Positions 1-51,506 of a DNA stretch of 51,506 nucleotides are shown here, one piece after another. Origin of the DNA: an uncultured Verrucomicrobiota bacterium. Its GTDB lineage: Bacteria > Verrucomicrobiota > Kiritimatiellia > RFP12 > UBA3636. How positions within the stretch are numbered: the stretch's first letter is position 1; the number at the start of each line of letters is the position of its first letter. The notes below the pieces were generated by a model. That model searched no databases. It was not told the DNA's origin and worked only from the letters and a program-made list of their open reading frames with translations. The stretch covers positions 1 through 51,506 of the forward strand of contig CAMNCG010000002.1 in the NCBI GenBank assembly GCA_946534105.1, read 5' to 3'. Position numbers and translations under genes: made by a program.

Positions 1-1
1 G

Positions 2-553
2 GCTGGCCTGGTCGCGCTGCTCGTCTCGCGCAAGGATGACCGTGAAATCACCGTAATCGCCCACCGCATCGGCAGCGGGCCGCACGCCGCGTTCGCGGCG
101 GCGCTGGAATCGCTCGACGAGCCGGAGAACCCCAACTTCACCTGCACCGAGATCCTGCAGGCCGGCACGCTGCGCCGCAACATGGACACCCTCGCCGAGC
201 TCTACCATCTCCCGGCCTCGGCCTTCTGGGGCGCGGAGGGCGCCTCGATCGGCACCATCACGGACACCAAGGGCAACGCGACGCCGGTCGAGTCGCTGAT
301 GGACCTGCTGGAGCAGGTGCGCGCGCGCGGCCGCAAGGGCCTCACGATCCAGCGCTACAAGGGCCTCGGCGAAATGGACTGGGACCAGCTCTACGACACG
401 ACGATGGACCCGGCCAAGCGCAAGATGCTCAAGGTCTCCCTCGACTCGGCCGTCGACGCGGACAAGACCTTCTCGCTCCTCATGGGCGACGAAGTGGCCC
501 CCCGCCGCAACTGGATCGAGTCCAACGCGCTCATGGCCAACATCGACGCGTAG
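2..553 (+). CDS. gyrB: DNA gyrase subunit B, C-terminal part (5' end lies upstream of the window)
   Basis: The frame is open from the window edge to TAG at 551-553. The translated tail ...LTIQRYKGLGEMDWDQLYDTTMDPAKRKMLKVSLDSAVDADKTFSLLMGDEVAPRRNWIESNA is the conserved type IIA topoisomerase B-subunit C-terminus (KGLGEM, TTMDP, LMGD-V--RR-I). ParE is not formally excluded. Confidence 0.85.
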   Translation, partial: AGLVALLVSRKDDREITVIAHRIGSGPHAAFAAALESLDEPENPNFTCTEILQAGTLRRNMDTLAELYHLPASAFWGAEGASIGTITDTKGNATPVESLMDLLEQVRARGRKGLTIQRYKGLGEMDWDQLYDTTMDPAKRKMLKVSLDSAVDADKTFSLLMGDEVAPRRNWIESNALMANIDA

Positions 554-632
554 CGCCGCCCCGCCGCGAGACCCTCGTGGCCTCGCGGGCCCGCCTGGCG
601 CGGTGCGCGCGCCGCAACAATCCGACCGAGAG

Positions 633-1379
633 ATGAAACGCACGTCCAAGCAACCCGCCGCTTCGGCCATCCCGGCCTCCGGCTACGCCGATTGGCTTCA
701 AGCGCTTTCCCGCCGCTACCGGCAAAGCCAGATCAAGGCCGCCATCGCCGTCAACTCTGAAATGCTGCGGTTCTACTTCTCCCTCGGCGCAGACATCGTT
801 CGAATGGAGAAGGACCAGCCCTGGGGCAGCGGCTTCCTCAAGCGGCTCAGTTCGGACCTCCGCAAGGCGATGCCCGACGCGAATTGCTTCTCGGAGAACA
901 ACCTCATCTACATGAGGTGCTTTTTCGAATTGTATTCGCCGTTTCTACCGACCCCACAGGTTGTGGGGAAATCGTCTGTCCGAATTGCCCCACAACCTGT
1001 GGGGAAAATTCCGGTTCTTCTGAACTTCCTCGACACGAAATTGCACGAGCGGCAGGGCAAGGCGCTCACGAATTTCGCGTCCCGTCTTCCGGAAAGCGAA
1101 AGCGACCTGGCGCAGGAAGTCACGAAGGACCCCTACTCCTTCGACTTCATCGCCCTCACGCCCCGCTACCGCGAAAAGGAGCTCAAGGACGCGCTCTTGG
1201 CGAACGTCGAAAGATTCCTTCTCGAACTCGGGCAGGGCTTTATGCCCGTCGGCGTGTCCGAATACCGGATCAGCGACAGCCTTCCGTCCGAAATCGCCTC
1301 CGACCTTCCCTCCATCGCCGAAATCGAATCCTCCCTTCCCGCCGTGTCCCCCGCCCACCGCCGCAAGCACAAGTCCTGA
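633..1379 (+). pseudogene. DUF1016/YhcG-family (PD-(D/E)XK nuclease) gene remnant with internal deletions
   Basis: The N-terminal part (IKAAIAVNSEMLRFYFSLGADIV...WGSGFLKRLSSDLRKAMPD..FSENNLIYMRCFF) and the KDPYSFDFIAL...LLANVERFLLELGQGF segment match the DUF1016 pattern as I remember it. GQGF then runs straight into PVGVSEYRI...LPSIAEIE, which is the family's C-terminal tail. The nuclease core (normally about 90 aa) is therefore missing. The ATG at 633 is preferred over the GTG at 603. Confidence 0.6.
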
Positions 1380-1492
1380 TGGTCGGGCTCCGAAACCCGA
1401 AAGCCCCCGCCCCTCGCTCCGCAAATAATCAAAAAAAGATATAATTCCCGCCACGACTCGCCGTAGACTATGTCAAAACCATACCAAACATA

Positions 1493-2101
1493 ATGACCAA
1501 GTGGAACATGTCAACACAAAACACTCTCGAGAAGTTGCATTTCATTGCGCTTCTTTTTGTTTCAACGACGGTCTTGCTCTGTTTAGGGTGTGCTAGCCCG
1601 AATCGGTATCGCGAATCTTTGACAGATTATGGATTCGGATTAGGTAAATTTTCTGGAAACATAACGGTAATCCCGTCACAGCGACTCCAAAAGATGACTA
1701 TTGAAGAATGGTCTGGCACAAATGGATTCACAATTGTCGGTCACTCCTTTTTTTCCAACAGTCAGCAGTCAGAATTCGACGCAGTAGATGTCGCAAAAAG
1801 TATCGGAGCTACGCACATAATCCTTTTTCGACAATACCTCTATACCTATGAGCACGATGAAATGCGAACAGGATATGATGTAGGAACATCAACAACAGTC
1901 ACATCCTTTTCGGGACAGGCAAATACATACGGAAACATATATTCTCCGTACAATTATGGTAGTGTCAATTACTCGCAAGCAACGTACGGAAGTGGCTCGG
2001 CAACCTCAACGACAACTACATACACACCATACCATTACCAAGTTCACGTTTCGACTCCGATTTTTGAACATAAAGCCTATTATCTCGTAATAAACAAGTA
2101 A
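1493..2101 (+). CDS. hypothetical probable lipoprotein, S/T/Y/G-rich C-terminus
   Basis: ATG start in an AT-rich block. The N-terminus FIALLFVSTTVLLCLGCASP looks like a signal peptide with a lipobox-like LGC. I recognise no family. Confidence 0.55.
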   Translation: MTKWNMSTQNTLEKLHFIALLFVSTTVLLCLGCASPNRYRESLTDYGFGLGKFSGNITVIPSQRLQKMTIEEWSGTNGFTIVGHSFFSNSQQSEFDAVDVAKSIGATHIILFRQYLYTYEHDEMRTGYDVGTSTTVTSFSGQANTYGNIYSPYNYGSVNYSQATYGSGSATSTTTTYTPYHYQVHVSTPIFEHKAYYLVINK

Positions 2102-2111
2102 GGACCAGACC

Positions 2112-2720
2112 ATGAAACGATTCTTTTTTTCTCTCTTCGTAGCATTCTTCGCTAGTGGTTGTTATTCGACAAGGGTATTAATGCCTATGTCCAATGCTGA
2201 ATCAACCAGCATTCTCGATCGTCACGTTTGCGCGACCAACAAACCTACTCTATCAATAGCCGTTACACGAGAACCCTTCACGGAGGTTGTCAATTCAGAC
2301 ATTCCGCAGACATTGGCAAAAAAACTCGCCAACATTTTTCATGAAACACAATTATTCAGTCGGATTTCAACCGGAAAAGAATCCGTAGAATCGGATTACA
2401 TCTTAAGTGTCATTATTTCGGAGCGTGAATATGATATCATGGAGTATTTCGGAGCATTTGCTCTGACAATTGGACTTTGCCCTATCCCAAGGTGGGGTTA
2501 CAATGCATCTTACACAATGAACTTGGATCATGCCGGTTGCTCTTGGAATTCTGCGGCGCTTTACGAAAGAACAACTTGGATAGGCTTGCCTAACATTATA
2601 TTGGCACCAATTGTCGATCCATTCTGCACCAGACCAACAAGTAGAAGCATTCTAACTTCGATGATCAAAGACATTCAGTTCCAAGGAGGCTTTGACGATT
2701 TGCATATGGATGTTAAGTAA
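2112..2720 (+). CDS. hypothetical lipoprotein
   Basis: Starts 10 nt after the previous stop, with AAGGA upstream. MKRFFFSLFVAFFASGCYS is a signal peptide plus lipobox (ASGC). I recognise no family. Confidence 0.6.
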   Translation: MKRFFFSLFVAFFASGCYSTRVLMPMSNAESTSILDRHVCATNKPTLSIAVTREPFTEVVNSDIPQTLAKKLANIFHETQLFSRISTGKESVESDYILSVIISEREYDIMEYFGAFALTIGLCPIPRWGYNASYTMNLDHAGCSWNSAALYERTTWIGLPNIILAPIVDPFCTRPTSRSILTSMIKDIQFQGGFDDLHMDVK

Positions 2721-2893
2721 CGGGCAAGTAAGCAATGAAAACCGTAGCGGAAAACTGACTGGCCTCTATTCCGTCCCGATATCCTTTACTTCTTTGCCGA
2801 AAACAGAAAAGCCCCAGAAACCACTACTACGTTAAACAAGACTTGAGAGAATCGAGATAAGATACAACACTTCAAATTTCAAGGTCGTTTTTC

Positions 2894-3436
2894 ATGAACA
2901 TCACGCGAACTCCATTTGTTCTAGTTTTCCTGTATTACTTTAACGATTTCCCGTTTGAATTTCTCATTATGGGATACACATTGCTATCATGCATTTTCCT
3001 TGAAGCCGATTCCAGAATCTTCTTCTTTTTCATTCCCGTAATATGGCTTACTGTCGTAGTCGTTTCAATGATCGTCCGATTGTCACCAAGGAGAAAAGAA
3101 CCCAGGTATTTTGATTTTCGTGAAATTTCGAAATTCGATCTCCACGCACACCAGTATGCCGACGGGACGGGAGATCCTTGCATTCGGATAAGCACCACAA
3201 TTGATTCTTTCAGCACGATAACGCTAAAGGACGAGGTAAAAACAGTTGAATTTCGCATATACTCATTTCCTGATTTTGAAAAGTACTTTGATGATATCGA
3301 AAATGCTCTAGGCAGAATTCTCCGATCCATTCCGTTATATAAAAGTTCTGCCACAATTTCAGTAGGTGAGTCTCTAACGCAATGGTCAATTCCCCGCCGA
3401 TATCGAACCAGATGGGGAGTCGTCGAAGTTGTGTGA
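2894..3436 (+). CDS. hypothetical membrane protein
   Basis: Two hydrophobic helices near the N-terminus (FVLVFLYYF..., FFFFIPVIWLTVVVVSMIV) are followed by a soluble-looking domain. The antisense ORF 2935..3483 looks less protein-like. Confidence 0.45.
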   Translation: MNITRTPFVLVFLYYFNDFPFEFLIMGYTLLSCIFLEADSRIFFFFIPVIWLTVVVVSMIVRLSPRRKEPRYFDFREISKFDLHAHQYADGTGDPCIRISTTIDSFSTITLKDEVKTVEFRIYSFPDFEKYFDDIENALGRILRSIPLYKSSATISVGESLTQWSIPRRYRTRWGVVEVV

Positions 3437-3667
3437 TGTTCATCTTCGGAAGTGAGGCCTGATAGAAAACGCCGAGCCACCACAAATCAAGCATTCATTA
3501 AACGACGTTACCACTCTTGTTCAAATCAATGGCATCCCATACTACAAGACACACCACTAAGCCCGGCACCGATTCGAAAACCATCGTAGATCAAGTCTCT
3601 CGCACGACCATTTTGCTAAAGACGAAATAACGAACTTTGCGTCTCAAACATCTTGGCAACCACAATC

Positions 3668-4471
3668 ATGGAAATCATTCTTCAAATTCTTATCGTGATT
3701 GGCGGAGGTATTGTATGCTTTTTCTGGATCCGTCCAGCCGACAAAAAACTTCAACAACTTCAATCAAATCTTCAACGACAAACAGATGCTATGAATTCTG
3801 TTCGCACAGCTATCATGGATGCCAGTGTTGGACTCCAAATCGAACATCACAGGACTCTTGTCAAAGAACATTTACTCGTTTTTCGCGCTTTTCATAAAGT
3901 GTATTCCTCTTCAGGAATTCTTAAATGGGGAGAATCACTCAATGATTTGGCCGAAATCAAACGAAATAATCCACCTTCTCCAGGATTAAAAGCGTTTTCC
4001 AATACTATTTCACAATTGCTTCCTGACAATTGGATGAAAGACTCAATTTTCCAAGAAGTGTCAGAAGCAGAGCTATTTGTTTCAGATAAGATTTGGAAAT
4101 TGTTTGTATTCGGGAAAACGCTTTTATCTCTTTTCCAACTTCAACTTAGAGAGCTTGGACTTGATTCGACACATTCCCTTGTCAAGACAGACGACGTCAA
4201 GAAAACTCTTTCTCAATTGTTTCCCGAAGACATTGATTTGTTCGATAAATTTGGTACCAGCTATTACTACAAGCTAATCACCAAAATCCGATACGAACTT
4301 GTGAAGGAAATCAAATCCGTAATCAATCAAACGCCACTTGATTCAAAACCGTTGTCGAATTTGAACACAATGGTCGAAAGAATTGCCTTTGAGCAAGAAA
4401 CAAATGAATTTCCGCCAATCCCAGATTTTGCCAAAAGGGAATCAAAAGTAACTCCACAAGCCACTACCTAA
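3668..4471 (+). CDS. hypothetical N-terminally membrane-anchored protein, immediately upstream of the AbiH-like gene
   Basis: The ATG at 3668 (MEIILQILIVIGGGIVCFFWI = one TM helix) is preferred over the TTG at 3653. The stop lies 13 nt before the ATG at 4485. I recognise no family. Confidence 0.55.
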   Translation: MEIILQILIVIGGGIVCFFWIRPADKKLQQLQSNLQRQTDAMNSVRTAIMDASVGLQIEHHRTLVKEHLLVFRAFHKVYSSSGILKWGESLNDLAEIKRNNPPSPGLKAFSNTISQLLPDNWMKDSIFQEVSEAELFVSDKIWKLFVFGKTLLSLFQLQLRELGLDSTHSLVKTDDVKKTLSQLFPEDIDLFDKFGTSYYYKLITKIRYELVKEIKSVINQTPLDSKPLSNLNTMVERIAFEQETNEFPPIPDFAKRESKVTPQATT

Positions 4472-4484
4472 ATAGGAGATTGGC

Positions 4485-6023
4485 ATGATTATCGAATCCG
4501 GAAAGAACAACAACCAGAAAGACCGCGCAGTCATTACATTCCTCATTGGGAATGGCTTTGACATCGGACTGGGGCTGAACACCAGTTACAAAGACTTTCT
4601 CTCTACATATCTGAAGCAACCATCAAAGACAAAGGTTGTCGAAAAACTGAAGCAGACAATATCAAGCGACATAAGTCTTTGGGGAGACGCTGAACTTGCT
4701 TTTGGAAAACTTCGCTTTTCTTCACTAGGAACAGAGTCCTTTTCCGTCGTTTCGGATTGTCTGCAGGATTTCAACACAGCTCTTTCGGAATACTTGCAAA
4801 AGGAAGAAAAACGATTCGTTTCGCCAAGTGAAGAACTTCAACGTTCTTTCTGTTCTGGATTGTGTTCGTATTATCTAGTGTTAGGAGATTATCCAACACG
4901 AAACGAACTGCGACGATTGACCCGATTCAACAACCTAAAGGTCAATATAGTTAATTTCAATTATACTGAAACAATTGACAAATTGCTGCCTCCATCTGGA
5001 ACGATTGTTCTTCCAAAATGGGGAAATGTTCATGTTCAAATAAACGACATTTGCCATGTTCACGGAGCATTATCTGTAGGACAATCAAGATTGTTTGGCG
5101 TCAATACGGTAGCACAAGTGGAAGATGAGGACCTTTCCAGCGACTCAAAAGCGATGCTCGTCAAGCCGGAAGTTGATCGCTTGGCGCGATTCGGATTGGA
5201 ACCGATGGCGAAAGATATGATTGACGAAAGCGATACTGTAATATTGTTTGGATTGTCATTGGGAGCCTCAGACCAACTTTGGTGGGACTATCTGCTAGAC
5301 TATATTCAGTACAAACCAGAACATCGCCTGTGCCTAATGCAGCATGTAAAAACAACTCGAAGTTCGCGACTGCCCGGTGAAGAAGGATTGTGGGCACAAC
5401 ACGAATGTCAGCGTTTTTATGATGCGATTGATCCGCAAAAGAGGCGCTATATCGACACCAAAGCTCTCGATCGTCGCATTTATGTTTCCACTCGCGGACC
5501 ACATCACGACCCAGATGGACAAGAAGCATTTTGCGATCCGTTCCACTTAGCTTGGTTCGGCAAGAAATTGGTTACAGGGTATAATTCAACGACTGTCACA
5601 TCATCCCGGGGAGTGGCGTTATCGAAAATTCTTGAATCTAAAGGAAACTCTTACTGTTCGCCAGAAGCAAGAGGGACCTTTACGTTCGACTATTCGAATA
5701 ACAATGGAGAATACGCCATTGGAGAGGGCGATGCGATGTTTCGAACCCGTTGGTCAAAAGCAAGTAACACGTCTATTCATGCATACAAGGACGGCAAGGG
5801 CATTGTCGCAATAGCTCTTCTGAAGAACGCCGGAGAGATCGAGCGTATACACACTATCGATGGCGATTTTTCTTCTAGGGTCAGGACTCCGCGAATTGGC
5901 GACGCAATTGTTTGGAAAAATGAAAAGGACAGGTACGCCATCACGAAAATCGTTTCAATAAAAGATGACACTCGGGGTGACGATCATGATAGTTTGACAT
6001 GTGACTACCTTGTCTTTGGATAA
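4485..6023 (+). CDS. AbiH-like abortive-infection protein with about 140-aa extra C-terminal domain
   Basis: AGGAGA lies 7 nt upstream of the ATG. The N-terminus ITFLIGNGFDIGLGLNTSYKDFLSTYL matches the hallmark AbiH (PF14253) start (IIGNGFDL..GL.TSY.DF). At 512 aa it is much longer than the roughly 300-aa family members I recall. Confidence 0.75.
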   Translation: MIIESGKNNNQKDRAVITFLIGNGFDIGLGLNTSYKDFLSTYLKQPSKTKVVEKLKQTISSDISLWGDAELAFGKLRFSSLGTESFSVVSDCLQDFNTALSEYLQKEEKRFVSPSEELQRSFCSGLCSYYLVLGDYPTRNELRRLTRFNNLKVNIVNFNYTETIDKLLPPSGTIVLPKWGNVHVQINDICHVHGALSVGQSRLFGVNTVAQVEDEDLSSDSKAMLVKPEVDRLARFGLEPMAKDMIDESDTVILFGLSLGASDQLWWDYLLDYIQYKPEHRLCLMQHVKTTRSSRLPGEEGLWAQHECQRFYDAIDPQKRRYIDTKALDRRIYVSTRGPHHDPDGQEAFCDPFHLAWFGKKLVTGYNSTTVTSSRGVALSKILESKGNSYCSPEARGTFTFDYSNNNGEYAIGEGDAMFRTRWSKASNTSIHAYKDGKGIVAIALLKNAGEIERIHTIDGDFSSRVRTPRIGDAIVWKNEKDRYAITKIVSIKDDTRGDDHDSLTCDYLVFG

Positions 6024-6088
6024 ATGCTGATCATTTCCATTCCCTGCGTCCCTTCCATGATTCTCCCCTAAACACCAATACCCCTCTT

Positions 6089-6120
6089 CGCGCGGGCGCG
6101 GCGCAGCCGCCGCCCGCGCG
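6089..6120. repeat. GC-rich REP-like hairpin, copy 1
   Basis: cgcgcgggcg-cggc-gca-gccg(c)-cgcccgcgcg forms a 14-bp stem with one bulged C and a GCA loop. The same architecture recurs at six more intergenic sites in the window. Confidence 0.8.
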
Positions 6121-6200
6121 CCCTCCTCACCGTGTCCCCCCGCTCCTCCCTCCATCGCCCTTCCCCCGCCAGCGCATCCGCGCCGCCCGCGGCCGCGCCG
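6121..6200 (+). repeat. leader repeat, copy 1 (contains the GTG start and first ~23 codons of the Fic gene)
   Basis: The motif ..tcctcaccgtgtccccccgctcctccctccatcgcccttcccccgccagcgc..ccgcccgcgg.. recurs at 7931, 9616 and 11832, always directly after a REP-like hairpin and 5' of a plus-strand gene. Confidence 0.75.
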
Positions 6201-7298
6201 TCCCCGCTCTCCGAGTATCTCGTTGCCAAGGAGCCCGGCCGCCGCGAGCGCGCGGAGAACTGGCGCGTCGCGATCGGGCTGCAGAAGGTCGACGGCCTCG
6301 AGGTCTCGCCGTATCTCGTCAAGACCGCCCGGCGCAACATCGAAGGAGAAATATCCGCCGAGGACGCCCGACGCATTGTCCGACAATACTACGAGGAGAA
6401 ACCACCCGGGGCCGATCCCGAGGCTCACGGAGAGGCGGACCACACTTCGACGAACATCAACGCCATCCTCGCCGAGCCCGCGTTCCGCCTCTCCCCCGAA
6501 TACTACCTCGGCCTCCACCGCCGCATCTTCGCGGGCGTGTTCCCCTTCGCCGGGAAACTCCGCACCGTCAACCTCACGAAGAAGGAATGGGTGCTCGACG
6601 GCGAGACCGTCCACTACACGCCCTTCACCGAAATCGCCGCCTCGCTCGACTGGGACTTCCGGAACGAGCGAGAGTATCGCTATCCAGCGCGCGACAAGGC
6701 CGCGCTCGTCGCCCACTTCGCCGCGTTCGTCTCCGGGCTCTGGCAGATCCATCCCTTCCGCGAAGGCAACACCCGCACCGCCGCCGTCTTCGCCGCCAAG
6801 TACCTCCGCGAACTCCGCTTCAAGAACGTCTCCAACGAGCCCTTCGCCGAACACGCCTGGTTCTTCCGCAACGCGCTCGTCCGCGCCAACTACGAAGACC
6901 TTGCGCATGGCATCGAACGCACCACCGCTCCCCTCGAGGCCTTCTTCCGCAACATCCTCCTCGGCGAAAGGAACGAACTCAAGAACCGCTATCTCCATAT
7001 CCGCGCCGCGGAGTTAGGCTTGGTTGCGCCGATCGGCGCAACCAAGCCGGATGTCACAATAAATGTCACAATAAACGACACAATACAACTGACGGACATC
7101 GAACGGAAGATTGCGGCGATTCTACGGAAAACACCGACAACGACACGTGCGGAACTGTCCGTGGAATCGGGATTGAGTTCCCGCCAGATCCAACGCATCC
7201 TCGACTCCCTCAAAACCAAGATGGGCCTTCGCCGCGTCGGCTCGCGCAAGACCGGCCGCTGGGAGTTCCCGCCCCACCCCCGCCACATAATCCACTAA
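6132..7298 (+). CDS. Fic-family protein (HPFREGNTR core) with N-terminal VbhA-like segment and C-terminal winged-helix domain
   Basis: The Fic motif HPFxxGNxR is present as HPFREGNTRT. The N-terminal NWRVAIGLQKVDGLEVSPYLVKTARRNIEGEIS resembles the antitoxin-like module fused to some Fic proteins (from memory). The C-terminal ...SSRQIQRILDSLKTKMGLRRVGSRKTGRWEF is wHTH-like. GTG at 6132 is the only in-frame start. Confidence 0.8.
   Translation: MSPRSSLHRPSPASASAPPAAAPSPLSEYLVAKEPGRRERAENWRVAIGLQKVDGLEVSPYLVKTARRNIEGEISAEDARRIVRQYYEEKPPGADPEAHGEADHTSTNINAILAEPAFRLSPEYYLGLHRRIFAGVFPFAGKLRTVNLTKKEWVLDGETVHYTPFTEIAASLDWDFRNEREYRYPARDKAALVAHFAAFVSGLWQIHPFREGNTRTAAVFAAKYLRELRFKNVSNEPFAEHAWFFRNALVRANYEDLAHGIERTTAPLEAFFRNILLGERNELKNRYLHIRAAELGLVAPIGATKPDVTINVTINDTIQLTDIERKIAAILRKTPTTTRAELSVESGLSSRQIQRILDSLKTKMGLRRVGSRKTGRWEFPPHPRHIIH
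7051..7086 (+). repeat. 3 x 12-nt in-frame tandem repeat (atgtcacaataa) in the Fic linker
   Basis: The units are atgtcacaataa / atgtcacaataa / acgacacaatac. They encode (D)VTINVTINDTI just before the C-terminal wHTH and form an AT-rich patch in a GC-rich gene. Confidence 0.85.
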
Positions 7299-7306
7299 CC
7301 CGCACC

Positions 7307-7335
7307 TCGCGGGCGCGGCGCAGCCGCGCCCGCGA
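7307..7335. repeat. GC-rich REP-like hairpin, copy 2
   Basis: tcgcgggcgcggc-gca-gccgcgcccgcga is a perfect 13-bp stem with a GCA loop, lying between the Fic stop (7298) and the RhuM-like ATG (7349). Confidence 0.85.
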
Positions 7336-7348
7336 CAAAGCGCCCTCC

Positions 7349-7885
7349 ATGAAACCGCCTTCCCACACTCCTTCCGAAACGCCCGTCGCCCTCTACCGGA
7401 CCGAGGACGGCACCGTCCGCGTCTCTGCGCTTGTCCAAGACGAAACCCTGTGGCTCACGCAAGTCGCGATGGCCGTCCTGTTTGACTGTTCGCCCGAAAA
7501 CGTCATCCAGCACCTGAAGAACATATTCGGCGACGGAGAACTCGACGAATCGGCAACTGCTAAGGATTTCTTAGTAGTTCGACAAGAGGGAAAACGCAAG
7601 GTCTCCCGCACGCTCAAGCACTACAACCTCGACGCCATCATCGCCGTCGGCTACCGGGTGAATTCCCGTCGCGCGACGCAATTCCGCATCTGGGCCACGA
7701 AGAGCGTCAACGAGTTCATCGCCTTCCGCCGCTACCAGGTTCTTCCCGACAACGCGCGCGGCAAGGTCGCGCGCGTCGACGCCGAAGACCGCGCCCTCGG
7801 CGAATACGAGATCTTCAACCGCACCCAGCGCATCGACTCCGACTTCGACAAGCTCGTCCGTGCGTCCTCCCACCCCGCCACATAA
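7349..7885 (+). CDS. RhuM-family protein (short form)
   Basis: VALYRTEDGTVRVSALVQDETLWLTQVAMAVLFDCSPENVIQHLKNIFGDGELDESATAKDFLVVRQEGKRKVSRTLKHYNLDAIIAVGYRVNSRRATQFRIWAT matches the RhuM N-terminal pattern I remember (...ETVWLTQ.QMA.LF......I..HI.NIF.EGEL......K.F.......GK.....YNLD.IISVGYRV.S..GT.FR.WAT). I start it at ATG 7349 and do not use the 432-aa ORF-track extension. Confidence 0.8.
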   Translation: MKPPSHTPSETPVALYRTEDGTVRVSALVQDETLWLTQVAMAVLFDCSPENVIQHLKNIFGDGELDESATAKDFLVVRQEGKRKVSRTLKHYNLDAIIAVGYRVNSRRATQFRIWATKSVNEFIAFRRYQVLPDNARGKVARVDAEDRALGEYEIFNRTQRIDSDFDKLVRASSHPAT

Positions 7886-7903
7886 CCCACTAGCCTGCTC
7901 CGC

Positions 7904-7928
7904 GCGGGAGCGGCGAGCCGCCGCCCGC
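7904..7928. repeat. GC-rich REP-like hairpin, copy 3 (imperfect)
   Basis: gcgggagcggcgagccgccgcccgc forms a 5-bp outer stem plus a 4-bp inner stem. It is identical to the copy at 11799-11823. Confidence 0.7.
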
Positions 7929-7930
7929 AT

Positions 7931-8012
7931 TCACTCCTCACCGTGTCCCCCCGCTCCTCCCTCCATCGCCCTTCCCCCGCCGGCGCGGCCGCACCGCCCG
8001 CGGAAGCGCCGG
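7931..8012 (+). repeat. leader repeat, copy 2 (contains the GTG of a 64-codon upstream ORF, 7943..8137)
   Basis: tcactcctcaccgtgtccccccgctcctccctccatcgcccttcccccgccggcgcggccgcaccgcccgcgg is nearly identical to 6121-6200. Confidence 0.75.
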
Positions 8013-8133
8013 TGCCTTTCTCTGAAGTCCGGCTCTCGGTCAGCGCCCACTACGCCAGGCAACCGAAATTCCCCACCCCTAGCCCCTCCCCTCCGCGCGG
8101 GCGTGGCGACGATTCGCCCAAAGGATTCTTAAC

Positions 8134-9540
8134 ATGAAGAAGTCTGAATCGCACAATGTCGAATACAAGCGAAGCTGGCACGACGAGTACCTGCGTTGGG
8201 TCTGCGGCTTCGCCAACGCGAAGGGCGGAACGATTTGGATCGGCATCGACGACGACAGGAGCATCGTCGGCGTCGCAAACGCCAAGAAGCTGATGGAGGA
8301 CGTTCCGAACAAAATCAAGGACACGATGGGGCTCGTGGTGGACGTTTCACTTGTAAGAAAGCGGCAAAAGGACATTGTCCGAATCGATGTCCCGGAAAGC
8401 GACTTTCCCGTGGCATACCATGGCGAGTACCATTATCGGACAGGATCGACAAAACAATTGCTGACAGGTTTCGCCCTCACGCAGTTTCTCTTCCACAAAA
8501 TGCACCTTTCGTGGGATTCCGTCGAGACCGTCAACAAATTGCGCGTCCGGGATTTCACGTTCAAACGCCTTCGATACCGTTTCGACGAGAGAATCCACAA
8601 AACGGTCACGGCGGCGGATTTCGTCTCTTTCGGACTGGCCACAAAATCCGGCGTTTTGACGAATGCGGGAGCCCTGTTGACGGATGACTGTCCGATTCCG
8701 CAATCCCGCCTTTTCTGCACGAGGTGGCTTGGCCTTGACAAATCGGCGGATTCCGCGGCCAGCCGCAAGGAGCACGGAAACCTTCTCGAACTGCTGGATC
8801 TGGCGGAAAGCTTCATCCGCACCCAGACGAACAGAGGTTGGATCAAGCGTCCGACCGAACGAGACAACTTCCCCGATTATCCCGAGCGGGCCGTGACCGA
8901 AGCTGTCGTCAATGCGCTCATCCACCGGGACTACACGATGTCGGGCAGCGAAGTTCACATCGATATTTTCGACGACCGCATTGAAGTGACTTCGCCCGGA
9001 GGCATGCCGGATGGTTCGCTTGTCCAGGATTTGGACATCATGAACATTGCGTCCGACAGGCGGAACGGCATTCTCGCAGACGTGTTCGACAGGCTCGATT
9101 ACATGGAGCGGGAGGGAAGCGGATTCAAGAAGATCGTCGCAGCATATACGGGCAAAATGGCCCGCAATCCATTGGGCGTCCGACCGGCATTTTACTCCTC
9201 CGTCGGCAGTTTTACGGTCACGTTGCCGAACCTGAACGGGCCTCGCGAGGCCGCAATCGAAAGAACCAACGGGCTTGCAGATGCCGGTGGTGGCGGCAAT
9301 CCTGTCGGCAATGTCGGTAATTCTGTCGGTAATGTCGGTAATCGTGTTTCCGGCGAAACTGACCTTGAACATCTAGTCCTTGAATGTCTGCGCGGCGACG
9401 CCAAGATGTCGGCGGCGAAGATTGCAAAACGAGCCAAAGTGACGACCCGAACGATCGAGCGCGTCTTTGTGAGGCTTCGGACTTCCGGGCACATTCTTCG
9501 TAAAGGCGGGACGCGTGGATCCTGGGAAGTCCGCGACTGA
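8134..9540 (+). CDS. AlbA_2 (Schlafen-like) / HATPase_c_4 / wHTH protein ('putative DNA-binding, divergent AAA' regulator family)
   Basis: The N-terminus SESHNVEYKRSW..EYLRWVCGFANAKGGTIWIGIDDD..IVGV is the AlbA_2 signature. The middle ...AVTEAVVNALIHRDY...GSEVHIDIFDDRIEVTSPGG is HATPase_c_4-like. The C-terminal MSAAKIAKRAKVTTRTIERVFVRLRTSGHILRKGGTRGSWEV is a wHTH. Confidence 0.8.
   Translation: MKKSESHNVEYKRSWHDEYLRWVCGFANAKGGTIWIGIDDDRSIVGVANAKKLMEDVPNKIKDTMGLVVDVSLVRKRQKDIVRIDVPESDFPVAYHGEYHYRTGSTKQLLTGFALTQFLFHKMHLSWDSVETVNKLRVRDFTFKRLRYRFDERIHKTVTAADFVSFGLATKSGVLTNAGALLTDDCPIPQSRLFCTRWLGLDKSADSAASRKEHGNLLELLDLAESFIRTQTNRGWIKRPTERDNFPDYPERAVTEAVVNALIHRDYTMSGSEVHIDIFDDRIEVTSPGGMPDGSLVQDLDIMNIASDRRNGILADVFDRLDYMEREGSGFKKIVAAYTGKMARNPLGVRPAFYSSVGSFTVTLPNLNGPREAAIERTNGLADAGGGGNPVGNVGNSVGNVGNRVSGETDLEHLVLECLRGDAKMSAAKIAKRAKVTTRTIERVFVRLRTSGHILRKGGTRGSWEVRD
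9298..9350 (+). repeat. in-frame tandem repeat aat(nnn)gtcgg(c/t) x4-5 in the linker
   Basis: The units are aatcctgtcggc aatgtcggt aattctgtcggt aatgtcggt aatcgtgtt. They encode NPVGNVGNSVGNVGNRV immediately before the C-terminal wHTH. Confidence 0.85.
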
Positions 9541-9615
9541 CGAAGATCAAAATGCCCGACAAGTTCAAGCCCCTTCCGCCCCTCGAGCGCGGCGAAGCCG
9601 CCCCGCATGCACTAG

Positions 9616-9692
9616 TCACTCTCACCGTGAACCCCCGCTCCTCCATCCATCGCCCTTCCCCCACGGGCGCGGCCGCGCCGCCCGCCGCGCCG
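9616..9692 (+). repeat. leader repeat, copy 3 (diverged)
   Basis: tcactctcaccgtgaacccccgctcctccatccatcgcccttcccccacgggcgcggccgcgccgcccgcc aligns with the other copies. A GTG at 9627 opens a 29-codon ORF ending at TGA 9714-9716. Confidence 0.65.
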
Positions 9693-9741
9693 CCCGCAGA
9701 CCTCGTCGCTGAATGAAACCGATGAAAACCCGCAAGGTCCA
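9675..9741. repeat. 67-nt conserved intergenic motif, copy 1
   Basis: gcgccgcccgccgcgccgcccgcagacctcgtcgctgaatgaaaccgatgaaaacccgcaaggtcca aligns without gaps to 12843-12909, with about 10 mismatches by eye. Confidence 0.7.
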
Positions 9742-9802
9742 TGTCGAAATCGACCTCTCCGCTCCCGTCACGCCCACCACCCCCTGACCCACGACCCGCC
9801 TC

Positions 9803-9827
9803 GCGGGCGCGCCGCCGCTGCGCCCGC
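9803..9827. repeat. GC-rich hairpin (REP-like variant)
   Basis: gcgggcgc-gccgccgct-gcgcccgc is a perfect 8-bp stem, preceded by the same cctcgcggg context as other copies. Confidence 0.6.
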
Positions 9828-9882
9828 ACGACCTCACACCTCCCACCTCTCCCGACATCCAGTCCTTCCTCGTTTTCATGCA

Positions 9883-11781
9883 ATGAAACAAATCGTCCTT
9901 GAATGCAAGTGCCGCACGTTCAAAAGCGAACGAACCATCGTCATCCCCCCCCTCTGGACGGCACGGCCGCTCCACCGCGCCCTGCAGAAGGCGTTTGGCT
10001 GGGAAAACGATCATGCTTTCTGGTTCAAAAGGTCACCAACCGTCTTTTGTTCCGGAAATCCAGTGGACAACACCGAATCACGAGGCGTTTCGTTCGCCGA
10101 TCCGCTGGAGCGACTCTTTCCCGAAATCGGCTCGCGGCTGCTCTACGTCTATGACGGCGGGGACGAAAACGAAGTCGTACTCGTGCGACGCGAGGATGCG
10201 GAAGGAGACAAGCCAGCCTGCCTCTCGGCGTCCGGGCTCATGGCCGTCGAGGATTCGTCGCAGTACGGATATGTCGATGGGATTGCGGACGATGTCCGCA
10301 AATCGATGGCGGACGGCCACTGGGACCGAATTCCCGAGGAATTTGAAATCGGAAGCCGTGCGGATGCCGAGGCGTGGCTCCGCGATAGGGAGCCCGATCT
10401 CGCGTCCATATCACGCGACCTCGCAAAAATCCCCTTCCGACCGGAATCGGACTGTTACGATCCTCCCGAACGGAATGAAATGCCTTTCTTCCGCGGTTTT
10501 CCTGGACTGGACCGGAACGACGACGAAGAAATCCTCGACGGGAAAGACGTATCCGACGAAATCTTTCTGGCGAATGCCCCGCGTCTTCCTCCGGATCCCG
10601 TTCCGCTGGCCGAACTCGCGCACCGTGCAGAAGCGGGAGATCGCGCCGCGCTGGTCGAACTTGCCGACCGTTCGGTGCGCTATCTCCACTCCGACGCCGA
10701 CGAATGCCGCGATCTCCCGGTAATCCTGCGCGGGCTCTTCCGCGCCGTCGCCGAAGGGGACGTCGCGGCCAAGGCATCCGCCGGAAGACTGCTCGTCAGC
10801 GCCTACATGGTTCCGGCGCGGGCGCGCTTGCGGGGATGGCTGCTCCTGCGGGAAGCCGCAGACGCCGGCATCGCCGCCGCATGGGACGCGCTTGGACGGC
10901 AGGCCCTCGACTGGATTCTCGTCGACGGCTCCTACTCCGAACTGGAGAAGATCGAGCCGGACCGTTCCCTGTTGCCCAGATTCGACGACTTGAAGGATTT
11001 CGCCGTGTCCTGTTTCCGGAACGCCGTCGAAAACGGCTGCCCATCCGGATGGAACGGCCTCTTCTGGGCTGCGGAGGAAGGAATCGGGACTCCGTCGGGA
11101 AATCGGGATCCCGGCTTTGCCCTCGAATGCGCGCTCAAAGGCGCGGAAGCGGGTGATTCGCACTCCAGCTTCCACGCCGGCTTCAAACTCCTCGACTCGC
11201 AGGACGGAACGGACGAGGACATCCTTTCCTGTCACAAACGCGGACTGGAACTGGTGCTGCAAGGAGCGGAAGCCGCCGCCCCGGACATGGACGACGCCAT
11301 CGAACTGGCGAACCGGATGGACGATTGGCGGAAATTCGGACGGGTTGCGGACCATTCCGTTTCCGCACGCCGGTGCGACGCCGCCATGGCGCGCATCAAC
11401 CAGATCGATAACGACTTTTCCGGACGCAGATCCAGCGAAGTCGAGGAGGAGAACCGGAAACTCCGCAATGCGTGGATCAACGCATTCTCCGTCCTCAACA
11501 ACGGTCCCGATCCGGCGCTGGAAGAAGGCAGACGACTGCTCTCGCTCCCGGACGCCACGCCGAAGCAGTTGCGCGAAGGATTCCGCCTCGTCCGCGAGTC
11601 GGCCGAAAGGAACGGCTCGGCGGCCGTTTGGCGGGAACTGGCGTCCTGCTATGAAACCGGGCGAGGCATTTACCGCAACAAGAACCGCGCGCGCGACTGC
11701 ATCAAGAACGCGGAACGTGTCGAAGCCCGCCTGGCCGCCGCCGCGGCTTTCGCGGCCTCCCCACCGGAATCCGACTCGTAA
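9883..11781 (+). CDS. MM3350-like (pRiA4b ORF-3 family) N-terminal domain fused to Sel1/TPR-like repeats
   Basis: The N-terminus ...PLHRALQKAFGWENDHAFWF...LLYVYDGGDENEVVLV follows the PF07929 pattern (LH..IQ.AMGW.D.HLH.F ... F.Y.YDFGD.W.H.I). The C-terminal part has Sel1-like units (e.g. LASCYETGRGIYRNKNRARDCIKNA). Confidence 0.6.
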   Translation: MKQIVLECKCRTFKSERTIVIPPLWTARPLHRALQKAFGWENDHAFWFKRSPTVFCSGNPVDNTESRGVSFADPLERLFPEIGSRLLYVYDGGDENEVVLVRREDAEGDKPACLSASGLMAVEDSSQYGYVDGIADDVRKSMADGHWDRIPEEFEIGSRADAEAWLRDREPDLASISRDLAKIPFRPESDCYDPPERNEMPFFRGFPGLDRNDDEEILDGKDVSDEIFLANAPRLPPDPVPLAELAHRAEAGDRAALVELADRSVRYLHSDADECRDLPVILRGLFRAVAEGDVAAKASAGRLLVSAYMVPARARLRGWLLLREAADAGIAAAWDALGRQALDWILVDGSYSELEKIEPDRSLLPRFDDLKDFAVSCFRNAVENGCPSGWNGLFWAAEEGIGTPSGNRDPGFALECALKGAEAGDSHSSFHAGFKLLDSQDGTDEDILSCHKRGLELVLQGAEAAAPDMDDAIELANRMDDWRKFGRVADHSVSARRCDAAMARINQIDNDFSGRRSSEVEEENRKLRNAWINAFSVLNNGPDPALEEGRRLLSLPDATPKQLREGFRLVRESAERNGSAAVWRELASCYETGRGIYRNKNRARDCIKNAERVEARLAAAAAFAASPPESDS

Positions 11782-11798
11782 CAACCCGGCTCATCCGC

Positions 11799-11823
11799 GC
11801 GGGAGCGGCGAGCCGCCGCCCGC
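11799..11823. repeat. GC-rich REP-like hairpin, copy 4
   Basis: Identical 25-mer to 7904-7928. Confidence 0.7.
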
Positions 11824-11831
11824 CCCAACCC

Positions 11832-11928
11832 TTCACTCTTCACTCTTCACTCCTCACCGTGCTCCCCCTATCCTCCCTCCATCGCCCTTCCCCCGCCGGC
11901 GCATCCGTGCCGCCCGCGGCCGCGCCGT
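11832..11928 (+). repeat. leader repeat, copy 4 (with 3 x ttcactc at its 5' edge; contains the GTG start of the core-less Fic paralogue)
   Basis: ttcactcttcactcttcactcctcaccgtgctccccctatcctccctccatcgcccttcccccgccggcgcatccgtgccgcccgcgg aligns with the other copies. Confidence 0.75.
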
Positions 11929-12614
11929 CGCCGCTCTCCGAGTATCTCGTTGCCAAGGAACCCGGCCGCCGCGAGCGCGCGGAGAACTGGCGCGTCGCGA
12001 TCGGGCTGCAGAAGGTCGACGGCCTCGAGGTCTCGCCGTATCTCGTCAAGACCGCCCGGCGCAACATCGAAGGAGAAATATCCGCCGAGGACGCCCGACG
12101 CATTGTCCGACAATACTACGAGGAGAAACCACCCGGGGCCGATCCCGAGGCTCACGGAGAGGCGGACCACACTTCGACGAACATCAACGCCATCCTCGCC
12201 GAGCCCGCGTTCCGCCTCTCGCCCGAGTACTACATCGGCCTCCACCGCCGTATCTTCGCGGGCGTGTTCCCCTTCGCCGGAAAACTCCGCACCGTCAATC
12301 TCACGAAGAAGGAATGGGTGCTCGGCTTGGTCGCACCGCCCGCAAGCGGTGTGAACAAGCCGGATGTCACAAATCATGTCGGGATAAATGTCGGGATAAA
12401 TGTCGGGATAAAACTCTCCCCACAAGAGCAACGCGCGAAGGACCTTCTCGTTGCCGATCCGACACTATCCGCCCCGAAACTCGGCGCTCGGCTGGGCGTC
12501 ACCGGACGCCAGGCCGAGCGCATCGTTTCCTCCCTCAAAACCAAGTCTGGCCTTCGCCGCGTCGGCTCCCGCAAGACCGGCCGCTGGGAGTTCCCGTCCC
12601 ACCCGGCCACCTAG
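11859..12614 (+). CDS. Fic paralogue lacking the Fic catalytic core (VbhA-like N-terminus + repeat linker + wHTH only)
   Basis: The first about 155 codons are almost identical to 6132..6597. After KEWVL the sequence jumps in frame to GLVAP..., which in the full-length copy follows ...AAEL at about 7013. No HPFxxGNxR motif remains, and the reading frame is intact. Confidence 0.75.
   Translation: MLPLSSLHRPSPAGASVPPAAAPSPLSEYLVAKEPGRRERAENWRVAIGLQKVDGLEVSPYLVKTARRNIEGEISAEDARRIVRQYYEEKPPGADPEAHGEADHTSTNINAILAEPAFRLSPEYYIGLHRRIFAGVFPFAGKLRTVNLTKKEWVLGLVAPPASGVNKPDVTNHVGINVGINVGIKLSPQEQRAKDLLVADPTLSAPKLGARLGVTGRQAERIVSSLKTKSGLRRVGSRKTGRWEFPSHPAT
12364..12411 (+). repeat. 4 x 12-nt in-frame tandem repeat (atgtcgggataa)
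   Basis: The units are atgtcacaaatc / atgtcgggataa x3. They encode DVTNHVGINVGINVGI just before the wHTH domain. Confidence 0.9.
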
Positions 12615-12671
12615 ATTCCGACATGACCAAGCACGCCACCCATCTGACCCCCTAGCCCAAGCCTGCTCCGC

Positions 12672-12697
12672 GCGGGCGCGGCGCGGCCGCCGTCCGC
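12672..12697. repeat. GC-rich REP-like hairpin, copy 5
   Basis: gcgggcgcggc-gcg-gccg(c)cgtccgc has the same stem / bulged-C / triloop architecture as copy 1, with one G-T pair. Confidence 0.7.
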
Positions 12698-12842
12698 AGC
12701 GGAATCCCGAATCCCGCCGTCCTGTCCACCCCGCGCTGGTTGTTCGACGGAAAACTCGTACCGGCGGCGCCGGTCGTCGTCGCCGAAGAGGAGCCCGGCG
12801 GCGCCTCCTCCTCGCCCCGCCGTCCGCCCCGTTCCGAGCGAC

Positions 12843-12909
12843 GCGCCGCCCGCCGCGCTTCCCGCAGGTTCCGTCGCTGAATAAAACCGAAACGAACCCG
12901 CAAGGTCCA
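12843..12909. repeat. 67-nt conserved intergenic motif, copy 2
   Basis: gcgccgcccgccgcgcttcccgcaggttccgtcgctgaataaaaccgaaacgaacccgcaaggtcca ends 19 nt before the ATG at 12929. Confidence 0.7.
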
Positions 12910-12928
12910 CAACCGCGCGACACGCGCC

Positions 12929-13561
12929 ATGAAACTTGCCGTTCTCTCCGATCTCCACGGTTACATCCCCTCGCCCGCCGCGCAGGCGATTGTCGACAAG
13001 GCCGACATCATCTGCATCTGCGGCGACATCCAGAGCCGAGCGATGCACTCCTTCGCGTGGATCAACGCGCAGAGGAAACCCGTAATCCTCGTCCCGGGAA
13101 ACCACGACTGGTTCCTCTTTGATCCCGCCGGCGCGGCCTCCAACTGGGGATTCGGTCCGCACGTCCGCGTCCTGATCGACGGCGGCTGCGAACTGGACGG
13201 CGTCCGCTTCTGGGGAACGCCGTGGTCGCCGATCTTCTTCGACTGGGCGTTCATGCTCCCGCCCGGCGACCTCCGCGAAAAATACGCGAAGATCCCCGAA
13301 GGGATCGACGTTCTGCTCGCCCATTCCCCGCCGCGAATCCCGCGCAGCCGCATCGACATGGTGGAAGGCCGCCGCGACCATTGCGGCTCGGCCGAACTCG
13401 CCGAAGCCGTCCTCCGCGCCCAACCCCGCCACCTCTTCTGCGGCCACATCCACACCGGCGACCACACCCCCGTCCGCCTCGGCTCCTCCCTCTGCCGCAA
13501 CGTCTCCTACCTCAATGAGCAGTACGCCCCCGCCTTCCTTCCCGCCACGCTCGTAATCTGA
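12929..13561 (+). CDS. metallophosphoesterase (calcineurin-like)
   Basis: The ordered motifs of the family are present: LSDLHG, CGDI, VPGNHD, LLAHSPP, GSAEL and CGHIHTG. Confidence 0.8.
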   Translation: MKLAVLSDLHGYIPSPAAQAIVDKADIICICGDIQSRAMHSFAWINAQRKPVILVPGNHDWFLFDPAGAASNWGFGPHVRVLIDGGCELDGVRFWGTPWSPIFFDWAFMLPPGDLREKYAKIPEGIDVLLAHSPPRIPRSRIDMVEGRRDHCGSAELAEAVLRAQPRHLFCGHIHTGDHTPVRLGSSLCRNVSYLNEQYAPAFLPATLVI

Positions 13562-13703
13562 CCCCTTTGCCCCCCGCATCTGCTAGAATCCTGCCGAAAA
13601 CGGCTGAAAACATACTGAAACCCACTTCCGATCCCCGACTACCCCATCGGCCGAAACTTCGAGTCCGAGGGAGGACTGCCCATGGAATATGATTCCACTT
13701 GTC

Positions 13704-13725
13704 TATACTTTTCGCGAATTGTATA
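13704..13725. promoter_or_regulatory. 22-bp near-palindrome, operator-like, copy 1
   Basis: TATACTTTTCGCGAATTGTATA differs from the perfect copy at 13801 by two central-arm positions. Confidence 0.6.
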
Positions 13726-13800
13726 AGACATAGAAGGTCGTATTGATGCAAGGGTTTCGTGATGTTTACACTGTCGTTATTAGAACCGACCAACCATTGC

Positions 13801-13822
13801 TATACTTTTCGCGAAAAGTATA
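13801..13822. promoter_or_regulatory. 22-bp perfect palindrome, operator-like, copy 2 (abuts the -35 box)
   Basis: TATACTTTTCG|CGAAAAGTATA is perfectly self-complementary. It lies 97 bp from copy 1 in an AT-rich spacer. Confidence 0.65.
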
Positions 13823-13851
13823 TTGCCTTCAACCCGCGCTTGCGGTAGAAT
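13823..13851 (+). promoter_or_regulatory. sigma-70-like promoter (TTGCCT-17 nt-TAGAAT) for the ArsR-like gene
   Basis: -35 TTGCCT is at 13823-13828, followed by exactly 17 nt, then -10 TAGAAT at 13846-13851. The ATG at 13860 implies a leaderless or very short-leader mRNA. Confidence 0.5.
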
Positions 13852-13859
13852 GCGGCAAT

Positions 13860-14474
13860 ATGGAACGCGAACCAGAAAACAGTCTAAGTCCGACGTTGTG
13901 GCGGACGGCGCGGGCACTTGCAAACCCGGAACGGTTGGCGCTACTCCGGGCGGCGGTGGCATCGGGAGGAACGACAGATGTTTCACGGCTTGCGGAGAAC
14001 GCCGGACTGGCGCGGTCCACCGCAAGCGGCTATCTCCGCATGCTCAACGCCCGCGGGCTTCTCGCCGTGGACCGCCGGGACGGCCGCGTCTTCTACGGCC
14101 CGGGGACCGACCGCTCGCTTCCGGTCGCGGCCGCCGTCCAGAAGTCGTTCGTCCGCTACGTCCGGAAGCCGGACCTTCCTCGCGACTGGATCGAGCGGAC
14201 GCTGCCGTCCATCCGCGCGTTTTCGCATTTCCGCCGCCTCGCCCTGCTCGAGGACCTCGTCCGCACCCCCGGTCTCCCACAGCAGGATCTCGCCGCCCGC
14301 TCCCGCCTTTGCGCCCCCGTCTTCGCCCTCCATTTCGGCACGCTTCTGCGCTCCGGATTCGTTCGCGCCGAGCCGGACGGCTCCGTTTCGCTCCTCCGCC
14401 CCTCGCCGCCGTTCGCGACCGTACTCCTCGCCACCCTCCGGAAAGGCCTCGACCGCTCCACTCCGGTCACGTGA
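13860..14474 (+). CDS. ArsR/wHTH-type transcriptional regulator with two tandem winged-helix units
   Basis: WRTARALANPERLALLRAAVASGGTTDVSRLAENAGLARSTASGYLRMLNARGLLAVDRRDGRVFY is ArsR-like. A second similar unit is FSHFRRLALLEDLVRTPGLPQQDLAARS...LLRSGFVRAEPDGS. The ATG at 13860 is preferred to the TTG at 13743. Confidence 0.65.
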   Translation: MEREPENSLSPTLWRTARALANPERLALLRAAVASGGTTDVSRLAENAGLARSTASGYLRMLNARGLLAVDRRDGRVFYGPGTDRSLPVAAAVQKSFVRYVRKPDLPRDWIERTLPSIRAFSHFRRLALLEDLVRTPGLPQQDLAARSRLCAPVFALHFGTLLRSGFVRAEPDGSVSLLRPSPPFATVLLATLRKGLDRSTPVT

Positions 14475-14555
14475 GCCCGAACCTGCCAGCGGTCTCCCCG
14501 GGGTGACCCGAACACCTCCCGTAAGCTCCCTTCTCCCCCTCCCCATCACCACGAC

Positions 14556-15083
14556 ATGACCGAACAACTCTTGACACAAGAATCCGCCGCCGACCCCGCC
14601 GTCCGCGCACTCTACGAGGAGTCCTTTCCCGACGAGGAACGCATCCCGTGGGACGACCTGCTGCGTCTCGTGAAGGCGATGCCGCTCGAATTCACGGTCT
14701 ACCGCGAAGGGGAAGATCTGCTCGGGCTCACGATCGTCTACCCCCGGCCACGCCTCTCGTGGTTCTGGTATTTCGCCGTTCCGCCCGAAAAGCGCGGGCG
14801 CGGCATCGGCCAGCGCATCCTCTCGGCGCTCCTCGCGCGCTACGCGGGGCGCTCCGCCGTCCTCGACATGGAGGACCCCGGGCAGCCCGGCGCCCCGAAC
14901 CCGGAGCAACGCCGACGCCGCGCCGCCTTCTACCGGCGCAACGGCTTCCGCGAGACCGGCGTCGGCAAGACCTTCGGCACCGTCGCGATGACCATCCTCC
15001 TCGCCGGGGACGACACCTTCACGACGGCCGACTACGATGCCCTCCTCGCCGAAATCTTCCGCTTCTGGAAACCGAAGACATGA
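14556..15083 (+). CDS. GNAT-family N-acetyltransferase
   Basis: The acetyl-CoA binding motif region is present (VPPEKRGRGIGQRILSALL ... FYRRNGF). Confidence 0.75.
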   Translation: MTEQLLTQESAADPAVRALYEESFPDEERIPWDDLLRLVKAMPLEFTVYREGEDLLGLTIVYPRPRLSWFWYFAVPPEKRGRGIGQRILSALLARYAGRSAVLDMEDPGQPGAPNPEQRRRRAAFYRRNGFRETGVGKTFGTVAMTILLAGDDTFTTADYDALLAEIFRFWKPKT

Positions 15084-15433
15084 AAGTACTCCTCCCTCTC
15101 TCGATGATGGTCGTCGGCAACGTCTTCATGACGACCGCGTGGTATTGGCATCTGCGCAGTGGCGCCGCGGAAAACAAGCCGCTGCTGCTCATCGTGCTCA
15201 TGAGCTGGGGCATCGCGCTCTTCGAATACATGATCATGGTCCCCGCCAACCGCCTCGGCGCCGCCGCGGGACTCTCGGTGGCGCAGCTCAAGGTCGCCCA
15301 GGAGGTCATCACGCTCCTCGTCTTCGTCCCCTTCGCCTGGCTCGTCCTCGGCGAAAAGCCCCGCCTCGACTACCTCTGGGCCTTTCTCTGCCTCGTCGGG
15401 GCGGTCTACTTCGTCAACCGCTCGAAGTTCTGA
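15080..15433 (+). CDS. DUF486 (DMT-superfamily) small membrane protein
   Basis: MKVLLPLSMMVVGNVFMTTAWYWHL...LIVLMSWGIALFEYMIMVPANRLG...SVAQLKVAQEVITLLVFVPF...AVYFV matches the DUF486 pattern I recall. There is an ATGA overlap with the GNAT stop. Confidence 0.75.
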   Translation: MKVLLPLSMMVVGNVFMTTAWYWHLRSGAAENKPLLLIVLMSWGIALFEYMIMVPANRLGAAAGLSVAQLKVAQEVITLLVFVPFAWLVLGEKPRLDYLWAFLCLVGAVYFVNRSKF

Positions 15434-15440
15434 CCGGAGC

Positions 15441-15977
15441 ATGACCCATCTCGTGTCCGAGAACCCCGTCGCGCAGGCGGTGGGCTTCGTGGCGCTCGGC
15501 GTCACGGTGCTGAGCTACCAGGCCCGCACGACGCGCGGGATCGCCCTGCGACAGGCGGCCGGCAACTTCTTCTGGACGACGCATCTGCTGCTTCTGGGCG
15601 CATGGACTGGCGGCCTGCTCAACGCCCTTGGGCTCGCCCGCGGCGCGGTCTACTCGCAGCGCGGCGCCCGCGCGTGGGCTTCGCGTCCGTTCTGGCCGTG
15701 GCTTTTCAGCGCGCTCTGCGTCGGCGCCGCCGCGTTCGCCGGGCTCTCGCAGGGCGAGGGACCGCGGCTTCTGCTCTCCGCGACCGCACAGTGCATCGGC
15801 TGCTACGCGCTCTGGACGCCCCGCGTCCGCCGCGCCCGGCTCCTGCTGCTCCTCGTCAGCCTCCTCTGGCTCGCCTACGACGCCCTCTCCGGCTCCCTCC
15901 CAGGAACCGCCTGCGAGCTCTTCAGCGAAGCCTCGATCCTCCTGGCCATCGCCCGCGACCGCCGCGCGCGCCGCTAG
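15441..15977 (+). CDS. YgjV-family inner membrane protein
   Basis: The protein is multi-TM, with an N-terminus ...NPVAQAVGFVALGVTVLSYQARTTRGIALRQAAGNFFWTTHLLLLGAWTG typical of YgjV-like proteins (from memory). Confidence 0.6.
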   Translation: MTHLVSENPVAQAVGFVALGVTVLSYQARTTRGIALRQAAGNFFWTTHLLLLGAWTGGLLNALGLARGAVYSQRGARAWASRPFWPWLFSALCVGAAAFAGLSQGEGPRLLLSATAQCIGCYALWTPRVRRARLLLLLVSLLWLAYDALSGSLPGTACELFSEASILLAIARDRRARR

Positions 15978-16510
15978 TCCAACGGGCAGTCGCCGCAGAA
16001 CGCGCGTCGCCCGCAATCGCGGCAGAAGGCTCCCCGCCAGACAGCATCGAACTGTTCGGCAAGCGGCCCGACAATGGTCGGCTCGTCGGTGAGGACGCCG
16101 TTCTCGAAGTTGCGATTTCTTGCGCTCTTGGCGCCCATCCCCGCGCCCGTGAGGTTCGCCGATCCGAAATACGCCTTCACGCCGTCGACGATGATGCACT
16201 TGAAGTGGACGCGCGGACAAAGAACTCGTTCCATCCCGGACCAGAGACCGGGATAGCGGTCGAAGTCCTCGCGCCAGTTCGGCCCAGGCTCCTTCGCATG
16301 GACGAGCCGCACCTCCACCCCGCGCCCGATCAGGTCGGCGAGCACCTTCACGAACGGCACCATCCGGTCCGACCCCGGCGCCGTCTCGACATAGAGGTCC
16401 TTGATGTCCGCCGTGGCGATCCACACCCGCCGCGCCGCCCTCGGCACGGCGTCGCGGATCACGCGCTCGTAGATCGCCCGATCGGATAGAAAGGTCATCA
16501 TGCGGAACAT
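15974..16510 (-). CDS. single-HKD phospholipase D-family (Nuc-like) protein with C-terminal Cys cluster
   Basis: The HKD motif HFKCIIVDGVKAYFGSANLT (HxK-x4-D-x6-GSxN) occurs once. The C-terminus is FCRDCGRRAFCGDCPLD. ATG 16510 lies 4 nt after the upstream stop, and its stop overlaps the convergent ygjV-like stop (CTAG at 15974-15977). Confidence 0.75.
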   Translation of the reverse strand: MFRMMTFLSDRAIYERVIRDAVPRAARRVWIATADIKDLYVETAPGSDRMVPFVKVLADLIGRGVEVRLVHAKEPGPNWREDFDRYPGLWSGMERVLCPRVHFKCIIVDGVKAYFGSANLTGAGMGAKSARNRNFENGVLTDEPTIVGPLAEQFDAVWRGAFCRDCGRRAFCGDCPLD

Positions 16511-16514
16511 CCTA

Positions 16515-17561
16515 TCACGGTGCTGCTCCGGAAACAATCGCGAACTGCCCGGCCCGGTCACAATCGCAGGCGAACTGGGGCTGCGCCTTGAGGATGGTCG
16601 TCCAGTCGTTGCCATTCAGCTTCCGCCAATCGCATCGGGCGGCGAACTCCGGTCGCCCTGCGATCACGTTCGCCCAGTCGTGGCGACTGAGCGTTCGTGC
16701 GTCGCATCGGTCCACGAACTGCGGCTGCCAGGCCAGCAATGCGCGCCAATCCTCCTTTCCGATCTTTTCCCAGTCGCATCGGTCGGCGAACTGCGGCTGG
16801 TGCGAAAGAAGGAGCGTCCATTCGGAACCGCCGAATTCGCTCCAGAGGCCGCATCGATCCGCCAGTTCCGGTTGCCGGGCCAGCATCCACGCCCATTGCC
16901 GGCGGTCGAATTCTTCCCACTTGTCGCACCGGCCGGCGAACTGCGGCTGTTTTTGGAGCAGGAAGTGCCAGTCCTGCGCGGACAGTTCCGTCCACTTGTC
17001 GCATCGGTCGGCAAACTGCGGCTGCCTGCACAGGACATTCGCCCAGTTGGACGCATCGAACCGGTTCCGGAAGTTCAGTCGGTCGGCGAACTGCGGCAGG
17101 AACGAAACGACCCGCTCCACATCGAATGCCGAGCACGCGATCGTCTGTCGCGCGAACTTGCTTTCCTTGCGCATCAGCGCCGACAGTAGGCGTCCGAGCC
17201 CGCTTCGTTCCGTCTTTCTCCAGTCGCATCGGTCGGTCAACTGCGGAGAATCCATCAGAAGGCAGCACCAGTTCTCTCCGGAGATCTTCGACCAGTCGCA
17301 TCGGTCCGCGAAACGAAGGTCCTCACGTAAAAGAGACATCCAGTCGTTGCGGGCGAGCCTCGACCAGTTGCACCGGCCGGCGAACTGCGGCTGCCTCCCG
17401 AGAAGCCAGGCCCAGCACACTCCGTCCATCTCGCCCCACTTGTCGCACCGATCGGCGAATCGCGGCTGCGCGGCGAGCAGTTCGGCCCAGTTCCTTCCGG
17501 AAAGCGTCACCCAGCCGAGTCCGGTCGTGGGCCGGATCGTTTTGGATTCAAGTGTTTTCAT
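16515..17561 (-). CDS. tandem-repeat protein, about 12 units of a 24-25-aa W-x2-LL-x2-QPQFA-x-RCDW repeat (family not recognised)
   Basis: Representative units are WAELLAAQPRFADRCDKWGEMDGVC, WAWLLGRQPQFAGRCNWSRLARND, WMSLLREDLRFADRCDWSKISGEN, ... WTTILKAQPQFACDCD. One central unit is degenerate. The ATG at 17561 forms an ATGA overlap with the upstream small ORF. Confidence 0.7.
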   Translation of the reverse strand: MKTLESKTIRPTTGLGWVTLSGRNWAELLAAQPRFADRCDKWGEMDGVCWAWLLGRQPQFAGRCNWSRLARNDWMSLLREDLRFADRCDWSKISGENWCCLLMDSPQLTDRCDWRKTERSGLGRLLSALMRKESKFARQTIACSAFDVERVVSFLPQFADRLNFRNRFDASNWANVLCRQPQFADRCDKWTELSAQDWHFLLQKQPQFAGRCDKWEEFDRRQWAWMLARQPELADRCGLWSEFGGSEWTLLLSHQPQFADRCDWEKIGKEDWRALLAWQPQFVDRCDARTLSRHDWANVIAGRPEFAARCDWRKLNGNDWTTILKAQPQFACDCDRAGQFAIVSGAAP

Positions 17562-17755
17562 CTGCCCCCAGAACGGTTGCGACGGTTTCCGCCGAAAGGA
17601 AGACGCTTGAAAACTGGCCATACTGCCGAACGGTCCCGGCCGCCGCTCACGGCGGTCGTGCGGGTCTTGAGCAGGTTGTCCAAGAAGCGGAGCGCGTGCT
17701 TCGCTTCGAACTGGAGTGTGGGATGGATGGGATGCAGGGAGGTTTTCGTTTCCAT
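17558..17755 (-). CDS. 65-aa ORF whose first ~39 aa are paralogous to the N-terminus of the 28592..29407 protein
   Basis: METKTSLHPIHPTLQFEAKHALRFLDNLLKTRTTAVSGG aligns with MNTAPSIHPIHPTLQFEARHALRFLDNLLRTRTTSVSGG, and the rest is unrelated. Its stop overlaps the next ATG. It may be a duplicated 5' gene fragment rather than a functional protein. Confidence 0.4.
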   Translation of the reverse strand: METKTSLHPIHPTLQFEAKHALRFLDNLLKTRTTAVSGGRDRSAVWPVFKRLPFGGNRRNRSGGR

Positions 17756-17828
17756 GTCGTGGAGTTCTCTGTTTGGGGGTTCTCTGTTTCCGAGTTGTGC
17801 CGGCGGATTCACCGCCGCAACCGCTCAT

Positions 17829-17844
17829 CGCAATCCCCATGCCA
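17829..17844 (-). promoter_or_regulatory. sigma-54 (-24/-12) promoter candidate
   Basis: The minus strand reads TGGCATGGGGATTGCG against the consensus TGGCACG-N4-TTGCW. It lies 74 nt upstream of ATG 17755. Confidence 0.65.
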
Positions 17845-17854
17845 ACAGGAAAAC

Positions 17855-17881
17855 GGGCCGGAAACGCATCGTTTCCGGCCC
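17855..17881 (-). terminator. hairpin GGGCCGGAAACG-N3-CGTTTCCGGCCC followed by TTTTCC on the minus strand
   Basis: A 12-bp perfect stem lies 38 nt downstream of the stop of the 17919..18620 gene. The T-run merges into the sigma-54 promoter. Confidence 0.65.
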
Positions 17882-17918
17882 AGACCTGTTCAGAATTTAT
17901 GCAACTGGTCAAAAAAAA

Positions 17919-18620
17919 TCATCTCACAAAATGCCGCGCCACATCATTCCAGCACAGCCCGAGTTCGTTCGTCCGGTAGGGATCGGCGCCCATGTCTACA
18001 AGGACGCGCGCCGTCTTTGGACAGGCGAAGCCCCCCTCCCCATTCTGGTCGTCCCGATAGGTCAGATACCACAAAATTCCGTTTCCACGAACGTCGATGA
18101 AGTCGCGTATGTCAGGAACATCGAATCTTTTCCGCAGAATACTGGCGAGAACGTCGTCCTTGACGCGCACCAAGAACGCAATCAGATATTGCCGGTTTAA
18201 AATCCCCACTGGTTCGGGAACGGGAACGATGCCGTCGAGTTCGTGTCCGGATAGGGTTGGCAGCAAATCTTCCCATCCGGGAAGCCATTGTCGGATCTTC
18301 CACCGGCGCATGGCCACAGCATCCGCGAATGCCCGTTGGACAACGGGGTTTTCCATGACATCCCCCTGCAGTAGCGCGTCCACGTTCCACCAGAAATGCG
18401 AATAGCGGACGACGCGCCACAGCGCCGCCTTTGCCGCATGCGGCAAAGGCGACGTGATTGCGTGGGCGAAAAACGAGAGCCGTTCCCCTTCCGGCAATCT
18501 ACGCAAGGCCGGCTTTAACGCACGCTCTATGCTACGCTCGTCGGGACTGGACTCAATGTCATGGAGGAAAGGGCGGATGTCAAGTGGCATATCCGGAAGT
18601 CGGGCATCGGAGGTTTTCAT
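17919..18620 (-). CDS. hypothetical protein with a possible C-terminal ankyrin-like repeat
   Basis: I recognise no family. RGNGILWYLTY...TARVLVDMGADPYRTNELGLCWNDV loosely fits the ANK consensus (G.T.LH.A......V..LL..GAD.N..D..G.T). Confidence 0.5.
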   Translation of the reverse strand: MKTSDARLPDMPLDIRPFLHDIESSPDERSIERALKPALRRLPEGERLSFFAHAITSPLPHAAKAALWRVVRYSHFWWNVDALLQGDVMENPVVQRAFADAVAMRRWKIRQWLPGWEDLLPTLSGHELDGIVPVPEPVGILNRQYLIAFLVRVKDDVLASILRKRFDVPDIRDFIDVRGNGILWYLTYRDDQNGEGGFACPKTARVLVDMGADPYRTNELGLCWNDVARHFVR

Positions 18621-18653
18621 GGAGGGGTGCTGTGAATCGCGCAGATTCCCAAT

Positions 18654-18669
18654 TGCGACCTCCGTGCCA
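18654..18669 (-). promoter_or_regulatory. sigma-54 (-24/-12) promoter candidate
   Basis: The minus strand reads TGGCACGGAGGTCGCA (-12 element TCGC instead of TTGC). It lies 34 nt upstream of ATG 18620. Confidence 0.5.
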
Positions 18670-18680
18670 AGGCGAATAAT

Positions 18681-18706
18681 GGGCCGGAAACTGGCGGTTC
18701 CGGCCC
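18681..18706 (-). terminator. hairpin GGGCCGGAA-N8-TTCCGGCCC (same family as 17855 and 18992)
   Basis: A 9-bp stem, 30 nt downstream of the stop of the 18736..18927 ORF. The following tract on the minus strand (cattattcg) is only weakly T-rich. Confidence 0.45.
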
Positions 18707-18735
18707 CGCTATTGTATCAATTGTTGATCATCTGC

Positions 18736-18927
18736 TCAAAAACCGCGCATTTGGAGGGCGGCCGGATCGACCGGCCCGTCCGGACCGTGTAGGAGAAACG
18801 CCCCGGCCAGAGCGAGCGCCGCGCAGAAGGCCCCTTCGGCAATGACGAAGATCTGTCCCGTCCGCTGCCGCCTCGCCGGCGGCGTTTCGGGATTCGGTGA
18901 TGGAGGTTGTTCGGTTGGTGTTTGCAT
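18736..18927 (-). CDS. 63-aa hypothetical small membrane protein
   Basis: The ATG is preceded by cgAAAGGAatcc. The product MQTPTEQPPSPNPETPPARRQRTGQIFVIAEGAFCAALALAGAFLLHG... has one hydrophobic helix. It sits between a sigma-54-like promoter and a hairpin. Confidence 0.35.
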   Translation of the reverse strand: MQTPTEQPPSPNPETPPARRQRTGQIFVIAEGAFCAALALAGAFLLHGPDGPVDPAALQMRGF

Positions 18928-18964
18928 GGATTCCTTTCGGTTTGGTGGGTTCCCCCCACCCGGA

Positions 18965-18980
18965 AGCACCCGCCATGCCA
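18965..18980 (-). promoter_or_regulatory. sigma-54 (-24/-12) promoter candidate
   Basis: The minus strand reads TGGCATGGCGGGTGCT (-12 element GTGC). It lies 38 nt upstream of ATG 18927. Confidence 0.45.
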
Positions 18981-18991
18981 ACACGCAAAAG

Positions 18992-19015
18992 GGCCGGAAA
19001 CGAGCGTTTCCGGCC
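18992..19015 (-). terminator. hairpin GGCCGGAAACG-AG-CGTTTCCGGCC followed by CTTTTG on the minus strand
   Basis: An 11-bp perfect stem about 170 nt downstream of the McrC-like stop. It is the third member of the hairpin-plus-promoter cassette. Confidence 0.6.
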
Positions 19016-19183
19016 TTGAATTGTTCAGATTTCAAGCGGCCGGTGAACTATTGCGCAAGTCACCATTAGGACACCGTGAAAACAGTGTGTCATCGCGTCA
19101 AGATGGGCAATGAGGTTCGCCGGAGCATTTTCAATGGAAAACAATGATCATCTGCCTGTTCCATGTTATCACAGTGCGACAGC

Positions 19184-20659
19184 TCACTTGGAAGAAATAA
19201 CTTCGAAAAGCTGATCAACCAATCGGGTCACCCATGGCAGGAACTGGCGGCCGAAATCATCGTCAGAAAGCGTTTTCTCCCCCTCCTTCACGTCAGAGTC
19301 GGGAACAACAAGGAAGGCGACATTGAACCGCATTGGATATCCCTGTTGATGGAGTGGCTCGGAGAGAACGACACGCTGGATGTCAGTTTCATTTCGAAGG
19401 CGGCGCCAGCGCGATTCAGAAATGGGATAGATGAATCCGCAGGCGCTGATTCGTCTTGCGTTTCCATATTGCCCTATGTATGTGTGAAGTTGGAATGCAT
19501 CCTCCCGCGACACACCATGCTTTTCATCGTAATACTTGTATTTGGCGTCAAACACGGCAACATGGTCGCCCAGATCGAAAACAAGATCGGGCATGAGTTG
19601 TCGCGAATACCGACCGACAAGCGGGCATGTTGGTATTCGGAAATAATCGTGCTCTTTGCGAACAAGCTTGATTCCCCTTCGGACAAAGCGTTTTCGGAGA
19701 AAGTATTCGTAGAGCATCGAAACATCAAACAAAATGGCGTCAGCCTTTTCCTTGACTGAAAAATCGCTTCCGAAATCCCTCAGAATCGCCTTGGAAAGGT
19801 CGATCAACTCGTTATAGTCCGCGTAAAACGCATTTTTGAAATGCTCAACATTGAGAAGGTTCTTTCGTTTACTGGCCTTTTCCCCGGTCGCCTGCATGAA
19901 TGACTGGCAAATCGGGGCCGTCCTAGAGCAAAATACACTTGTGGACGGTCTACGGCTCAATACATCCCACGCGGTCGCGAACAATTCCGCGGCGGGATTG
20001 TCGTAACTCAGCTCCCGGTATGTGCATCGGGCGCGGCCTCTTTGCGGATAACCATAGTAGTCGATGACATCGACATTTCCTCGAACACCTGCAAGAGATT
20101 CGGTCTTCTGGCGGTAGCATTTCGGCATTCCGAGTCGGAATGCATGGAGCATTTTGACATTCCAGTAATACCCAAGCAGCCAATCGTATCCTTCGCTTGA
20201 CTGAGACGTTCCTCCTTGATCGCGTAGACTGGCAAAGCCGTCCGCGTCCGCAACGATGTGCCGCAGGAAAGAATCGCCGAACCGGGATCCTATCGTCACG
20301 GTTCCAGCAAGCGAGCCGTCGCCCAGACGGCACGAAACGCTTCCTATCAAGTTGCCCGTCGATAGGGAAAAACCGCCGTCACGCCGAACCACCACCGACA
20401 AGAAGGGGTCTTGGGTGTCATGCGAATAGCAATCTTCGCGGAGAACGTGGACTCCGCCGCCCTTTCCTTTCTCGATTCCCTCGCGGACATCCGAGGACAA
20501 CGACGCCCATGTCGATGGACTCTTCCATACCTTGACTCCTCCCCAAATGGAAAGGGGCTGCCGTCCATCCGTCCTGGTATCGACGAGGTCGTTTTCCCCT
20601 TCTGGAGAAAAGACATACTCGTGATTGTCGACGAGCTTGAAGTTTATCGGCTTGGGCAT
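19184..20659 (-). CDS. mcrC: McrC-like PD-(D/E)xK nuclease subunit of a type IV (McrBC-type) restriction system
   Basis: Lies directly downstream (1-nt gap) of the McrB-like gene. The C-terminal ...PDLVFDLGDHVAVFDAKYKYY... fits the D-x(n)-(D/E)xK nuclease motif typical of McrC. Confidence 0.7.
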   Translation of the reverse strand: MPKPINFKLVDNHEYVFSPEGENDLVDTRTDGRQPLSIWGGVKVWKSPSTWASLSSDVREGIEKGKGGGVHVLREDCYSHDTQDPFLSVVVRRDGGFSLSTGNLIGSVSCRLGDGSLAGTVTIGSRFGDSFLRHIVADADGFASLRDQGGTSQSSEGYDWLLGYYWNVKMLHAFRLGMPKCYRQKTESLAGVRGNVDVIDYYGYPQRGRARCTYRELSYDNPAAELFATAWDVLSRRPSTSVFCSRTAPICQSFMQATGEKASKRKNLLNVEHFKNAFYADYNELIDLSKAILRDFGSDFSVKEKADAILFDVSMLYEYFLRKRFVRRGIKLVRKEHDYFRIPTCPLVGRYSRQLMPDLVFDLGDHVAVFDAKYKYYDEKHGVSREDAFQLHTYIGQYGNARRISACGFIYPISESRWRRLRNETDIQRVVLSEPLHQQGYPMRFNVAFLVVPDSDVKEGEKTLSDDDFGRQFLPWVTRLVDQLFEVISSK

Positions 20660-20660
20660 G

Positions 20661-22475
20661 TCAATCTACGCCGAATGTCTTGGCGAACTGATCCACGGGA
20701 TTCTCGGACTCCTTGTTGAACGAACCCCTGAGGTACTCTTCGAGAAGTGGCCGTAGCGCGTCATCCCAGATTGCCTGTCGAAGATTCTTAACCTTCCATT
20801 CGAGCTGGGCTCCGTCATATTTCAATCCCATCAGGTAGGCATGGCCGATGCGATAGTCCGAGCCAAGCGACGGATGGTTCTTGATGGCCTCGTTCAGCTT
20901 GCTCCAATTATCCACAAGCTTTTGGCGGGCATCCTCCTGAATCCAATTCTGGTGCTGGGCCAGGTAATTGGTCAACACATTGGCATTGGGTTCGACATGC
21001 TGCCATGCGAACCTACGGCGCAACGCGAAATCGAAGCTCTCCACGCTTCTGTCAATCGTGTTCATCGTGCCGATGATATAGACATTTGTCGGGACGAAAA
21101 ACAGTGCCTCGCCATCCTTCAAGCGAAGCATCGCGTCGTCCTCCTCGTTGAGTTCGGCGTACTGCGTGCTCACGGCGCCTTGGGCTCCCCTGTATTCAAG
21201 GCAGAACATCAATTCGCCGAAGGTGCGGGAAAGCTCGGCTCGGTTGATTTCGTCGATCAGCACGAAATAGGGCGGCAGCATGGCGGACAGTTTGCATTTG
21301 GGGAATCGTTCCCCTGCGTCGAAAACGACCTTCCAATAGTGATCGTTGTTGTCTGTTTTCGCCAGGAGCTTTTCCTTTGCCGAGTCGTCCGACATCAGTT
21401 TTTCGACGGGTTCGTCAAGATAGGAACGATTCACGTTGCCTTCTGGATGAATGCCAAGTTCCGCGAGGTCGATTTCCCATCTCCCCGCCTTTCGGCAGAA
21501 TTCCTTGAACTTTCCGTTTTTCAAGCGAAGTTCGGTCCTTGTCACCTCTGGGTCTTTGGAGCCTTTGCCTTTGATCTGGACTGGGCGAAGACCTTCAATG
21601 AAATCCTCGTAGCCGAACGAAGGATGGAATTGAAGCTGGAGATAATGGGAATTGAAATCCTCTCCCTTTCGGCAGCTGCTCATTGCCTTCCACACAAGAA
21701 ATGCGATTTGCATTTCCCGTCTTGAAATAAAGGTCTTCCCGGTGCCCGGAGGCCCGTATTTGACAACCTGCTTTTTCAACTGGAATGGAGAACAGAAGCA
21801 CTCGTGGAGGTGCCATACGAAGATATTGCGGCGGGCATTGTCGACCTCGATTCTTTCCCCCGGATCAAACTGCAGCGCCGCTTTCAACTGCTCCGTCAAA
21901 TGCAGATTTCTCGAGTGCCAATCCTTATTTTGCCCTTCGGTCGGACTGTCGATGATTTCACAGTTAATCAATGTCTTGTACAGAGAATCGAATCTTCCAT
22001 TGTCGACGACCACCGAAAGGTCCGGGTTGCAAGCGCTGGCGAACCGGTTAAACCGTAGGTAGGGCTTTCTTGCCGTTGTCTTCTCTTCCCCTGCCTGGGC
22101 GGGCTCAGCATTGATGGCGTCTATGACTTGACAACCGGCGGAAACCAATCTCTCATAACCTTGTTGGGTCGGCGCCTTCATGTAATCCGTGGCCGCAGCG
22201 AGGAAGTCTCCGTCGGCAACAATCCTCTCGTAATTCCGGTGGCTGAGCATGGCCATACCCGTGTTGGAAATCCCATTTCCGGATTCGCTGTTCTCCTGAA
22301 TGAGCCACTCCAGCAGGTCTTTGTCGGAGGTTGCAGAAAGAGGAGTTTGAGCCAATGTCGCACGCCGCTCGATAACTCTGGCCACAGTCTTCTGGTACTC
22401 GTTGTACCACCACTGGTCCTGGTCGCGATTGTCCCAGTAATACTTGTACAGTTCTTTGATCAAGTCAACGTTCAT
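20661..22475 (-). CDS. mcrB: McrB-like AAA+ GTPase subunit with a ~250-aa unrecognised N-terminal domain
   Basis: Three motifs form the McrB-family AAA+ signature as I remember it: Walker A VKYGPPGTGKTF, Walker B / McrB box FVLIDEINRAELSRTFGELMFCLEYRG, and YIIGTMNTIDRSVESFDFALRRRFAW. Confidence 0.85.
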   Translation of the reverse strand: MNVDLIKELYKYYWDNRDQDQWWYNEYQKTVARVIERRATLAQTPLSATSDKDLLEWLIQENSESGNGISNTGMAMLSHRNYERIVADGDFLAAATDYMKAPTQQGYERLVSAGCQVIDAINAEPAQAGEEKTTARKPYLRFNRFASACNPDLSVVVDNGRFDSLYKTLINCEIIDSPTEGQNKDWHSRNLHLTEQLKAALQFDPGERIEVDNARRNIFVWHLHECFCSPFQLKKQVVKYGPPGTGKTFISRREMQIAFLVWKAMSSCRKGEDFNSHYLQLQFHPSFGYEDFIEGLRPVQIKGKGSKDPEVTRTELRLKNGKFKEFCRKAGRWEIDLAELGIHPEGNVNRSYLDEPVEKLMSDDSAKEKLLAKTDNNDHYWKVVFDAGERFPKCKLSAMLPPYFVLIDEINRAELSRTFGELMFCLEYRGAQGAVSTQYAELNEEDDAMLRLKDGEALFFVPTNVYIIGTMNTIDRSVESFDFALRRRFAWQHVEPNANVLTNYLAQHQNWIQEDARQKLVDNWSKLNEAIKNHPSLGSDYRIGHAYLMGLKYDGAQLEWKVKNLRQAIWDDALRPLLEEYLRGSFNKESENPVDQFAKTFGVD

Positions 22476-22528
22476 TCTGATTGTCCTTTCTTTGCAAGGT
22501 TATGCAATTTCCTTGATGTTTGGTTTAT

Positions 22529-23065
22529 TCATGGAGATTCCGTTTTCATCAGGTTGTCGTACACCTGCTTGTCCCGCTCCGAGAAGCAGCAGAAGATCAC
22601 TTCCATTTCGGGGCGGGCGGAGTCCCGCCCCGAAAGGAAAGCCCGCATGGTGTCGACCGAGATTCTCGCGGCGTCTTCGATGGGATAGCCGTAGACGCCG
22701 GTGGAGATGCAGGGGAAGGCGATGGATTTGCAGCCGTTCTCCGCCGCGAGGGCGAGGGAGTTGCGGTAGCAGGCGGCGAGGAGCTCGGGCTCGCCGTGGC
22801 GGCCGTCGCGGTAGACGGGGCCAACGGTGTGGATGACGAACTTCGCGGGGAGCTTGAAGCCGGGCGTGATGCGCGCTTCGCCGGTCGGGCAGCGGACGCC
22901 CGACCGGACTTCCGGGACCTTGAGGCAGGCTTCGAAAAGCTCGGGGCCGGCGGCGCGGTGGATCGCGCCGTCCACCCCGCCGCCCCCGAACATGCGCTGG
23001 TTGGCGGCGTTGACGATGGCGTCGACGGAAAGGGTCGTGATGTCGGCTTGGGCGATTCGAATCAT
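22529..23065 (-). CDS. macrodomain protein (YmdB / O-acetyl-ADP-ribose deacetylase-like)
   Basis: MIRIAQADITTLSVDAIVNAANQRMFGGGGVDGAIHRAAGPEL...FVIHTVGPVY...IAFPCISTGVYGYP shows canonical Macro motifs (NAAN, GGG.DGAIH, ISTG.YG.P). There is an ATGA overlap with the upstream exonuclease gene. Confidence 0.9.
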   Translation of the reverse strand: MIRIAQADITTLSVDAIVNAANQRMFGGGGVDGAIHRAAGPELFEACLKVPEVRSGVRCPTGEARITPGFKLPAKFVIHTVGPVYRDGRHGEPELLAACYRNSLALAAENGCKSIAFPCISTGVYGYPIEDAARISVDTMRAFLSGRDSARPEMEVIFCCFSERDKQVYDNLMKTESP

Positions 23066-23625
23066 GGTTGGGGCTCCAGCAGTTTGAACAGCGCGCCCGC
23101 GCAGGCGAGGGCGTCGTCGAGGGCGTCGTGGCTGTTGACGCCGTCCACGGCGAGCGCGTCGACGAGCGTCGCGAGCTTGTGGTCGGGAAGGTCGGGGCGG
23201 AGGCGGCGGGAGAGCGCGAGCGTGTCGCACGTGTCGATGCCGTCGCACGCATAGCAGAGGTCGAATTTGGCGCACTCCTGGCGGAGCATCCGCAGGTCGA
23301 AAACCGCGTTGTGGGCGACGAGGAGCGCTCCATCGCCGACAAATTCGAAGAACCGCCGCATCGCCTCCTCCGGAGCGATGCCGTGCTCGCGGAGGAAGTC
23401 GTCGGACAGACCGTGCACCGCCTCCGCCCACGGATTCACAGGGCAGGTCGGGCGGACGTAGAGGGCCAGCGTCCGTGACAGCGCCCCGCCGACGTATTCC
23501 GCGGCGGCGATCTGGCAGATCTCGTCGCACGCCGTCCCGCCCGTCGTCTCCGTGTCGAAGACGACCACGCGGCCCGCGTGGACGCGTGAGACGAGAAGTG
23601 GCAGCGATGCGGCGTCGATTCTCAT
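23062..23625 (-). CDS. DEDDh 3'-5' exonuclease (DnaQ/epsilon-like, stand-alone)
   Basis: Exo I is VVFDTETTG, Exo II is LVAHNAVFDLRML and Exo III is HDALDDALACA. Confidence 0.85.
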   Translation of the reverse strand: MRIDAASLPLLVSRVHAGRVVVFDTETTGGTACDEICQIAAAEYVGGALSRTLALYVRPTCPVNPWAEAVHGLSDDFLREHGIAPEEAMRRFFEFVGDGALLVAHNAVFDLRMLRQECAKFDLCYACDGIDTCDTLALSRRLRPDLPDHKLATLVDALAVDGVNSHDALDDALACAGALFKLLEPQP

Positions 23626-23640
23626 GTCACGACTGAAACG

Positions 23641-25875
23641 CTAGTTTCCCCAGAGCCAGTTTTCGAGATCTTCCGCAATTGCCTTTCGCCGGGCGATGGC
23701 GTCGTCCTTCGTCCATGCCGCGACCTTGGCGCCGAGATCGCGGATGGAGCGGTATTCGCTTGCAGCGTAGGCTACCGGCTTTTTTGTCCGCTGATTGCGG
23801 ATGCTCCTGTTGAGGCCGCTTTCCAGCATGGCGAGGTTGCCGATCCTGTTGAGTTCGTCGCCCCATTCGCGCCAGACCTGTTCGAAGTCCTTTTCGTCGG
23901 TAAACGACTGGACATGCTCGATGTCGAAGCCCGTCTCGAACAGCCGCCGGAACAGGGCGTCGTCTTTTTCGCCCGAGGCGCGGTATTCGACAAGGCGGCA
24001 GAGGAGGTTCTTCCACTTGACGTTCCACGCAACCGGATTGTCAAGGGACACCCGGAACAGCTGCGCCAGGTTTTGCCCGCCGAATGTCCAGCGCTTCGCG
24101 CACCATTCCATGACGGAAGCCCCTGAACCGAACTCGCCGCTCCACATGGCCTTCAGCAGGTCGAGGAGAAGCGCACGGCCCTGATACACGTGCTTCGCAT
24201 AGTAGAGGCTCGGCGGGACAAGGGCCTTCACCAGGCCCTCCGTGAACGGGCGGATGGCTCCCGCCGCCGAAACGCCGGCGAGGAGGGCGAGCACGGGGAA
24301 GTCGGCTGCGTAACCGTAGCGTGTTTCCCAGAACAGGCGTTGGAAAATCCGGAGGTCGGCATCCCGTGCGCAGGCCTCAAGATAGGTGACATGGGCGTCT
24401 GCAACGGCGGCCAGATCCTCAATGGCAAGGACGCCCTTGAACGCCTTGAAGTCGTCCCATGCGTGCACGTCGAGAAGCGTGTCGAACAGTTCGCAGAAGA
24501 AGCGCTCCTGCGACATGGAGAAGGTCGCGGCGTTCATGTCGTACTTAGCGACCAACTCGCGCTGGTATGTCGCGAGAACCGCCGACATCGGAAGCGTCGT
24601 CCCGTTGCAGGGGTGGCGGTTGTATTCGGCGACACGCTCGTAAATCTCAGAGATGCGGTCAAAGGCATCCTCGCCGTCGCCCATTCTCTGCCGGTATTCG
24701 TAGAAGCGGACCTTGAACAAATCCTCGCTGCCGAGGTCAAGCCCCGACGAATTGATCGTGTCGAAAATCTCAAGCGTCTTCGACAGCCCCGCGCGGGTTT
24801 CGATGATCACGATACGGACGCTTTTTTCCAGAAAGGCCCGCATCCGGCCCATGTAGTCCGCAAGCGCCTCGTCCGGAACGGGGGCGGCATCGTCCCCGCC
24901 ATCGTCTCGCGAGGCCAATTCGCGGAGAAGGGAAACGATGATCCGCGCATTGGCGAAGTACGGATTGGACCGGAGCGCAGAGGTCTCGTCGCCGACGGCC
25001 GGATTCAGCTCCATCAGCGCCAGGCCGTCCAGTGCCTCGTCCAAATCGTTCTGCGCGGCCCGCTTGTTGACGGACGTCCGGAAGTTCCGCTTCGCGTAGT
25101 CGAGCGTCCACCCCGTTCCGGAATCGCAGCCGAACCTCTCAAGAATGGAGAGCAGGAGCAAAAGCGTTGTCATGCGCTGCTGGCCGTCGATCACGTCGTA
25201 GGAGCGGATGCTTCCGTCCGGATTGAGCGGAATCGGCTGCGAGAGCTGCATGGTCCCGAGGAAGACCGGGTCCTTGCAGGAAAGGGCCTGGTGCAGATCC
25301 TCCAGCAGACGCCGGATTTGCGGCTCGCCCCACGAATACGGACGCTGGAAGATGGGAACATGGTACTTCGCGCCCGGATGGAACAGCCGCCCCGGATCGG
25401 ACTCGTCGCAAAGCGAAACCACCCGCGTCGAAATGGCAAACGGCCCGGGTCCGTCGGTCCGGCCGTTTTCGCCCCACCACTTCTGGACTTTTTCGGCGGC
25501 GAGTGCGGCGCGGCAGAAGGCGCGCCGGGAATCGATGCCCCAATACTCGCCGCGCTCGCGCTCGCCAAGGAGGACGAGGCGAGAGCGGCAGACGACAGCG
25601 TCGGCGTCCACCAGGAACTCGTCGGCATCTCGATTGCGGAACGGAATACCGGCGGCCTCCCATTCCGTGAACTTGCCAAGGGCCTCGCCGATCGCGACAG
25701 GGACGCTCCCGTCGGAGACGATGAACAGGTCGCCGCGTTCCACGGCGTTCCAGTCGCCTCGATTCCCGCCGTACGCGTTTCCGAAGAACACGCATCCATA
25801 GTCGAAGAAGAGGTCCAGGACGCTCTCCCCCATGTTCCCCCAGCGGGAACCGACCTTCCAGACGTTCTTGTCCAT
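23641..25875 (-). CDS. GmrSD-like DUF262 + DUF1524 (His-Me finger) protein with ~160-aa extra N-terminal domain
   Basis: DUF262 motifs are HVPIFQRPYSW and YDVIDGQQRMTTLLLLL. The C-terminal ...FDIEHVQSF...GNLAMLESGLNRSIRN resembles the DUF1524 HNH-like end. Confidence 0.8.
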   Translation of the reverse strand: MDKNVWKVGSRWGNMGESVLDLFFDYGCVFFGNAYGGNRGDWNAVERGDLFIVSDGSVPVAIGEALGKFTEWEAAGIPFRNRDADEFLVDADAVVCRSRLVLLGERERGEYWGIDSRRAFCRAALAAEKVQKWWGENGRTDGPGPFAISTRVVSLCDESDPGRLFHPGAKYHVPIFQRPYSWGEPQIRRLLEDLHQALSCKDPVFLGTMQLSQPIPLNPDGSIRSYDVIDGQQRMTTLLLLLSILERFGCDSGTGWTLDYAKRNFRTSVNKRAAQNDLDEALDGLALMELNPAVGDETSALRSNPYFANARIIVSLLRELASRDDGGDDAAPVPDEALADYMGRMRAFLEKSVRIVIIETRAGLSKTLEIFDTINSSGLDLGSEDLFKVRFYEYRQRMGDGEDAFDRISEIYERVAEYNRHPCNGTTLPMSAVLATYQRELVAKYDMNAATFSMSQERFFCELFDTLLDVHAWDDFKAFKGVLAIEDLAAVADAHVTYLEACARDADLRIFQRLFWETRYGYAADFPVLALLAGVSAAGAIRPFTEGLVKALVPPSLYYAKHVYQGRALLLDLLKAMWSGEFGSGASVMEWCAKRWTFGGQNLAQLFRVSLDNPVAWNVKWKNLLCRLVEYRASGEKDDALFRRLFETGFDIEHVQSFTDEKDFEQVWREWGDELNRIGNLAMLESGLNRSIRNQRTKKPVAYAASEYRSIRDLGAKVAAWTKDDAIARRKAIAEDLENWLWGN

Positions 25876-25902
25876 TTCCCAGGCCCTTTCAGTTGGTAGC
25901 GA

Positions 25903-26256
25903 CTACCGCGTGGGGCTGTGGTGCCCGCCGCGCTCGGGGTTGCGCGAACAGGAATTGATTACAAGCGACCGCAGGTCTCTGTACTCACGTCCGCAGAACT
26001 TGCAAACAAAAGGCCCATTGGGATTGCCCTCGAACGGCTCATGATTTCTCCCATTGGGATTGCTGGAGCAGGAATTGATCACCAGCGAGCGCAGATCACG
26101 ATATGCCCGTCCACAGTGGACGCAGAGAAAGGGGCCGTTCTTGTCGCCTTCAAACAATTCGTGGTTGCGACCATTGGGGTTGGCAGAGCAAGAATTAATC
26201 AGTAATGACCGTGCATCACGGTATTCTCGTCCGCAGTATTTGCACAGTTCGCTCAT
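25903..26256 (-). CDS. 117-aa protein made of three 40-aa C-x2-C-x14-C-x8-H repeats (zinc-ribbon/knuckle-like, family not recognised)
   Basis: AAGGAGA lies 7 nt upstream of the ATG. The repeats are CKYCGREYRDARSLLINSCSANPNGRNHELFEGDKNGPFL, CVHCGRAYRDLRSLVINSCSSNPNGRNHEPFEGNPNGPFV and CKFCGREYRDLRSLVINSCSRNPERGGHHSPTR. Confidence 0.7.
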   Translation of the reverse strand: MSELCKYCGREYRDARSLLINSCSANPNGRNHELFEGDKNGPFLCVHCGRAYRDLRSLVINSCSSNPNGRNHEPFEGNPNGPFVCKFCGREYRDLRSLVINSCSRNPERGGHHSPTR

Positions 26257-26284
26257 GGTGGTTCTCCTTGGTTGGGGTTGTGGG

Positions 26285-28234
26285 TTACGGGTTGACCGGA
26301 ACGCGGTACTTGAGCAGCGAGGCGAAGGCGTTCGCCACGGCGGCCAGGCTGCCGCGAAGCTTTTCTGAAAAGGCGTCGGAAACGAGTTCGTCGTGGTCCT
26401 TGAAGGGAACCGTGATGTTCCACCAGATGTTCTCCGGACGATGCCCGATGTTCTTGTCAACGGCGGCGCTGACGGCGAAAGGAGCCCATGCGGCGCAGTA
26501 GGCGGCTTCCGCCGCCGCAAGGTCGGTCTGGATGTCCGAAGCTGCGAAATCGATGCGAAAGCGCTCCTTCGGCGTGTTCCCCCAAAATTCGCCCCAGATT
26601 TTGAGCTGGAACGAGGAACCATCGTGGAAGACGCGGAAGGTCAGAAGGCCAAGGTAATTCCGGTTCTCGGCAATTCCGGAGAGCGGAGACATCCAAAACG
26701 TGGCCGCCAGATTGCTCACGACCTTCGACTGCTCCGATGTGATGGCGCCGGCTCCGTCGAAATCCGCCCCGAAACCCTTTTTCAGCCCTTTCATGCCAAG
26801 TGTTTTGTCGCGAAGGTCTTTCAGGTATTGCGATTTGCTGAAGTTCTCCGGCGTCGCCGCCTGAGCGGGTTCGCTCTTGACGTTCGTGACGGCCGAGAGG
26901 CGCATGAGCCATTCAACCGTTTCGCCGACGGTTTCATTCTGGTTCGCCGCCGCAACGCGTGTCTTTATGCGGTTCAGGATACGCGAGATGTTCAGCGCAC
27001 GCGCTTTGAGGAACGTGTCACGACTGCAGAAACGGAACAGCATCTGCTCCCATGGCTCGTCGAATTCGGTCATCGCCTTGAGCTTCTCCGCCTCACCTGT
27101 CGCGAGTGCCGGGAGGTCTTCCCGTTGCGCGAAGGCTTCGCCCCAGTTTGGAAAGTTCGGCTCGGCGAGAAGCGCGTCATAGACCTTCGGGTACTGAATC
27201 TGGAGGCTCACGAGCGCGAACAGAACATCCTTCCACTTCGCGAAATCGGCGTCGTCCTGCTTGTCCGTTGTCCGGGCGATGACCAGTTTGATGAGAGAGA
27301 GGTAGTTGATGAGGCGCTTGAGCGAGCGCGGGTTCGTTCCGACGGAATCAAGCGCGTAGGCGGTGATCGCTTCGCAGAGCGACTTATCGCCCTTCTCCTT
27401 CGCGTCGAGATAGCCAATCTCAACGAGCGAGCCCATCAGGAAATCGTCAATCGTGTAGTTGGCGACGGGCATGGAGAAGGGAAGCTGGATGATCTTGTCG
27501 AAGAAGGAGCGGAACTCGCGCTCGTTGGCCGCCGTCATTTCGCCGAACTTCGGCTTGAGGCCCTTCACGACGACGCCGTAGTCAATGGCGAGGACGAAGA
27601 TGCAGTGCGGGATGTCGAAGATGTTCTTCAGCAATTCGAGAATCTGGACGGCCACGGGCGGGTCGATGCGGTCGAGGTCGTCGATGAAGAAGAGAAAGCC
27701 GTGCTTGCCCGGCGCCTTCTGCAATGCGTCATTGACCAACTTGGCGAGTTTGTCCTTGAGATCCTCGACGCCTGACTTCGTCACATCGTTGCCGTTGGCA
27801 CTCCACTCCTTTACGTTCTTTTCGAGATCGACACCGCTATACTTCTTGAAGATGTCCGACACGACCCCGCCGCCCACGCGGGCGATTCTGCAGAGCAGTC
27901 TGGTTCTCTCCTCGTCGCTGGTCTTGGCGATGGAGGATACCTGTCCGATGATGCCGGAGAGGATGTTGAGGATCGCTTCATCCGGGTTCGACATCAGGGC
28001 GTATTGCCATGTGTTGATCCATACGCCGAGATAGGGGGCTTCGCCAGCATCAACGAGCCGGGCTTTGAGCGCGTTCATGAGGGATGTCTTGCCGCTGCCC
28101 CACTCGCCCTGGAGGGCGATGGTGAGGGGCGACTGGGCGTTTTGGATGAACTCCACAAGCGCGTCGGCGTAAGCGCCCATGTGGAGCCGATCTTCATCCG
28201 CCTTGGCGGGTTGGTCAACGACATTGGTGTTCAT
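26285..28234 (-). CDS. KAP-family P-loop NTPase (no obvious TM insert)
   Basis: The N-terminal DRLHMGAYADALVEFI...PLTIALQGEWGSGKTSLMNAL (Walker A) and HGFLFFIDDLDRIDP (Walker B) form the KAP NTPase signature. Confidence 0.8.
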   Translation of the reverse strand: MNTNVVDQPAKADEDRLHMGAYADALVEFIQNAQSPLTIALQGEWGSGKTSLMNALKARLVDAGEAPYLGVWINTWQYALMSNPDEAILNILSGIIGQVSSIAKTSDEERTRLLCRIARVGGGVVSDIFKKYSGVDLEKNVKEWSANGNDVTKSGVEDLKDKLAKLVNDALQKAPGKHGFLFFIDDLDRIDPPVAVQILELLKNIFDIPHCIFVLAIDYGVVVKGLKPKFGEMTAANEREFRSFFDKIIQLPFSMPVANYTIDDFLMGSLVEIGYLDAKEKGDKSLCEAITAYALDSVGTNPRSLKRLINYLSLIKLVIARTTDKQDDADFAKWKDVLFALVSLQIQYPKVYDALLAEPNFPNWGEAFAQREDLPALATGEAEKLKAMTEFDEPWEQMLFRFCSRDTFLKARALNISRILNRIKTRVAAANQNETVGETVEWLMRLSAVTNVKSEPAQAATPENFSKSQYLKDLRDKTLGMKGLKKGFGADFDGAGAITSEQSKVVSNLAATFWMSPLSGIAENRNYLGLLTFRVFHDGSSFQLKIWGEFWGNTPKERFRIDFAASDIQTDLAAAEAAYCAAWAPFAVSAAVDKNIGHRPENIWWNITVPFKDHDELVSDAFSEKLRGSLAAVANAFASLLKYRVPVNP

Positions 28235-28591
28235 TTCCGTTTGTCTCCGATTGTCAGGGTGTGACGCCCCTGCCGCAGACGAAGAAGAAAGAGGCGCGTC
28301 TCCGGGAGTCTCTCCGAGGGAGGCACGGCCAAGCGCCTGGCGAAGAAAGCAAGCCGAAGGCGCGCCCTAGGGGCGCAGACCATCGGGCGTGCTTCTTCGC
28401 ATTCGGAAAGTTTGGCCGTTTTCCCTCGGAAGAAACGCTCATGGATCGAGTGTCGCCGGGCGGTTGACCCGGCGGAGAGAACTCTACCACAACCCGGGTC
28501 CGCCGTGCAAGGACAAATCGGACTTGCACGGCGAACCGGCTCCGGGCGGCCTTCGGCTTGCAAGGGGATCGACATCGGTTTCCCCGCCCGG

Positions 28592-29407
28592 TCAGCCGGC
28601 GAAAAGGTCGAGGCCGTCGAAGAGGTCGTCGTCGGAGCCGTGCGAGTTTTCCGCCCCGAGACCGCGCGCCTTGATTCCGGGAATCGCCACGCGGCCTTCG
28701 AGGAATTCAAGCGCATTGCGGGTGGGCGTGAGATTGTCGTCCAGCAAGCCGCAGGCGACGAGCTTCGCGTCGTTGCGGACGAGCGGGAGAAGGTCGTCCA
28801 CGCCGCAGCCGAGATACGCGGCGGCCTCTTCGAGACGGACGAGGTTGGACGCGCCGCAGCATCGTCCGTCCAGATCGTATTCGAGCAGGTCGTGGGTTTC
28901 GCAGAGCCCGACCAGAAAGACGTCCATCTCCCGCCTCGAAAGGCGGTAGCGGCGCGCGAGCGCCGCGCACCGGGCGGCCACTCCGCCGTCCGTCGCGGGA
29001 GCGAGTCCCGCGACTGCCTTCGCGAGGCGGGAAACGGCGGCGCGGACGCACGCGCGGACCTCGGGCTGCGGGCAGGACCAGAGATCGTCGAGAAAAGTGC
29101 AGGGTTCGGCGCCGAAGTCGACCTCGAACGTCCCGTGCCTGACGGCGCTTCGCCCGGATTCGGTGGTGCATTCGAGCGTGTCTCCGTTCCAGCGGAATTC
29201 GTAGGGGCCGATCGCCCCCGTCAGGGACGCGAAGTCCGCCTTGAGGTCGCGGCCGGACGCGAAGACGGCAACGGCGCCGAAGAGGTCGGAACCGCCGCTC
29301 ACGGAAGTCGTCCGCGTGCGGAGGAGATTGTCGAGGAAGCGCAGCGCGTGCCTGGCTTCGAACTGGAGCGTAGGATGGATTGGATGGATGGAGGGGGCGG
29401 TGTTCAT
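28592..29407 (-). CDS. hypothetical protein (271 aa), sigma-54-dependent by promoter prediction
   Basis: ATG at 29407. The N-terminal 39 aa are shared with the 17558..17755 ORF, and the remainder is unrecognised. A hairpin ccgtgcaag-N11-cttgcacgg (28505-28533) lies downstream. Confidence 0.55.
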   Translation of the reverse strand: MNTAPSIHPIHPTLQFEARHALRFLDNLLRTRTTSVSGGSDLFGAVAVFASGRDLKADFASLTGAIGPYEFRWNGDTLECTTESGRSAVRHGTFEVDFGAEPCTFLDDLWSCPQPEVRACVRAAVSRLAKAVAGLAPATDGGVAARCAALARRYRLSRREMDVFLVGLCETHDLLEYDLDGRCCGASNLVRLEEAAAYLGCGVDDLLPLVRNDAKLVACGLLDDNLTPTRNALEFLEGRVAIPGIKARGLGAENSHGSDDDLFDGLDLFAG

Positions 29408-29464
29408 CGTCGGGATGGTTTTGGGGTTGGGGGTTGGGTGATTGCGTGGTTGCAAGTCGGAAGA

Positions 29465-29480
29465 AGCAAGGGACGTGCCA
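29465..29480 (-). promoter_or_regulatory. sigma-54 (-24/-12) promoter, consensus match
   Basis: The minus strand reads TGGCACGTCCCTTGCT, an exact fit to TGGCACG-N4-TTGCW. It lies 58 nt upstream of ATG 29407. The divergent neighbour encodes a sigma-54 activator. Confidence 0.75.
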
Positions 29481-29636
29481 AGCCGGGCGATCGTGGTTCC
29501 GGACGGGCTCAGAGCAGTCGAAACGCCCGTCCGGGACGGAGAACCGGGCGCTTTTTCAACGCGCGGCGGCAGAAAGTGAAATCGAGTCCGGCTGCACGGG
29601 AATTGACCGGATGCGCGAATATTGAGCAAATTGCGC

Positions 29637-29665
29637 TTGATTCCGGAGGAGCCGTGCGGTAGGAT
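29637..29665 (+). promoter_or_regulatory. sigma-70-like promoter TTGATT-17 nt-TAGGAT inside a duplicated 143-nt promoter/leader element
   Basis: -35 is at 29637-29642 and -10 at 29660-29665. The identical hexamers and spacing recur at 35412-35440. Confidence 0.55.
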
Positions 29666-29752
29666 GTGCGGCCCTGCGGATGGATGCAGGGGCGAACGCG
29701 CAAGGGGTGGCGCGGAACTTGCTTGGGACGCGGAAACGAAAGGAACGAACGA

Positions 29753-31324
29753 ATGAACGAAAACCGAAAATCGTCTCGAAGGGCGTCCGGCCGGGTGCTC
29801 GTGGTCTCGGGACTCGGAGACCTGTGGGAGTATCTCTTCGCTTCGGCGATCGCGCTGCGGGCGAGGCCGGGCGCGGATCTCGCCTTCGCGAGCCGGCAGG
29901 CGCTTCCGGAGGTGCTGTCGGAGCGGGCGGGCGACGGCTTCCGCGAGGCGCTGCTCCTCGGCGTGGGGCTTTCGGCCGAGCCGGCGCGGCTTGGCGAGGC
30001 GTTCCGGGCGCTCCGGACGGCCGGGACGAAGATCCGTTGGATCAGCGCGACGGACTTCCCGGTTCCGCCGGAGCTTCCGGAGGGCGTGCGGGCGCTCTTC
30101 GAGGCGCGCGTGGGCGAAGCCGAAGACCTTCCCGGCGCCGTCGCGGAGGTGCTCGGCGGCGGCGAGGCATTGCTGGCGCTGCACGCCGACCCGGCGCGGA
30201 CGGCGGGCGGAAAGGCGTGGGCCGAGCGGGTGGAGGCGGCAACGTGGAACTTCGCGAACACCCGCGACATGACGCCACTGGAATCGGTCGCGCGAGATCT
30301 GGCAGGAGGTGTCGCGCCGGAGCGTTGGGGCGCCGAGGCGAAACGTCTCGTCGAGGCGTTCCGCCAGTTCGGCTACCGGAGCCTGCAGACGGCGAGTCCG
30401 GCGATGCGGCGGCTGCGCAAGGACATCACGCGCGTCGCGCGGAGCCGCGCGATGCGGGTGCTCGTCACCGGCGAGAGCGGCGTGGGAAAGGAGACCGTGG
30501 CGCAGCAGATCCACGTGCAGTCCGGGCGGCGGGGGCCGTTTCTGGCGTTCAATTGCGCGACAGTGGCGAAGGACCTGCTGGAAAGCCAGCTCTTCGGACA
30601 CGCCAAGGGCGCATTCACGGGCGCGACGGAGGCAAGAGCCGGATTCTTCCGAGAGGCGGACGGCGGGACGCTCTTCCTCGACGAAATCGCGGAGCTAACG
30701 CCGGAAGTCCAGGGAGTGCTGCTGCGCGTGCTGCAGGAGGGGCGCGTCCAACCGGTGGGCGAGCGGGAGGTCAAGGTGGACGTCCGCGTCGTGGCGGCGA
30801 CGAACCGCGATCTCGCGACGCTCGTGCGCGAGGGGCGCTTCCGAGAGGACCTGTTCTGGCGACTCTCGGCCGTCACGCTGGAAGTGCCGCCGCTGCGAGC
30901 CCGCACGGAGGATTTCCGGCCGCTCGTCCGGGAATTGTGGAAATCCTTCGCGCCGAGACGCAAGCCGATCGGAGAAGAGGACGTCGCGCTTCTGGCGGCG
31001 TGGGACTGGCCGGGGAACGTCCGGCAGCTCGCGAACGTCCTGGAGCGCGCGGCTATTTTCGAGGACCGGACGATCGCGGAGCTGCTCGCGGAGGAGAAGG
31101 CGCGAAGCGGCGTCCGGGCGTCGGCCCGGGAGAGCGCGCGGCCGCCCGGCGCGGGCGAGGACGCTCCGCTCGAAGAAGTCGTGCGCGCCCATGTGCGCGC
31201 CGTCTGGGAGCGGCACGGGCGGAACGGATCGGAGGCGGCCCGGATCCTAGGCATCTCGCGCAACACGCTCCGGGCGAAGCTCGACGGAGCGGACCGGAGC
31301 GATCACGGAGCGCGGATGCCATGA
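29753..31324 (+). CDS. sigma-54-dependent transcriptional activator (bacterial enhancer-binding protein) with unrecognised ~225-aa N-terminal domain
   Basis: Features present are Walker A VLVTGESGVGKE, the GAFTGA motif (HAKGAFTGA), GGTLFLDEIAEL, VRVVAATNRDL, WDWPGNVRQL and the C-terminal HTH GISRNTLRAKL. Confidence 0.9.
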   Translation: MNENRKSSRRASGRVLVVSGLGDLWEYLFASAIALRARPGADLAFASRQALPEVLSERAGDGFREALLLGVGLSAEPARLGEAFRALRTAGTKIRWISATDFPVPPELPEGVRALFEARVGEAEDLPGAVAEVLGGGEALLALHADPARTAGGKAWAERVEAATWNFANTRDMTPLESVARDLAGGVAPERWGAEAKRLVEAFRQFGYRSLQTASPAMRRLRKDITRVARSRAMRVLVTGESGVGKETVAQQIHVQSGRRGPFLAFNCATVAKDLLESQLFGHAKGAFTGATEARAGFFREADGGTLFLDEIAELTPEVQGVLLRVLQEGRVQPVGEREVKVDVRVVAATNRDLATLVREGRFREDLFWRLSAVTLEVPPLRARTEDFRPLVRELWKSFAPRRKPIGEEDVALLAAWDWPGNVRQLANVLERAAIFEDRTIAELLAEEKARSGVRASARESARPPGAGEDAPLEEVVRAHVRAVWERHGRNGSEAARILGISRNTLRAKLDGADRSDHGARMP

Positions 31325-31875
31325 AGAGCCCCGGCGAACCCTGCCGCGGGAACGTCGTTCTCGTCCGGCGCATCCCCTCCCCCGCCGGGGAATTGATGCT
31401 CGGCGACTTCCGCGGCGAGGTCGCACTCTGCGACTGGACGGAGGGCCGGCGCCGGGGCGCGAACGCGCGGCGCGTGCAAAGGACCCTCGACGCGGCATTC
31501 GAGGAGGGCGACTCGCCGCTGCTGCGGCGGCTGCGAGAGGAACTCGGCGAATACTTCGCAGGTAGGCGGCGCGCCTTCGACCTGCCCGTGCGCTACACCG
31601 GCACACCGTTCGAGGCGCGCGTGTGGGACGAGCTGCGCCGCATCCCCTACGGCGGAACGATCACCTACGGCGAGCTCGCGCGGAGAGTCGGCAACCCCTC
31701 CGCCGCACGCGCCGTGGCGGGCGCCAACGCGCGCAACCCCATTTCAATCCTCGTCCCCTGCCACCGCGTCGTGGCGGCCGGCGGACCTGGCGGCTACGGC
31801 GGAGGCCTCGCCGCGAAGCGCACACTGCTGGCCGTCGAACGCTCCGCGGCCGGACGCATGACCAAAGATGTGTAG
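31321..31875 (+). CDS. ogt: methylated-DNA--protein-cysteine methyltransferase
   Basis: The active-site motif ILVPCHRVV is present, preceded by IPYGGTITYGELARRVGNPSAARAVAGANARNP. There is an ATGA overlap with the activator gene stop. Confidence 0.9.
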   Translation: MKSPGEPCRGNVVLVRRIPSPAGELMLGDFRGEVALCDWTEGRRRGANARRVQRTLDAAFEEGDSPLLRRLREELGEYFAGRRRAFDLPVRYTGTPFEARVWDELRRIPYGGTITYGELARRVGNPSAARAVAGANARNPISILVPCHRVVAAGGPGGYGGGLAAKRTLLAVERSAAGRMTKDV

Positions 31876-32225
31876 AATGCGCAACCCAGACCTGCCACTC
31901 GTTCTGCACACGACGAGGAAAAGATGCCAGAACCGCCCGCGCGGTCGGGACATGCGCGTTTTTGTCATGCGATTTTTATCGCTTGATTCTTTGCCATGAT
32001 TTTCGTATCTTCTCGCCGCATCGGAAACAACCATGGTCATCAACAGCGTCCCGATTTCGAGGTCGGGCCGGACCTTTTTCGAGGTCGCAAAACTGGCGGA
32101 GAAGCCGGCGAGGGGTTCCTCTTCCAGAACAACTTCACGAAGTTCCGCCTAGTCGACGTTGAGGCGCGCCCGCCGGTCAGTTCCCGTGATCTCCTCCCCC
32201 GAAACCTGACACACAACCCGCTTCT

Positions 32226-32253
32226 CGCGGGCGCGGCGAAGCCGCCTCCCGCG
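32226..32253. repeat. GC-rich REP-like hairpin, copy 7
   Basis: cgcgggcg-cggc-gaa-gccg(c)-ctcccgcg has the same architecture as the 6.1-12.7 kb copies, with one mismatch. Confidence 0.6.
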
Positions 32254-32273
32254 CGAAGCTCCCCCAACCTCCC

Positions 32274-32711
32274 ATGGGCACCTCCTACTGGCCTCTCTTC
32301 CTGATCGTCGGATCGAACGTCTGCTACCACCTCTCGTCGAGGTTCGCGTCGCGGACGGCGAACCCGTTCGCCGCGCTCGTCGCCGCCTACCTCGTGGGCG
32401 CGGCCGGCGCGCTCGCGCTGTATTTCGCGACGGAGCGCACGGGACTCGGCTCCCTCGTCGCGCAGGCGAAGGAGCTCAACGGGGCGAACCTCCTGCTCGG
32501 TCTGGCGATCATCGGGCTCGAGGGCGGATTCCTCTACCTCTACCGCGCCGGCTGGAGCGTCAGCGTCGGCCCGATCCTCTCCTACACCGGCCTCGCCGTC
32601 GCGCTGCTCGCGATCGGCGCGCTCTTCCTCGGCGAGCACGTCGGCTGGCGCCAGGTCCTCGGCGTCGCCCTCTGCCTCGCCGGCATCGCTCTCGTCACCT
32701 CGAAGGGGTGA
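32274..32711 (+). CDS. small EamA/DMT-like membrane protein
   Basis: A 145-aa protein of four to five hydrophobic helices. The C-terminal ...LFLGEHVGWRQVLGVALCLAGIALV is typical of an EamA-domain end. Confidence 0.55.
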   Translation: MGTSYWPLFLIVGSNVCYHLSSRFASRTANPFAALVAAYLVGAAGALALYFATERTGLGSLVAQAKELNGANLLLGLAIIGLEGGFLYLYRAGWSVSVGPILSYTGLAVALLAIGALFLGEHVGWRQVLGVALCLAGIALVTSKG

Positions 32712-32724
32712 CTCCGCTGCGGCC

Positions 32725-32931
32725 ATGAGCGCCCTCCTCTCCGAAATCGCCCGCCTCGTCTCCGAACACCCCGTCGCGCAGGCGGTGGGCCTCGTGGCGC
32801 TGTGCATCACGGTGCTGAGCTACCAGGCCCGCACGACGCGCGGCATCGCCCTGCGCCATGGCGGCGTCCTCGAAATGCTGGGCGTCTACGTCCTCTATCT
32901 CTGGACCCGTGGTGGGAAGGACGCGCCATGA
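32725..32931 (+). pseudogene. 5' fragment of a YgjV-family gene
   Basis: About 95 nt (32763-32856) are about 90% identical by eye to 15462-15551 of the intact ygjV-like gene (..HPVAQAVGLVALCITVLSYQARTTRGIALR). Similarity then stops and the ORF ends after 68 codons. Confidence 0.6.
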
Positions 32932-33037
32932 CCCGTCTTCACCGAGAGTTCCCGGCAAAGGCGGGGGATTTCTATCGGAGGGCTCCGCGAACGACGGTTC
33001 GTGGACACGCCTAGCCGATTTTCGTAGAATCCCCCCC

Positions 33038-34084
33038 ATGAAACACGCCACGCCCTTCGTCTCCCGCTTGCCTTTGTCGCTCGGTCTCGCCGCCGCGCTC
33101 CTCGCCGGTTGCGCCGCGCCACGTCCCGAGTCCGGGCCGGCGGCGGGCGGCGCCGTGCCGCTCGTGATCCTCGACACGGACGTCGGATCGTCGACCGACG
33201 ACCTCTTCGCCCTCGAGATGCTCTACCGCTACGAGGACGCCGGGAAGTGCCGGCTGCTTGGCGTCGTGGTCGACCGCCCGGGCGAGGCGAACGCGGCCTT
33301 TGTCGACGCGATGAACGCCTGGGCCGGCCGCCCGGAGCTGCCCGTCGGTCTCGTGCGCCGCGGTCCGGCGGACACGCAGGTCTTCATCGACTACGCGCGC
33401 GTGGCGGACGCGACGGACGCCGGCGGCCGCCCGCTCTTTCCCCGCACCGCGCCCGGCGACCGGCCCGACGGCGCGGCGCTCTACCGGCGACTTCTCTCGG
33501 ACGCGCCGGACGGAAGCGTCACGGTCTGCTCGATCGGCTTCCTCACCGCGCTCGCGCAGCTGCTGGAGTCGCCGCCGGACGGCCTCTCGCCCCTCGGCGG
33601 CGCGGAGCTCGTCCGGCGCAAGGTCGCGCGCGCGGTCGTGATGGGCGGCGCGTTCGCGGACGGCGCCGAGCCCGAATACAACTTTGCGATGGACCCGGAG
33701 TCGGCGCGGACGTTCTTCCGCCTCTGGCCGCGGGACGTGGAGATCGTCTTCTCCCCCGCGGAGGTCGGCGACGCGATCGACTACCCGCCCGCGCTAGTCG
33801 TTTCCGACCTAAGCCGGACCGACCGCCACCCGATCAAACAGGTCTACCTGCAGTGCAACTGCGACACCGGCCAGCGAATGTGGGACGCCCTCGCCGCCGT
33901 CCAGGCCGTGGAGGGCGACGCCGCGTTCTCATTGGGCGGCCGCGGCACCGTCGAACTCTCGCCCGACGGTCGCACCGCCTTCGTCCCGTCCCCGTCCGGC
34001 AACTGCCGCCGCCAGCTCCCCGGCTCCCCCGCCTGGAACGCCGCCATGCTCGAAAAGATCCGGACGTTCAACCAGACGAGGTAG
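33038..34084 (+). CDS. nucleoside hydrolase-family lipoprotein
   Basis: The signal/lipobox is LAAALLAGCAAP. VILDTDVGSSTDDLFAL fits the IUNH N-terminal DxDxxxDD motif. Confidence 0.7.
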   Translation: MKHATPFVSRLPLSLGLAAALLAGCAAPRPESGPAAGGAVPLVILDTDVGSSTDDLFALEMLYRYEDAGKCRLLGVVVDRPGEANAAFVDAMNAWAGRPELPVGLVRRGPADTQVFIDYARVADATDAGGRPLFPRTAPGDRPDGAALYRRLLSDAPDGSVTVCSIGFLTALAQLLESPPDGLSPLGGAELVRRKVARAVVMGGAFADGAEPEYNFAMDPESARTFFRLWPRDVEIVFSPAEVGDAIDYPPALVVSDLSRTDRHPIKQVYLQCNCDTGQRMWDALAAVQAVEGDAAFSLGGRGTVELSPDGRTAFVPSPSGNCRRQLPGSPAWNAAMLEKIRTFNQTR

Positions 34085-34339
34085 AAGCGCCTCCCCTACG
34101 GCGAAACGTTTGCCTGCGGCGAGGTCGCGGAAGGAAGATTGCGTCGGAGCGCAGACGGCCGCCGAGAAAAGGGCGGCGAAGAGGGGGCATTTGAGTTGTG
34201 CTTTCATTTCGAGATTCCCTACTTGACGGGTCTTGAGGTTAGAGGTGAGAGGTTGAAGGTTGGAGACTGCAAGGCGCAGGTTTCACGTCCCACGGGTCGC
34301 AAGGGTCCCGGGTCCCAATCGGCGGCCGGGAAAACGCGC

Positions 34340-34380
34340 CCACCCCGCCACGCGGCGCGGAGCGTCGCGTGGCGGGGTGG
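34340..34380 (-). terminator. 15-bp-stem hairpin followed by TTTTCCC on the minus strand
   Basis: The hairpin is ccaccccgccacgcg-N11-cgcgtggcggggtgg. On the minus strand it is followed by gcgcgTTTTccc. It lies about 165 nt downstream of the DUF2442 stop. Confidence 0.6.
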
Positions 34381-34545
34381 CGATGGAAGGCGGAAAAGTT
34401 AGAGGCCTCTACCCCCTGTTAATAACTTTCCGCGCGGCCGCGGCGGGCGCGGCCAGAACGGCGGAAGCGGTGGCGGGGCGGCAGGGCATGGGAGGGATCA
34501 GGAATCAGTGGCCGCTTTGCGGCCGAAGGGGTCGGGGAGTGGGGA

Positions 34546-34968
34546 TTAGACGTTGTGGGGCGAAGGGGCGGGTTCGGCGACGGAGAGCGGAGGCATGGCG
34601 ACATCCGGACAGGACGCGGAGGCGGCGGGAACGCTCCGCAGATAACAGGCGTCCCTGCAGATGTCGATCCGGTTCTCCCAGTGGACGGAACTGTCAATGG
34701 AAGGATCGAGGTCCCAGGCGACGTTGCCGTTCTCGTCCAGAAAAACGCGGGCGAAATCCGCAGGAGACCGAAGCGCATTGAAAAGGGAACCGGTTCCGAA
34801 TTCGGGTTTGCAGTCCAGAATGCGGCGCTCTCCGTTGTCGAACACGAGAACAAGCGTGTAGTCCGGCCCGGCCGCGACGGATGCAATCTTCCGGACGCCG
34901 CCCGCAAAATAGCGTGCGGCATCCGGCGAGAAGCCGTTTTGCGCATACCAATCCTCCGTGCGAACCAT
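34546..34968 (-). CDS. DUF2442-family protein
   Basis: ...LVLVFDNGERRILDCKPEF..GSLFNALRSPADFARVFLDENGNVAWDLDPSID fits the DUF2442 pattern. GGAGGG lies 4 nt upstream of the ATG, 9 nt after the DUF4160 stop. Confidence 0.65.
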   Translation of the reverse strand: MVRTEDWYAQNGFSPDAARYFAGGVRKIASVAAGPDYTLVLVFDNGERRILDCKPEFGTGSLFNALRSPADFARVFLDENGNVAWDLDPSIDSSVHWENRIDICRDACYLRSVPAASASCPDVAMPPLSVAEPAPSPHNV

Positions 34969-34977
34969 GGAACCCTC

Positions 34978-35238
34978 CTACCGGATCGGATCGATCGGAA
35001 ACAGCGCCTGCTTCGACTCCGCCAGACGCCAATCGTCCATCAGTTCGTCTCGCCGCAGGACGGCCCAGGCGAGAACCATCTTCTTCTGGCTGGGCGGAAG
35101 GTCGCCGGCCATCGGTTCCGCGTTTTCGATCAGAACGGCCATCTCCATGCCACCATAGGTGGCGTGGAAATGGGGCGGGCTGTGATCGTCCCAGTTGATG
35201 AAGATCCTGATTCCCCGGAAGAAGCAGATGATGGGCAT
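34978..35238 (-). CDS. DUF4160-family protein
   Basis: MPIICFFRGIRIFINWDDHSPPHFHATYGGMEMAVLI...GDLPPSQKKMVLAWAVLRRDELMDDW is the DUF4160 signature (DH.PPHFHA.Y). Confidence 0.8.
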   Translation of the reverse strand: MPIICFFRGIRIFINWDDHSPPHFHATYGGMEMAVLIENAEPMAGDLPPSQKKMVLAWAVLRRDELMDDWRLAESKQALFPIDPIR

Positions 35239-35322
35239 GACACACCTCGTCGCACGCGAACGCCGCGGATTCTACCATACCGCGTCCGGCGGAACAAGCG
35301 CAAAAACGGCGCGCGCGATTGA

Positions 35323-35386
35323 GGAAAGTTGCAGAATGTAATGGCGCACCCCGGGACGGGTGCGCCATTACATTCTGCAACTTTCC
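35323..35386. repeat. perfect 29-bp inverted repeat with 6-nt spacer
   Basis: ggaaagttgcagaatgtaatggcgcaccc-cgggac-gggtgcgccattacattctgcaactttcc has no mismatch. It lies in the divergent region between 35238 (minus) and 35530 (plus). Confidence 0.9.
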
Positions 35387-35411
35387 GGCTCGAATATTGG
35401 GCAGATTGCGC

Positions 35412-35440
35412 TTGATTCCGCCGAAGCCGCGCGGTAGGAT
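35412..35440 (+). promoter_or_regulatory. sigma-70-like promoter TTGATT-17 nt-TAGGAT (second copy of the duplicated promoter/leader)
   Basis: -35 is at 35412-35417 and -10 at 35435-35440. It is embedded in 35391-35535, which aligns to 29616-29758. Confidence 0.55.
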
Positions 35441-35529
35441 CTGCGGCATCGCGGATGCATGCAGGGGCGAATGCGCGAAGAGTGGCGCGGAACTTGCCGG
35501 GAAAACGGAAACGAAAGGAACAAACAGCC

Positions 35530-36210
35530 ATGAACAGATTCCACGAAAGCGTACTCCTCTACGTCGGGCTGCCGGCGATTCTGGCGTTCCTGCCGCAGTG
35601 GATCGAGCGGCAATGGGGAATCCGGATGAACGCATGGGTCGTGCCGACTCTCCTGATTGCCTCGGCCATCGCGTTCGCCCACCTCCGGCACACGGGACTG
35701 CTTGCGCGGGGCGAGGCGACGCGTCTGCGCGGCGTGTCCGGGCGCGACTGGATCCGGATGCTCTCCCGATTCGCCCTCTGCGCGGCGCTTTTGACCTCGC
35801 TTCTCGCGCTCTACCATCCGAATTGGATTCTGTCGTTTCCGCGCCGCAATCCGCGCTTTTGGCTCGTCGTCTGCATCGCCTATCCGATTGTTTCCGTGCT
35901 GCCGCAGGGTGTGCTCTACCGCGCGCTCTGGGAAAAGCGCTATGCGGCCGGTTTTTCGAGAGCCGCTTCGCTCCTCATCGGCGCAGCCTTCTTCGCCTGG
36001 GCGCACGTCGTTTTCCGCAACGTCTGGGCCTGCGTGTTCACGTTCATCGGCGGACTCTTCTTCCTCACGACCTACCGCCGCACCGGCTCACTCCTCTTTT
36101 CCGGCGTCGAACACGCGCTCTACGGCGACTTTCTCTTCACGATCGGCTGGGGAGCGTTCTTCTACGAAGGCACCCAGGCGGCGGTCCGCGCGGCTGCGGG
36201 AACGCCCTGA
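35530..36210 (+). CDS. CPBP-family (CAAX protease/Abi-like) membrane protein, motif 1 apparently degenerate
   Basis: The protein is multi-TM. Motif 2 is FFAWAH and motif 3 is VEHALYGD. Where EExxxR is expected the sequence reads PQGVLYR. Confidence 0.6.
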   Translation: MNRFHESVLLYVGLPAILAFLPQWIERQWGIRMNAWVVPTLLIASAIAFAHLRHTGLLARGEATRLRGVSGRDWIRMLSRFALCAALLTSLLALYHPNWILSFPRRNPRFWLVVCIAYPIVSVLPQGVLYRALWEKRYAAGFSRAASLLIGAAFFAWAHVVFRNVWACVFTFIGGLFFLTTYRRTGSLLFSGVEHALYGDFLFTIGWGAFFYEGTQAAVRAAAGTP

Positions 36211-36233
36211 ACCAGATCGAACACGGTTGCGCG

Positions 36234-36980
36234 CTAGGCCCGTTTCTCCCAGCGTCCGACGACGGGGGTGCCCCAGAGGCGGGAGAGCCCCAGCGCGCGG
36301 CAGACGCCTTCGAGAAAAGCCGACAGCGGCCTGCACTTGAGTGCGCGATGCACGACCATCGGCAGGAAGAACTGCCCCACGCGCCCGGTCATGACGTAAC
36401 CCGAAGCGGCGAAGGCGTCGCGCACCTCGCGGTGCTTGAAAAGCGTCCAGGTGCGCGTGTTCTTCTCAAACTTCTTCTTCGCCTTGAAGAGCGCCGGCGC
36501 GATCGCGTTGAGGCTCTGGCTCGTGGGATAGTCCGTCACGACGATGCCGCTCGACACGCGGCACATCTCCTTGACGAGCGTCGGCCAGACCGAGCAGTGC
36601 GTGAGCATGCGCACCGCCACGACGGCGTCGAACGAGCCAGCGTCGTGCGGCAGGTCCACCACGTTACCGACCTCGAACGAAACCTTCCCCGCGTCCACGA
36701 GGTCGCGGATGCGGTGGCGGCAGCTCGGCGCCGACCCGATCACCGTCACCTTGTAGCCGGCCTCGGCGAGCGGGCGCGCGAGCTGGCCGTGCCCGCCGCC
36801 GACGTCGAGGATCGTCGAGCCCTGCGGAAGTCCCTGCAGAAGCGACAGCACGGCCTTTTCCTGCACGCGGAGCATCCATGCGCCCGTGGCGCCGCGAAAC
36901 CTCGTCGCGTAGTCGTCGTTTGAAGTGGCGATGTCGGCCGTTTCGGGAAACGGCGACGACGTGTCGAAATCTGGATCCAT
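36234..36980 (-). CDS. class I SAM-dependent methyltransferase
   Basis: Motif I is ILDVGGGHGQLARPLAEAGYKVTVIG, followed by FDAVVAVRMLTH. Confidence 0.8.
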   Translation of the reverse strand: MDPDFDTSSPFPETADIATSNDDYATRFRGATGAWMLRVQEKAVLSLLQGLPQGSTILDVGGGHGQLARPLAEAGYKVTVIGSAPSCRHRIRDLVDAGKVSFEVGNVVDLPHDAGSFDAVVAVRMLTHCSVWPTLVKEMCRVSSGIVVTDYPTSQSLNAIAPALFKAKKKFEKNTRTWTLFKHREVRDAFAASGYVMTGRVGQFFLPMVVHRALKCRPLSAFLEGVCRALGLSRLWGTPVVGRWEKRA

Positions 36981-37025
36981 CTCCCGGAGTTCCTTTCGAT
37001 CCGTGGACGAATGCGGAGCGGCGCG

Positions 37026-38102
37026 CTAGCGCTGCACCCGCGCGTTGCCGGCCCAGACGTCGAACACCTGCTTTTCGTCGGCCGGTTCGGCATAGTCGTT
37101 GAGGGATGACGCCGCGAGCACGCCGGACGCCCATCCGAAACGAAGGCATTTTTCGCCGTCCCATCCGTTCAGGAGTCCGTACAGAAGCCCGCCCGTGAAG
37201 CCGTCGCCACCGCCAATGCGGTCCAGGACGTCGATCTCGCGCGGCTCGGCGACGAACCAGCCGCCGTCCTCGCCGCGCAGAATGGCGCCCCAGAGGTGGC
37301 GCCCGGCGGAGACCACCTGACGCAGCGTGGTGGCGAACACGCGGGCGTTCGGAAACTGGCGCGCGACGGTTTCGATCATGCCCTTGAAGCTTTCGATCTT
37401 CGCGGAAAGGTCCTTGCCGCCGGCTTCCGGCCCCTTCACGCCGAGGCAGAGCTGGAAGTCCTCCTCGTTGCCGACGAGGATGTCCGCCGCGGAGGCGATC
37501 TCGCGGAACGCCGCGGCGAGTTCCTCCTCGCGTCCCTTCCAAAACGTCGCGCGGTAGTTGAGATCAAACGAGACCGGCGTACCATGCGCCTTGGCGGCCC
37601 TGGCAAGGGCGAGGCACGTCTTCGTCGTCTGGGGGCTCATCGCGGCGATAAGGCCGGAAAGGTGCAGGATGCCGACCCCAAGGCGGCCGAAAATCTCCTC
37701 CGCGTCGTAGTCCGCGGCATCGAGCGTGCGCCCGACTTCGCCGGCGCGATCGTTCCACACGCGCGGCGCGCGGAGACCGAAGCCGGAATCCGCGACGTTG
37801 AACTGGTGACGGTAGCCCCACGGGCCGCCCTGCGGCACGTCCGGACCAACGTATGCGATGTTGCGGGCGCGGAGCTGCGCCTTGATGAACGCGGCGAGCG
37901 GGCTGCCCTCGACGAACCGCGTCAGGACGAGGCATTCGCGCCCGAGGGACGACGCGACGTTCAGCACGTTCGTCTCCGCGCTCGTCGCCTGCATGTAGAA
38001 ACGGTTGGAATGGTGGACCGCCATGCGGTCCTCGGGCGTGATGCGGAGCCCCATGCTGCTCGGGCACGCGATCGCGTATTTGGCGTCTTTGCGGATGTTC
38101 AT
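37026..38102 (-). CDS. PfkB-family sugar kinase (ketodeoxygluconokinase-like)
   Basis: The C-terminal PfkB signature DRIGGGDGFTGGLLYG is present, with ribokinase-like overall length. The substrate is not determinable from sequence alone. I use the ATG at 38102. Confidence 0.75.
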   Translation of the reverse strand: MNIRKDAKYAIACPSSMGLRITPEDRMAVHHSNRFYMQATSAETNVLNVASSLGRECLVLTRFVEGSPLAAFIKAQLRARNIAYVGPDVPQGGPWGYRHQFNVADSGFGLRAPRVWNDRAGEVGRTLDAADYDAEEIFGRLGVGILHLSGLIAAMSPQTTKTCLALARAAKAHGTPVSFDLNYRATFWKGREEELAAAFREIASAADILVGNEEDFQLCLGVKGPEAGGKDLSAKIESFKGMIETVARQFPNARVFATTLRQVVSAGRHLWGAILRGEDGGWFVAEPREIDVLDRIGGGDGFTGGLLYGLLNGWDGEKCLRFGWASGVLAASSLNDYAEPADEKQVFDVWAGNARVQR

Positions 38103-38209
38103 CTCGGGTCTCTTCGGTTTTCCGGGCGGCCTTTTCCGCCCCGTGCCCCAGCAGAATACCCCAAACGCCCCGGAAATTCCACCACCTTGCCAAGCAGGCT
38201 TATCCCCCT

Positions 38210-40055
38210 GTTGCTTGCAATCCGAAATGCCCCTACCCTGGGGGCATTTACTCTGACAGGGGGCGGAAGGGGGCGTGGGGGCATTGAGTCTGACAAGGGG
38301 CGGGACGGGGAATGAGGGCGGATCGATGCCCTCCCCGAGGGGAGGGGGCATTTACTTTTGCAAACGCATCGGGCAGAAAGGGGGCGCACCCGGACATCAC
38401 GCCGGGCGAGAGAAAGGAAAGACATGAAGAAACCACGACTGACCGAACGGGACCGGCTCGAGATCGAGCTGGGGCTCAAGGCCGGCAAGACTCCCTACGC
38501 GATCGCCAAGGAGCTGGGCCGGCCCACCAAGTCCGTCGTGCGGGAGATCCGCGCGCGGCTGACGGAAAGCGAGAAGGGCGCCTTCGGGCGCGTGACGAAC
38601 CGGTGCGCGCACCGGATGCAGTGCCAGGCGCGCAAGCTCTGCGCGCACTGCCTCTACGACGGGAACCGGCGCTGCTGCCTGTGCCGGCTGTGCAACCGGG
38701 TCTGCAGGCAGTTCGTCGAGCAGCCCTGCGAGAAGCTCGCGCGCTCTGGGTGTGCAACGGCTGCCGGGACGAGCCGCGGTGCGTGCTGCGCAAAAAGTAC
38801 TACCAGCACGACGCGGCGCAGAAGAACTACCGCGAGGTGCTGGTGCAGACGCGCACGGGCGCCAACTACAGCGAAGCGGAGATCGCGGCGTTCGACGCGA
38901 CGCTGCACGAGCTGCTCCTGAAGGGCCAGTCGGTCCACGCCGCGATGACGAACAACCCGGGCCTGTTCCCGATGTGCGAGAAGACGGTCTACCGCTACAT
39001 CGCCGGAGGGCTGCTGAGCTCGAAAAACCACCACCTGCCCGAGAAGATGAAGCTCAAGCCGCGCAAGGGCAGGAGCGTCGAGCACAAGGTCGACGCCACG
39101 TGCCGGATCGGCCGCACGTACGAGGACTACCAGCGCTTCCTGGCCGAGCATCCCGGCACGCCCGTGGTGGAGATGGACACGGTGGAGGGCGTCAAGGGCG
39201 GCAAGGTGCTGCTCACGCTGCACTTCATGCCGCAGGACTTCATGCTGGCCTTCCTGCTGGAGCGCAAGTGCGCGGCGGCGGTCACGGCGGTCTTCGCCCG
39301 GATCCGGGGGCTCCTGCGCAAGGCGTACGGCGAGAAGGCGGAGGAGATGTTCATGCGGCTGTTTCCGGTGATCCTGACGGACAACGGCACGGAGTTTACC
39401 GACCCGGCCGGGATCGAGAACGACGAGCAGGGGCGCGCGCAGACCAGCCTCTTCTACTGCGACGCGTGCCAGTCGTGGCAGAAGCGCACGTGGAACGCAA
39501 CCACGAGCTGCTGCGCAAGGTGCTGCCCAAGGGCACGGCCTACACCGAGCCGACGAGCTTCGACGGACTCGCGCAGGAGCAGGTCGCGCGGCTGCTCTCG
39601 CACGTCAACGGCTACGTGCGCAAGTCGATCGGCGACCGGACGCCGTGGCAGCTCTTCGCCGAGAGCTTCGGTGCGGAGTGCGCCGCGCTCTTCGGCGTGG
39701 TCGAAATCGCGCCCAACGACGTGTGCCTCAAGCCGTCGCTGCTGGGCATCGAAGTGAGGGTCAAGAAGATGGACTAGAAACCGCGGCAAGACCCGGCGAA
39801 ACATCTCCGGAACCGGGGCCGGAATCGCCACGAAAGAGGTGGGGACATTCACCAGGTCCGAAAAACCAAGAATGCCCGCGCCGCGTCCCGGCATGCACTT
39901 TTCCCGGCCATGAACCGCCGTGACGGGCCACGCGAGGTCCGCCCCCGCCCGAAGACGCCCCGATTTCGGAAGAGGTAAATGTCCTTTTGGAAGTCCGAAA
40001 TGCCCCTACGCCCCCGCCCGCCCCCTTTTTAGGGGCATTTCGGATTGCAAGCAAC
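38210..40055 (+). mobile_element. IS30-like insertion sequence with 26-bp perfect terminal inverted repeats
   Basis: IRL GTTGCTTGCAATCCGAAATGCCCCTA (38210-38235) has its exact reverse complement at 40030-40055. The element encloses the transposase frames. I see no clear target-site duplication. Confidence 0.8.
38424..39777 (+). pseudogene. IS30-family DDE transposase interrupted by two single-nt frameshifts
   Basis: The N-terminal HTH (LTERDRLEIELGLKAGKTPYAIAKELGRPTKSVVREI) plus Cys-rich segment is in frame 0. WVCNGC...VEMDTVEG...ILTDNGTEF...LFYCDACQSWQK is in a second frame, and HVERNHELLRKVLPKG...IGDRTPWQLF is in a third. The frame switches lie near 38745 and 39487. Confidence 0.75.
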
Positions 40056-40194
40056 CACGACCTCGTGTGTGACCAAACTTTTTCGGCGCCATGGCGCGCG
40101 CGGTTCTCCGAATCCCCGCCTCCGGACCGGCCCGGGAACGCCCCCAAAATCGCACCGAATTCTATGTGGGTTCAAGGGACGGACCTCAGCGGAT

Positions 40195-41502
40195 CTATCC
40201 CACGAATGCTCCGCCCGCGCGGAGGCGCGCACGGAGCAGCGAGGGATCCACGTCGGCCACGGCGACATCCGATTCCTTTGCCATTGCGGCGGCGGTGCCG
40301 GCCGCCTCGCCCGTGCAGACGCAAATCGGCATGATGCGGATGGATGCCTGGGCCTCGTGCGTCGCGCCGATGCAGCGCCCCGCGACGACAAGATTGTCGA
40401 ATTCGCGCGGCAGAAGGCTGCGGTAGGGAATCGTGTAGTAAACCCCAGGCGGGAAGTAATAATGGCTCGTCCCGCTGCCATCGGGCGAATGGATGTCGAT
40501 GTCGTAGTTCCCGGCCGCGATGCCGTCGGGGAAATGGGTCCCCGCGACCAGTTCCTCCTGCGTGAGGACGTGGCGGGCCTCGATCATCCGGCTCTCGCGG
40601 ACGCCAATGGAGGCCGCCGTCGAGACGAGGGAGGCGTTCCGGCAACAGTCGAAGTTCTCCTTGAGGAATTGGACCATCTCCAGAACCTGCTCGCGGGCGA
40701 TGGCCTCGGCCTCGGAGACGGAGAAGGCATCGGAAGGATTGTGCTTCACGACGCGCGTCGTGTTGAAGTGAAGAACGCCGGCGATGCGCGTCGGGAAAAC
40801 GAGGACGTTCTCGCGGGGATTACTTATTTTTCCCTCGGCTTGCAACTTCTTGTAGAGGTCGTTGATTTCCTTGTGGTGCTTCCAGAAATCCTCAAAGTCG
40901 ATGTTGCATACGCGGAAGCAGAGCGTCATCGGCTGGCAGAGGGAGTCCGCCGAACGACCCAGGCGGAACGCGACTCCGGCGAATGCCGACAGGGTGGCGT
41001 CGCCCGTGGCGTCGATGAAGGCGTCGGCCGTGAACGTGAGGACGCCGCCGACAGTGGCGAAGGATGCGGAGACGATGCGGCGCCCTTCCGTCCTGACGCC
41101 GCAAAGGGTGGCGTGGAAAAGGACGCGGACGCCGGCCTCGGCCATCTTGCGGTCGAGGATGACCTTTAGCGACTCCTCGCAGAAAACGGGGTTGCCCCAT
41201 TGGTCGCACCCCTCGCCATCTTTGTGGGCACTTGCGCAGAAGAGACCGTCTTCGGTGAGGGCTCCGAGGATTTCCGAGAAAATTCCCTGCGACAGAGCCA
41301 GCCGCCTCTTTTCGCCGTTCTCCTCGATGGTGGTGGAATACGGCATGAAAGGGTTGACGAGGCAGTTCGTGGCAGAACCACCGAGGGCGCTGGCGGCTTC
41401 GACGAGAAGGACGGACAGCCCCCCGCGCGCGCCGGCAATGGCTGCGGCGCAGCCAGCCTGGCCGCCGCCCACCACGACAAGGTCGAAATGCTGCTTACTC
41501 AT
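40195..41502 (-). CDS. FAD-dependent oxidoreductase (PF12831-like)
   Basis: The dinucleotide-binding start is FDLVVVGGGQAGCAAAIAGARGG. The length and the C-terminal RIMPICVCTGEAAG resemble the FAD_oxidored family common in glycan loci. GGAGAAAGG lies upstream of ATG 41502. Confidence 0.75.
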   Translation of the reverse strand: MSKQHFDLVVVGGGQAGCAAAIAGARGGLSVLLVEAASALGGSATNCLVNPFMPYSTTIEENGEKRRLALSQGIFSEILGALTEDGLFCASAHKDGEGCDQWGNPVFCEESLKVILDRKMAEAGVRVLFHATLCGVRTEGRRIVSASFATVGGVLTFTADAFIDATGDATLSAFAGVAFRLGRSADSLCQPMTLCFRVCNIDFEDFWKHHKEINDLYKKLQAEGKISNPRENVLVFPTRIAGVLHFNTTRVVKHNPSDAFSVSEAEAIAREQVLEMVQFLKENFDCCRNASLVSTAASIGVRESRMIEARHVLTQEELVAGTHFPDGIAAGNYDIDIHSPDGSGTSHYYFPPGVYYTIPYRSLLPREFDNLVVAGRCIGATHEAQASIRIMPICVCTGEAAGTAAAMAKESDVAVADVDPSLLRARLRAGGAFVG

Positions 41503-41660
41503 TGCCTTTCTCCACTTTGGGTCCCGCGGGAACGTTTTCGCCGCCGCGGACGTCCGGGCCGGGCGCAACGGCGGATCAACCGCGTTTTTGGAAAATTCTA
41601 TCACATTCACGTTCCGGAGTTTCAAGGGACAGACTTCGGCGGTCCCCGTCGGTCCCGGAT

Positions 41661-42578
41661 CTAGGCGAACCGGAGTTCCAGCGCCTCGCCGATGTAGGTT
41701 CCCGGGCAGACGATTTGCACGGCCGTCGGCGAGAGGCGTTCCTGCCAGAAAAAGTGCGTGTGGCCGCAGAGGACGGCCTTCAGGAGCGGCTGCGCCTTCG
41801 CGTATTCCACGAACGCCTTCGTCGGCGCGTCGGCCCGCTGCTGGACGCGCCGGTCGCGCCAGCGCTCGGCCTCCGGCCAGTCGCGTTCCTTGCGCCACGT
41901 ATCGACAAGGGCGTCCGGCACGCCGGACAAGTATGCGCATACGCCATCCGTCCTGGCCATGACGGCGGCGTAGAGGCCTGGGGTGTAGAGCGGGACGTGG
42001 CACAGGAGCACGATGGGGAGCCCCTTCGCGACCTCCCTCTCCATGAGGGCGAGTTGCGTTTCGGTGAAGTTGTAGTAGACGTTGTCCGCGGCGACGAAGT
42101 TGACGCCGTTCACGACGCGGGAAGCGAAGGAGATGTCGTTGGGCCAGACGGCCGCGACGCGCCCCGCGCTCGCGGCCTTGTATGCCTCGTCCTCCCGCGC
42201 CTCGCCGACGTAGCGCGAAAACTCGTGGTTGCCCACGCATCCGAACCAGTTGTTTTCCGCGAAAATGGCCGCGGCCGCGTCGAAGTTGGCCTCGCTTGTG
42301 AAGTCGATCAGGTCGCCCGCGTGGAGCAGCAGGTCGGGTCGCCTTTCGCGCGCCCGCGCCAGCGCCTCGCGCAAAAACCGCTCCGCGTCGCGGAACTCCC
42401 CCTGCCGCCTGGCGGCGGCGAGGGCGTTCTTGCGTCCGTTGTCGTGCGCGTCGCAAAGCGTGAGGTGCGTGTCGGCCAGAAACAGCGCCGTGAACGGCGC
42501 TTCCGCGCCAACCGAGACTTCAATGCTCCTGACCACAAATGGCGGCCGGGACGCATTTGCCGATGGATTGTTCGCCAT
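41661..42578 (-). CDS. metallophosphoesterase
   Basis: The ordered family motifs are FLADTHL, HAGDLIDF, GNHEF, LLCHVPL and GHTHFF. ATG 42578 (GGAGA upstream) is preferred to TTG 42587. Confidence 0.8.
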   Translation of the reverse strand: MANNPSANASRPPFVVRSIEVSVGAEAPFTALFLADTHLTLCDAHDNGRKNALAAARRQGEFRDAERFLREALARARERRPDLLLHAGDLIDFTSEANFDAAAAIFAENNWFGCVGNHEFSRYVGEAREDEAYKAASAGRVAAVWPNDISFASRVVNGVNFVAADNVYYNFTETQLALMEREVAKGLPIVLLCHVPLYTPGLYAAVMARTDGVCAYLSGVPDALVDTWRKERDWPEAERWRDRRVQQRADAPTKAFVEYAKAQPLLKAVLCGHTHFFWQERLSPTAVQIVCPGTYIGEALELRFA

Positions 42579-42609
42579 GGTATTCAATCTCCATTTGCGA
42601 ATCGGTGGG

Positions 42610-45129
42610 TTATTCGACGATTGGGCTTGCGTCTTCCCCCGGTCTCACAACCTTGACGTTCCTCACCCATAGCGTGCATTGCGTGCCTTTGGGGTTTGCG
42701 CCCAGCCGGATTGCCGTCACCTTCCCAAGCCGCAAGTCCGAGTCAAGAGTGATCCGCCGCTTCTCCCATTCGCCGATGGGTGAGCGGAATCCGCGGCGCC
42801 TCGCCGGCTCGACAGGGTCGGCGTACAGGAACCAGAGAATGGATGATTTGAAGTCGTTCTCCACCTTGTTCTGCGCACTCTTTACCTCAAACTCGATGGC
42901 CTGCGCCCCGGCAAGACTTTCCTCCGGCAGCTTGAGCCTGTAAGTCGGGTAGAACCAGCGGTCGGTGCCGGAGTTCTTCCATGCCGCGTCGAAGCGCACG
43001 GCCTGCTCGGCTTCGTCCCACGAGACCTTGAAGGTGTCGGCCGAGGCGTATCTGCTCCATTCTTTCGGATCGGCGCACCCAAGCGGCACCTCAATGCAAC
43101 CCGCGAGCAGCCTTTTCTCGAAGCAGACCGGCATCGCGAAGCGGCTTGAACGCCTGCCTCCGAATACGCCCGTGAAGACGGCCTGGGCGAAGATGCCGCT
43201 CCCGTCGGAGGGCACCAGCTCGCAGTCGAAGGCGGCGGGCGGAGTGCCGCGCGGCCCCAGCACAATTTGCTCCGTTGGCAGACCCTTTAGATTGACGCCC
43301 GCCACTTCCAAGCGCCCGGTCTTGGCACAGTCATCCATGTTCCAGACTTCAAGGTGCAGACGGCCCGAATCGCCCTTGACGACTGCGCGGGACTTCATGT
43401 CCGCGATGGCGAAGTCGTTCGTGTTCAGATCGGCCCTAATGATGACGGACAAATCCTCGTCGGCCTTTGGCGCGTATGGCCGCGCCTCGCCGCGCGGATG
43501 CGGCGTGACGTCAGCCTTCAGGCCGTGCAGTCCCGACACGTATGCCGGAAACCGCGTGGTTTCCAGTTCAAGCGCCCCGTTCTCCGACTTCACCGTCGAG
43601 ACTGTCCCGCAGAGGTCGGACAGCCTGTAGGCGCCATCCGCGACGGGGAGAGTCATCTTCATCGCGAAATCGGGCGTCGGCTTGACCACGCCGCTTTTTG
43701 CCGTGTCCAGCGGCGAGACCGACCAGAACGCAACGGTCTGCGATCCGTCAGGCTGGCTGAACAAATATGCCTTCACACCTTCGCCTACCTTCACCTCGCC
43801 TTCGAGCCGCGCGGAGACGAGTTCGCGGGTCATCGTGCTGATGGCGGCGTAAACTGGTTTGACAGTGCCGTCGCGGCGGAGGACGCCCCAGTCCTTGATG
43901 CCTTTGCGCTCGTTCATTGCCGCGAACACGAAGAAGTAGTTTCTGGTCACGCCCTCCATCTGGTATTCTATTTGCGACTTTGGGTAGAACTCCGCCAGGA
44001 CGAGTTCCTGTTCGGGGGAGTGGGCCATGTTCCCCTTTTGGAGACCTGGCGTGTCCGACTCCCCTTCCAGGTTGGTCCCCGACTCCGTGATCCATATCGG
44101 AAAGTCGCCGAAGCCGTGTTCCGCAAGCACATCGCGGTTCGCCGAGACCATTCGTCGGTAGTCTGCGGGCGGTTCGTACCAGTGGCGGTTGAACGCCTCG
44201 CAGAACTTCGCGGCGTCGTTGTCGAAAAAGGTGCGCATCCAGACTCCGCCCGGTTCGCTGAAGAGGCCGCCGTGCAGGACGGTGGTTTCCGGCCACCCCG
44301 CCTTGAATCCGAGATACGCGGCCTTCAGCGCCGCCGCATAGTCCCAGGGGACCCAGCTCCCGTTCTGCTCGTTCCAGAACTCCCAGTCGCCCATCCTGTC
44401 GCCGAATTCGGCGGCTGTCCTCGCGCAAAACTCGAACACGGCGTTCAGGTCTGTCGGGAAGCGGTTTTTGAGGCCGGCCCACTTGGGCGCGTCATGGAAC
44501 ACCCCGGAAATGAGAATGCCGCGCTCGCGCAGCAGGTCGGCGTTGCGCATGTAGAGGGACTGCCCGTATTTCAGCGAACCCGGTTCGGGATACACGTCGC
44601 GAATGCGCAGGCGCTCGCGGACGTGCGGCACGCCTGCGAGGCGGATGAGGTCGCTCACGGTGCGGAACGTGTCCCCGCCGTTCCACGGGCAGAGGAACGC
44701 GTCTTTCCCCGAAAGCCAGCTCATCGCCGAGTCAACGCCGTAAAACGAGCCGTGGTCCATTACGCGGCTCGCCGGGTCCGGCACGACGGCCAATGTGGTC
44801 GCATTCGTGCCGCTCCTCAAGTGGTAGTAGCCCATGGGCAGCGCCGGGAGGACGGCGGCGCCGTCCTCCCGCCATTCGGCGGACGCCTTCACGGGCCGCC
44901 CGCGCCAGTCTGTGATGGAGAGCGGCTCCCCAGGCGTTGCGCCGCGCGCGACTGGATGGTCGCCCTCGACGCAGACATGGCCGGGGGCGTCAAGCAGGAT
45001 GCGCCCCGGCGGCGGCGAGACCTTTTCCGCGCCGGCTTCCCCGGCAGGCGCCTGCCCCTGCGCGTGCAGCGACGCGGCGACGAGGCCGAAAACGACGGAA
45101 AGGAGGGACGCACAGTCGCGGGCAGTCAT
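42610..45129 (-). CDS. secreted glycoside hydrolase, clan GH-A-like TIM barrel plus C-terminal beta-rich region
   Basis: The signal peptide is MTARDCASLLSVVFGLVAASLHAQG. The candidate acid/base is EFWNEQN and the candidate nucleophile PIWITESGT. I cannot assign the family by eye. The alternative GTG start is at 45138. Confidence 0.6.
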   Translation of the reverse strand: MTARDCASLLSVVFGLVAASLHAQGQAPAGEAGAEKVSPPPGRILLDAPGHVCVEGDHPVARGATPGEPLSITDWRGRPVKASAEWREDGAAVLPALPMGYYHLRSGTNATTLAVVPDPASRVMDHGSFYGVDSAMSWLSGKDAFLCPWNGGDTFRTVSDLIRLAGVPHVRERLRIRDVYPEPGSLKYGQSLYMRNADLLRERGILISGVFHDAPKWAGLKNRFPTDLNAVFEFCARTAAEFGDRMGDWEFWNEQNGSWVPWDYAAALKAAYLGFKAGWPETTVLHGGLFSEPGGVWMRTFFDNDAAKFCEAFNRHWYEPPADYRRMVSANRDVLAEHGFGDFPIWITESGTNLEGESDTPGLQKGNMAHSPEQELVLAEFYPKSQIEYQMEGVTRNYFFVFAAMNERKGIKDWGVLRRDGTVKPVYAAISTMTRELVSARLEGEVKVGEGVKAYLFSQPDGSQTVAFWSVSPLDTAKSGVVKPTPDFAMKMTLPVADGAYRLSDLCGTVSTVKSENGALELETTRFPAYVSGLHGLKADVTPHPRGEARPYAPKADEDLSVIIRADLNTNDFAIADMKSRAVVKGDSGRLHLEVWNMDDCAKTGRLEVAGVNLKGLPTEQIVLGPRGTPPAAFDCELVPSDGSGIFAQAVFTGVFGGRRSSRFAMPVCFEKRLLAGCIEVPLGCADPKEWSRYASADTFKVSWDEAEQAVRFDAAWKNSGTDRWFYPTYRLKLPEESLAGAQAIEFEVKSAQNKVENDFKSSILWFLYADPVEPARRRGFRSPIGEWEKRRITLDSDLRLGKVTAIRLGANPKGTQCTLWVRNVKVVRPGEDASPIVE

Positions 45130-45138
45130 TTCCGTCAC

Positions 45139-48078
45139 CTATCTGAAGACCATTACTGTCGCGGAGCCGGGAACGCAGAGCACGCCCGTGCCGCCGGCAT
45201 CGAAGAGGTCGGCCCGCACAAACTGCGCGCCGCTTCCCGCCGCGCCGTAGGTCCCAACCGGCATCTTCACGCCGTCGACCCATAGTGAACCCACGCGCTG
45301 GCTCACGCCAGCCGCGAGCTTGATCTTGCCGTAGGCGCCGTCCGTCTCCTCGAACTTCACGACCGTCTGCTTGCCGAAGGTGTTGGAATGCTCGATTTCC
45401 AGCGTTCCGCCGCGCACCGTCACTTCGCTGCAGTTCGGCCAGCCGGCGTTCGTTGCGGGACGCGCCACGGACGTCGCGGACTCGCTCCCGATGCTCGTCA
45501 CGAGCGCGTCGCCGCTCGCGGACGGGAACACGAGCCGCCCCTGCACGACTTCAAGCCGCCCGGTCGTCGAAGAGACCGTCATCATGTAGCGCGGCCAGTC
45601 GGCCGACTTGCCGTTGAAGACGAGTCCCGCGCCGCCGGCCCACGTCGCGTAGTCGGCGCGGGTTTTCTTGGCCGTGGCCGAAGCCCACGTACTGTCGTCG
45701 TTGAGCGTCATCCTGGCGTCCGCCGCGCTCGTCACCGTGCCGCCGTCGGCGTAGAGAATCTGGAGAGACTGGTCGTTGCCGTAAAGGTCGAGGACGGCGT
45801 TGCCCGTCATGAAGAAGCGTCCGCCTTGGGCTTCGCTCGTCGCAGAGCCATTGTACACAAAAGTCCCCGCAGGGACGAGGAAGTCCTTCAGCGCATACGG
45901 CACCAGTGTCCGGATCGTCCCGCTCTGGAAGGGGCCGTATCCGTCGGTAGTCGTCCACGGGTTCGCATATCCCAGGCAGTTTCCCTCGGCGTTGAGTTCA
46001 ATGACTGCAGTGGAGTCAAAATTTTTCGGCAAGAAACTGTTTCTGGCAAGGAACGGCTTGTTGAATCGCACCCGCGCGTTGGCACCGATTCCGCTGAAGT
46101 ATGTCGAGCCGCAGTTGAGGAACCCGCCATTGAATGTGACGTCCGCGTTCGCCGCGAAGTTCAGCCGCCATGAGATGTTGGTGTTATGCAGGAATCCGTT
46201 CATCACGATGGGCGCGCCGCCCTTGAACTTGACTAGTGTATTGATTAAATCCTGGTAGCCGGCCGAAGACTCGTTGTATAGGAAGATGTCGGCATTGTTC
46301 GTGACTCCGGCGGCAATGTTGACCGTGTTTCTTTGCTTGAAGCCGACCTGGAAGTTCTTCGGACCAAGCGAGGCGTTCACGTTGAAGGTCGAGTTCGTGC
46401 TGCTTACCGACACTGCCGTCGCGTCGGTCCCTGACGCGAACGGCGCGTTGAAATTGACCGTCGCGCCGTTGCTGAAGTTCCAAGTCTGCGGCGCCGTTGC
46501 CGCCACGGGCGCGTCGATGGAATACGTGCCGTTGCCGCCGCGGATGCCGCCCGAACCGAGCCACAGCTCCTTGCCGGCTGCTGCGCCGATCGCGAACGAG
46601 GAAACGCTGGTGAGGTCGAATCCGTCGAGCCATGCGTTGTCCTCGGCCGTGAAGCCCGCGCCGCCGGTGGCGGTCACAAAGGCGCTGCCGTCCGTGAGCG
46701 TCGGCGCCGCGCCAGACCAGTTCGCGGCCGTGCCGCTGAGCGTGTCGGCACCAGCTCCCGTCCACGTGGCGGAAGTCTGCGCCGCCGCAGCGAGGCCGAC
46801 GGCGACATATCCCGCGCCGTCGATCCACGACGCCTCAGTGCTGCCGAGAATCGAGGTCGCCCCTGCGCCGTGGTAGAGACCGGACGCAACCGCCGCGCCA
46901 TCGACCATCACGGCCGAAGCCGTCATCTTCACGCCCGATGCGAGCGCGACCTTGCCGCCGTTCGAGAGCGCGATTGTCGCCGAGGGCATCTGAAAGCCGC
47001 CGGTCGTCTCCACGCGGAAGCGCGAGTTCGCGCCATCGACGTTCACGCGCGACAGATTCGGGAAGCGCGCGCCGTCGCATGCGCGGACCACGCCGTTGGA
47101 GATGGCGATGAGACCCGTCGTCTGGTGCGTCGCCTTCTTGAAGGAGAAGGTGTAGTTAGCGGCGGCCGGGTTCCACACGAGACCCGCCGAGCCGTAGAAC
47201 GTCCCGGTGAAAGCCATGTCCTCGACCCTCGGAGTCCCGGTAAAGGTTATGTTGTGACCATAGGACGACGTCACGCCGTGCGCCGTGTTGTCAACGCACT
47301 CGGCCTCCGACAGGACACCGTCCTCGACGAAGTAGCCGTAATTCGTGAAGGTCCTTGACTTGTCGTTGTTGTTCAGCGTGCGTGTTCCGAGCTGGAGACG
47401 CAGGCCGGGGTCGTTTGAGTCGAAACGGAACTCCTTGATCTTCCCGTATTGGAAGCCGAACGTCCCACCGCGCAGCAGTACCGTCGCCGTGTTGCAGGGC
47501 AGGTCGTATTTGTCGTGCGTATTGGCGATGAATATTCCGGGGCCGTCCTTGACGATTGTGGCGGTTGTCCCCGTCACGCGCCTCCAGTCCAGCTTGAGCG
47601 TCTTGCCGGACGCTATGCTCACCGTGTTTGTCCCGCTGCATACGACATTGCATGTCCAGGTCGAGCCTGCGGCGGGGTCCTCGAAGACGATGAAGCCGCC
47701 GTCCGCAAGTTTCAGTTCTGACTGCTTGATCGCTTGCTGTCCCTTTTCATATCGGACGCCGCCGAATTTTGTGCTTGTTATTTTGTTGATGCCGATGCCT
47801 TGGCTGTTGTGGGCGTAGTCGCTTGAAAAGACTATGATGTCGCCGTTTTGCGGGACGCCCTGCGACTTCGTGACGAGGTTCGTCCAGTTAACGGCGAGGC
47901 TCGCGTCATAGCCCCAGTCGCTTGCATTGCCACTACCGGCGGGAGTTGTGTTCAGTCCCGTCCAGTACCAGGTGTCGGACGCTGTTGCGGGTATTGCGGC
48001 GGCCAGCGCTGCGGTGATAGCGAGCGCGGCGGCGGTGGTTGCGGTTTTGGGCACCAGGCGCCAATTCGGTTTGTTCAT
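45139..48078 (-). CDS. large secreted beta-helix / autotransporter-associated beta-strand-repeat-like protein
   Basis: AAGGAGA lies upstream of ATG 48078. The signal peptide is ...TAAALAITAALAAAIPATA. The 979-aa product is G/T/N/A-rich and repetitive, with motifs such as GGTLEI and GTGVLCV. I see no obvious beta-barrel or sorting signal. Confidence 0.5.
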   Translation of the reverse strand: MNKPNWRLVPKTATTAAALAITAALAAAIPATASDTWYWTGLNTTPAGSGNASDWGYDASLAVNWTNLVTKSQGVPQNGDIIVFSSDYAHNSQGIGINKITSTKFGGVRYEKGQQAIKQSELKLADGGFIVFEDPAAGSTWTCNVVCSGTNTVSIASGKTLKLDWRRVTGTTATIVKDGPGIFIANTHDKYDLPCNTATVLLRGGTFGFQYGKIKEFRFDSNDPGLRLQLGTRTLNNNDKSRTFTNYGYFVEDGVLSEAECVDNTAHGVTSSYGHNITFTGTPRVEDMAFTGTFYGSAGLVWNPAAANYTFSFKKATHQTTGLIAISNGVVRACDGARFPNLSRVNVDGANSRFRVETTGGFQMPSATIALSNGGKVALASGVKMTASAVMVDGAAVASGLYHGAGATSILGSTEASWIDGAGYVAVGLAAAAQTSATWTGAGADTLSGTAANWSGAAPTLTDGSAFVTATGGAGFTAEDNAWLDGFDLTSVSSFAIGAAAGKELWLGSGGIRGGNGTYSIDAPVAATAPQTWNFSNGATVNFNAPFASGTDATAVSVSSTNSTFNVNASLGPKNFQVGFKQRNTVNIAAGVTNNADIFLYNESSAGYQDLINTLVKFKGGAPIVMNGFLHNTNISWRLNFAANADVTFNGGFLNCGSTYFSGIGANARVRFNKPFLARNSFLPKNFDSTAVIELNAEGNCLGYANPWTTTDGYGPFQSGTIRTLVPYALKDFLVPAGTFVYNGSATSEAQGGRFFMTGNAVLDLYGNDQSLQILYADGGTVTSAADARMTLNDDSTWASATAKKTRADYATWAGGAGLVFNGKSADWPRYMMTVSSTTGRLEVVQGRLVFPSASGDALVTSIGSESATSVARPATNAGWPNCSEVTVRGGTLEIEHSNTFGKQTVVKFEETDGAYGKIKLAAGVSQRVGSLWVDGVKMPVGTYGAAGSGAQFVRADLFDAGGTGVLCVPGSATVMVFR

Positions 48079-48252
48079 GTTTTCTCCTTTGGGGTTAGGG
48101 GTGAGTGGGCGAGTTAAAAGGTTGAAAAGGTGAAAGGTTGAAAAGTTGGAAGATTCAAAATGCAGAGCTTCTCTGCGGTCTCTGCGGCTCTGCGTGAGAC
48201 AAATTTGCATTGCAGATTGATGAACAATGAAGATTGAAGATTTGTGAACATT

Positions 48253-49356
48253 TCACAGCGTCTCCCCTCGGATGTAGTCCGGCCCGACAACGACGTCCGT
48301 CGGGAACGAGCCGCCCTTGAAGTATTCCAGCACGCAGTCCGCCAGCGTGGCGCCGATGGCGGCGTTGTCCAGCTCCATGCGCGTCACCGGCTTGAAGAAG
48401 AATGGGCCGTAGCGGCGGTTCGCCCAGGAGACGACGCGGACGTCCTCCGGGATGCGGAGGCCGGCGAAGCCCATCGCCTGGAGCGCGCCGGAGGCGAGGT
48501 GGTCGTTCTGGAAGAAGAGGAGGTCGGGGAGCCAGCCGCGCCCCTTGGCGAGGCGCTTCGTGAACTCCACGGTCGCCCAGTCCGCGAAGTCATATCCGGG
48601 GCCGTTCACCAGCGCGCGGGGGGTGCGGAGGGTTTCGACGCGGATGCCCTCGCGGGCAAGAAGCTCCGTCGCGTCGGCGCGGAGGATATCCGCCACCTGA
48701 AGCACGATCTTCACGCCCGCCTCGCGGCAGTGCGCCGCGAACTCGGGAAGCGCGCGGCCGAAGTCGCGGCGCACGACGCCGATGCAGTTCGGCGGCGCCG
48801 CATCGTCATTCGCCAGCCGCACGAACGGAAGGCCGCGCTTCGAGAGCCAGCGCGTGATGTTCTCCTGGCGGTGGAGCTGCACCACGAGGTCCGTCTGCTG
48901 GCGCAGCACCGTGTCGAGGAGCGAAAAGTCGTCGAAGCGGCGAGGGCGCGTCTCCGCCACCGTGACGGGCGTCACGAGATACCCCGCCGCGGTGAGGCGG
49001 TCGCGCAGCACCGCGTGGACGGCGGTGTCCGACGGGTTGAATACGCCGGGCGGAATCACCGTGACCACGTGCCCCTTCCACAGCGGGCGGTCCGGCGCGC
49101 AGACGACGCTGCCGACGCGGGGGCGGGGGCTGATGAGGCTTTCCTCCCGGATCATCGACACCGCCTGCACGGCGATGCCCATGCTGACGCCGAGGATTTC
49201 CCCGAGTTCGCGCACCGGCGGCAGCACGTCGCCCGGCTTGTAGTAGCCCGTCTCGATCGCGGTGCGCAGCCCCGCCGCGATCTGCTCGGCCAGATCGCCG
49301 TATCGCGAGCGGTCCACCGTAAACGGCGGTTTCTTGAATTTGGTCTTCGATCTCAT
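48253..49356 (-). CDS. transcriptional regulator, GntR-type wHTH fused to a LacI/PBP1-like sugar-binding domain
   Basis: The N-terminal ...YKPGDVLPPVRELGEILGVSMGIAVQAVSMIREESLISPRPRVGSVV is a GntR HTH. The remaining about 280 aa resemble a periplasmic-binding-protein-type fold (...FFQNDHLASGALQAM...IPEDVRVVSW). Confidence 0.7.
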   Translation of the reverse strand: MRSKTKFKKPPFTVDRSRYGDLAEQIAAGLRTAIETGYYKPGDVLPPVRELGEILGVSMGIAVQAVSMIREESLISPRPRVGSVVCAPDRPLWKGHVVTVIPPGVFNPSDTAVHAVLRDRLTAAGYLVTPVTVAETRPRRFDDFSLLDTVLRQQTDLVVQLHRQENITRWLSKRGLPFVRLANDDAAPPNCIGVVRRDFGRALPEFAAHCREAGVKIVLQVADILRADATELLAREGIRVETLRTPRALVNGPGYDFADWATVEFTKRLAKGRGWLPDLLFFQNDHLASGALQAMGFAGLRIPEDVRVVSWANRRYGPFFFKPVTRMELDNAAIGATLADCVLEYFKGGSFPTDVVVGPDYIRGETL

Positions 49357-49475
49357 GCGTGGAGTCCAGAGCGGGCGTCACCCGCCCGTGCCCCCGAACA
49401 ATAGAACAAATGATACAGAATGTCAAGCGACGTGCCAGGCGGGGGCGCGACCGGACTTTGCCAGCGGACATGGCG

Positions 49476-51506
49476 CTAACGCGGGGCGAGCCAGCGGTCG
49501 AGAAGGGAAAGGCGGTTCCGGACCTGGGTCCGGAGCGCGCGGACGTTCGCGGCGAAATCGGGCTCGGCGCCGAGGGGCGGCACGATGCGGTAGTCGGCGT
49601 CCATGTACGGGGCGAGCGCTTCGGACCGCGCGTCGATCCAGGCGTCGAGCGCCGCTTCCGAAAGGGGGCCGGCGCGCAGTTCGCGCCACCGCGTTTCCAC
49701 GCGGCCCCGGAACGACGGCTCGTCGCGGAGAAGCCGGTCGAAGAGGGGCGAAACGAGAAGGCCGGAGCGGGAAGCGCGCCCCGCGGGCGGAACGAGGAAC
49801 GTCTTGTCGCAGTCCCACGGCAGGAGCAGCCAGCGGCCGTCCGGTTCGCGGCGTCCGGCGTACTGGTTGGCGACGCGCGCGTCTTCGTTTCCGGTGAAGT
49901 TGACGAGCAGGAAGAAGTCGGCGAGTTCTCCAAGATCGAAGACGTCGGGCGCGCGGGCCGCGAACTCCTCCGGGGACGACTCCGCGACGAACCGGACGAG
50001 TTCGCGGAACGCGCCGTTCGGGTCGTCCGGACCGGCCGGACTTCCGCCGACGCGGTCGACGGCCTCGGCCGAACCGGACGCCGAGGTCCAGAGCCCGGCG
50101 GGCGTCTTCGCCTTGAACAGGTCGGAGAAGCGCTCCGTCGCGCAGTCCTGGGGGCGCCGGCAGCACTCCCAGACGCCGGCCGGCGCGCCGTTCGCGGAAA
50201 CCTCCGCCCAAAACACCTCCGGCGCGCGCACCACGCCCTCCGGCGACATGGCGCGGAAGAGGTCGAAGCACAGCGCGTTGCGCAGGCGGGTCGCGTCCGC
50301 GTATCCGGAAAGGAGGAGCAGGCGCCGCGCCGGCTCTCCGCCGGGAACGGCCGCAGGAACGTCGAACTTGAGGTTGACGGAGCGGCGGCGGCCGGCGACG
50401 TAGCTCGTGTTGCCGCGCAGTTTCGCGCCGCAGGAACCCGTGCCGGAAAACCATTCCGGCGCTCCGTCCGCCGGAGCGAACCGGCACGCGAATTCCGTGC
50501 GCGCATGCCGGTCGAGCGCGCGGCCGAAATGCAGGTCGAGGGCCGGCAGGCTCCCCCGGGCGGGGCCGGCCGGCGCCCCGCCCTCCGCGCCGGAAACGGG
50601 CGCCGGATCGGGAATGCGCGCGTCCGCGCGGCGCCGGGCGTGGCGGCGCGCGAGGAGCTCCGCCCCGGCGCGCGAAAGCGGAAAACGGGGATCTCCGCGG
50701 AGGAGCTCCAGCGTCCGGTTCCACGCCGCGCCGCGTTCCGCGGCGGACATCCCGGCGCCGGCGGCGGCGTCCGCGGCGCGCGCCGAAAAATGCATCCGGT
50801 CGGGGCGGGCGACGTCGCGCGCGCCGGTGACGAACCACGGCGGAGCCGGGCCTTCGAACGGAACGAGGCAGTAGAGCCCGAGGAAATCGCCGTCGAGATG
50901 GAGCCGGACGAAGACGCCGGGGTCGAGCGGGAGCGGCGTCGCGGCGTCCGGCCGGCGCTCGCCGAACTGCTCCGGGGGAAAAAGCCGCACGACGCCGGAG
51001 CCCCCGCCGAACAGCCCGTGCTCCGAGGCGAGGACGAGCGCCGGCCGGGCGCCCGGCGCGAAACCCGCGGCGTTTTCGTCCAGCCACGCGGCGACGCGAT
51101 CCGTCGCGCCGCGGAACGTCGCCTGGACGCGGCGTTTCTTCGCACCGGCCGGGGTGCGGAACCCGGAGCGCGCGGCGTCGGCCAGCGCGGCCGCGAAATG
51201 GCGGCGGTCGGACCGGGAAAGGCCCAGCTCCAGGACGGGAACGGAGCGGTCGAAAACCGCCTGGCCGCGCAATGCCGTGCCGACGGAGGCGAACGCCGCG
51301 AAAACCGAACGGCAGGCGGCGGCGGCGCGTTCGCGGCGGCGGACCCTCGCGAAAAGGGCCGGTTCGAAAACCTCCGGCACGGACCGCCGGGCCGCCGCGA
51401 GGGCGGCGATTTCGCCGGAATCGAGGGCGCGCCGCCAGACGCTCCATTCGTCCACGTCCGCGCGGGCGGGGAAAAGCCCGCCGGCCCCGAGCGCGAGGAG
51501 GTGCCC
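49476..51506 (-). CDS. CotH-family protein preceded by the end of a LamG-like domain (5' end outside the window)
   Basis: The frame is open to the window edge. ...DVDEWSVWRRALDSGEIAAL is the typical end of a LamG/concanavalin-like domain. LLLSGYADATRLRNALCFDLFRAM and NQYAGRREPDGRWLLLPWDCDKTF fit CotH motifs as I remember them. Confidence 0.6.
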   Translation of the reverse strand, partial: GHLLALGAGGLFPARADVDEWSVWRRALDSGEIAALAAARRSVPEVFEPALFARVRRRERAAAACRSVFAAFASVGTALRGQAVFDRSVPVLELGLSRSDRRHFAAALADAARSGFRTPAGAKKRRVQATFRGATDRVAAWLDENAAGFAPGARPALVLASEHGLFGGGSGVVRLFPPEQFGERRPDAATPLPLDPGVFVRLHLDGDFLGLYCLVPFEGPAPPWFVTGARDVARPDRMHFSARAADAAAGAGMSAAERGAAWNRTLELLRGDPRFPLSRAGAELLARRHARRRADARIPDPAPVSGAEGGAPAGPARGSLPALDLHFGRALDRHARTEFACRFAPADGAPEWFSGTGSCGAKLRGNTSYVAGRRRSVNLKFDVPAAVPGGEPARRLLLLSGYADATRLRNALCFDLFRAMSPEGVVRAPEVFWAEVSANGAPAGVWECCRRPQDCATERFSDLFKAKTPAGLWTSASGSAEAVDRVGGSPAGPDDPNGAFRELVRFVAESSPEEFAARAPDVFDLGELADFFLLVNFTGNEDARVANQYAGRREPDGRWLLLPWDCDKTFLVPPAGRASRSGLLVSPLFDRLLRDEPSFRGRVETRWRELRAGPLSEAALDAWIDARSEALAPYMDADYRIVPPLGAEPDFAANVRALRTQVRNRLSLLDRWLAPR

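Follow-up and report, generated by a model that had tools for sequence, protein, structure and literature searches.

The 7-kb, same-strand gene array described here is probably a mosaic, generated by homologous and microhomology recombination within a cluster of toxin-like defence genes that has partly decayed, and not the product of a dedicated cassette system. Its repeats are the leftover front ends of duplicated, decayed Fic toxin-like genes together with an intergenic family of GC hairpins. The cluster comprises Fic (PDC-S72), RhuM (PDC-S05), AlbA_2, PRiA4_ORF3-Sel1 and metallophosphoesterase genes, and it occupies part of the defence island found downstream of gyrB in this rumen member of the Kiritimatiellae. 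Recombination between repeats is an ordinary process; the reshuffling of an anti-phage defence island by it is a setting undescribed so far. Pfam confirmed the gene families that an earlier, sequence-only reading had named, and the features of the window (the whole 51.5-kb stretch of DNA analysed) that bear on the argument are as follows.

4485-6023, +, AbiH-like gene (Pfam AbiH, 1.9e-28), the final gene of a low-GC block upstream of the array (GC 39-46% over 2-6 kb)
6087-6120, +, hairpin H1: 14-bp GC stem with a bulged C; -30.2 kcal/mol, z -3.05; exact pattern match
6132-7298, +, intact Fic gene (Pfam Fic 2.2e-12, VbhA 4.5e-5; PADLOC PDC-S72 7e-112): VbhA-like N-terminus, Fic core, C-terminal wHTH variant A
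7017-7048, +, perfect 32-nt palindrome within the Fic ORF, at the boundary of core and C-terminal domain
7278-7335, +, 3' module and hairpin H2 (family D5); -30.3 kcal/mol, z -5.35
7349-7885, +, RhuM gene with an in-frame deletion (PADLOC type PDC-S05)
7873-7928, +, 3' module and hairpin H3 (families D5, D15); -17.3 kcal/mol, z -0.5
7943-8137, +, stub ORF combining leader copy 2, the surviving 3' part of a VbhA-only ORF and a decayed hairpin (~8087-8112); family D3
8134-9540, +, AlbA_2 / HATPase_c_4 / HTH gene (Pfam)
9585-9787, +, composite remnant (families D3, D12), homologous to L129, L130, L002 and L138
9797-9827, +, hairpin H4, a variant with a 9-nt loop (family D5); -20.6 kcal/mol, z -1.6
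9883-11781, +, PRiA4_ORF3 (MM3350)-Sel1/TPR fusion gene (Pfam)
11795-11858, +, hairpin H5 (11795-11823), then (CTTCACT)x3 and CCTCACC, immediately before GTG
11859-12614, +, core-less Fic: leader copy 4, VbhA-like N-terminal half, wHTH variant B; Pfam finds VbhA only
12667-12909, +, hairpin H6 (12667-12702; -29.4 kcal/mol, z -2.6) and remnants; family D12
12929-13561, +, metallophosphoesterase (PDC-S10), a conserved island gene
32033-32210, 32225-32252 and 32274-32711, +, Phd/YefM pseudogene, hairpin and EamA-like gene

The leader repeat had been read as a boundary element of every gene. Its four copies (at 6105, 7916, 9600 and 11832; family D3; 69-85% identity over 110 nt) are real, while only four of the seven junctions carry one. 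Both Fic ORFs begin with a copy, the intact gene as well as the one whose core is deleted in frame; the remaining two copies are stubs, shown to have been left by deletions. Comparison across genomes shows that, in a Fic paralog family of rumen Kiritimatiellae (PADLOC PDC-S72), the leader is the GTG start with the first ~27 codons, which are rich in Pro, Ser and Ala. Every copy found in other genomes reads on into ..PLSEYLVAKEPGRRERAENWR.., and with ten or more copies elsewhere running into a Fic/VbhA N-terminus, the leader does not hold up as an independent element. In the intact Fic gene, copy 1 (repeat 6105-6214) supplies the first ~27 codons from GTG 6132, its only in-frame start, and an independent gene call returned the same 388 aa (P0001). 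An ATG occupies the matching site in the relative L138, whose protein (P0005) begins MPRSSIHRPSP.., and the indels among leader copies keep the frame (21 nt in L003, 15 nt in P0004). Homologues at 70% identity begin MNPLSEYL and are without the extension.

Because the leader copies are, by these comparisons, translated 5' ends of Fic genes, the intervening genes were not captured between conserved boundaries, as had been proposed; the boundaries are instead what survives of Fic, VbhA-only, RhuM and small-ORF paralogs after their deletion. The case for a shortened leader where RhuM begins is weak: the sequence encodes the N-terminus of RhuM itself (MKPPSHTPSE), and the RhuM copies of relatives have a different upstream sequence (cctcaccATG). 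The segments 6123-6422 and 11850-12149 are 97% identical (D1). A 23-nt leader core is almost invariant across paralogs and species in a genome scan that recovers exact matches only, and this near-invariance, a point against the mosaic reading, requires gene conversion or another constraint.

Alignment with intact versions locates what has been lost. RhuM lacks residues 118-282 of 343 in frame (alignment A1, against the full-length RhuM of L004 and L002), and its Pfam match covers profile positions 1-56 only. The core-less Fic has lost ~140 aa in frame, including the Fic motif (alignment A2, against P0004), and the 3' joint of this deletion, at 12320-12360, is homologous in position to the palindrome within the intact gene. 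In the stub ORF, 8024-8108 is homologous to the ends of VbhA-only ORFs in L001, L002 and L076, the VbhA region itself is missing (A2), and the TGA overlaps the AlbA_2 ATG (ATGA), an arrangement kept in L134. In the composite remnant, leader copy 3 forms a stub ORF of 29 codons and is joined by a partial hairpin, by the 3' end of a 161-aa ORF and by the 5' stub of a 137-aa/57-aa ORF (ATG 9722 to TGA 9787). A 75-aa mini-Fic occurs in L129 and L004.

It is possible, though we doubt it, that selection maintains these stubs, with the VbhA-like fragments and the core-less Fic acting as trans-acting antitoxins or immunity factors towards Fic paralogs and the leader ORFs coupling translation to the gene downstream, of which AlbA_2 would be an example. 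Three core deletions (core-less Fic, mini-Fic and RhuM) arose independently and in frame, VbhA-only ORFs recur in three relatives, the overlap with AlbA_2 is conserved, and the Phd remnant has been kept ahead of the 32225 hairpin, Doc having been lost. However, the VbhA Pfam scores (23.8 and 24.3) fall under the 25.9-bit curated cut-off, and the stub preceding AlbA_2 has lost its VbhA region. The deletions and the overlapping stub ORF hint at selection for function rather than pure decay, a reading that is compatible with a recombinational mosaic and not exclusive of it.

Every site first listed carries a related GC hairpin (6089, 7307, 7901/7904, the variant 9797/9803, 11796/11799, 12667/12672 and 32225), and the window holds extra copies at 9585 (partial) and near 8087 (decayed). 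The pattern CGCGGGNGCGGCGNNGCCGCCNYCCGC has at least three exact matches, plus variants, where shuffles predict 0.01, and folding places the bulged C on the 3' arm. Only four copies fold strongly (H1, H2, H6 and 32225; -25 to -30 kcal/mol, z -2.6 to -5.4), and those at 7901 and 11796 (z ~ -0.5), 9797 (z -1.6) and 9585 (z -1.0) show little or no gain over shuffled sequence. The advantage is absent in three of eight window copies, two of these being full-length. H1 lies 66 nt past the AbiH stop and its 5' flank is homologous to hairpin flanks in L003 and L076; H2 has a perfect 13-bp stem, preceded by a C-rich 3' module with stops in two frames; H3 is a degenerate A-variant with the same sequence as H5. 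The number of CTTCACT heptads differs from locus to locus. The H6 region also holds remnants of the 3' end of the 161-aa ORF and of the start of the next ORF, and L129 matches it at 85% identity (1975-2177). The 3' gene ends are stereotyped, as had been noticed: 7278-7333 and 7873-7928 are 80% identical (D5), and the same ending (..HPAT and the stop) also terminates the core-less Fic and the 137-aa ORF in relatives.

The hairpins belong to a family of GC stem-loops without T that is spread across the lineage and always lies 9-66 nt past a stop codon in the gene's orientation; canonical T-tailed terminators are present elsewhere in the window. The idea that they mark boundaries specific to the array was not borne out, as they also stand beside HlyD and RND efflux genes in L048, where the hairpin module is tandemly duplicated, and in at least seven further stop-codon-bearing contexts in rumen metagenomes. 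In L074, one lies directly ahead of the metallophosphoesterase gene. A single RNA contig, among sparse Logan contigs, stops at 11827, just past H5, an end that a k-mer graph break would equally produce.

A REP-like label fits these hairpins loosely. They are short, extragenic, GC-rich imperfect palindromes just past stop codons, a single sequence family recurs across several genomes in many contexts and as the L048 tandem pair, and Rfam contains no family matching them. Even so, it is unlikely that they are REP-type elements spread by a RAYT (REP-associated tyrosine transposase) and concentrated in the array because insertion favours sites behind stop codons and the region is non-essential and permissive, with the Fic stubs incidental. 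The window holds only 7-9 copies in 51.5 kb, all but one in the 7-kb array, and L138 has none in 21 kb. The depth of hairpin 31-mers is 1.2-4 times that of single-copy sequence in three of four metagenomes (54 times in one run), compared to the hundreds of copies expected for REPs. Moreover, the hairpins have a single orientation relative to the gene, without inverted BIME-like pairs, and no RAYT was seen in the sequence examined.

We found that the array is not syntenic in the comparison across relatives that the sequence-only reading had proposed. Its suggestion of recombination joints was upheld: module order differs in relatives and co-occurring strains, and each breakpoint falls in a hairpin, leader or gene-end repeat. 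The order is mini-Fic, MM3350-Sel1 (98.5% identity), Fic stub and full RhuM (84-91% identity) in L004, MM3350 then AlbA_2 in L134, and DUF6880, 161-aa ORF and MM3350 in L129, while L138 and L139 have still other orders at the same gyrB locus. An identical MM3350-Sel1 protein occurs in at least four different neighbourhoods, and the EamA-like gene at 32274-32711 adjoins the Fic array in relatives. Five joints in metagenome contigs (6118>9728, 7327>11829, 7881>9729, 7280>12707 and 11838>7930, which goes back) all end inside or beside repeat modules, with the caveat that repeat joints in short-read contigs may be assembly paths instead of real molecules.

Such joints could also be produced by a dedicated, integron- or CALIN-like exchange system that uses single-stranded hairpins as recombination sites and whose recombinase is encoded elsewhere in the genome, which we consider very unlikely. 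Its module would combine the bulged GC stem-loop with the C-rich flank, which has stops in two frames, and a tandem duplicate of the hairpin module exists in L048. The genes are co-directional and tightly packed, behind each comes an imperfect hairpin whose extrahelical C is conserved, and several contig joints fall exactly at the hairpin 3' foot (6118, 11823-11829 and 12707). Gene-sized units also stand well above their neighbours in identity, at 98.5% for MM3350-Sel1 versus 84-91% in flanking genes and 98% for EamA versus 91-93% for gyrB. But the joints vary in position relative to the hairpin (9728/9729 and 6299>12558, for example), upstream homology of EamA begins just ~6 nt ahead of its ATG, relatives with the same island genes carry 0-1 hairpins, and two hairpin copies have lost stem stability with their sequence still conserved. 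The hairpins measure 26-34 nt versus 57-141 nt for attC sites; a search reaching 80 nt from each hairpin met no attC R''/R' cores, and no properly spaced pair exists in the array. With no recombinase, integrase or transposase among the ORFs scanned in the 51.5-kb window either, the array is not a classical integron, in agreement with the sequence-only reading.

It is most improbable that mis-assembly, by collapse or false joining of a chimeric contig at repeats, created the arrangement: most metagenome contigs with array genes do break at repeats (9729, 11823) and those carrying the exact MM3350 protein are mostly 2-5 kb, but the same junctions are covered by assemblies made independently from other samples, at 99.7-99.96% identity (L137 over 6439-9694 and L131 over 9001-11847 at 99.7%, L132 over 9678-12220 at 99.96%), and contigs X6 and X4 span 5000-6184 and 7934-11823.

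Returning to a recombinational mosaic, the hairpin, leader and gene-end sequences would serve as direct repeats spaced 1-2 kb apart. Deletions, duplications and reordering may arise through RecA-type recombination of these repeats and through joins at microhomologies, of which GCGCCGCCCGC at 9674 is an example. Toxin cores would be lost again and again, with the start-proximal VbhA-like, antitoxin-like part and the reading frame retained. The hairpins themselves are predicted to work in RNA, either terminating transcription between cistrons or protecting 3' ends as stem-loops.

Fic/Doc and RhuM toxin-like genes are found in defence-island clusters (Anantharaman et al. 2013, PMC3710099). The array shares with these clusters its gene families (PADLOC candidates PDC-S72, PDC-S05 and PDC-S10), restriction-type neighbours (AbiH, Mrr, GmrSD and McrBC), a variable chromosomal hot spot and a RhuM in a Doc-like position; it differs in its tandem paralogs, graded in-frame core deletions, 5' stubs and a shared hairpin family at the junctions.

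The REP and BIME sequences of Enterobacteria and Pseudomonas are GC-rich imperfect palindromes past stop codons that serve as substrates for recombination and protect mRNA 3' ends. The window's hairpins resemble them in palindrome type, in forming a sequence family and in their sites past stops in co-directional gene clusters, but have a low apparent copy number, one orientation and two degenerate copies, without a conserved GTAG head, BIME pairing or a detected RAYT. In integron and CALIN arrays, accessory or defence genes are closely packed on one strand, an imperfect hairpin with extrahelical bases comes after every gene, and the order varies from strain to strain. Strand, packing, imperfect hairpins and varying order are all alike here, whereas attC cores and IntI are absent, the hairpins are a third to half of attC length, the joints are not fixed in position and many of the boundaries are paralog remnants.

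Engel and colleagues reportedly described, in 2012, Fic proteins controlled by an inhibitory helix, with VbhT/VbhA pairs in class I and N-terminal helices in class II. In the array, too, the region before the Fic core is VbhA-like (..RRNIEG..), and relatives have free-standing VbhA-only ORFs; the differences are a degenerate motif (HPFREGNTRT), VbhA scores just below the cut-off and the lineage-specific Pro/Ser/Ala-rich extension that forms the leader. The orphan modules of polymorphic toxins (Rhs/CdiA) are tandem truncated paralogs whose conserved segments can recombine with the full-length gene. The array likewise has truncated tandem paralogs, and its intact and core-less Fic differ in their C-terminal wHTH variants (A and B), but here the 5' end is retained rather than the 3' toxin tip, and the proteins are cytoplasmic rather than secreted toxins.

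The array, the same-strand row of genes between about 6 and 13 kb, is a defence-island mosaic that carries an undescribed intergenic hairpin family. Pfam recovers AbiH, Fic with VbhA-like and HTH regions, a RhuM fragment, AlbA_2/HATPase_c_4, a PRiA4_ORF3-Sel1 (MM3350-Sel1) gene, a VbhA-only copy (the core-less Fic, ORF 11859-12614) and a metallophosphoesterase, in agreement with the families named by the sequence-only reading, and PADLOC assigns PDC-S72, PDC-S05 and PDC-S10. These families are already known from defence islands, and a role as a Doc-like toxin in R-M loci has been suggested for RhuM (PMC3710099). The island starts just after gyrB (182-553) and runs on through McrBC, GmrSD and a KAP NTPase to an EamA gene at 32274. 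Positions 1400-6000 form a low-GC block (39-46% vs about 65% elsewhere) whose edge bears a truncated DUF1016/YhcG nuclease gene and which also contains four ORFs lacking Pfam and PADLOC matches, and AbiH; the block was probably acquired recently.

A repeat search across the full 51.5-kb window, with 5800-13200 also inspected directly, recovered shared 3′ gene ends and two families within the array, one of which has a further member outside it:

6086, 7303, 7901, 9797 (variant), 11796, 12666 and about 32221-32225, gene strand: GC hairpin family, the array copies being H1 to H6
6105, 7916, 9600 and 11832, + strand: four copies of the leader, about 110 nt, 69-85% identity

Elsewhere in the island, dispersed direct repeats of 103-138 nt with 82-90% identity also pair 15445-15553 with 32750-32858, 29613-29750 with 35388-35525, and 17640-17742 with 29292-29394. 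Between 16600 and 17500, eight to nine copies of a 72-75 nt period repeat (64-88% identity) lie inside a 465-aa ORF (16515-17912, - strand) with no Pfam match, whose product resembles a repeat protein built of 24-25-residue units.

The leader repeat is real in its four copies, but it is present at only four of the seven junctions, so that the claim that it bounds every gene was overstated. Nor is it a free-standing boundary element: its coding features show it to be the 5′ end, translated and rich in Pro/Ser/Ala, of a Fic paralog family specific to the lineage. This reading follows from five observations. The sole in-frame start ahead of the VbhA-like region is a GTG at 6132; an independent gene call likewise produces the 388-aa Fic protein (P0001; exact look-up of the window protein returned no record); the related locus L138 has an ATG at the equivalent site, giving a protein (P0005) that starts MPRSSIHRPSP..; indels between leader copies are in frame; and homologues with about 70% identity begin MNPLSEYL, without the leader extension. 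A scan of one genome per species located the 23-nt leader core in four further genomes, each a ruminant-gut MAG assigned to Kiritimatiellae or "Verrucomicrobia", and in every one of them, as in further metagenome-contig copies, the Fic N-terminus ..PLSEYLVAKEPGRRERAENWR.. directly continues the leader. In a sigma-70 scan, none of the leaders showed a promoter-like site. Viral contigs held no leader match and four candidate matches to the hairpin pattern; nothing points to a phage origin.

At both 6105 and 11832 the leader is simply the start of a Fic ORF; the two ORFs are 97% identical across their first 300 nt (repeat family D1). The copy at 7916 begins a 64-codon stub ORF (7943-8137), a fusion of the leader with the 3′ end of a VbhA-only ORF of which the related loci L001, L002 and L076 have intact copies; the stub's TGA overlaps the AlbA_2 start codon (ATGA). 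The copy at 9600 is a 29-codon stub. At the microhomology GCGCCGCCCGC it meets the 3′ end of a 161-aa ORF and the 5′ stub of a small one; L129, L130, L002 and L138 carry both ORFs intact. A 'shortened leader' had also been proposed to form the RhuM start; we rejected it as a leader copy, as the RhuM paralogs of L002 and L004 differ in their upstream sequence.

G-quadruplex consensus motifs were also recorded. Five of the window's eleven lie in the array, three of them being leader cores, with C-runs on the + strand and thus the G-quadruplex on the template strand:

6136-6167, 7947-7978, 11864-11894, 8071-8091 and 9764-9797: array G-quadruplex motifs, template strand

The motif is lost in C-to-A variant copies at 9646 and in L002 and L138.

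The hairpins occupy the sites first read from the sequence, with three exact occurrences of the pattern plus variants in the window compared to 0.01 expected in shuffles, but their fold quality is uneven. The strong members (H1, H2, H6 and the 32225 copy) fold at -25 to -30 kcal/mol with z-scores of -2.6 to -5.4, the 9797 variant and a partial hairpin at 9585 reach z-scores of -1.6 and -1.0, and the identical copies at 7901 and 11796 are no more stable than shuffled sequence (z about -0.5). Folding places a bulged C on the 3′ arm. All members found, in the window and in related loci, lie on the gene strand, 9-66 nt past a stop codon, with a C-rich flank. One flank type has stops in two frames (..CACATAAYCCACTAR..) and supplies the final codons (..HPAT*) of RhuM, the core-less Fic and a 137-aa ORF; by a one-base difference, Fic reads through to the second stop. 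The stereotyped 3′ gene ends are borne out, with 7278-7333 and 7873-7928 being 80% identical.

Judged by its occurrences, the hairpin family is not specific to the array. On L048, part of a 105-kb contig, one hairpin separates an AAA_14/DUF4143 gene from an HlyD gene, and a tandem pair precedes an ORF read as an RND pump from its N-terminal sequence. In rumen metagenome contigs, seven or more additional 5′ contexts were seen, all having a stop nearby. We counted 7-9 copies in the 51.5-kb window (all but one in the array), three in 13 kb of L048, one in L139, between Fic and a GNAT gene, and none in 21 kb of the same locus in L138. The hairpin 31-mer has a depth of 1.2-4x single-copy in three runs and 54x in a fourth. 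A metagenome-wide scan returned at least 120 matches, mostly chance occurrences in GC-rich soil contigs, with L048, L074 and L076 the related ones among the matches listed; the pattern is too generic outside the Kiritimatiellae lineage.

Between the hairpin or stop and the next start codon there is a heptad microsatellite, (CTTCACT)n or (CACTCGT)n, with n = 0-10:

Window 11831-11858; L138 12355-12420; L003 3166-3190: heptad microsatellite
L001 about 1540-1560; L076 about 70-100, both - strand: heptad microsatellite

Its copy number varies among loci 5′ of the same gene (EamA, Fic), and it might act as a slippage-prone spacer or as an unstructured, pyrimidine-rich translation leader. In rumen metagenomes, the depth of pure heptad 31-mers exceeds that of single-copy genes by a factor of 80-110. 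The 80-110x depth at 11828-11859 was discarded as a leader copy number, its source being 31-nt pure heptad-repeat unitigs, possibly from other organisms.

The comparison with relatives shows the same gyrB locus with different contents:

L138: gyrB, HNH, Dcm, Abi_C, Fic, 137-aa ORF, Phd/Doc, EamA
L139: gyrB, AlbA_2, PRiA4_ORF3, TPR, Mrr, metallophosphoesterase, Fic, hairpin, GNAT
L001: gyrB, HARE-Mrr, VbhA-only ORF, hairpin, EamA, metallophosphoesterase, hairpin, RhuM
L074: gyrB, GmrSD, hairpin, metallophosphoesterase

The identical MM3350-Sel1 protein is preceded by AlbA_2 (window, L131), by DUF6880 with 161-aa and 57-aa ORFs (L129, L130) or by a mini-Fic (L004), and is followed by the core-less Fic (window, L132), by AlbA_2 (L134) or by a Fic stub and full RhuM (L004). 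MM3350-Sel1 is 98.5% identical to L004, compared to 84-91% in the flanking modules; segment identities are mosaic. The window's own gene order was recovered at 99.7-99.96% identity in independent assemblies. PRiA4_ORF3 and TPR/Sel1 form one 632-aa fusion in the window (9883-11781) and separate neighbouring genes of 213 and 522 aa in L139 (5293-7731) and L140. The EamA-like ORF (32274-32711) is 98% identical to those of L001 and L138, whose gyrB 3′ ends are only 91-93% identical; because the high-identity segment coincides with the ORF boundaries, this suggests a recent gene-sized exchange.

Toxin cores appear to have been lost repeatedly while the start-proximal, antitoxin-like parts and the reading frame were retained, as the following cases form a decay series. 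The window RhuM-like gene is RhuM with an in-frame deletion of 165 aa, residues 118-282 of 343 (RhuM alignment A1), and matches positions 1-56 of the 252-position profile, so that it lacks the full-length RhuM domain (PF13310); full-length copies occur in L002 and L004. The intact Fic scores 48 bits in Pfam against a cut-off of 24 and carries an HxFx(D/E)GNGRxxR-type motif in the degenerate form HPFREGNTRTAA, which is missing from the 11859-12614 copy. In this core-less Fic about 140 residues are gone in frame, HPFREGNTRT included, the intact counterpart with the same C-terminus being P0004 (Fic alignment A2). The 75-aa mini-Fic of L004 and L129 joins the N-terminus in frame to the last 18 residues. 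At 32033-32210, immediately 5′ of the 32225 hairpin, lies a frameshifted Phd/YefM antitoxin pseudogene; the Doc toxin of L138 is missing here. Selection may have helped to keep the stubs, judging from the in-frame core losses, the antitoxin-type fragments resembling VbhA and the overlap (ATGA) with AlbA_2; this is compatible with the recombination reading below. The VbhA scores (23.8 and 24.3 bits) are under the 25.9 cut-off, and RRNIEG retains the E-G of the (S/T)xxxE(G/N) inhibitory-helix motif without its S/T.

A perfect 32-nt palindrome within the Fic ORF (7017-7048), with an imperfect counterpart in the core-less copy (12320-12360), marks the exact 3′ joint of the core deletion and the point of divergence between the C-terminal wHTH variants A and B. 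At 7049-7085, 12361-12405 and 9290-9345, AT-rich units of 9-12 nt (ATGTCACAATAA, ATGTCGGGATAA, TGTCGGTAA), repeated in tandem and in frame, encode VTIN/VGIN/VGN linkers just 5′ of the wHTH. These linkers recur in Fic, the core-less Fic and AlbA_2; thus unrelated enzymes have a common linker-plus-wHTH tail.

The evidence best fits recombination between direct repeats of 30-150 nt, with microhomology joins on occasion. The recombining repeats would be the hairpin modules together with both the 5′ and the 3′ ends of the paralogs (Fic, RhuM and small ORFs), and their recurrence every 1-2 kb in a non-essential defence island would yield deletions, duplications and reordering. In four rumen metagenomes, Logan contigs contain the joints 6118>9728, 7327>11829, 7881>9729, 7280>12707 and, backward, 11838>7930, all five of which end within or beside repeat modules; short-read joints can be graph paths and are suggestive only, and the longer independent contigs L004, L129 and L134 support real variation. 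The backward joint would be expected if a 3.9-kb AlbA_2-MM3350 unit, bounded by the direct repeats H3 plus leader and H5 plus leader, were tandemly duplicated or circularised. In part, this supports the recombination joints or mosaic proposed by the sequence-only reading; it gives no support to leader-bounded cassette capture.

Alternatively, the junction module could be a purpose-built recombination hot spot for gene-sized cassette exchange in Kiritimatiellae defence islands, operating without a classical integrase through an unknown hairpin-recognising enzyme or through G-quadruplex- or hairpin-induced breaks. The proposed module combines the C-rich stop-codon flank, the bulged GC hairpin, the variable (CTTCACT)n and the Fic leader with its G-quadruplex core on the template strand, and Neisseria pilE variation, which involves G-quadruplex-induced breaks, offers an analogy. 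We consider it very improbable. Joints fall at varying positions with respect to the hairpin, the G-quadruplex motif is missing in 3-4 of 14 aligned leader copies, and Pro/Ser codons yield C-runs in any case.

Recombination between repeats leaves current ideas standing. It offers a sequence-level view of defence-island remodelling in an uncultured rumen lineage, where the joints are paralog gene ends and an intergenic hairpin family. Newly flagged are this T-less intercistronic hairpin family and its adjoining heptad microsatellite in Kiritimatiellae, which may matter for operon and terminator annotation in the phylum.

The array hairpins lack the integron and CALIN features that were tested, in line with the sequence-only reading that this is no classical integron. 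An integron has an adjacent IntI tyrosine recombinase, and a CALIN has attC sites with no IntI. No R″ (RYYYAAC) or R′ (GTTRRRY) core lies less than 80 nt from any hairpin, the array has no properly spaced pair, and a Pfam scan of about 46 window ORFs found no integrase, recombinase or transposase; attC sites are imperfect palindromes of 57-141 nt, whereas the hairpins here span 26-34 nt. No tRNA usable as an integration site was found in the window. As GC-rich stem-loops directly after genes, 9-66 nt past the stops, the hairpins resemble T-less terminators; unlike intrinsic terminators, no copy is followed by a T-run, and a consensus scan placed T-tailed terminators only elsewhere in the window (e.g. 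17882, 19015). The Fic and MM3350 genes are transcribed, according to RNA contigs (thin Logan contigs of depth 2-5), and one of these sparse contigs ends at 11827. Rfam returned no match to the hairpins at gathering thresholds or E<=1. REP/BIME elements number tens to hundreds of copies dispersed across a genome and go with a RAYT (Y1 transposase) gene; the hairpins share their character as a sequence family of extragenic, imperfect GC-rich palindromes, and the REP likeness is a loose one. We infer that they are intercistronic terminator-like or 3′-end-protecting stem-loops of a REP-like repeat family.

Follow-up and report, generated by a model that had tools for sequence, protein, structure and literature searches.

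The window (the whole 51,506-nt stretch analysed here, from an uncultured Verrucomicrobiota bacterium) carries on its minus strand three copies, at 17830-17913, 18655-18740 and 18966-19048, of a composite element in which a GC hairpin is followed by TGGCAYGG-N4-NYGC. Module 1 (17830..17913, minus strand; covariance model 83 bits, E 4.7e-21) lies 5' of a 65-aa ORF and comprises the motif TTTGACCAGTTGCATAAATTCTGAAC (17913-17888), a hairpin (17882-17854), a T-rich tail and the sigma-54-type promoter TGGCATGGGGATTGC (17844-17830). Module 2 (18655..18740, minus strand; 64.7 bits), 5' of a 233-aa ORF, consists of the motif TTTGAGCAGATGATCAACAATTGATA (18740-18715), an imperfect hairpin at about 18708-18682 and promoter TGGCACGGAGGTCGC (18669-18655), and the TGA within the TTTGA of its motif is the stop codon of a 63-aa ORF. 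Module 3 (18966..19048, minus strand; 61.1 bits), 5' of this 63-aa ORF, lies 136 nt past the McrC stop and joins the variant motif GTTCACCGGCCGCTTGAAATCTGAAC to a hairpin (19015-18992) and to promoter TGGCATGGCGGGTGC (18980-18966), whose weaker -12 element, GTGC, is also retained in relatives. The three minus-strand copies reported in a preliminary description of this DNA are confirmed at all three sites, but the repeat, given there as about 60 nt, extends some 30 nt further upstream to include the then unlisted conserved motif TTTGAsC-N3-TG-N9-TGA, and the hairpin, described as perfect in each unit, has one stem mismatch in copy 2. The exact hairpin half-site GGCCGGAAAC occurs seven times in the window, five of them as hairpin arms of the three copies; the remaining arm, which belongs to copy 2, is GGCCGGAACC, one mismatch away. 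Allowing up to one mismatch, GGCCGGAAAC gives 21 matches in the window against 9.1 expected, and TGGCAYG-N6-GC gives 5 against 1.34; in neither case did any of 100 shuffles reach the observed count. The five promoter matches are the three copies, 29466-29480 on the minus strand, and 35138, the last of which was rejected as a chance match inside a DUF4160-like ORF.

The genes between these modules keep the layout described before, with an ATGA overlap and then a 4-nt gap. The 63-aa ORF (18736..18927, minus strand) has one hydrophobic segment and is free of indels in 11 related loci; its DNA is conserved, but its third-codon-position excess is weak, leaving the coding status of this proposed membrane protein uncertain. 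The 233-aa protein (17919..18620, minus strand) belongs to a lineage-restricted conserved family (45-92% identity, 16 loci) with no match in Pfam, PADLOC or PDB, and its earlier ankyrin-like label finds no statistical support. The 65-aa ORF (17558..17755, minus strand) is what remains of the 5' end (codons 1-49) of a 271-aa family gene, of which it keeps the junction, 5' UTR and start; in relatives the gene is full-length at the same position. The 348-aa protein (16515..17561, minus strand), built of 24-25-aa Trp/Cys repeats with a 72-75-nt period, corresponds to the C-terminal part of GHKL-like-plus-repeat proteins of 476-549 aa in relatives, its N-terminal domain missing. What had been read as a coupled trio of 65-, 348- and 178-aa proteins is therefore right in layout but is a chimera of a remnant and a truncated repeat-protein gene. 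The 178-aa protein (15974..16510, minus strand) carries a single HKD signature (HxKx4Dx6GSxN) and resembles DrmC and MkoB, in agreement with its reading as a putative defence-type PLD-family nuclease; its gene closes the array, with a stop overlapping that of a convergent YgjV-like gene.

Related contigs, reached via the 271-aa protein, share the composite but differ in their hairpins. In metagenomes, a pattern scan returned at least 81 unique copies, an nhmmer sequence-profile search gave 132 matches in 806 kb versus 2 partial, hairpin-only matches in 892 kb of control loci, and a covariance model located 121 in related contigs totalling 402 kb. In all 36 loci with at least two copies, every copy lies on one strand, and an ATG-initiated ORF on the same strand follows 67 of 76 copies at 10-167 nt (median 37) past the -12 GC. 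The upstream motif, in full TTTGAsC-N3-TG-N9-TGA(s)C, is held 68-72 nt from the promoter even though stem length and sequence vary, the search having permitted 59-79 nt. As the scan pattern demanded TTTGA, TG, TGA and some of the promoter, conservation at these positions among the scanned copies is partly by construction; 12 copies found free of this constraint carry the same upstream motif. One cargo protein has its nearest named relatives in Lentisphaeria and Kiritimatiellae metagenome-assembled genomes. Cargo is defence-like and includes PLD/DrmC-like, Macro, KAP/PifA-like and GmrSD proteins, PtuA/AriA-like ATPases and helicases, and the locus itself, as proposed earlier, belongs to a defence island. 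The picture of a small, three-copy sigma-54 regulon placed against an McrBC island has to be abandoned, as the junction is lineage-wide and the island itself encompasses the McrBC/GmrSD/KAP block.

The promoter part reads TTGGCACGGAnnTTGCTA as a consensus among the copies listed and, over more than 100 related copies, agrees with the extended sigma-54 consensus, the flanking positions included. On other contigs, repeat-protein homologues likewise have TGGCACG-N4-(T/A)TGC 50-65 nt ahead of their start codons, and in the window the sigma-54-type promoter TGGCACGTCCCTTGC (29466..29480, minus strand) serves the first gene of the island, the 271-aa gene at 28592-29407, which is divergent from the activator gene. 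Consensus match, correct strand upstream of ORFs and linkage to a GAFTGA activator uphold the assignment of TGGCAYGG-N4-NYGC as a predicted sigma-54 promoter. This activator (29753..31324, plus strand), an enhancer-binding AAA+ protein with GAFTGA, an HTH_8 domain and a ~210-aa N-terminal domain, was correctly identified before and sits at the island edge. We infer that rpoN, absent from the window and from every fetched locus, is present in the host genome, because a GAFTGA activator is encoded. From established sigma-54 biology, such a promoter would hold the downstream cassette silent until the activator remodels the closed complex, and the conserved island-edge protein is the one most likely to act on the junctions. 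In a distant relative the activator is 79% identical and the 271-aa protein only 55%. Activator homologues adjoin or follow junctions in contigs L184 and L248, and sigma-54 activators make up 2 of 38 cargo proteins; elsewhere, then, the activator is itself cargo following a junction. A search over 10 kb in L127 and L128 revealed no activator gene. The L184 activator gene is preceded by a sigma-70-like TGgTAGAAT, and sigma-70-type promoter sequences thus occur in the group as well.

Which activator acts and where it would bind form the weakest step of this mechanism, and the upstream motif is our best candidate for the enhancer site. The window has this motif in exact form at only three places. 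The third is the intergene separating the activator and 271-aa genes, in which a diverged junction (29602..29723, plus strand; 19.7 bits, E 5.7e-4, scored on L126, which is identical) comprises the motif ATTGACCGGATGCGCGAATATTGAGC (29602-29627), a short hairpin CCCTGC-N8-GCAGGG (29672-29691) and TGGCGCGGAACTTGCT (29708-29723), which ends 29 nt ahead of the activator ATG at 29753. In the corresponding intergene of L250 the motif is kept only in part. It has no clear dyad symmetry, and the TGA triplets conserved in it double as stop codons, closing every one of the three frames in 72 of 106 copies. The preliminary description had offered the GGCCGGAAAC palindrome as a possible binding site, and two points speak for it: enhancer-binding proteins commonly bind dyads, and the stem is identical across the three window copies while their flanks have diverged. 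Recombination between junctions explains this identity, however, and the stems elsewhere differ within a single contig, L128 combining GGCCGGAAAC-type stems with unrelated ones of the GGAAGGCGC type and L127 showing yet another type, with 49 distinct inner-arm 8-mers among the hairpins. Because compensatory changes preserve the pairing of a stem whose sequence varies, the hairpin is unlikely to be a fixed activator site. The loop moreover differs by 1 nt between window copies, the promoter adjoining the activator gene lacks the palindrome, and in many phyla this stem is common as a terminator-type hairpin, with TGGCAC downstream in 0 of 218 cases. We thus regard a binding site in the palindrome as highly improbable, and the upstream motif is the better candidate.

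The hairpin directly upstream of the promoter, as first noted in the window, proved a constant feature of the family, with a mean folding energy of -22.9 kcal/mol (mean z-score -4.2). Compensatory changes occur at 12 of 12 pairs, 78.8% of cells are paired versus 65.9% in shuffles (0 of 500 reaching 78.8%), and the covariation score is 0.367 versus 0.08-0.15 for slid controls, all in an alignment fitted to the covariance model, which favours pairing. The hairpin would terminate or insulate transcription entering from the upstream cassette: in 92 of 106 copies an ORF of 60 codons or more stops inside the motif or no further than 150 nt upstream of it, and a pattern scanner scored copies 1 and 3 as terminator-like, the T tail of copy 2 being poor. 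Across the family the post-stem T tract is weak (mean 3.2 T in 8 nt), about ten copies having CTCAAATG in place of a T run. At the first island promoter, at 29466, the 10-bp inverted repeat CCGGACGGGC-N16-GCCCGTCCGG lies directly upstream, a GC-rich repeat in the hairpin position with no co-directional gene before it. As nothing needs termination there, the repeat may serve a promoter-related or DNA-structural role. Hairpins and inverted repeat could then be mainly promoter architecture, an extruded cruciform or an intrinsic bend that, in place of an IHF-type bending protein, delivers to the sigma-54 closed complex an activator bound ~70 bp upstream, or alternatively a stabiliser of RNA 3' ends. 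The fixed spacing despite variable stems and the weak T tracts point the same way, and compensatory pairing would be required by a DNA cruciform too. Against this stand the scanner scores, the position of every hairpin behind a co-directional ORF and the energetic cost of extruding a cruciform with 10-15-bp arms; the only housekeeping-gene terminator observed in the lineage (L184) also has no T tract. On balance we think it rather unlikely that termination is not the hairpin's main role.

Flanking every cassette, the shared module would also supply homology for the gain, loss and fusion of gene sets. One case is seen directly: some relatives have the 233-aa gene between junctions and others lack it, with the crossover inside the hairpin. 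L240 and L194 have a single junction, whose left half is that of window copy 2 and whose right half is that of copy 1. The last window unit (junction, 49 codons of the 271-aa gene, truncated repeat gene and PLD gene) would be a rearrangement product. Co-directional arrays of variable cassettes, a structured element with conserved flanks and variable hairpin, and a breakpoint within that element would also be expected of dedicated recombination sites like integron attC, with TGGCAC...TTGC a recombinase or accessory-protein site and no promoter. We consider this very unlikely: the window and adjoining arrays encode no integrase or other recombinase, RYYYAAC/GTTRRRY core sites are absent, every key position of the right flank fits the sigma-54 consensus, the arrays are linked to GAFTGA activators, and ordinary homologous recombination between two repeats would yield the observed crossover. 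Least credible to us is a generic dispersed repeat, a REP- or MITE-like selfish element devoid of regulatory role; the many copies and a Y1-transposase-like ORF directly upstream of one L248 junction would suit it, but the strong strand and position bias toward gene starts, the absence of target-site duplications and terminal inverted repeats, the confinement of the element to places between defence-type island cassettes and its best-conserved part, a textbook sigma-54 promoter, do not.

Taken together, the three units are probably members of a family of intergenic junction modules, ~85 nt long and shared across the lineage, that separate co-directional defence cassettes among a set of uncultured bacteria, a degree of confidence that we attach to the whole explanation, that is, junction family, hairpin insulation, activator-gated sigma-54 promoters and recombination combined. 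From the preliminary interpretation the promoter, hairpin, nuclease and defence setting survive, whereas the local regulon, palindromic site, trio and ankyrin assignment lack support or need revising. The conserved junctions suggest an activator-gated, modular immune locus, a locus type for which we found no description in the literature searched; nor did our literature searches return a paper linking sigma-54 to anti-phage islands.

Like known sigma-54 (RpoN) systems such as NtrC at glnAp2 and PspF at pspA, the junctions have -24 GG and -12 GC elements (TGGCAC-N5-TTGC), a GAFTGA AAA+ activator with HTH_8 encoded nearby, a conserved candidate enhancer ~70-95 bp upstream and an activator gene that appears to be under its own sigma-54-type promoter. 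They differ in that candidate enhancer, hairpin and promoter form one ~85-nt unit copied between many unrelated cassettes, in that the targets are defence genes, and in that the activator N-terminal domain (~210 aa) matches no Pfam family and no IHF-like site is evident. With intrinsic (Rho-independent) terminators, including bidirectional A-tract/T-tract ones, they share a GC-rich stem-loop right after the stop codon and often an A-rich 5' and T-rich 3' flank able to lengthen the stem; unlike these, their T tract is weak on average, their position is locked to the next promoter, and an equivalent inverted repeat is found even where there is no upstream gene. REP/BIME elements are likewise short, repeated intergenic palindromes between co-directional genes, but have a conserved stem, a REP-specific (RAYT) transposase and no built-in promoter, while the junctions have variable stems and conserved flanks. 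Integron/attC arrays also are co-directional, with variable cassettes of one to few genes, content differing among close relatives and a structured bounding element whose pairing is more conserved than its sequence. Here, in contrast, there is no integrase and no attC core site, exchange fits homologous recombination, and each junction is predicted to have its own activator-dependent promoter, whereas integron cassettes use a common Pc. Finally, WYL-domain BrxR/CapW-type regulators are repressors at sigma-70 promoters of single defence systems. In both cases a regulator beside defence genes presumably ties their expression to a signal, but here an ATP-dependent activator would turn on many unrelated cassettes via a standard promoter module.

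The three copies of the junction lie on the minus strand of the window and occupy 17830-17913 (copy 1), 18655-18740 (copy 2) and 18966-19048 (copy 3), preceding the 65-aa ORF, the 233-aa gene and the 63-aa ORF, respectively. Each is made up of GGCCGGAA(A/C)C, a 4-5-nt loop, GTTTCCGGCC, a short T-containing tail and TTGGCAYGG-N4-NYGC. All three copies reported in the preliminary description were recovered, within an ORF layout that agrees with ours, but the extent given there was too short, as repeat finder and alignments both carry the unit about 30 nt further upstream. The half-site GGCCGGAAAC has seven exact occurrences in the window, five of them inside the three hairpins, and the sixth hairpin arm (in copy 2) is a half-site with one mismatch; at no more than one mismatch the window contains 21 matches versus 9.1 expected. 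The pattern TGGCAYG-N6-GC is found five times against 1.34 expected, a number reached in none of 100 shuffles. Outside the three copies it occurs at 29466-29480 (minus strand), upstream of the 271-aa gene, which is divergent from the activator gene, while the fifth occurrence is a chance match within a DUF4160-like ORF. Between the stop codon of the 233-aa gene and the upstream motif of junction 1 there is also a T8 run (17911-17918, minus strand), a length-variable homopolymer outside the ORF that measures T6 or T7 in relatives.

The cassette had been taken for a local three-copy feature and proved to be a family of units present on many related contigs. Contigs encoding homologues of the 271-aa protein are defence islands that contain several composites each, with unrelated hairpin sequences between the same flanks. 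A pattern scan of metagenome contigs returned unrelated chance matches and at least 81 unique composites, each 83-88 nt long, several of the conserved junction positions being required by the scan pattern itself. A junction sequence profile (nhmmer) then gave 132 matches in 806 kb of related loci versus two, both hairpin-only partial matches, in 892 kb of control loci gathered by hairpin sequence alone, and R1, the covariance model of the junction, gave 121 matches in 402 kb. Rfam held no family that matched at gathering score. Among the matches listed the consensus order is TTTGAnCnGnTGnTnAAAnnTTGAnC, hairpin, T-rich tail and (TGT)TGGCACGGAnnTTGCTA, and TTTGA and TGGCA stand 68-72 nt apart with a mode of 69, in a search that permitted 59-79. 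There is, in short, a conserved tripartite junction with fixed spacing. It is strongly biased to gene starts, with a same-strand ATG ORF 10-167 nt past the GC element in 67 of 76 copies among the matches listed, and it forms co-directional arrays: all loci with two or more copies are one-stranded (36/36).

The left-hand element, the upstream motif, occurs in its exact form three times in the window, in junctions 1 and 2 and at 29603-29625 (plus strand), the last being intergenic between the activator gene and the 271-aa gene. After this third copy come a short hairpin and then TGGCGCGGAACTTGCT, the latter 29 nt ahead of the activator ATG, and the diverged junction so formed is weakly detected by the covariance model. 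ORFs upstream of junctions terminate just ahead of the motif or within it, and stop codons shut all three reading frames around it in 72 of 106 copies. That the motif encodes a C-terminal peptide, FEQLxKx*, was considered and rejected: in 36 of 81 copies among the matches listed its reading frame meets a stop no more than three codons upstream, and the motif is therefore non-coding. We infer that it acts as an enhancer. At the distant relative L250 the motif is partly conserved in that locus's own divergent region. L250 moreover carries, at 6850-6975 (plus strand), a 44-nt GC-rich repeat in about 2.5 tandem copies, each holding GGGCGC-N6-GCGCCC, just upstream of TGGCACGCCCCGTGCT, the sigma-54-type promoter that opens its island. 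The equivalent place in the window (about 29490-29545) contains a 10-bp inverted repeat with a 16-nt spacer, and both are candidate activator sites.

The hairpins fold stably (mean -22.9 kcal/mol, mean z-score -4.2) and are free in sequence, with 49 distinct inner-arm 8-mers among 76 copies of the matches listed. RNAalifold on a MAFFT alignment gave no structure because that alignment does not bring the arms of different hairpin types into register, and the covariance-model alignment was used instead. In this alignment, which is fitted to the model and hence favours pairing, compensatory changes occur at all 12 pairs and paired cells amount to 78.8% versus 65.9% in shuffles, none of 500 shuffles reaching 78.8%; the covariation score reaches 0.367, with slid partners at 0.08-0.15. 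As a GC-rich stem-loop downstream of a stop codon, the hairpin resembles a terminator. A terminator scanner passes copies 1 and 3 and fails copy 2, with a family mean of 3.2 T in the 8 nt after the stem. Scanning genome contigs with the hairpin alone yielded 119 loci in many phyla, none with TGGCAC downstream, and the stem is thus a generic terminator-type sequence. We consider that the hairpin probably terminates or insulates transcription. It may, given its weak T tracts and the GC-rich inverted repeat that also stands before the island's first promoter, where nothing needs terminating, have an architectural role. The further proposal that the palindrome is the activator's binding site is unlikely, since single contigs hold junctions with unrelated stems.

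The right-hand part of the junction, judged on its sequence, matches the sigma-54 consensus, as the preliminary description had proposed: GG and GC doublets stand 10 nt apart in TGGCAC-N5-TTGC, in all three copies as well as at 29466-29480. The consensus of 76 related copies among the matches listed is TTGGCACGGAnnTTGCTA, and the -12 elements of copies 2 (TCGC) and 3 (GTGC) are weaker. Most of the elements lie upstream of a gene and on its strand. On contigs with homologues of the 348-aa protein TGGCACG-N4-(T/A)TGC occurs 50-65 nt before the start codon, one of these contigs having a different GC hairpin directly upstream of its TGGCACG-type element. A position-weight matrix made with the junction promoters is over-specific and fails to pick up the promoter at 29466. 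No RpoN box was found in the window or the related loci examined. The junction promoters are probably sigma-54 dependent and would be silent without an activator.

An enhancer-binding AAA+ activator with a GAFTGA loop is indeed present at 29753-31324 (plus strand), with a Sigma54_activat domain (8.7e-62), a loop reading GHAKGAFTGATEA and an HTH_8 domain. Activators of this kind are linked to junctions elsewhere, homologues being found in L184, L248 and L250: in L248 a canonical junction lies directly before the activator homologue, and in L184 the array opens with the homologue, which has a sigma-70-like promoter and comes right after a housekeeping gene. Compared with the window, the L250 activator is 79% identical over its full length and the 271-aa protein 55%, so that the regulator is better conserved than the cargo. 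No activator gene occurs within 10 kb in L127 or L128. The N-terminal ~210 aa of the activator have no Pfam match and five close relatives only; the AlphaFold model of this domain is poor (pLDDT 54) and displays four beta-alpha units followed by helices. It is presumably the island-edge activator that acts on the junctions. In L126, which is near-identical to the window, the activator gene overlaps the next gene by 4 nt (L126 7533-9655; window 29753-32162, plus strand), and this overlap suggests co-transcription of the two; the downstream gene encodes a 6-O-methylguanine-DNA methyltransferase DNA-binding domain (PF01035). In L250 a 385-aa gene precedes and overlaps the activator gene, and in L248 an ORF with the HUH-like motif PDHVHMQLH (Y1-transposase-like; 214-1275, plus strand) lies directly upstream of the activator's junction, an arrangement seen once.

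Comparison of related loci shows that cassettes are gained or lost at the junction. In L141, L201 and L207 the 63-aa region is followed by a junction, the 233-aa gene, a second junction and then the full-length 271-aa gene, and in L240, L194 and L236 the 233-aa gene is absent and a single junction remains, the left side of which corresponds to window copy 2 and the right side to copy 1, with the switch within the hairpin. Such crossover within the hairpin accounts for the one stem common to the three window copies. The last unit of the window is itself composite, and consists of a junction, the 5' UTR and first 49 codons of a 271-aa gene, about 86 nt, the repeat domain of a GHKL-like-plus-repeat gene that lacks its N-terminal domain, and the PLD gene. 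The 65-aa ORF and the 271-aa gene have their first ~40 residues and the DNA around the start codon in common. A reading of the 65-aa and 348-aa ORFs as one gene split by a 1-nt frameshift was dropped, because the match of closer paralogues to the 65-aa frame continues as far as codon 49 and because homology to the repeat gene begins only at residue 15 of the 348-aa ORF.

Homologues of the 348-aa protein are longer (476-549 aa) and have a GHKL-like N-terminal domain; a few bear names that assign them to Lentisphaeria or Kiritimatiellae MAGs. The protein itself (16515-17561, minus strand) is built on a 24-25-aa Trp/Cys repeat, W..LL..QPQFADRCDW.K, without a Pfam family, and in relatives the repeat domain is fused to GHKL-like, AAA/STAND-like or FGE-sulfatase N-terminal domains, a variety which suggests a modular sensor or binding domain. 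The 178-aa protein, the only one of the locus with a Pfam domain, is as described a single-HKD PLD protein (PLDc_2, 1.6e-13; motif HFKCIIVDGVKAYFGSAN, HxKx4Dx6GSxN) with PADLOC matches to DrmC and MkoB, and a predicted nuclease. The ankyrin-like label of the 233-aa protein is not borne out by any ankyrin profile: the protein has no Pfam match even at E<=10, and a nine-sequence profile run against the PDB gave nothing below E 0.6. The protein is a real, conserved family. Neither it nor the PLD protein has exact-protein matches. The coding signal of the 63-aa ORF is weak: mismatches at the first, second and third codon positions number 59, 51 and 70. The 271-aa family (28592-29407, minus strand; alignment A8) is narrow: it comprises 51 clusters, and at 50% identity the 1.84 billion representatives include only a single full-length cluster. 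Its model is confident (pLDDT 80.6, pTM 0.80) and had no match in the PDB or BFVD (best E ~0.4-1). The first ~45 residues are the most conserved, and short N-terminal remnant ORFs are common in databases.

Upstream, a same-strand island encodes the 271-aa protein, a KAP NTPase resembling PifA and PDC-S20, a zinc-finger protein, a GmrSD resembling HEC-06 and SspE, a Macro-domain protein, McrB and McrC. The cargo found behind junctions is, by its domain matches, likewise of defence type: AAA ATPases of several kinds, AAA_15/AAA_21 proteins (PtuA- and AriA-like), PIF1/RecD-like helicases, FtsK/SspH-like proteins, Macro-domain proteins, histidine phosphatases, DnaA-C-type HTH proteins, mad8-like proteins and, in 2 of 38 cases, sigma-54 activators. 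Searching junction-bearing loci by tblastn for homologues of window proteins returned the Macro-domain protein in 19 loci, the PLD protein (178 aa) in 18, the 233-aa protein in 16 and the 63-aa region in 11. A 161-aa ORF in the ~360-nt gap between the 271-aa and KAP NTPase genes (28234-28592, minus strand) overlaps the tail of the 271-aa gene; Pfam gives no match for it, and in L126 it is not called. The window (32858-34084, plus strand) and L250 (14080-15117) each have an inosine-uridine nucleoside hydrolase gene flanking the island, which may therefore occupy a conserved chromosomal site. A second defence-like region, at 600-13600 (plus strand), includes a low-GC stretch (~1000-6000, GC 0.39-0.50) and encodes a YhcG/DUF1016 nuclease, AbiH, a RhuM-family protein, PRiA4_ORF3, a VbhA-like antitoxin domain and a Schlafen AlbA_2 + HATPase_c_4 protein; it contains no junction modules.

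Anti-phage defence genes are mostly regarded as constitutive, or as controlled by local repressors system by system. Here, many unrelated and potentially toxic defence genes, among them the PLD nuclease, Macro-domain proteins, KAP and PtuA-like ATPases and helicases, each appear to sit behind one tightly off, activator-dependent promoter module. Such placing of defence genes behind a shared module would make the islands a coordinated, inducible immune regulon, in which new cassettes come under common control simply by bearing the standard junction and in which the junction drives island turnover. As a whole, in a reading that we think rather unlikely, the junction would be a plug-in enhancer, insulator and sigma-54 promoter that wires incoming cassettes to one infection- or stress-sensing AAA+ activator and at the same time supplies the homology for cassette swap, loss and fusion; the immune locus would then resemble an integron without an integrase and stay silent until induction. 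The parts lend themselves to testing, namely the short promoter module, the motif as candidate enhancer, and the activator, whose N-terminal domain is a putative sensor. The junction is also a compact annotation marker for defence cargo in these uncultured lineages, and could reach families that lack known relatives, among them those of the 271-aa, 233-aa and Trp/Cys-repeat proteins.

The literature covered by a search contained no paper linking sigma-54/RpoN to anti-phage islands or Lentisphaerae, and a 2025 cross-phylum survey of sigma-54 regulons makes no mention of restriction, CRISPR or these phyla. Among known systems, integrons have a similar array layout. Neither the window nor the neighbouring loci yielded a recombinase domain, and on direct reading the junction flanks do not fit RYYYAAC/GTTRRRY core sites; having neither integrase nor core sites, the arrays fall outside the integron definition. 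We know of no other standard module that recurs between unrelated defence cassettes and also serves as the recombination junction. Sigma-54 promoters, enhancer-binding activators, terminator-like hairpins and defence islands are all parts of known kinds, and it is their packaging as one module that, as far as we know, is new.

Follow-up and report, generated by a model that had tools for sequence, protein, structure and literature searches.

Type IV restriction enzymes of the GmrSD/BrxU/SspE family are typically single-polypeptide enzymes carried in islands, and fusions of an EVE domain to a GmrSD nuclease have been noted as rare (Bell et al. 2020, PMC7641849). Another group of defence proteins is represented by EF_KAP-type NTPases with uncharacterised C-terminal regions, which act as single-gene antiphage defences (PMC13552941; PLoS Biol 2026). 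The locus described here places a KAP NTPase gene, a gene for a triple zinc-finger protein and a GmrSD-family nuclease gene next to each other. No description of this neighbourhood was found in the literature; it is undescribed and restricted to its lineage, and cooperation among its three gene products is hypothetical.

The window, i.e. the whole 51,506-nucleotide stretch of DNA that was analysed, contains a block of five minus-strand ORFs (Table 1) whose coordinates reproduce the original prediction exactly. The predicted spacing is likewise confirmed: the first three gaps measure 28, 27 and 15 nt, the last two genes overlap by 4 nt, and the distance from the block to the start of McrB is 53 nt, as had been given. 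Between KAP and McrC, none of the intergenic gaps has a terminator-like site listed by the scan. The first such site downstream of this seven-gene run is a hairpin, a GC-rich element present in three copies.

Table 1. Positions of the genes, gene segments and other features at the locus
Feature	Position (nt)	Strand	Details
Sixth minus-strand gene, no known family	28592-29407	minus	271 aa
KAP NTPase	26285-28234	minus	649 aa
Recombination joint at KAP 3' end	26285-26296		95.5% identity to L050/L051 stops
Triple zinc-finger protein	25903-26256	minus	117 aa
GmrSD-like nuclease	23641-25875	minus	744 aa
GmrSD N-terminal extension	25381-25875	minus	residues 1-165, predicted EVE/YTH-like (PUA-superfamily) fold
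DEDDh 3'-5' exonuclease	23062-23625	minus	187 aa
YmdB-type macrodomain protein	22529-23065	minus	178 aa
McrB	20661-22475	minus	Pfam AAA_5
McrC	19184-20659	minus	Pfam McrBC
Terminator-like hairpin	18992-19015	minus	10-bp stem, then T-rich tail
Remnant of 167-aa gene	18745-18927	minus	tblastn 70% identity over 61 residues

The GC content is 58.8% for KAP, 54.8% for the zinc-finger gene and 62.4% for GmrSD, 68.8% for the exonuclease and 66.3% for the macrodomain gene, and 52% for McrB and McrC. The impression, gained by eye in the original prediction, that the first three genes are AT-richer than the exonuclease/macrodomain pair was thus right. That prediction had left room for one five-gene system or for stacked modules, with the remark that an excess of AT in the first genes would point to stacking. 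The comparative data show stacking, while the single system fails. We consider the block likely to be a mosaic that combines three units at a recombination hot spot on the chromosome of a rumen/gut Kiritimatiellae bacterium, the first unit being a trio with a Type IV GmrSD. This first unit would consist of the KAP NTPase, the triple zinc-finger protein and a reader-GmrSD nuclease. The exonuclease and macrodomain genes would form the second unit, their conserved sequence serving as the flanks between which cargo is exchanged, and McrBC would be the third.

It is highly improbable that the five-gene operon constitutes a single defence system in which the NTPase would act as sensor, the nuclease as effector and the last two proteins as an exonuclease/ADP-ribose arm. 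The tight one-strand spacing, the lack of a listed terminator-like site before 18992 and the exonuclease directly following GmrSD in the window and in two further sets of loci (L050/51, L132/134) are in its favour, but the co-occurrence data contradict it. The exonuclease and macrodomain genes are directly adjacent, with neither cargo nor the other three genes, in L008, L012 and L015. Conversely, the trio stands on a 14-kb contig lacking both of them in L046-49, and in L045 the trio separates the two, with further genes intervening. Co-occurrence, which had been proposed as a check on the five genes or sub-sets of them, holds for the sub-set of KAP, zinc finger and GmrSD but not for the five-gene unit, whose two halves also differ in composition.

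The proposed ADP-ribose/exonuclease arm finds no support either. Both family assignments stand, the exonuclease through its DEDDh motifs (FDTETTG at 23, HNAVFD at 105, HDALDDA at 166) and Pfam RNase_T (1.4e-29), the YmdB-like protein through GGGGVDGAIH at 27, ISTGVYGYP at 120 and Pfam Macro (5.4e-49). The latter, however, passes the NCBIfam equivalog NF001664 (235 bits, cut-off 200) and is by this measure an ordinary, housekeeping O-acetyl-ADP-ribose deacetylase. The exonuclease has a GC3 of 0.88, similar to host core genes, and orthologues of 58-85% identity in 16 related genome loci; together, the two genes flank varied cargo in L003, L009, L010, L011 and L019. They are ordinary lineage genes that anchor the hot spot, outside the recurrent trio.

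The McrBC pair, described in the original prediction as abutting the block, is a coincidental neighbour, as a homologue is absent from all 16 related loci. McrC matches its Pfam family at 6.1e-24, and for both proteins the NCBIfam models match below their cut-offs. The pair is a separate Type IV module of foreign composition, probably independent and more recently acquired. The gene remnant beside McrC is a relic of earlier cargo; the 167-aa gene from which it derives follows GmrSD-family genes in L003 and L007 (related genes of 167/180 aa). On the other side of the block, 357 nt upstream of KAP, lies the 271-aa gene, which has no match in Pfam, NCBIfam or PHROGs. Its DNA is 89% identical to L019, a locus without KAP, and it is a lineage gene outside the cassette.

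The trio of KAP, zinc finger and GmrSD-family genes recurs in at least four genomic contexts. KAP comes first, on the same strand and 12-96 nt from the next gene, at all eight KAP loci examined; GmrSD-family genes follow at all eight and the zinc-finger gene at seven, a count biased by the fact that five of these loci were reached via GmrSD or zinc-finger queries. The arrangement varies in detail. In L045, KAP is followed by the zinc-finger gene, an 85-aa gene and GmrSD, and in L046-49 by a 78-aa gene, GmrSD and the zinc-finger gene, with sigma-70 and kinase genes adjoining. In L132/134, a 108-aa gene and a two-repeat zinc-finger gene precede GmrSD, while in L005 the GmrSD gene (841 aa) comes next and the zinc-finger gene further on. 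Three loci were sampled from KAP itself; one has two DUF262 genes after KAP (L139), and the others the zinc-finger gene and different GmrSD genes (L142, L143). All three have GmrSD-family neighbours versus 1 of 16 background loci (Fisher p = 0.004), a comparison in which the informative loci are not independent samples, since they come from one lineage and mostly from short metagenome contigs. Of the 16 exonuclease loci that form this background, one has DUF262 genes, one has the zinc finger, and KAP is missing from all. Additionally, 80 generic DUF262 loci (727 kb) used as a control held no KAP of the same subfamily and no zinc-finger gene.

It is quite possible, though we lean slightly against it, that the three genes are functionally independent and neighbours only through cargo exchange at a few hot spots of this lineage, with KAP as a conserved flank. 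KAP would then defend by itself as a single gene, and GmrSD would work on its own as a Type IV enzyme. In keeping with this, stand-alone KAP proteins with uncharacterised C-terminal regions protect alone (PMC13552941), and full-length GmrSD homologues occur without KAP or zinc finger in L018 (52% identity) and in Akkermansia (L135, 39%). L006 and L009 have the zinc-finger gene but no DUF262 gene, and a 48%-identical KAP on an integrase-bearing contig of 38% GC has no GmrSD nearby. The recombination joints are also informative. A block shared at 95.5% identity by the window, L050 and L051 comprises the zinc-finger, GmrSD and exonuclease genes and the first 60 nt of the macrodomain gene; it reaches 12 nt inside the KAP 3' end and stops at about 23004 on the other side, and in L050 a PDDEXK_3 gene lies upstream in place of KAP. 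Similarly, the 99.6% identity between L142 and L143 ends 18 nt beyond the KAP stop, after which the two have different cassettes. These two recent joints at the KAP stop codon indicate that the zinc-finger gene moves as part of the GmrSD cassette, apart from KAP. The three families occur in changing combinations and show no sign of having diverged together, and near-identical KAP genes stand beside GmrSD subtypes sharing less than 30% identity. This argues against specific protein contacts, and such a pattern is equally expected from independent, co-selected defence genes. On the other hand, independence does not readily account for the GmrSD-family genes that directly follow KAP in the same orientation at all eight loci, across at least four contexts, when the lineage background seldom has such genes (1 of 16 loci); moreover, the short gaps after KAP suggest at least shared transcription.

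The KAP protein is a soluble P-loop NTPase and the conserved first gene product of the recurrent neighbourhood. Its predicted family is confirmed by the motifs GEWGSGKTS at residue 43 and FFIDDLDR at 182 and by Pfam KAP_NTPase (8.9e-37), with the NTPase domain at residues 21-316. The C-terminal region of 330 residues, conserved among subfamily members, is without known relatives; Pfam does not match it, and when PDB sequences were searched by profile, matches were confined to the P-loop. Among PADLOC models, PDC-S20 (5.8e-31) is the best match, followed by PifA (1.8e-29) and QatA (1.2e-20), all confined to the N-terminal half. Hydropathy reveals no transmembrane segment, the sole high 19-residue window (1.84, starting at residue 205) being part of the hydrophobic core just after Walker B. 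Relatives at 55% identity or more form over 120 clusters, of which only two carry a taxon name, both Kiritimatiellae.

A precedent for a guarding role is PrrC, which guards EcoprrI and provides a second response when restriction is blocked. By analogy, KAP might monitor GmrSD or its phage inhibitor and trigger a second response, an explanation we regard as unlikely. An NTPase gene constantly beside restriction genes of varying subtype would fit it, and the conserved C-terminal domain could be the effector. However, neither Pfam nor the PDB-sequence profile search detects a toxin or nuclease domain in KAP, and the partner GmrSD subtypes are very diverse.

The exchangeable GmrSD cassette begins with the zinc-finger gene. 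The product of this gene was expected to be a triple zinc-ribbon protein; the three repeats are present (residues 5-32, 45-72 and 85-113), but each has the ligand pattern C-x2-C-x14-C-x8-H, with three Cys and one His, and the AlphaFold2 model (mean pLDDT 91.6, pTM 0.81) gives each a short strand and a short helix, so that zinc finger fits better than ribbon. The 28 nt that separate the zinc-finger gene from KAP contain a ribosome-binding site, AAGGAG. Although an upstream start could yield a mechanical ORF of 239 aa, all homologues align only from the MSE..CKYCG start, which confirms the 117-aa call. These homologues form 16 clusters among 5.8 billion proteins, with conserved Cys/His ligands, and the protein has no PADLOC or NCBIfam match. 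It is most likely a nucleic-acid-binding regulator or adaptor for the GmrSD cassette.

A more specific role, as a transcription factor that controls the cassette downstream as BrxR/CapW-type defence regulators do and has no part in the working enzyme, is possible by analogy, but we lean against it. The protein is small and basic (pI 8.8); of 13 variable cassettes, 9 have its gene in first or near-first place, the gene moves with them, and it also precedes the non-GmrSD cargo of L006 and L009. Nevertheless, the gene follows GmrSD in L046 and is far from the cassette start in L005, and no DNA-binding fold match was found in PDB or BFVD, where the fold had no match at all (best E 1.6 and 0.25, respectively).

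The nuclease was predicted to be an N-extended DUF262-DUF1524 protein, and Pfam bears this out. GmrSD_N (4.8e-26) covers residues 168-391 and GmrSD_C (4.7e-8), a His-Me finger, residues 622-735, with FQRPYSW at 176, IDGQQR at 229 and DIEH at 651. PADLOC models HEC-06, Orf5 and SspE match; among solved structures, DUF262 proteins and SspE come nearest, with the match limited to the DUF262 segment. The family has about 80 full-length clusters, Akkermansia and Luteolibacter included. Its N-terminal extension, in which W6 and W12 are nearly invariant, has no Pfam match, the EVE and YTH models among those that fail, and it is present in other architectures too. In a Foldseek search of PDB with its AlphaFold2 model (mean pLDDT 90.7), the top-ranked matches are EVE- or YTH-type readers, led by VcaM4I (6yex) and including MJECL36 (2p5d), Rpa0253 (2gbs), YTH (4u8t), the N-domain of T. 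gammatolerans McrB (6p0f) and THYN1 (5j3e), at marginal similarity (best E 7e-4, TM 0.44-0.51). As the modelled extension resembles modified-base readers, GmrSD is probably a Type IV (modification-dependent) nuclease.

What the data show are the identities of the domains, the similarity of the folds, the recurrence of the neighbourhood and the recombination joints; the biochemical steps, any joint action of KAP and GmrSD and the zinc-finger role are inferred. In the favoured mosaic, GmrSD would be the DNA-cutting, modification-dependent effector. Its EVE/YTH-like N-domain would bind a flipped modified base in incoming DNA, the DUF262 (ParB-like NTPase) domain would drive loading or clamping on DNA, and the DUF1524 His-Me finger would cut. 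KAP, a separate upstream gene, would most likely act as a second arm that depends on NTP, comparable to the single-gene KAP proteins reported in 2026, and would be co-transcribed and co-selected with whichever GmrSD cassette stands downstream.

Among known systems, McrBC is represented only by the neighbouring pair with its AAA_5 GTPase and McrC nuclease domains, a separate module of 52% GC, missing from related loci and outside the recurrent trio. KAP shares with QatA and PifA an N-terminal NTPase domain that matches both models. Unlike QatABCD, it falls far below the QatA equivalog cut-off (80.8 bits against 600) and has no neighbours of QatB-, QatC- or QatD-type families in the Pfam scan; unlike with PifA as a whole, the alignment is confined to its NTPase half. 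The EF_KAP class and PDC-S20 are closer, with a KAP P-loop domain followed by about 330 residues without a known domain. However, EF_KAP has two transmembrane helices (PMC13552941) and none are seen here, and this KAP, unlike the single-gene class, always has GmrSD-family genes after it. With GmrSD/BrxU/SspE, the nuclease shares both domains, the QRPYSW and DGQQR motifs and a C-terminal H..N..N His-Me finger, while its sequence similarity to solved members covers only about 80 residues of DUF262. It differs in its 165-residue reader-like N-terminal domain, in the KAP and triple zinc-finger genes regularly ahead of it and in the lack of a BREX or Ssp context. Finally, like VcaM4I (EVE-HNH), its best structural match, and the EVE/YTH-McrB proteins, it would place a PUA-superfamily reader before a nuclease; unlike them, its N-domain has no sequence-level match to Pfam EVE or YTH models, and its nuclease module is of GmrSD type rather than plain HNH or PD-(D/E)XK.

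The five minus-strand genes beside McrBC, which the original prediction took for either one candidate defence system or stacked modules, are best supported as part of a hot-spot mosaic of three units. These are a KAP NTPase gene with a zinc-finger gene and a GmrSD-like nuclease gene carrying an N-terminal reader-like domain, a lineage pair of exonuclease and macrodomain (Macro) genes, and McrBC. ORF calls place the five genes where they had been predicted, with gaps of 28, 27 and 15 nt, then a 4-nt overlap, and with the start of McrB 53 nt beyond Macro. The quoted motifs were all found in the five proteins, each domain call is backed by Pfam with scores over the curated cut-off, and between the genes of the run a scan for terminators listed none, the first good hairpin on that strand standing after McrC at 18992-19015. 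The GC difference first seen by eye is also borne out: the KAP (58.8%), zinc-finger (54.8%) and GmrSD (62.4%) genes lie lower than exonuclease (68.8%) and Macro (66.3%), which resemble host core genes; McrB and McrC stand at 52%.

Features of the window and their positions
Feature	Position	Strand	Size or remark
KAP NTPase	26285-28234	minus	649 aa
Zinc-finger repeat protein	25903-26256	minus	117 aa
GmrSD-like nuclease	23641-25875	minus	744 aa
DEDDh exonuclease	23062-23625	minus	187 aa
Macrodomain protein	22529-23065	minus	178 aa
GC-rich hairpin GGGCCGGAAACG..CGTTTCCGGCCC	17854-17882, 18680-18708, 18988-19015		three copies
Direct repeat	17640-17742, 29292-29394		103 nt, 82% identity, 11.65 kb apart
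Upstream gene	28592-29407		271 aa
Relic of the 167-aa gene of L003	18745-18927		61 residues
Periodic repeat	16601-17490		8-9 copies of 72/75 nt
Repeat-bearing ORF	16515-17912	minus	no Pfam match
Repeat-bearing ORF	16697-18100	plus	no Pfam match
Low-GC island	1493-6023		40% GC within a 65-70% GC genome
Four ORFs before AbiH	1493-4471		no Pfam match
AbiH abortive-infection homologue	4485-6023	plus	Pfam E 1.9e-28
Further defence/toxin-like genes	603-1379, 6132-7298, 8134-9540, 9883-11781, 11859-12614

The exonuclease matches PF00929 (E 1.4e-29), with its three Exo motifs at residues 23, 105 and 166 supplying the DEDD residues and histidine, and Macro scores as an O-acetyl-ADP-ribose deacetylase equivalog (NF001664, 235.3 bits vs a cut-off of 200). 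When GTDB species genomes were scanned with the exonuclease, 16 close loci of 58-85% identity were obtained; those with titles are MAGs of Kiritimatiellae or 'Verrucomicrobia', rumen samples being the source of many. The neighbouring genes for a sigma-54 activator, MGMT and a nucleoside hydrolase are 73-92% identical between the window and these relatives, and the regions are therefore orthologous; in the nearest relative, locus L019 (UBA6982), the flanks reach about 92-93% DNA identity. Exonuclease and Macro are adjacent in L008 (RelB-PIN-Macro-Exo-hydrolase), L012 (Macro-Exo) and L015 (Exo-Macro), contigs with nothing related to KAP, zinc finger or DUF262. In L003, L009, L010, L011 and L019 they flank variable cargo, with two macro copies each in L003 and L019 and two exonuclease copies also in L003. 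Home-made HMMs run over the 16 loci, 185 kb in all, picked up one DUF262 gene and one zinc finger, and no KAP. Exonuclease and Macro are lineage genes, not cassette genes. A single five-gene system was rejected because the pair occurs without the first three genes in L008, L012 and L015, and these three occur without the pair in L046-49; the full five-gene order is not a unit, and what recurs elsewhere is the subset of KAP, zinc finger and GmrSD.

The surrounding region is rearranged relative to L019 over about 16.6-29.7 kb, between conserved flanks with YgjV/PLD on one side and the sigma-54 activator and MGMT on the other. The exonuclease-Macro pair has a cargo slot on both sides. Below Macro, the window carries McrBC, whereas L003 has an array of zinc finger-245aa-GmrSD727-167aa, and a relic of its last gene persists in the window. 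The genes for McrB, an AAA+ GTPase, and McrC, a nuclease, follow in that order, 1 nt apart, and both proteins score over their cut-offs (PF07728 and PF10117); the NCBIfam E. coli equivalog cut-offs for the two are not reached.

The limits of the exchangeable unit are seen in two comparisons. Loci L142 (6728-14738) and L143 (1-8633) are 99.6% identical in DNA through KAP, to 18 nt beyond its stop; past that joint lie unrelated cassettes of zinc finger plus GmrSD, 5.1 kb in L142 and 5.7 kb in L143, followed by an 88%-identical segment. This is a natural cassette swap. Similarly, identity between the window and L050 is 95.5% over the stretch from 26296, 12 nt inside the KAP 3' end, to 23004, 60 nt inside Macro; L050 has a different gene upstream of the shared block, and its Macro is split by an insertion. 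Both joints lie at the KAP stop, and therefore the exchangeable unit begins at the zinc-finger gene and carries the GmrSD gene or genes, with KAP as its separate, conserved left-hand neighbour. Zinc fingers of two types, GmrSD enzymes of several subtypes (below 30% mutual identity) and KAP variants are freely mixed, and no consistent co-divergence among the three families was seen in the loci compared.

Loci of other genomes or metagenome contigs with recurring KAP, zinc-finger (ZnF) or GmrSD genes
Locus	Identity or route	Gene order
L045	GmrSD 83%, KAP 73%	Exo, 320, 126, KAP, ZnF, 85aa, GmrSD, ... Macro
L046-49	GmrSD 76%, KAP 51%	212, KAP, 78aa, GmrSD, ZnF; sigma-70/kinase context, no Exo/Macro
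L132/134	GmrSD 57%, KAP 62%	KAP, 108aa, two-repeat ZnF, GmrSD, Exo
L005	KAP 61%	KAP, different 841-aa GmrSD, 75, 104, ZnF
L050/51	GmrSD 96%	PDDEXK_3, ZnF, GmrSD, Exo; no KAP
L139-141	reached from KAP	KAP, then two DUF262 genes; no zinc finger
L142	reached from KAP	KAP, 78aa, ZnF, GmrSD590, DUF262-748
L143	reached from KAP	KAP as in L142, then ZnF, PDDEXK_4, DUF262-513, GmrSD660

GmrSD-family genes lie at most three genes downstream of KAP, on the same strand, in all 8 distinct KAP loci, 5 of which were reached through partner-gene queries (zinc finger or GmrSD), and a zinc finger is present in 7 of the 8. For the loci sampled from KAP itself, GmrSD linkage is 3/3 vs 1/16 in the lineage background (Fisher p = 0.004). 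KAP comes first in every locus, with a gap of 12-96 nt to the next gene. A metagenome scan with the GmrSD alignment gave family members in 3 loci among the matches listed, all short; the scan picked generic DUF262 patterns, and its output was reused as a control, in which neither the zinc finger nor a KAP of this subfamily occurs across 80 generic DUF262 loci (727 kb).

The constancy of order, strand and adjacency across contexts favours at least shared transcription and co-selection of the three genes. The alternative of independent, complementary genes is favoured by the free mixing of subtypes, by stand-alone occurrences and by published stand-alone KAP defences (PMC13552941). An obligate multi-component defence system with functional coupling of all three is rather unlikely on this evidence, which is all comparative and comes from one lineage, largely from short metagenome contigs. 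Looser links, for example the zinc finger acting as a regulator, would be somewhat less doubtful.

Two small accessory families recur between or after the KAP and GmrSD genes, one of about 78 aa (L046 9596-9832, L142 8988-9224, L005 3893-4120) and one of about 100-108 aa (L134 2322-2648, L139 12199-12498); both are absent from the window and have no Pfam-precomputed or PHROGs match. Islands of this lineage are unusually dense in Type IV-like genes, as in L001 656-9802, where four DUF262-family genes, one full and one truncated zinc-finger gene share one 10-kb stretch.

Among the individual proteins, KAP matches PF07693 (E 8.9e-37), with the Walker A motif GEWGSGKTS at residue 43 and Walker B FFIDDLDR at residue 182. 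Its homologues number roughly 4,600 at E ≤ 1e-20, and its subfamily comprises more than 120 clusters at at least 55% identity, far more than that of the zinc finger. The C-terminal half is conserved within the subfamily and has no relative in Pfam or the PDB; the PDB, searched by sequence and by profile, gave matches to the P-loop alone. The PADLOC candidate PDC-S20, for which no paper was found, aligns at E 5.8e-31 over profile positions 17-358 of 464 and residues 13-357 of 649, leaving the C-terminal halves unaligned. Plasmids gave only remote KAP matches (about 30% identity), viral contigs one distant KAP with no GmrSD nearby, and PHROGs one family of unknown function.

The zinc-finger protein consists of three C-x2-C-x14-C-x8-H repeats (pI 8.8), with a Cys3-His ligand set vs the Cys2-His2 of C2H2 fingers; the summed zf-C2H2 score is 31.9 bits vs a cut-off of 25.2, and no single stretch passes. 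The family forms 16 clusters among 5.8 billion proteins, and its conserved start backs the 117-aa ORF; a longer ORF was rejected, as the upstream extension is not conserved. The model is confident and compact (pLDDT 91.6, pTM 0.81). Fold searches of the PDB and BFVD gave nothing significant, with PDB hits at chance level (e.g., CTCF, E 1.6); viral contigs held no relatives, PHROGs gave sub-threshold matches only, to families of unknown function, and no description of the family was found in the literature. It represents a new small zinc-finger family with a confident model and no structural relative found.

The nuclease, of the GmrSD family of Type IV restriction enzymes, combines GmrSD_N/DUF262 (PF03235, E 4.8e-26, over cut-off; FQRPYSW at residue 176, IDGQQR at 229) with a GmrSD_C/DUF1524 His-Me finger (PF07510, 33.5 bits vs 23; DIEH at 651, and both family-invariant N680 and N689). 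The full-length family, including the 165-residue extension, has about 80 clusters, Akkermansia and Luteolibacter proteins among them, and the extension, or reader-like domain, is seen in further architectures besides this fusion. Its AlphaFold model (pLDDT 90.7) has the PUA-like beta-barrel of EVE/YTH readers, and the top Foldseek ranks are EVE/YTH proteins (best E 7e-4, probability 1.00, TM 0.44-0.51), headed by VcaM4I, MJECL36, Rpa0253, PSPTO5229, YTH domains, the T. gammatolerans McrB N-domain and THYN1. These scores for the predicted fold are marginal but consistent. Residues 1-165 have no Pfam match even at E 0.05, EVE/YTH profiles included, and neither the reader-like domain nor the small accessory proteins had a PHROGs match. 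Aromatic residues W6, W12, F23 and F30 are almost invariant in the family alignment and are candidates for the aromatic pocket that takes up the flipped base in EVE/YTH readers. In the proposed mechanism, which rests on family knowledge and fold similarity, the N-domain would read a modified base, the NTP-dependent DUF262 module would load the enzyme onto DNA, and the His-Me finger would do the cutting. The nuclease is probably autonomous, because homologues in L018 and Akkermansia occur without KAP or zinc finger. In Akkermansia (L135/L136, 5843-10166), a 39%-identical full-length reader-GmrSD homologue is preceded by a 687-aa ankyrin-repeat protein and an HTH gene in place of KAP and zinc finger.

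Various repeats and islands accompany these genes. The 103-nt direct repeat brackets almost the whole variable block; the copy on the left partly duplicates the 271-aa gene at its 5' end, and in L019 the flanks of both copies form one uninterrupted sequence. The 271-aa gene was rejected as a cassette part, being found in L019, which has no KAP. A 383-aa gene just upstream of the sigma-54 activator (L003 2881-4032; homologues in L006, L009, L011, L019 and L023) weakly matches an IS200-like Y1 transposase (E 0.0019); the window lacks it and has the 271-aa gene and KAP on that side. Two of the three hairpin copies sit in a similar, larger element (about 80 nt), and the third, behind McrC, is the terminator-like hairpin named above; all three may be REP-like elements, or else terminators common to cassette ends. 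The 72/75-nt repeat lies inside long overlapping ORFs and probably encodes, on one or other strand, a repeat protein of 24-25-residue units. Further upstream, besides AbiH, are a DUF1016/YhcG PDDEXK nuclease, a Fic/DOC protein with VbhA-like segment and HTH, a Schlafen AlbA_2 plus HATPase_c_4 protein, a PRiA4_ORF3-like protein and a second VbhA-like ORF. The first 30 kb of the window is largely island material. An integrase-borne prophage or integrative element was rejected, with no integrase or phage gene among the Pfam-scanned window ORFs; a search with Rfam yielded no RNA family in the window.

The outcome is a testable three-gene candidate from a poorly studied phylum, and the swaps at the KAP stop codon offer a natural experiment on defence-module exchange. 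If coupling were true, nuclease cassettes that read modifications would be interchangeable partners of a conserved KAP sensor or guard and a zinc-finger adaptor. Type IV restriction would then have a plug-in architecture, seen so far in Kiritimatiellae only, and the zinc-finger protein would stand for a new fold family whose role is defined. For genome scans there is a caution: close packing on one strand is not enough to make an operon-sized system, and here lineage genes are interleaved with cargo.

Stand-alone defences are known for both KAP NTPases and GmrSD enzymes; a joint occurrence of the two was not found reported: no paper was found linking KAP NTPases with GmrSD/DUF262, nor any description of a KAP-zinc finger-GmrSD neighbourhood. 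Many KAP members, EF_KAP included, have transmembrane helices in or before the NTPase domain. In contrast to EF_KAP, none was seen in the window's KAP by a crude hydropathy scan, the only hydrophobic stretch being the core segment after Walker B (maximum 19-residue Kyte-Doolittle value 1.84, window start at residue 205). Single-gene antiphage defence was shown in 2026 for KAP NTPases that have unknown C-terminal regions fused to them (PMC13552941). EVE-GmrSD fusions were mentioned as rare by Bell et al. 2020 (PMC7641849), and the reader-GmrSD fusion is an additional member of this kind. Assignment of KAP as QatA was rejected at 80.8 bits vs a cut-off of 600 (NF041923), and membership of QatABCD with it, the score being far under cut-off and the partners absent. 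In QatABCD the neighbours are QatB, QatC and QatD, whereas the window's KAP stands next to a zinc-finger protein and a GmrSD enzyme.
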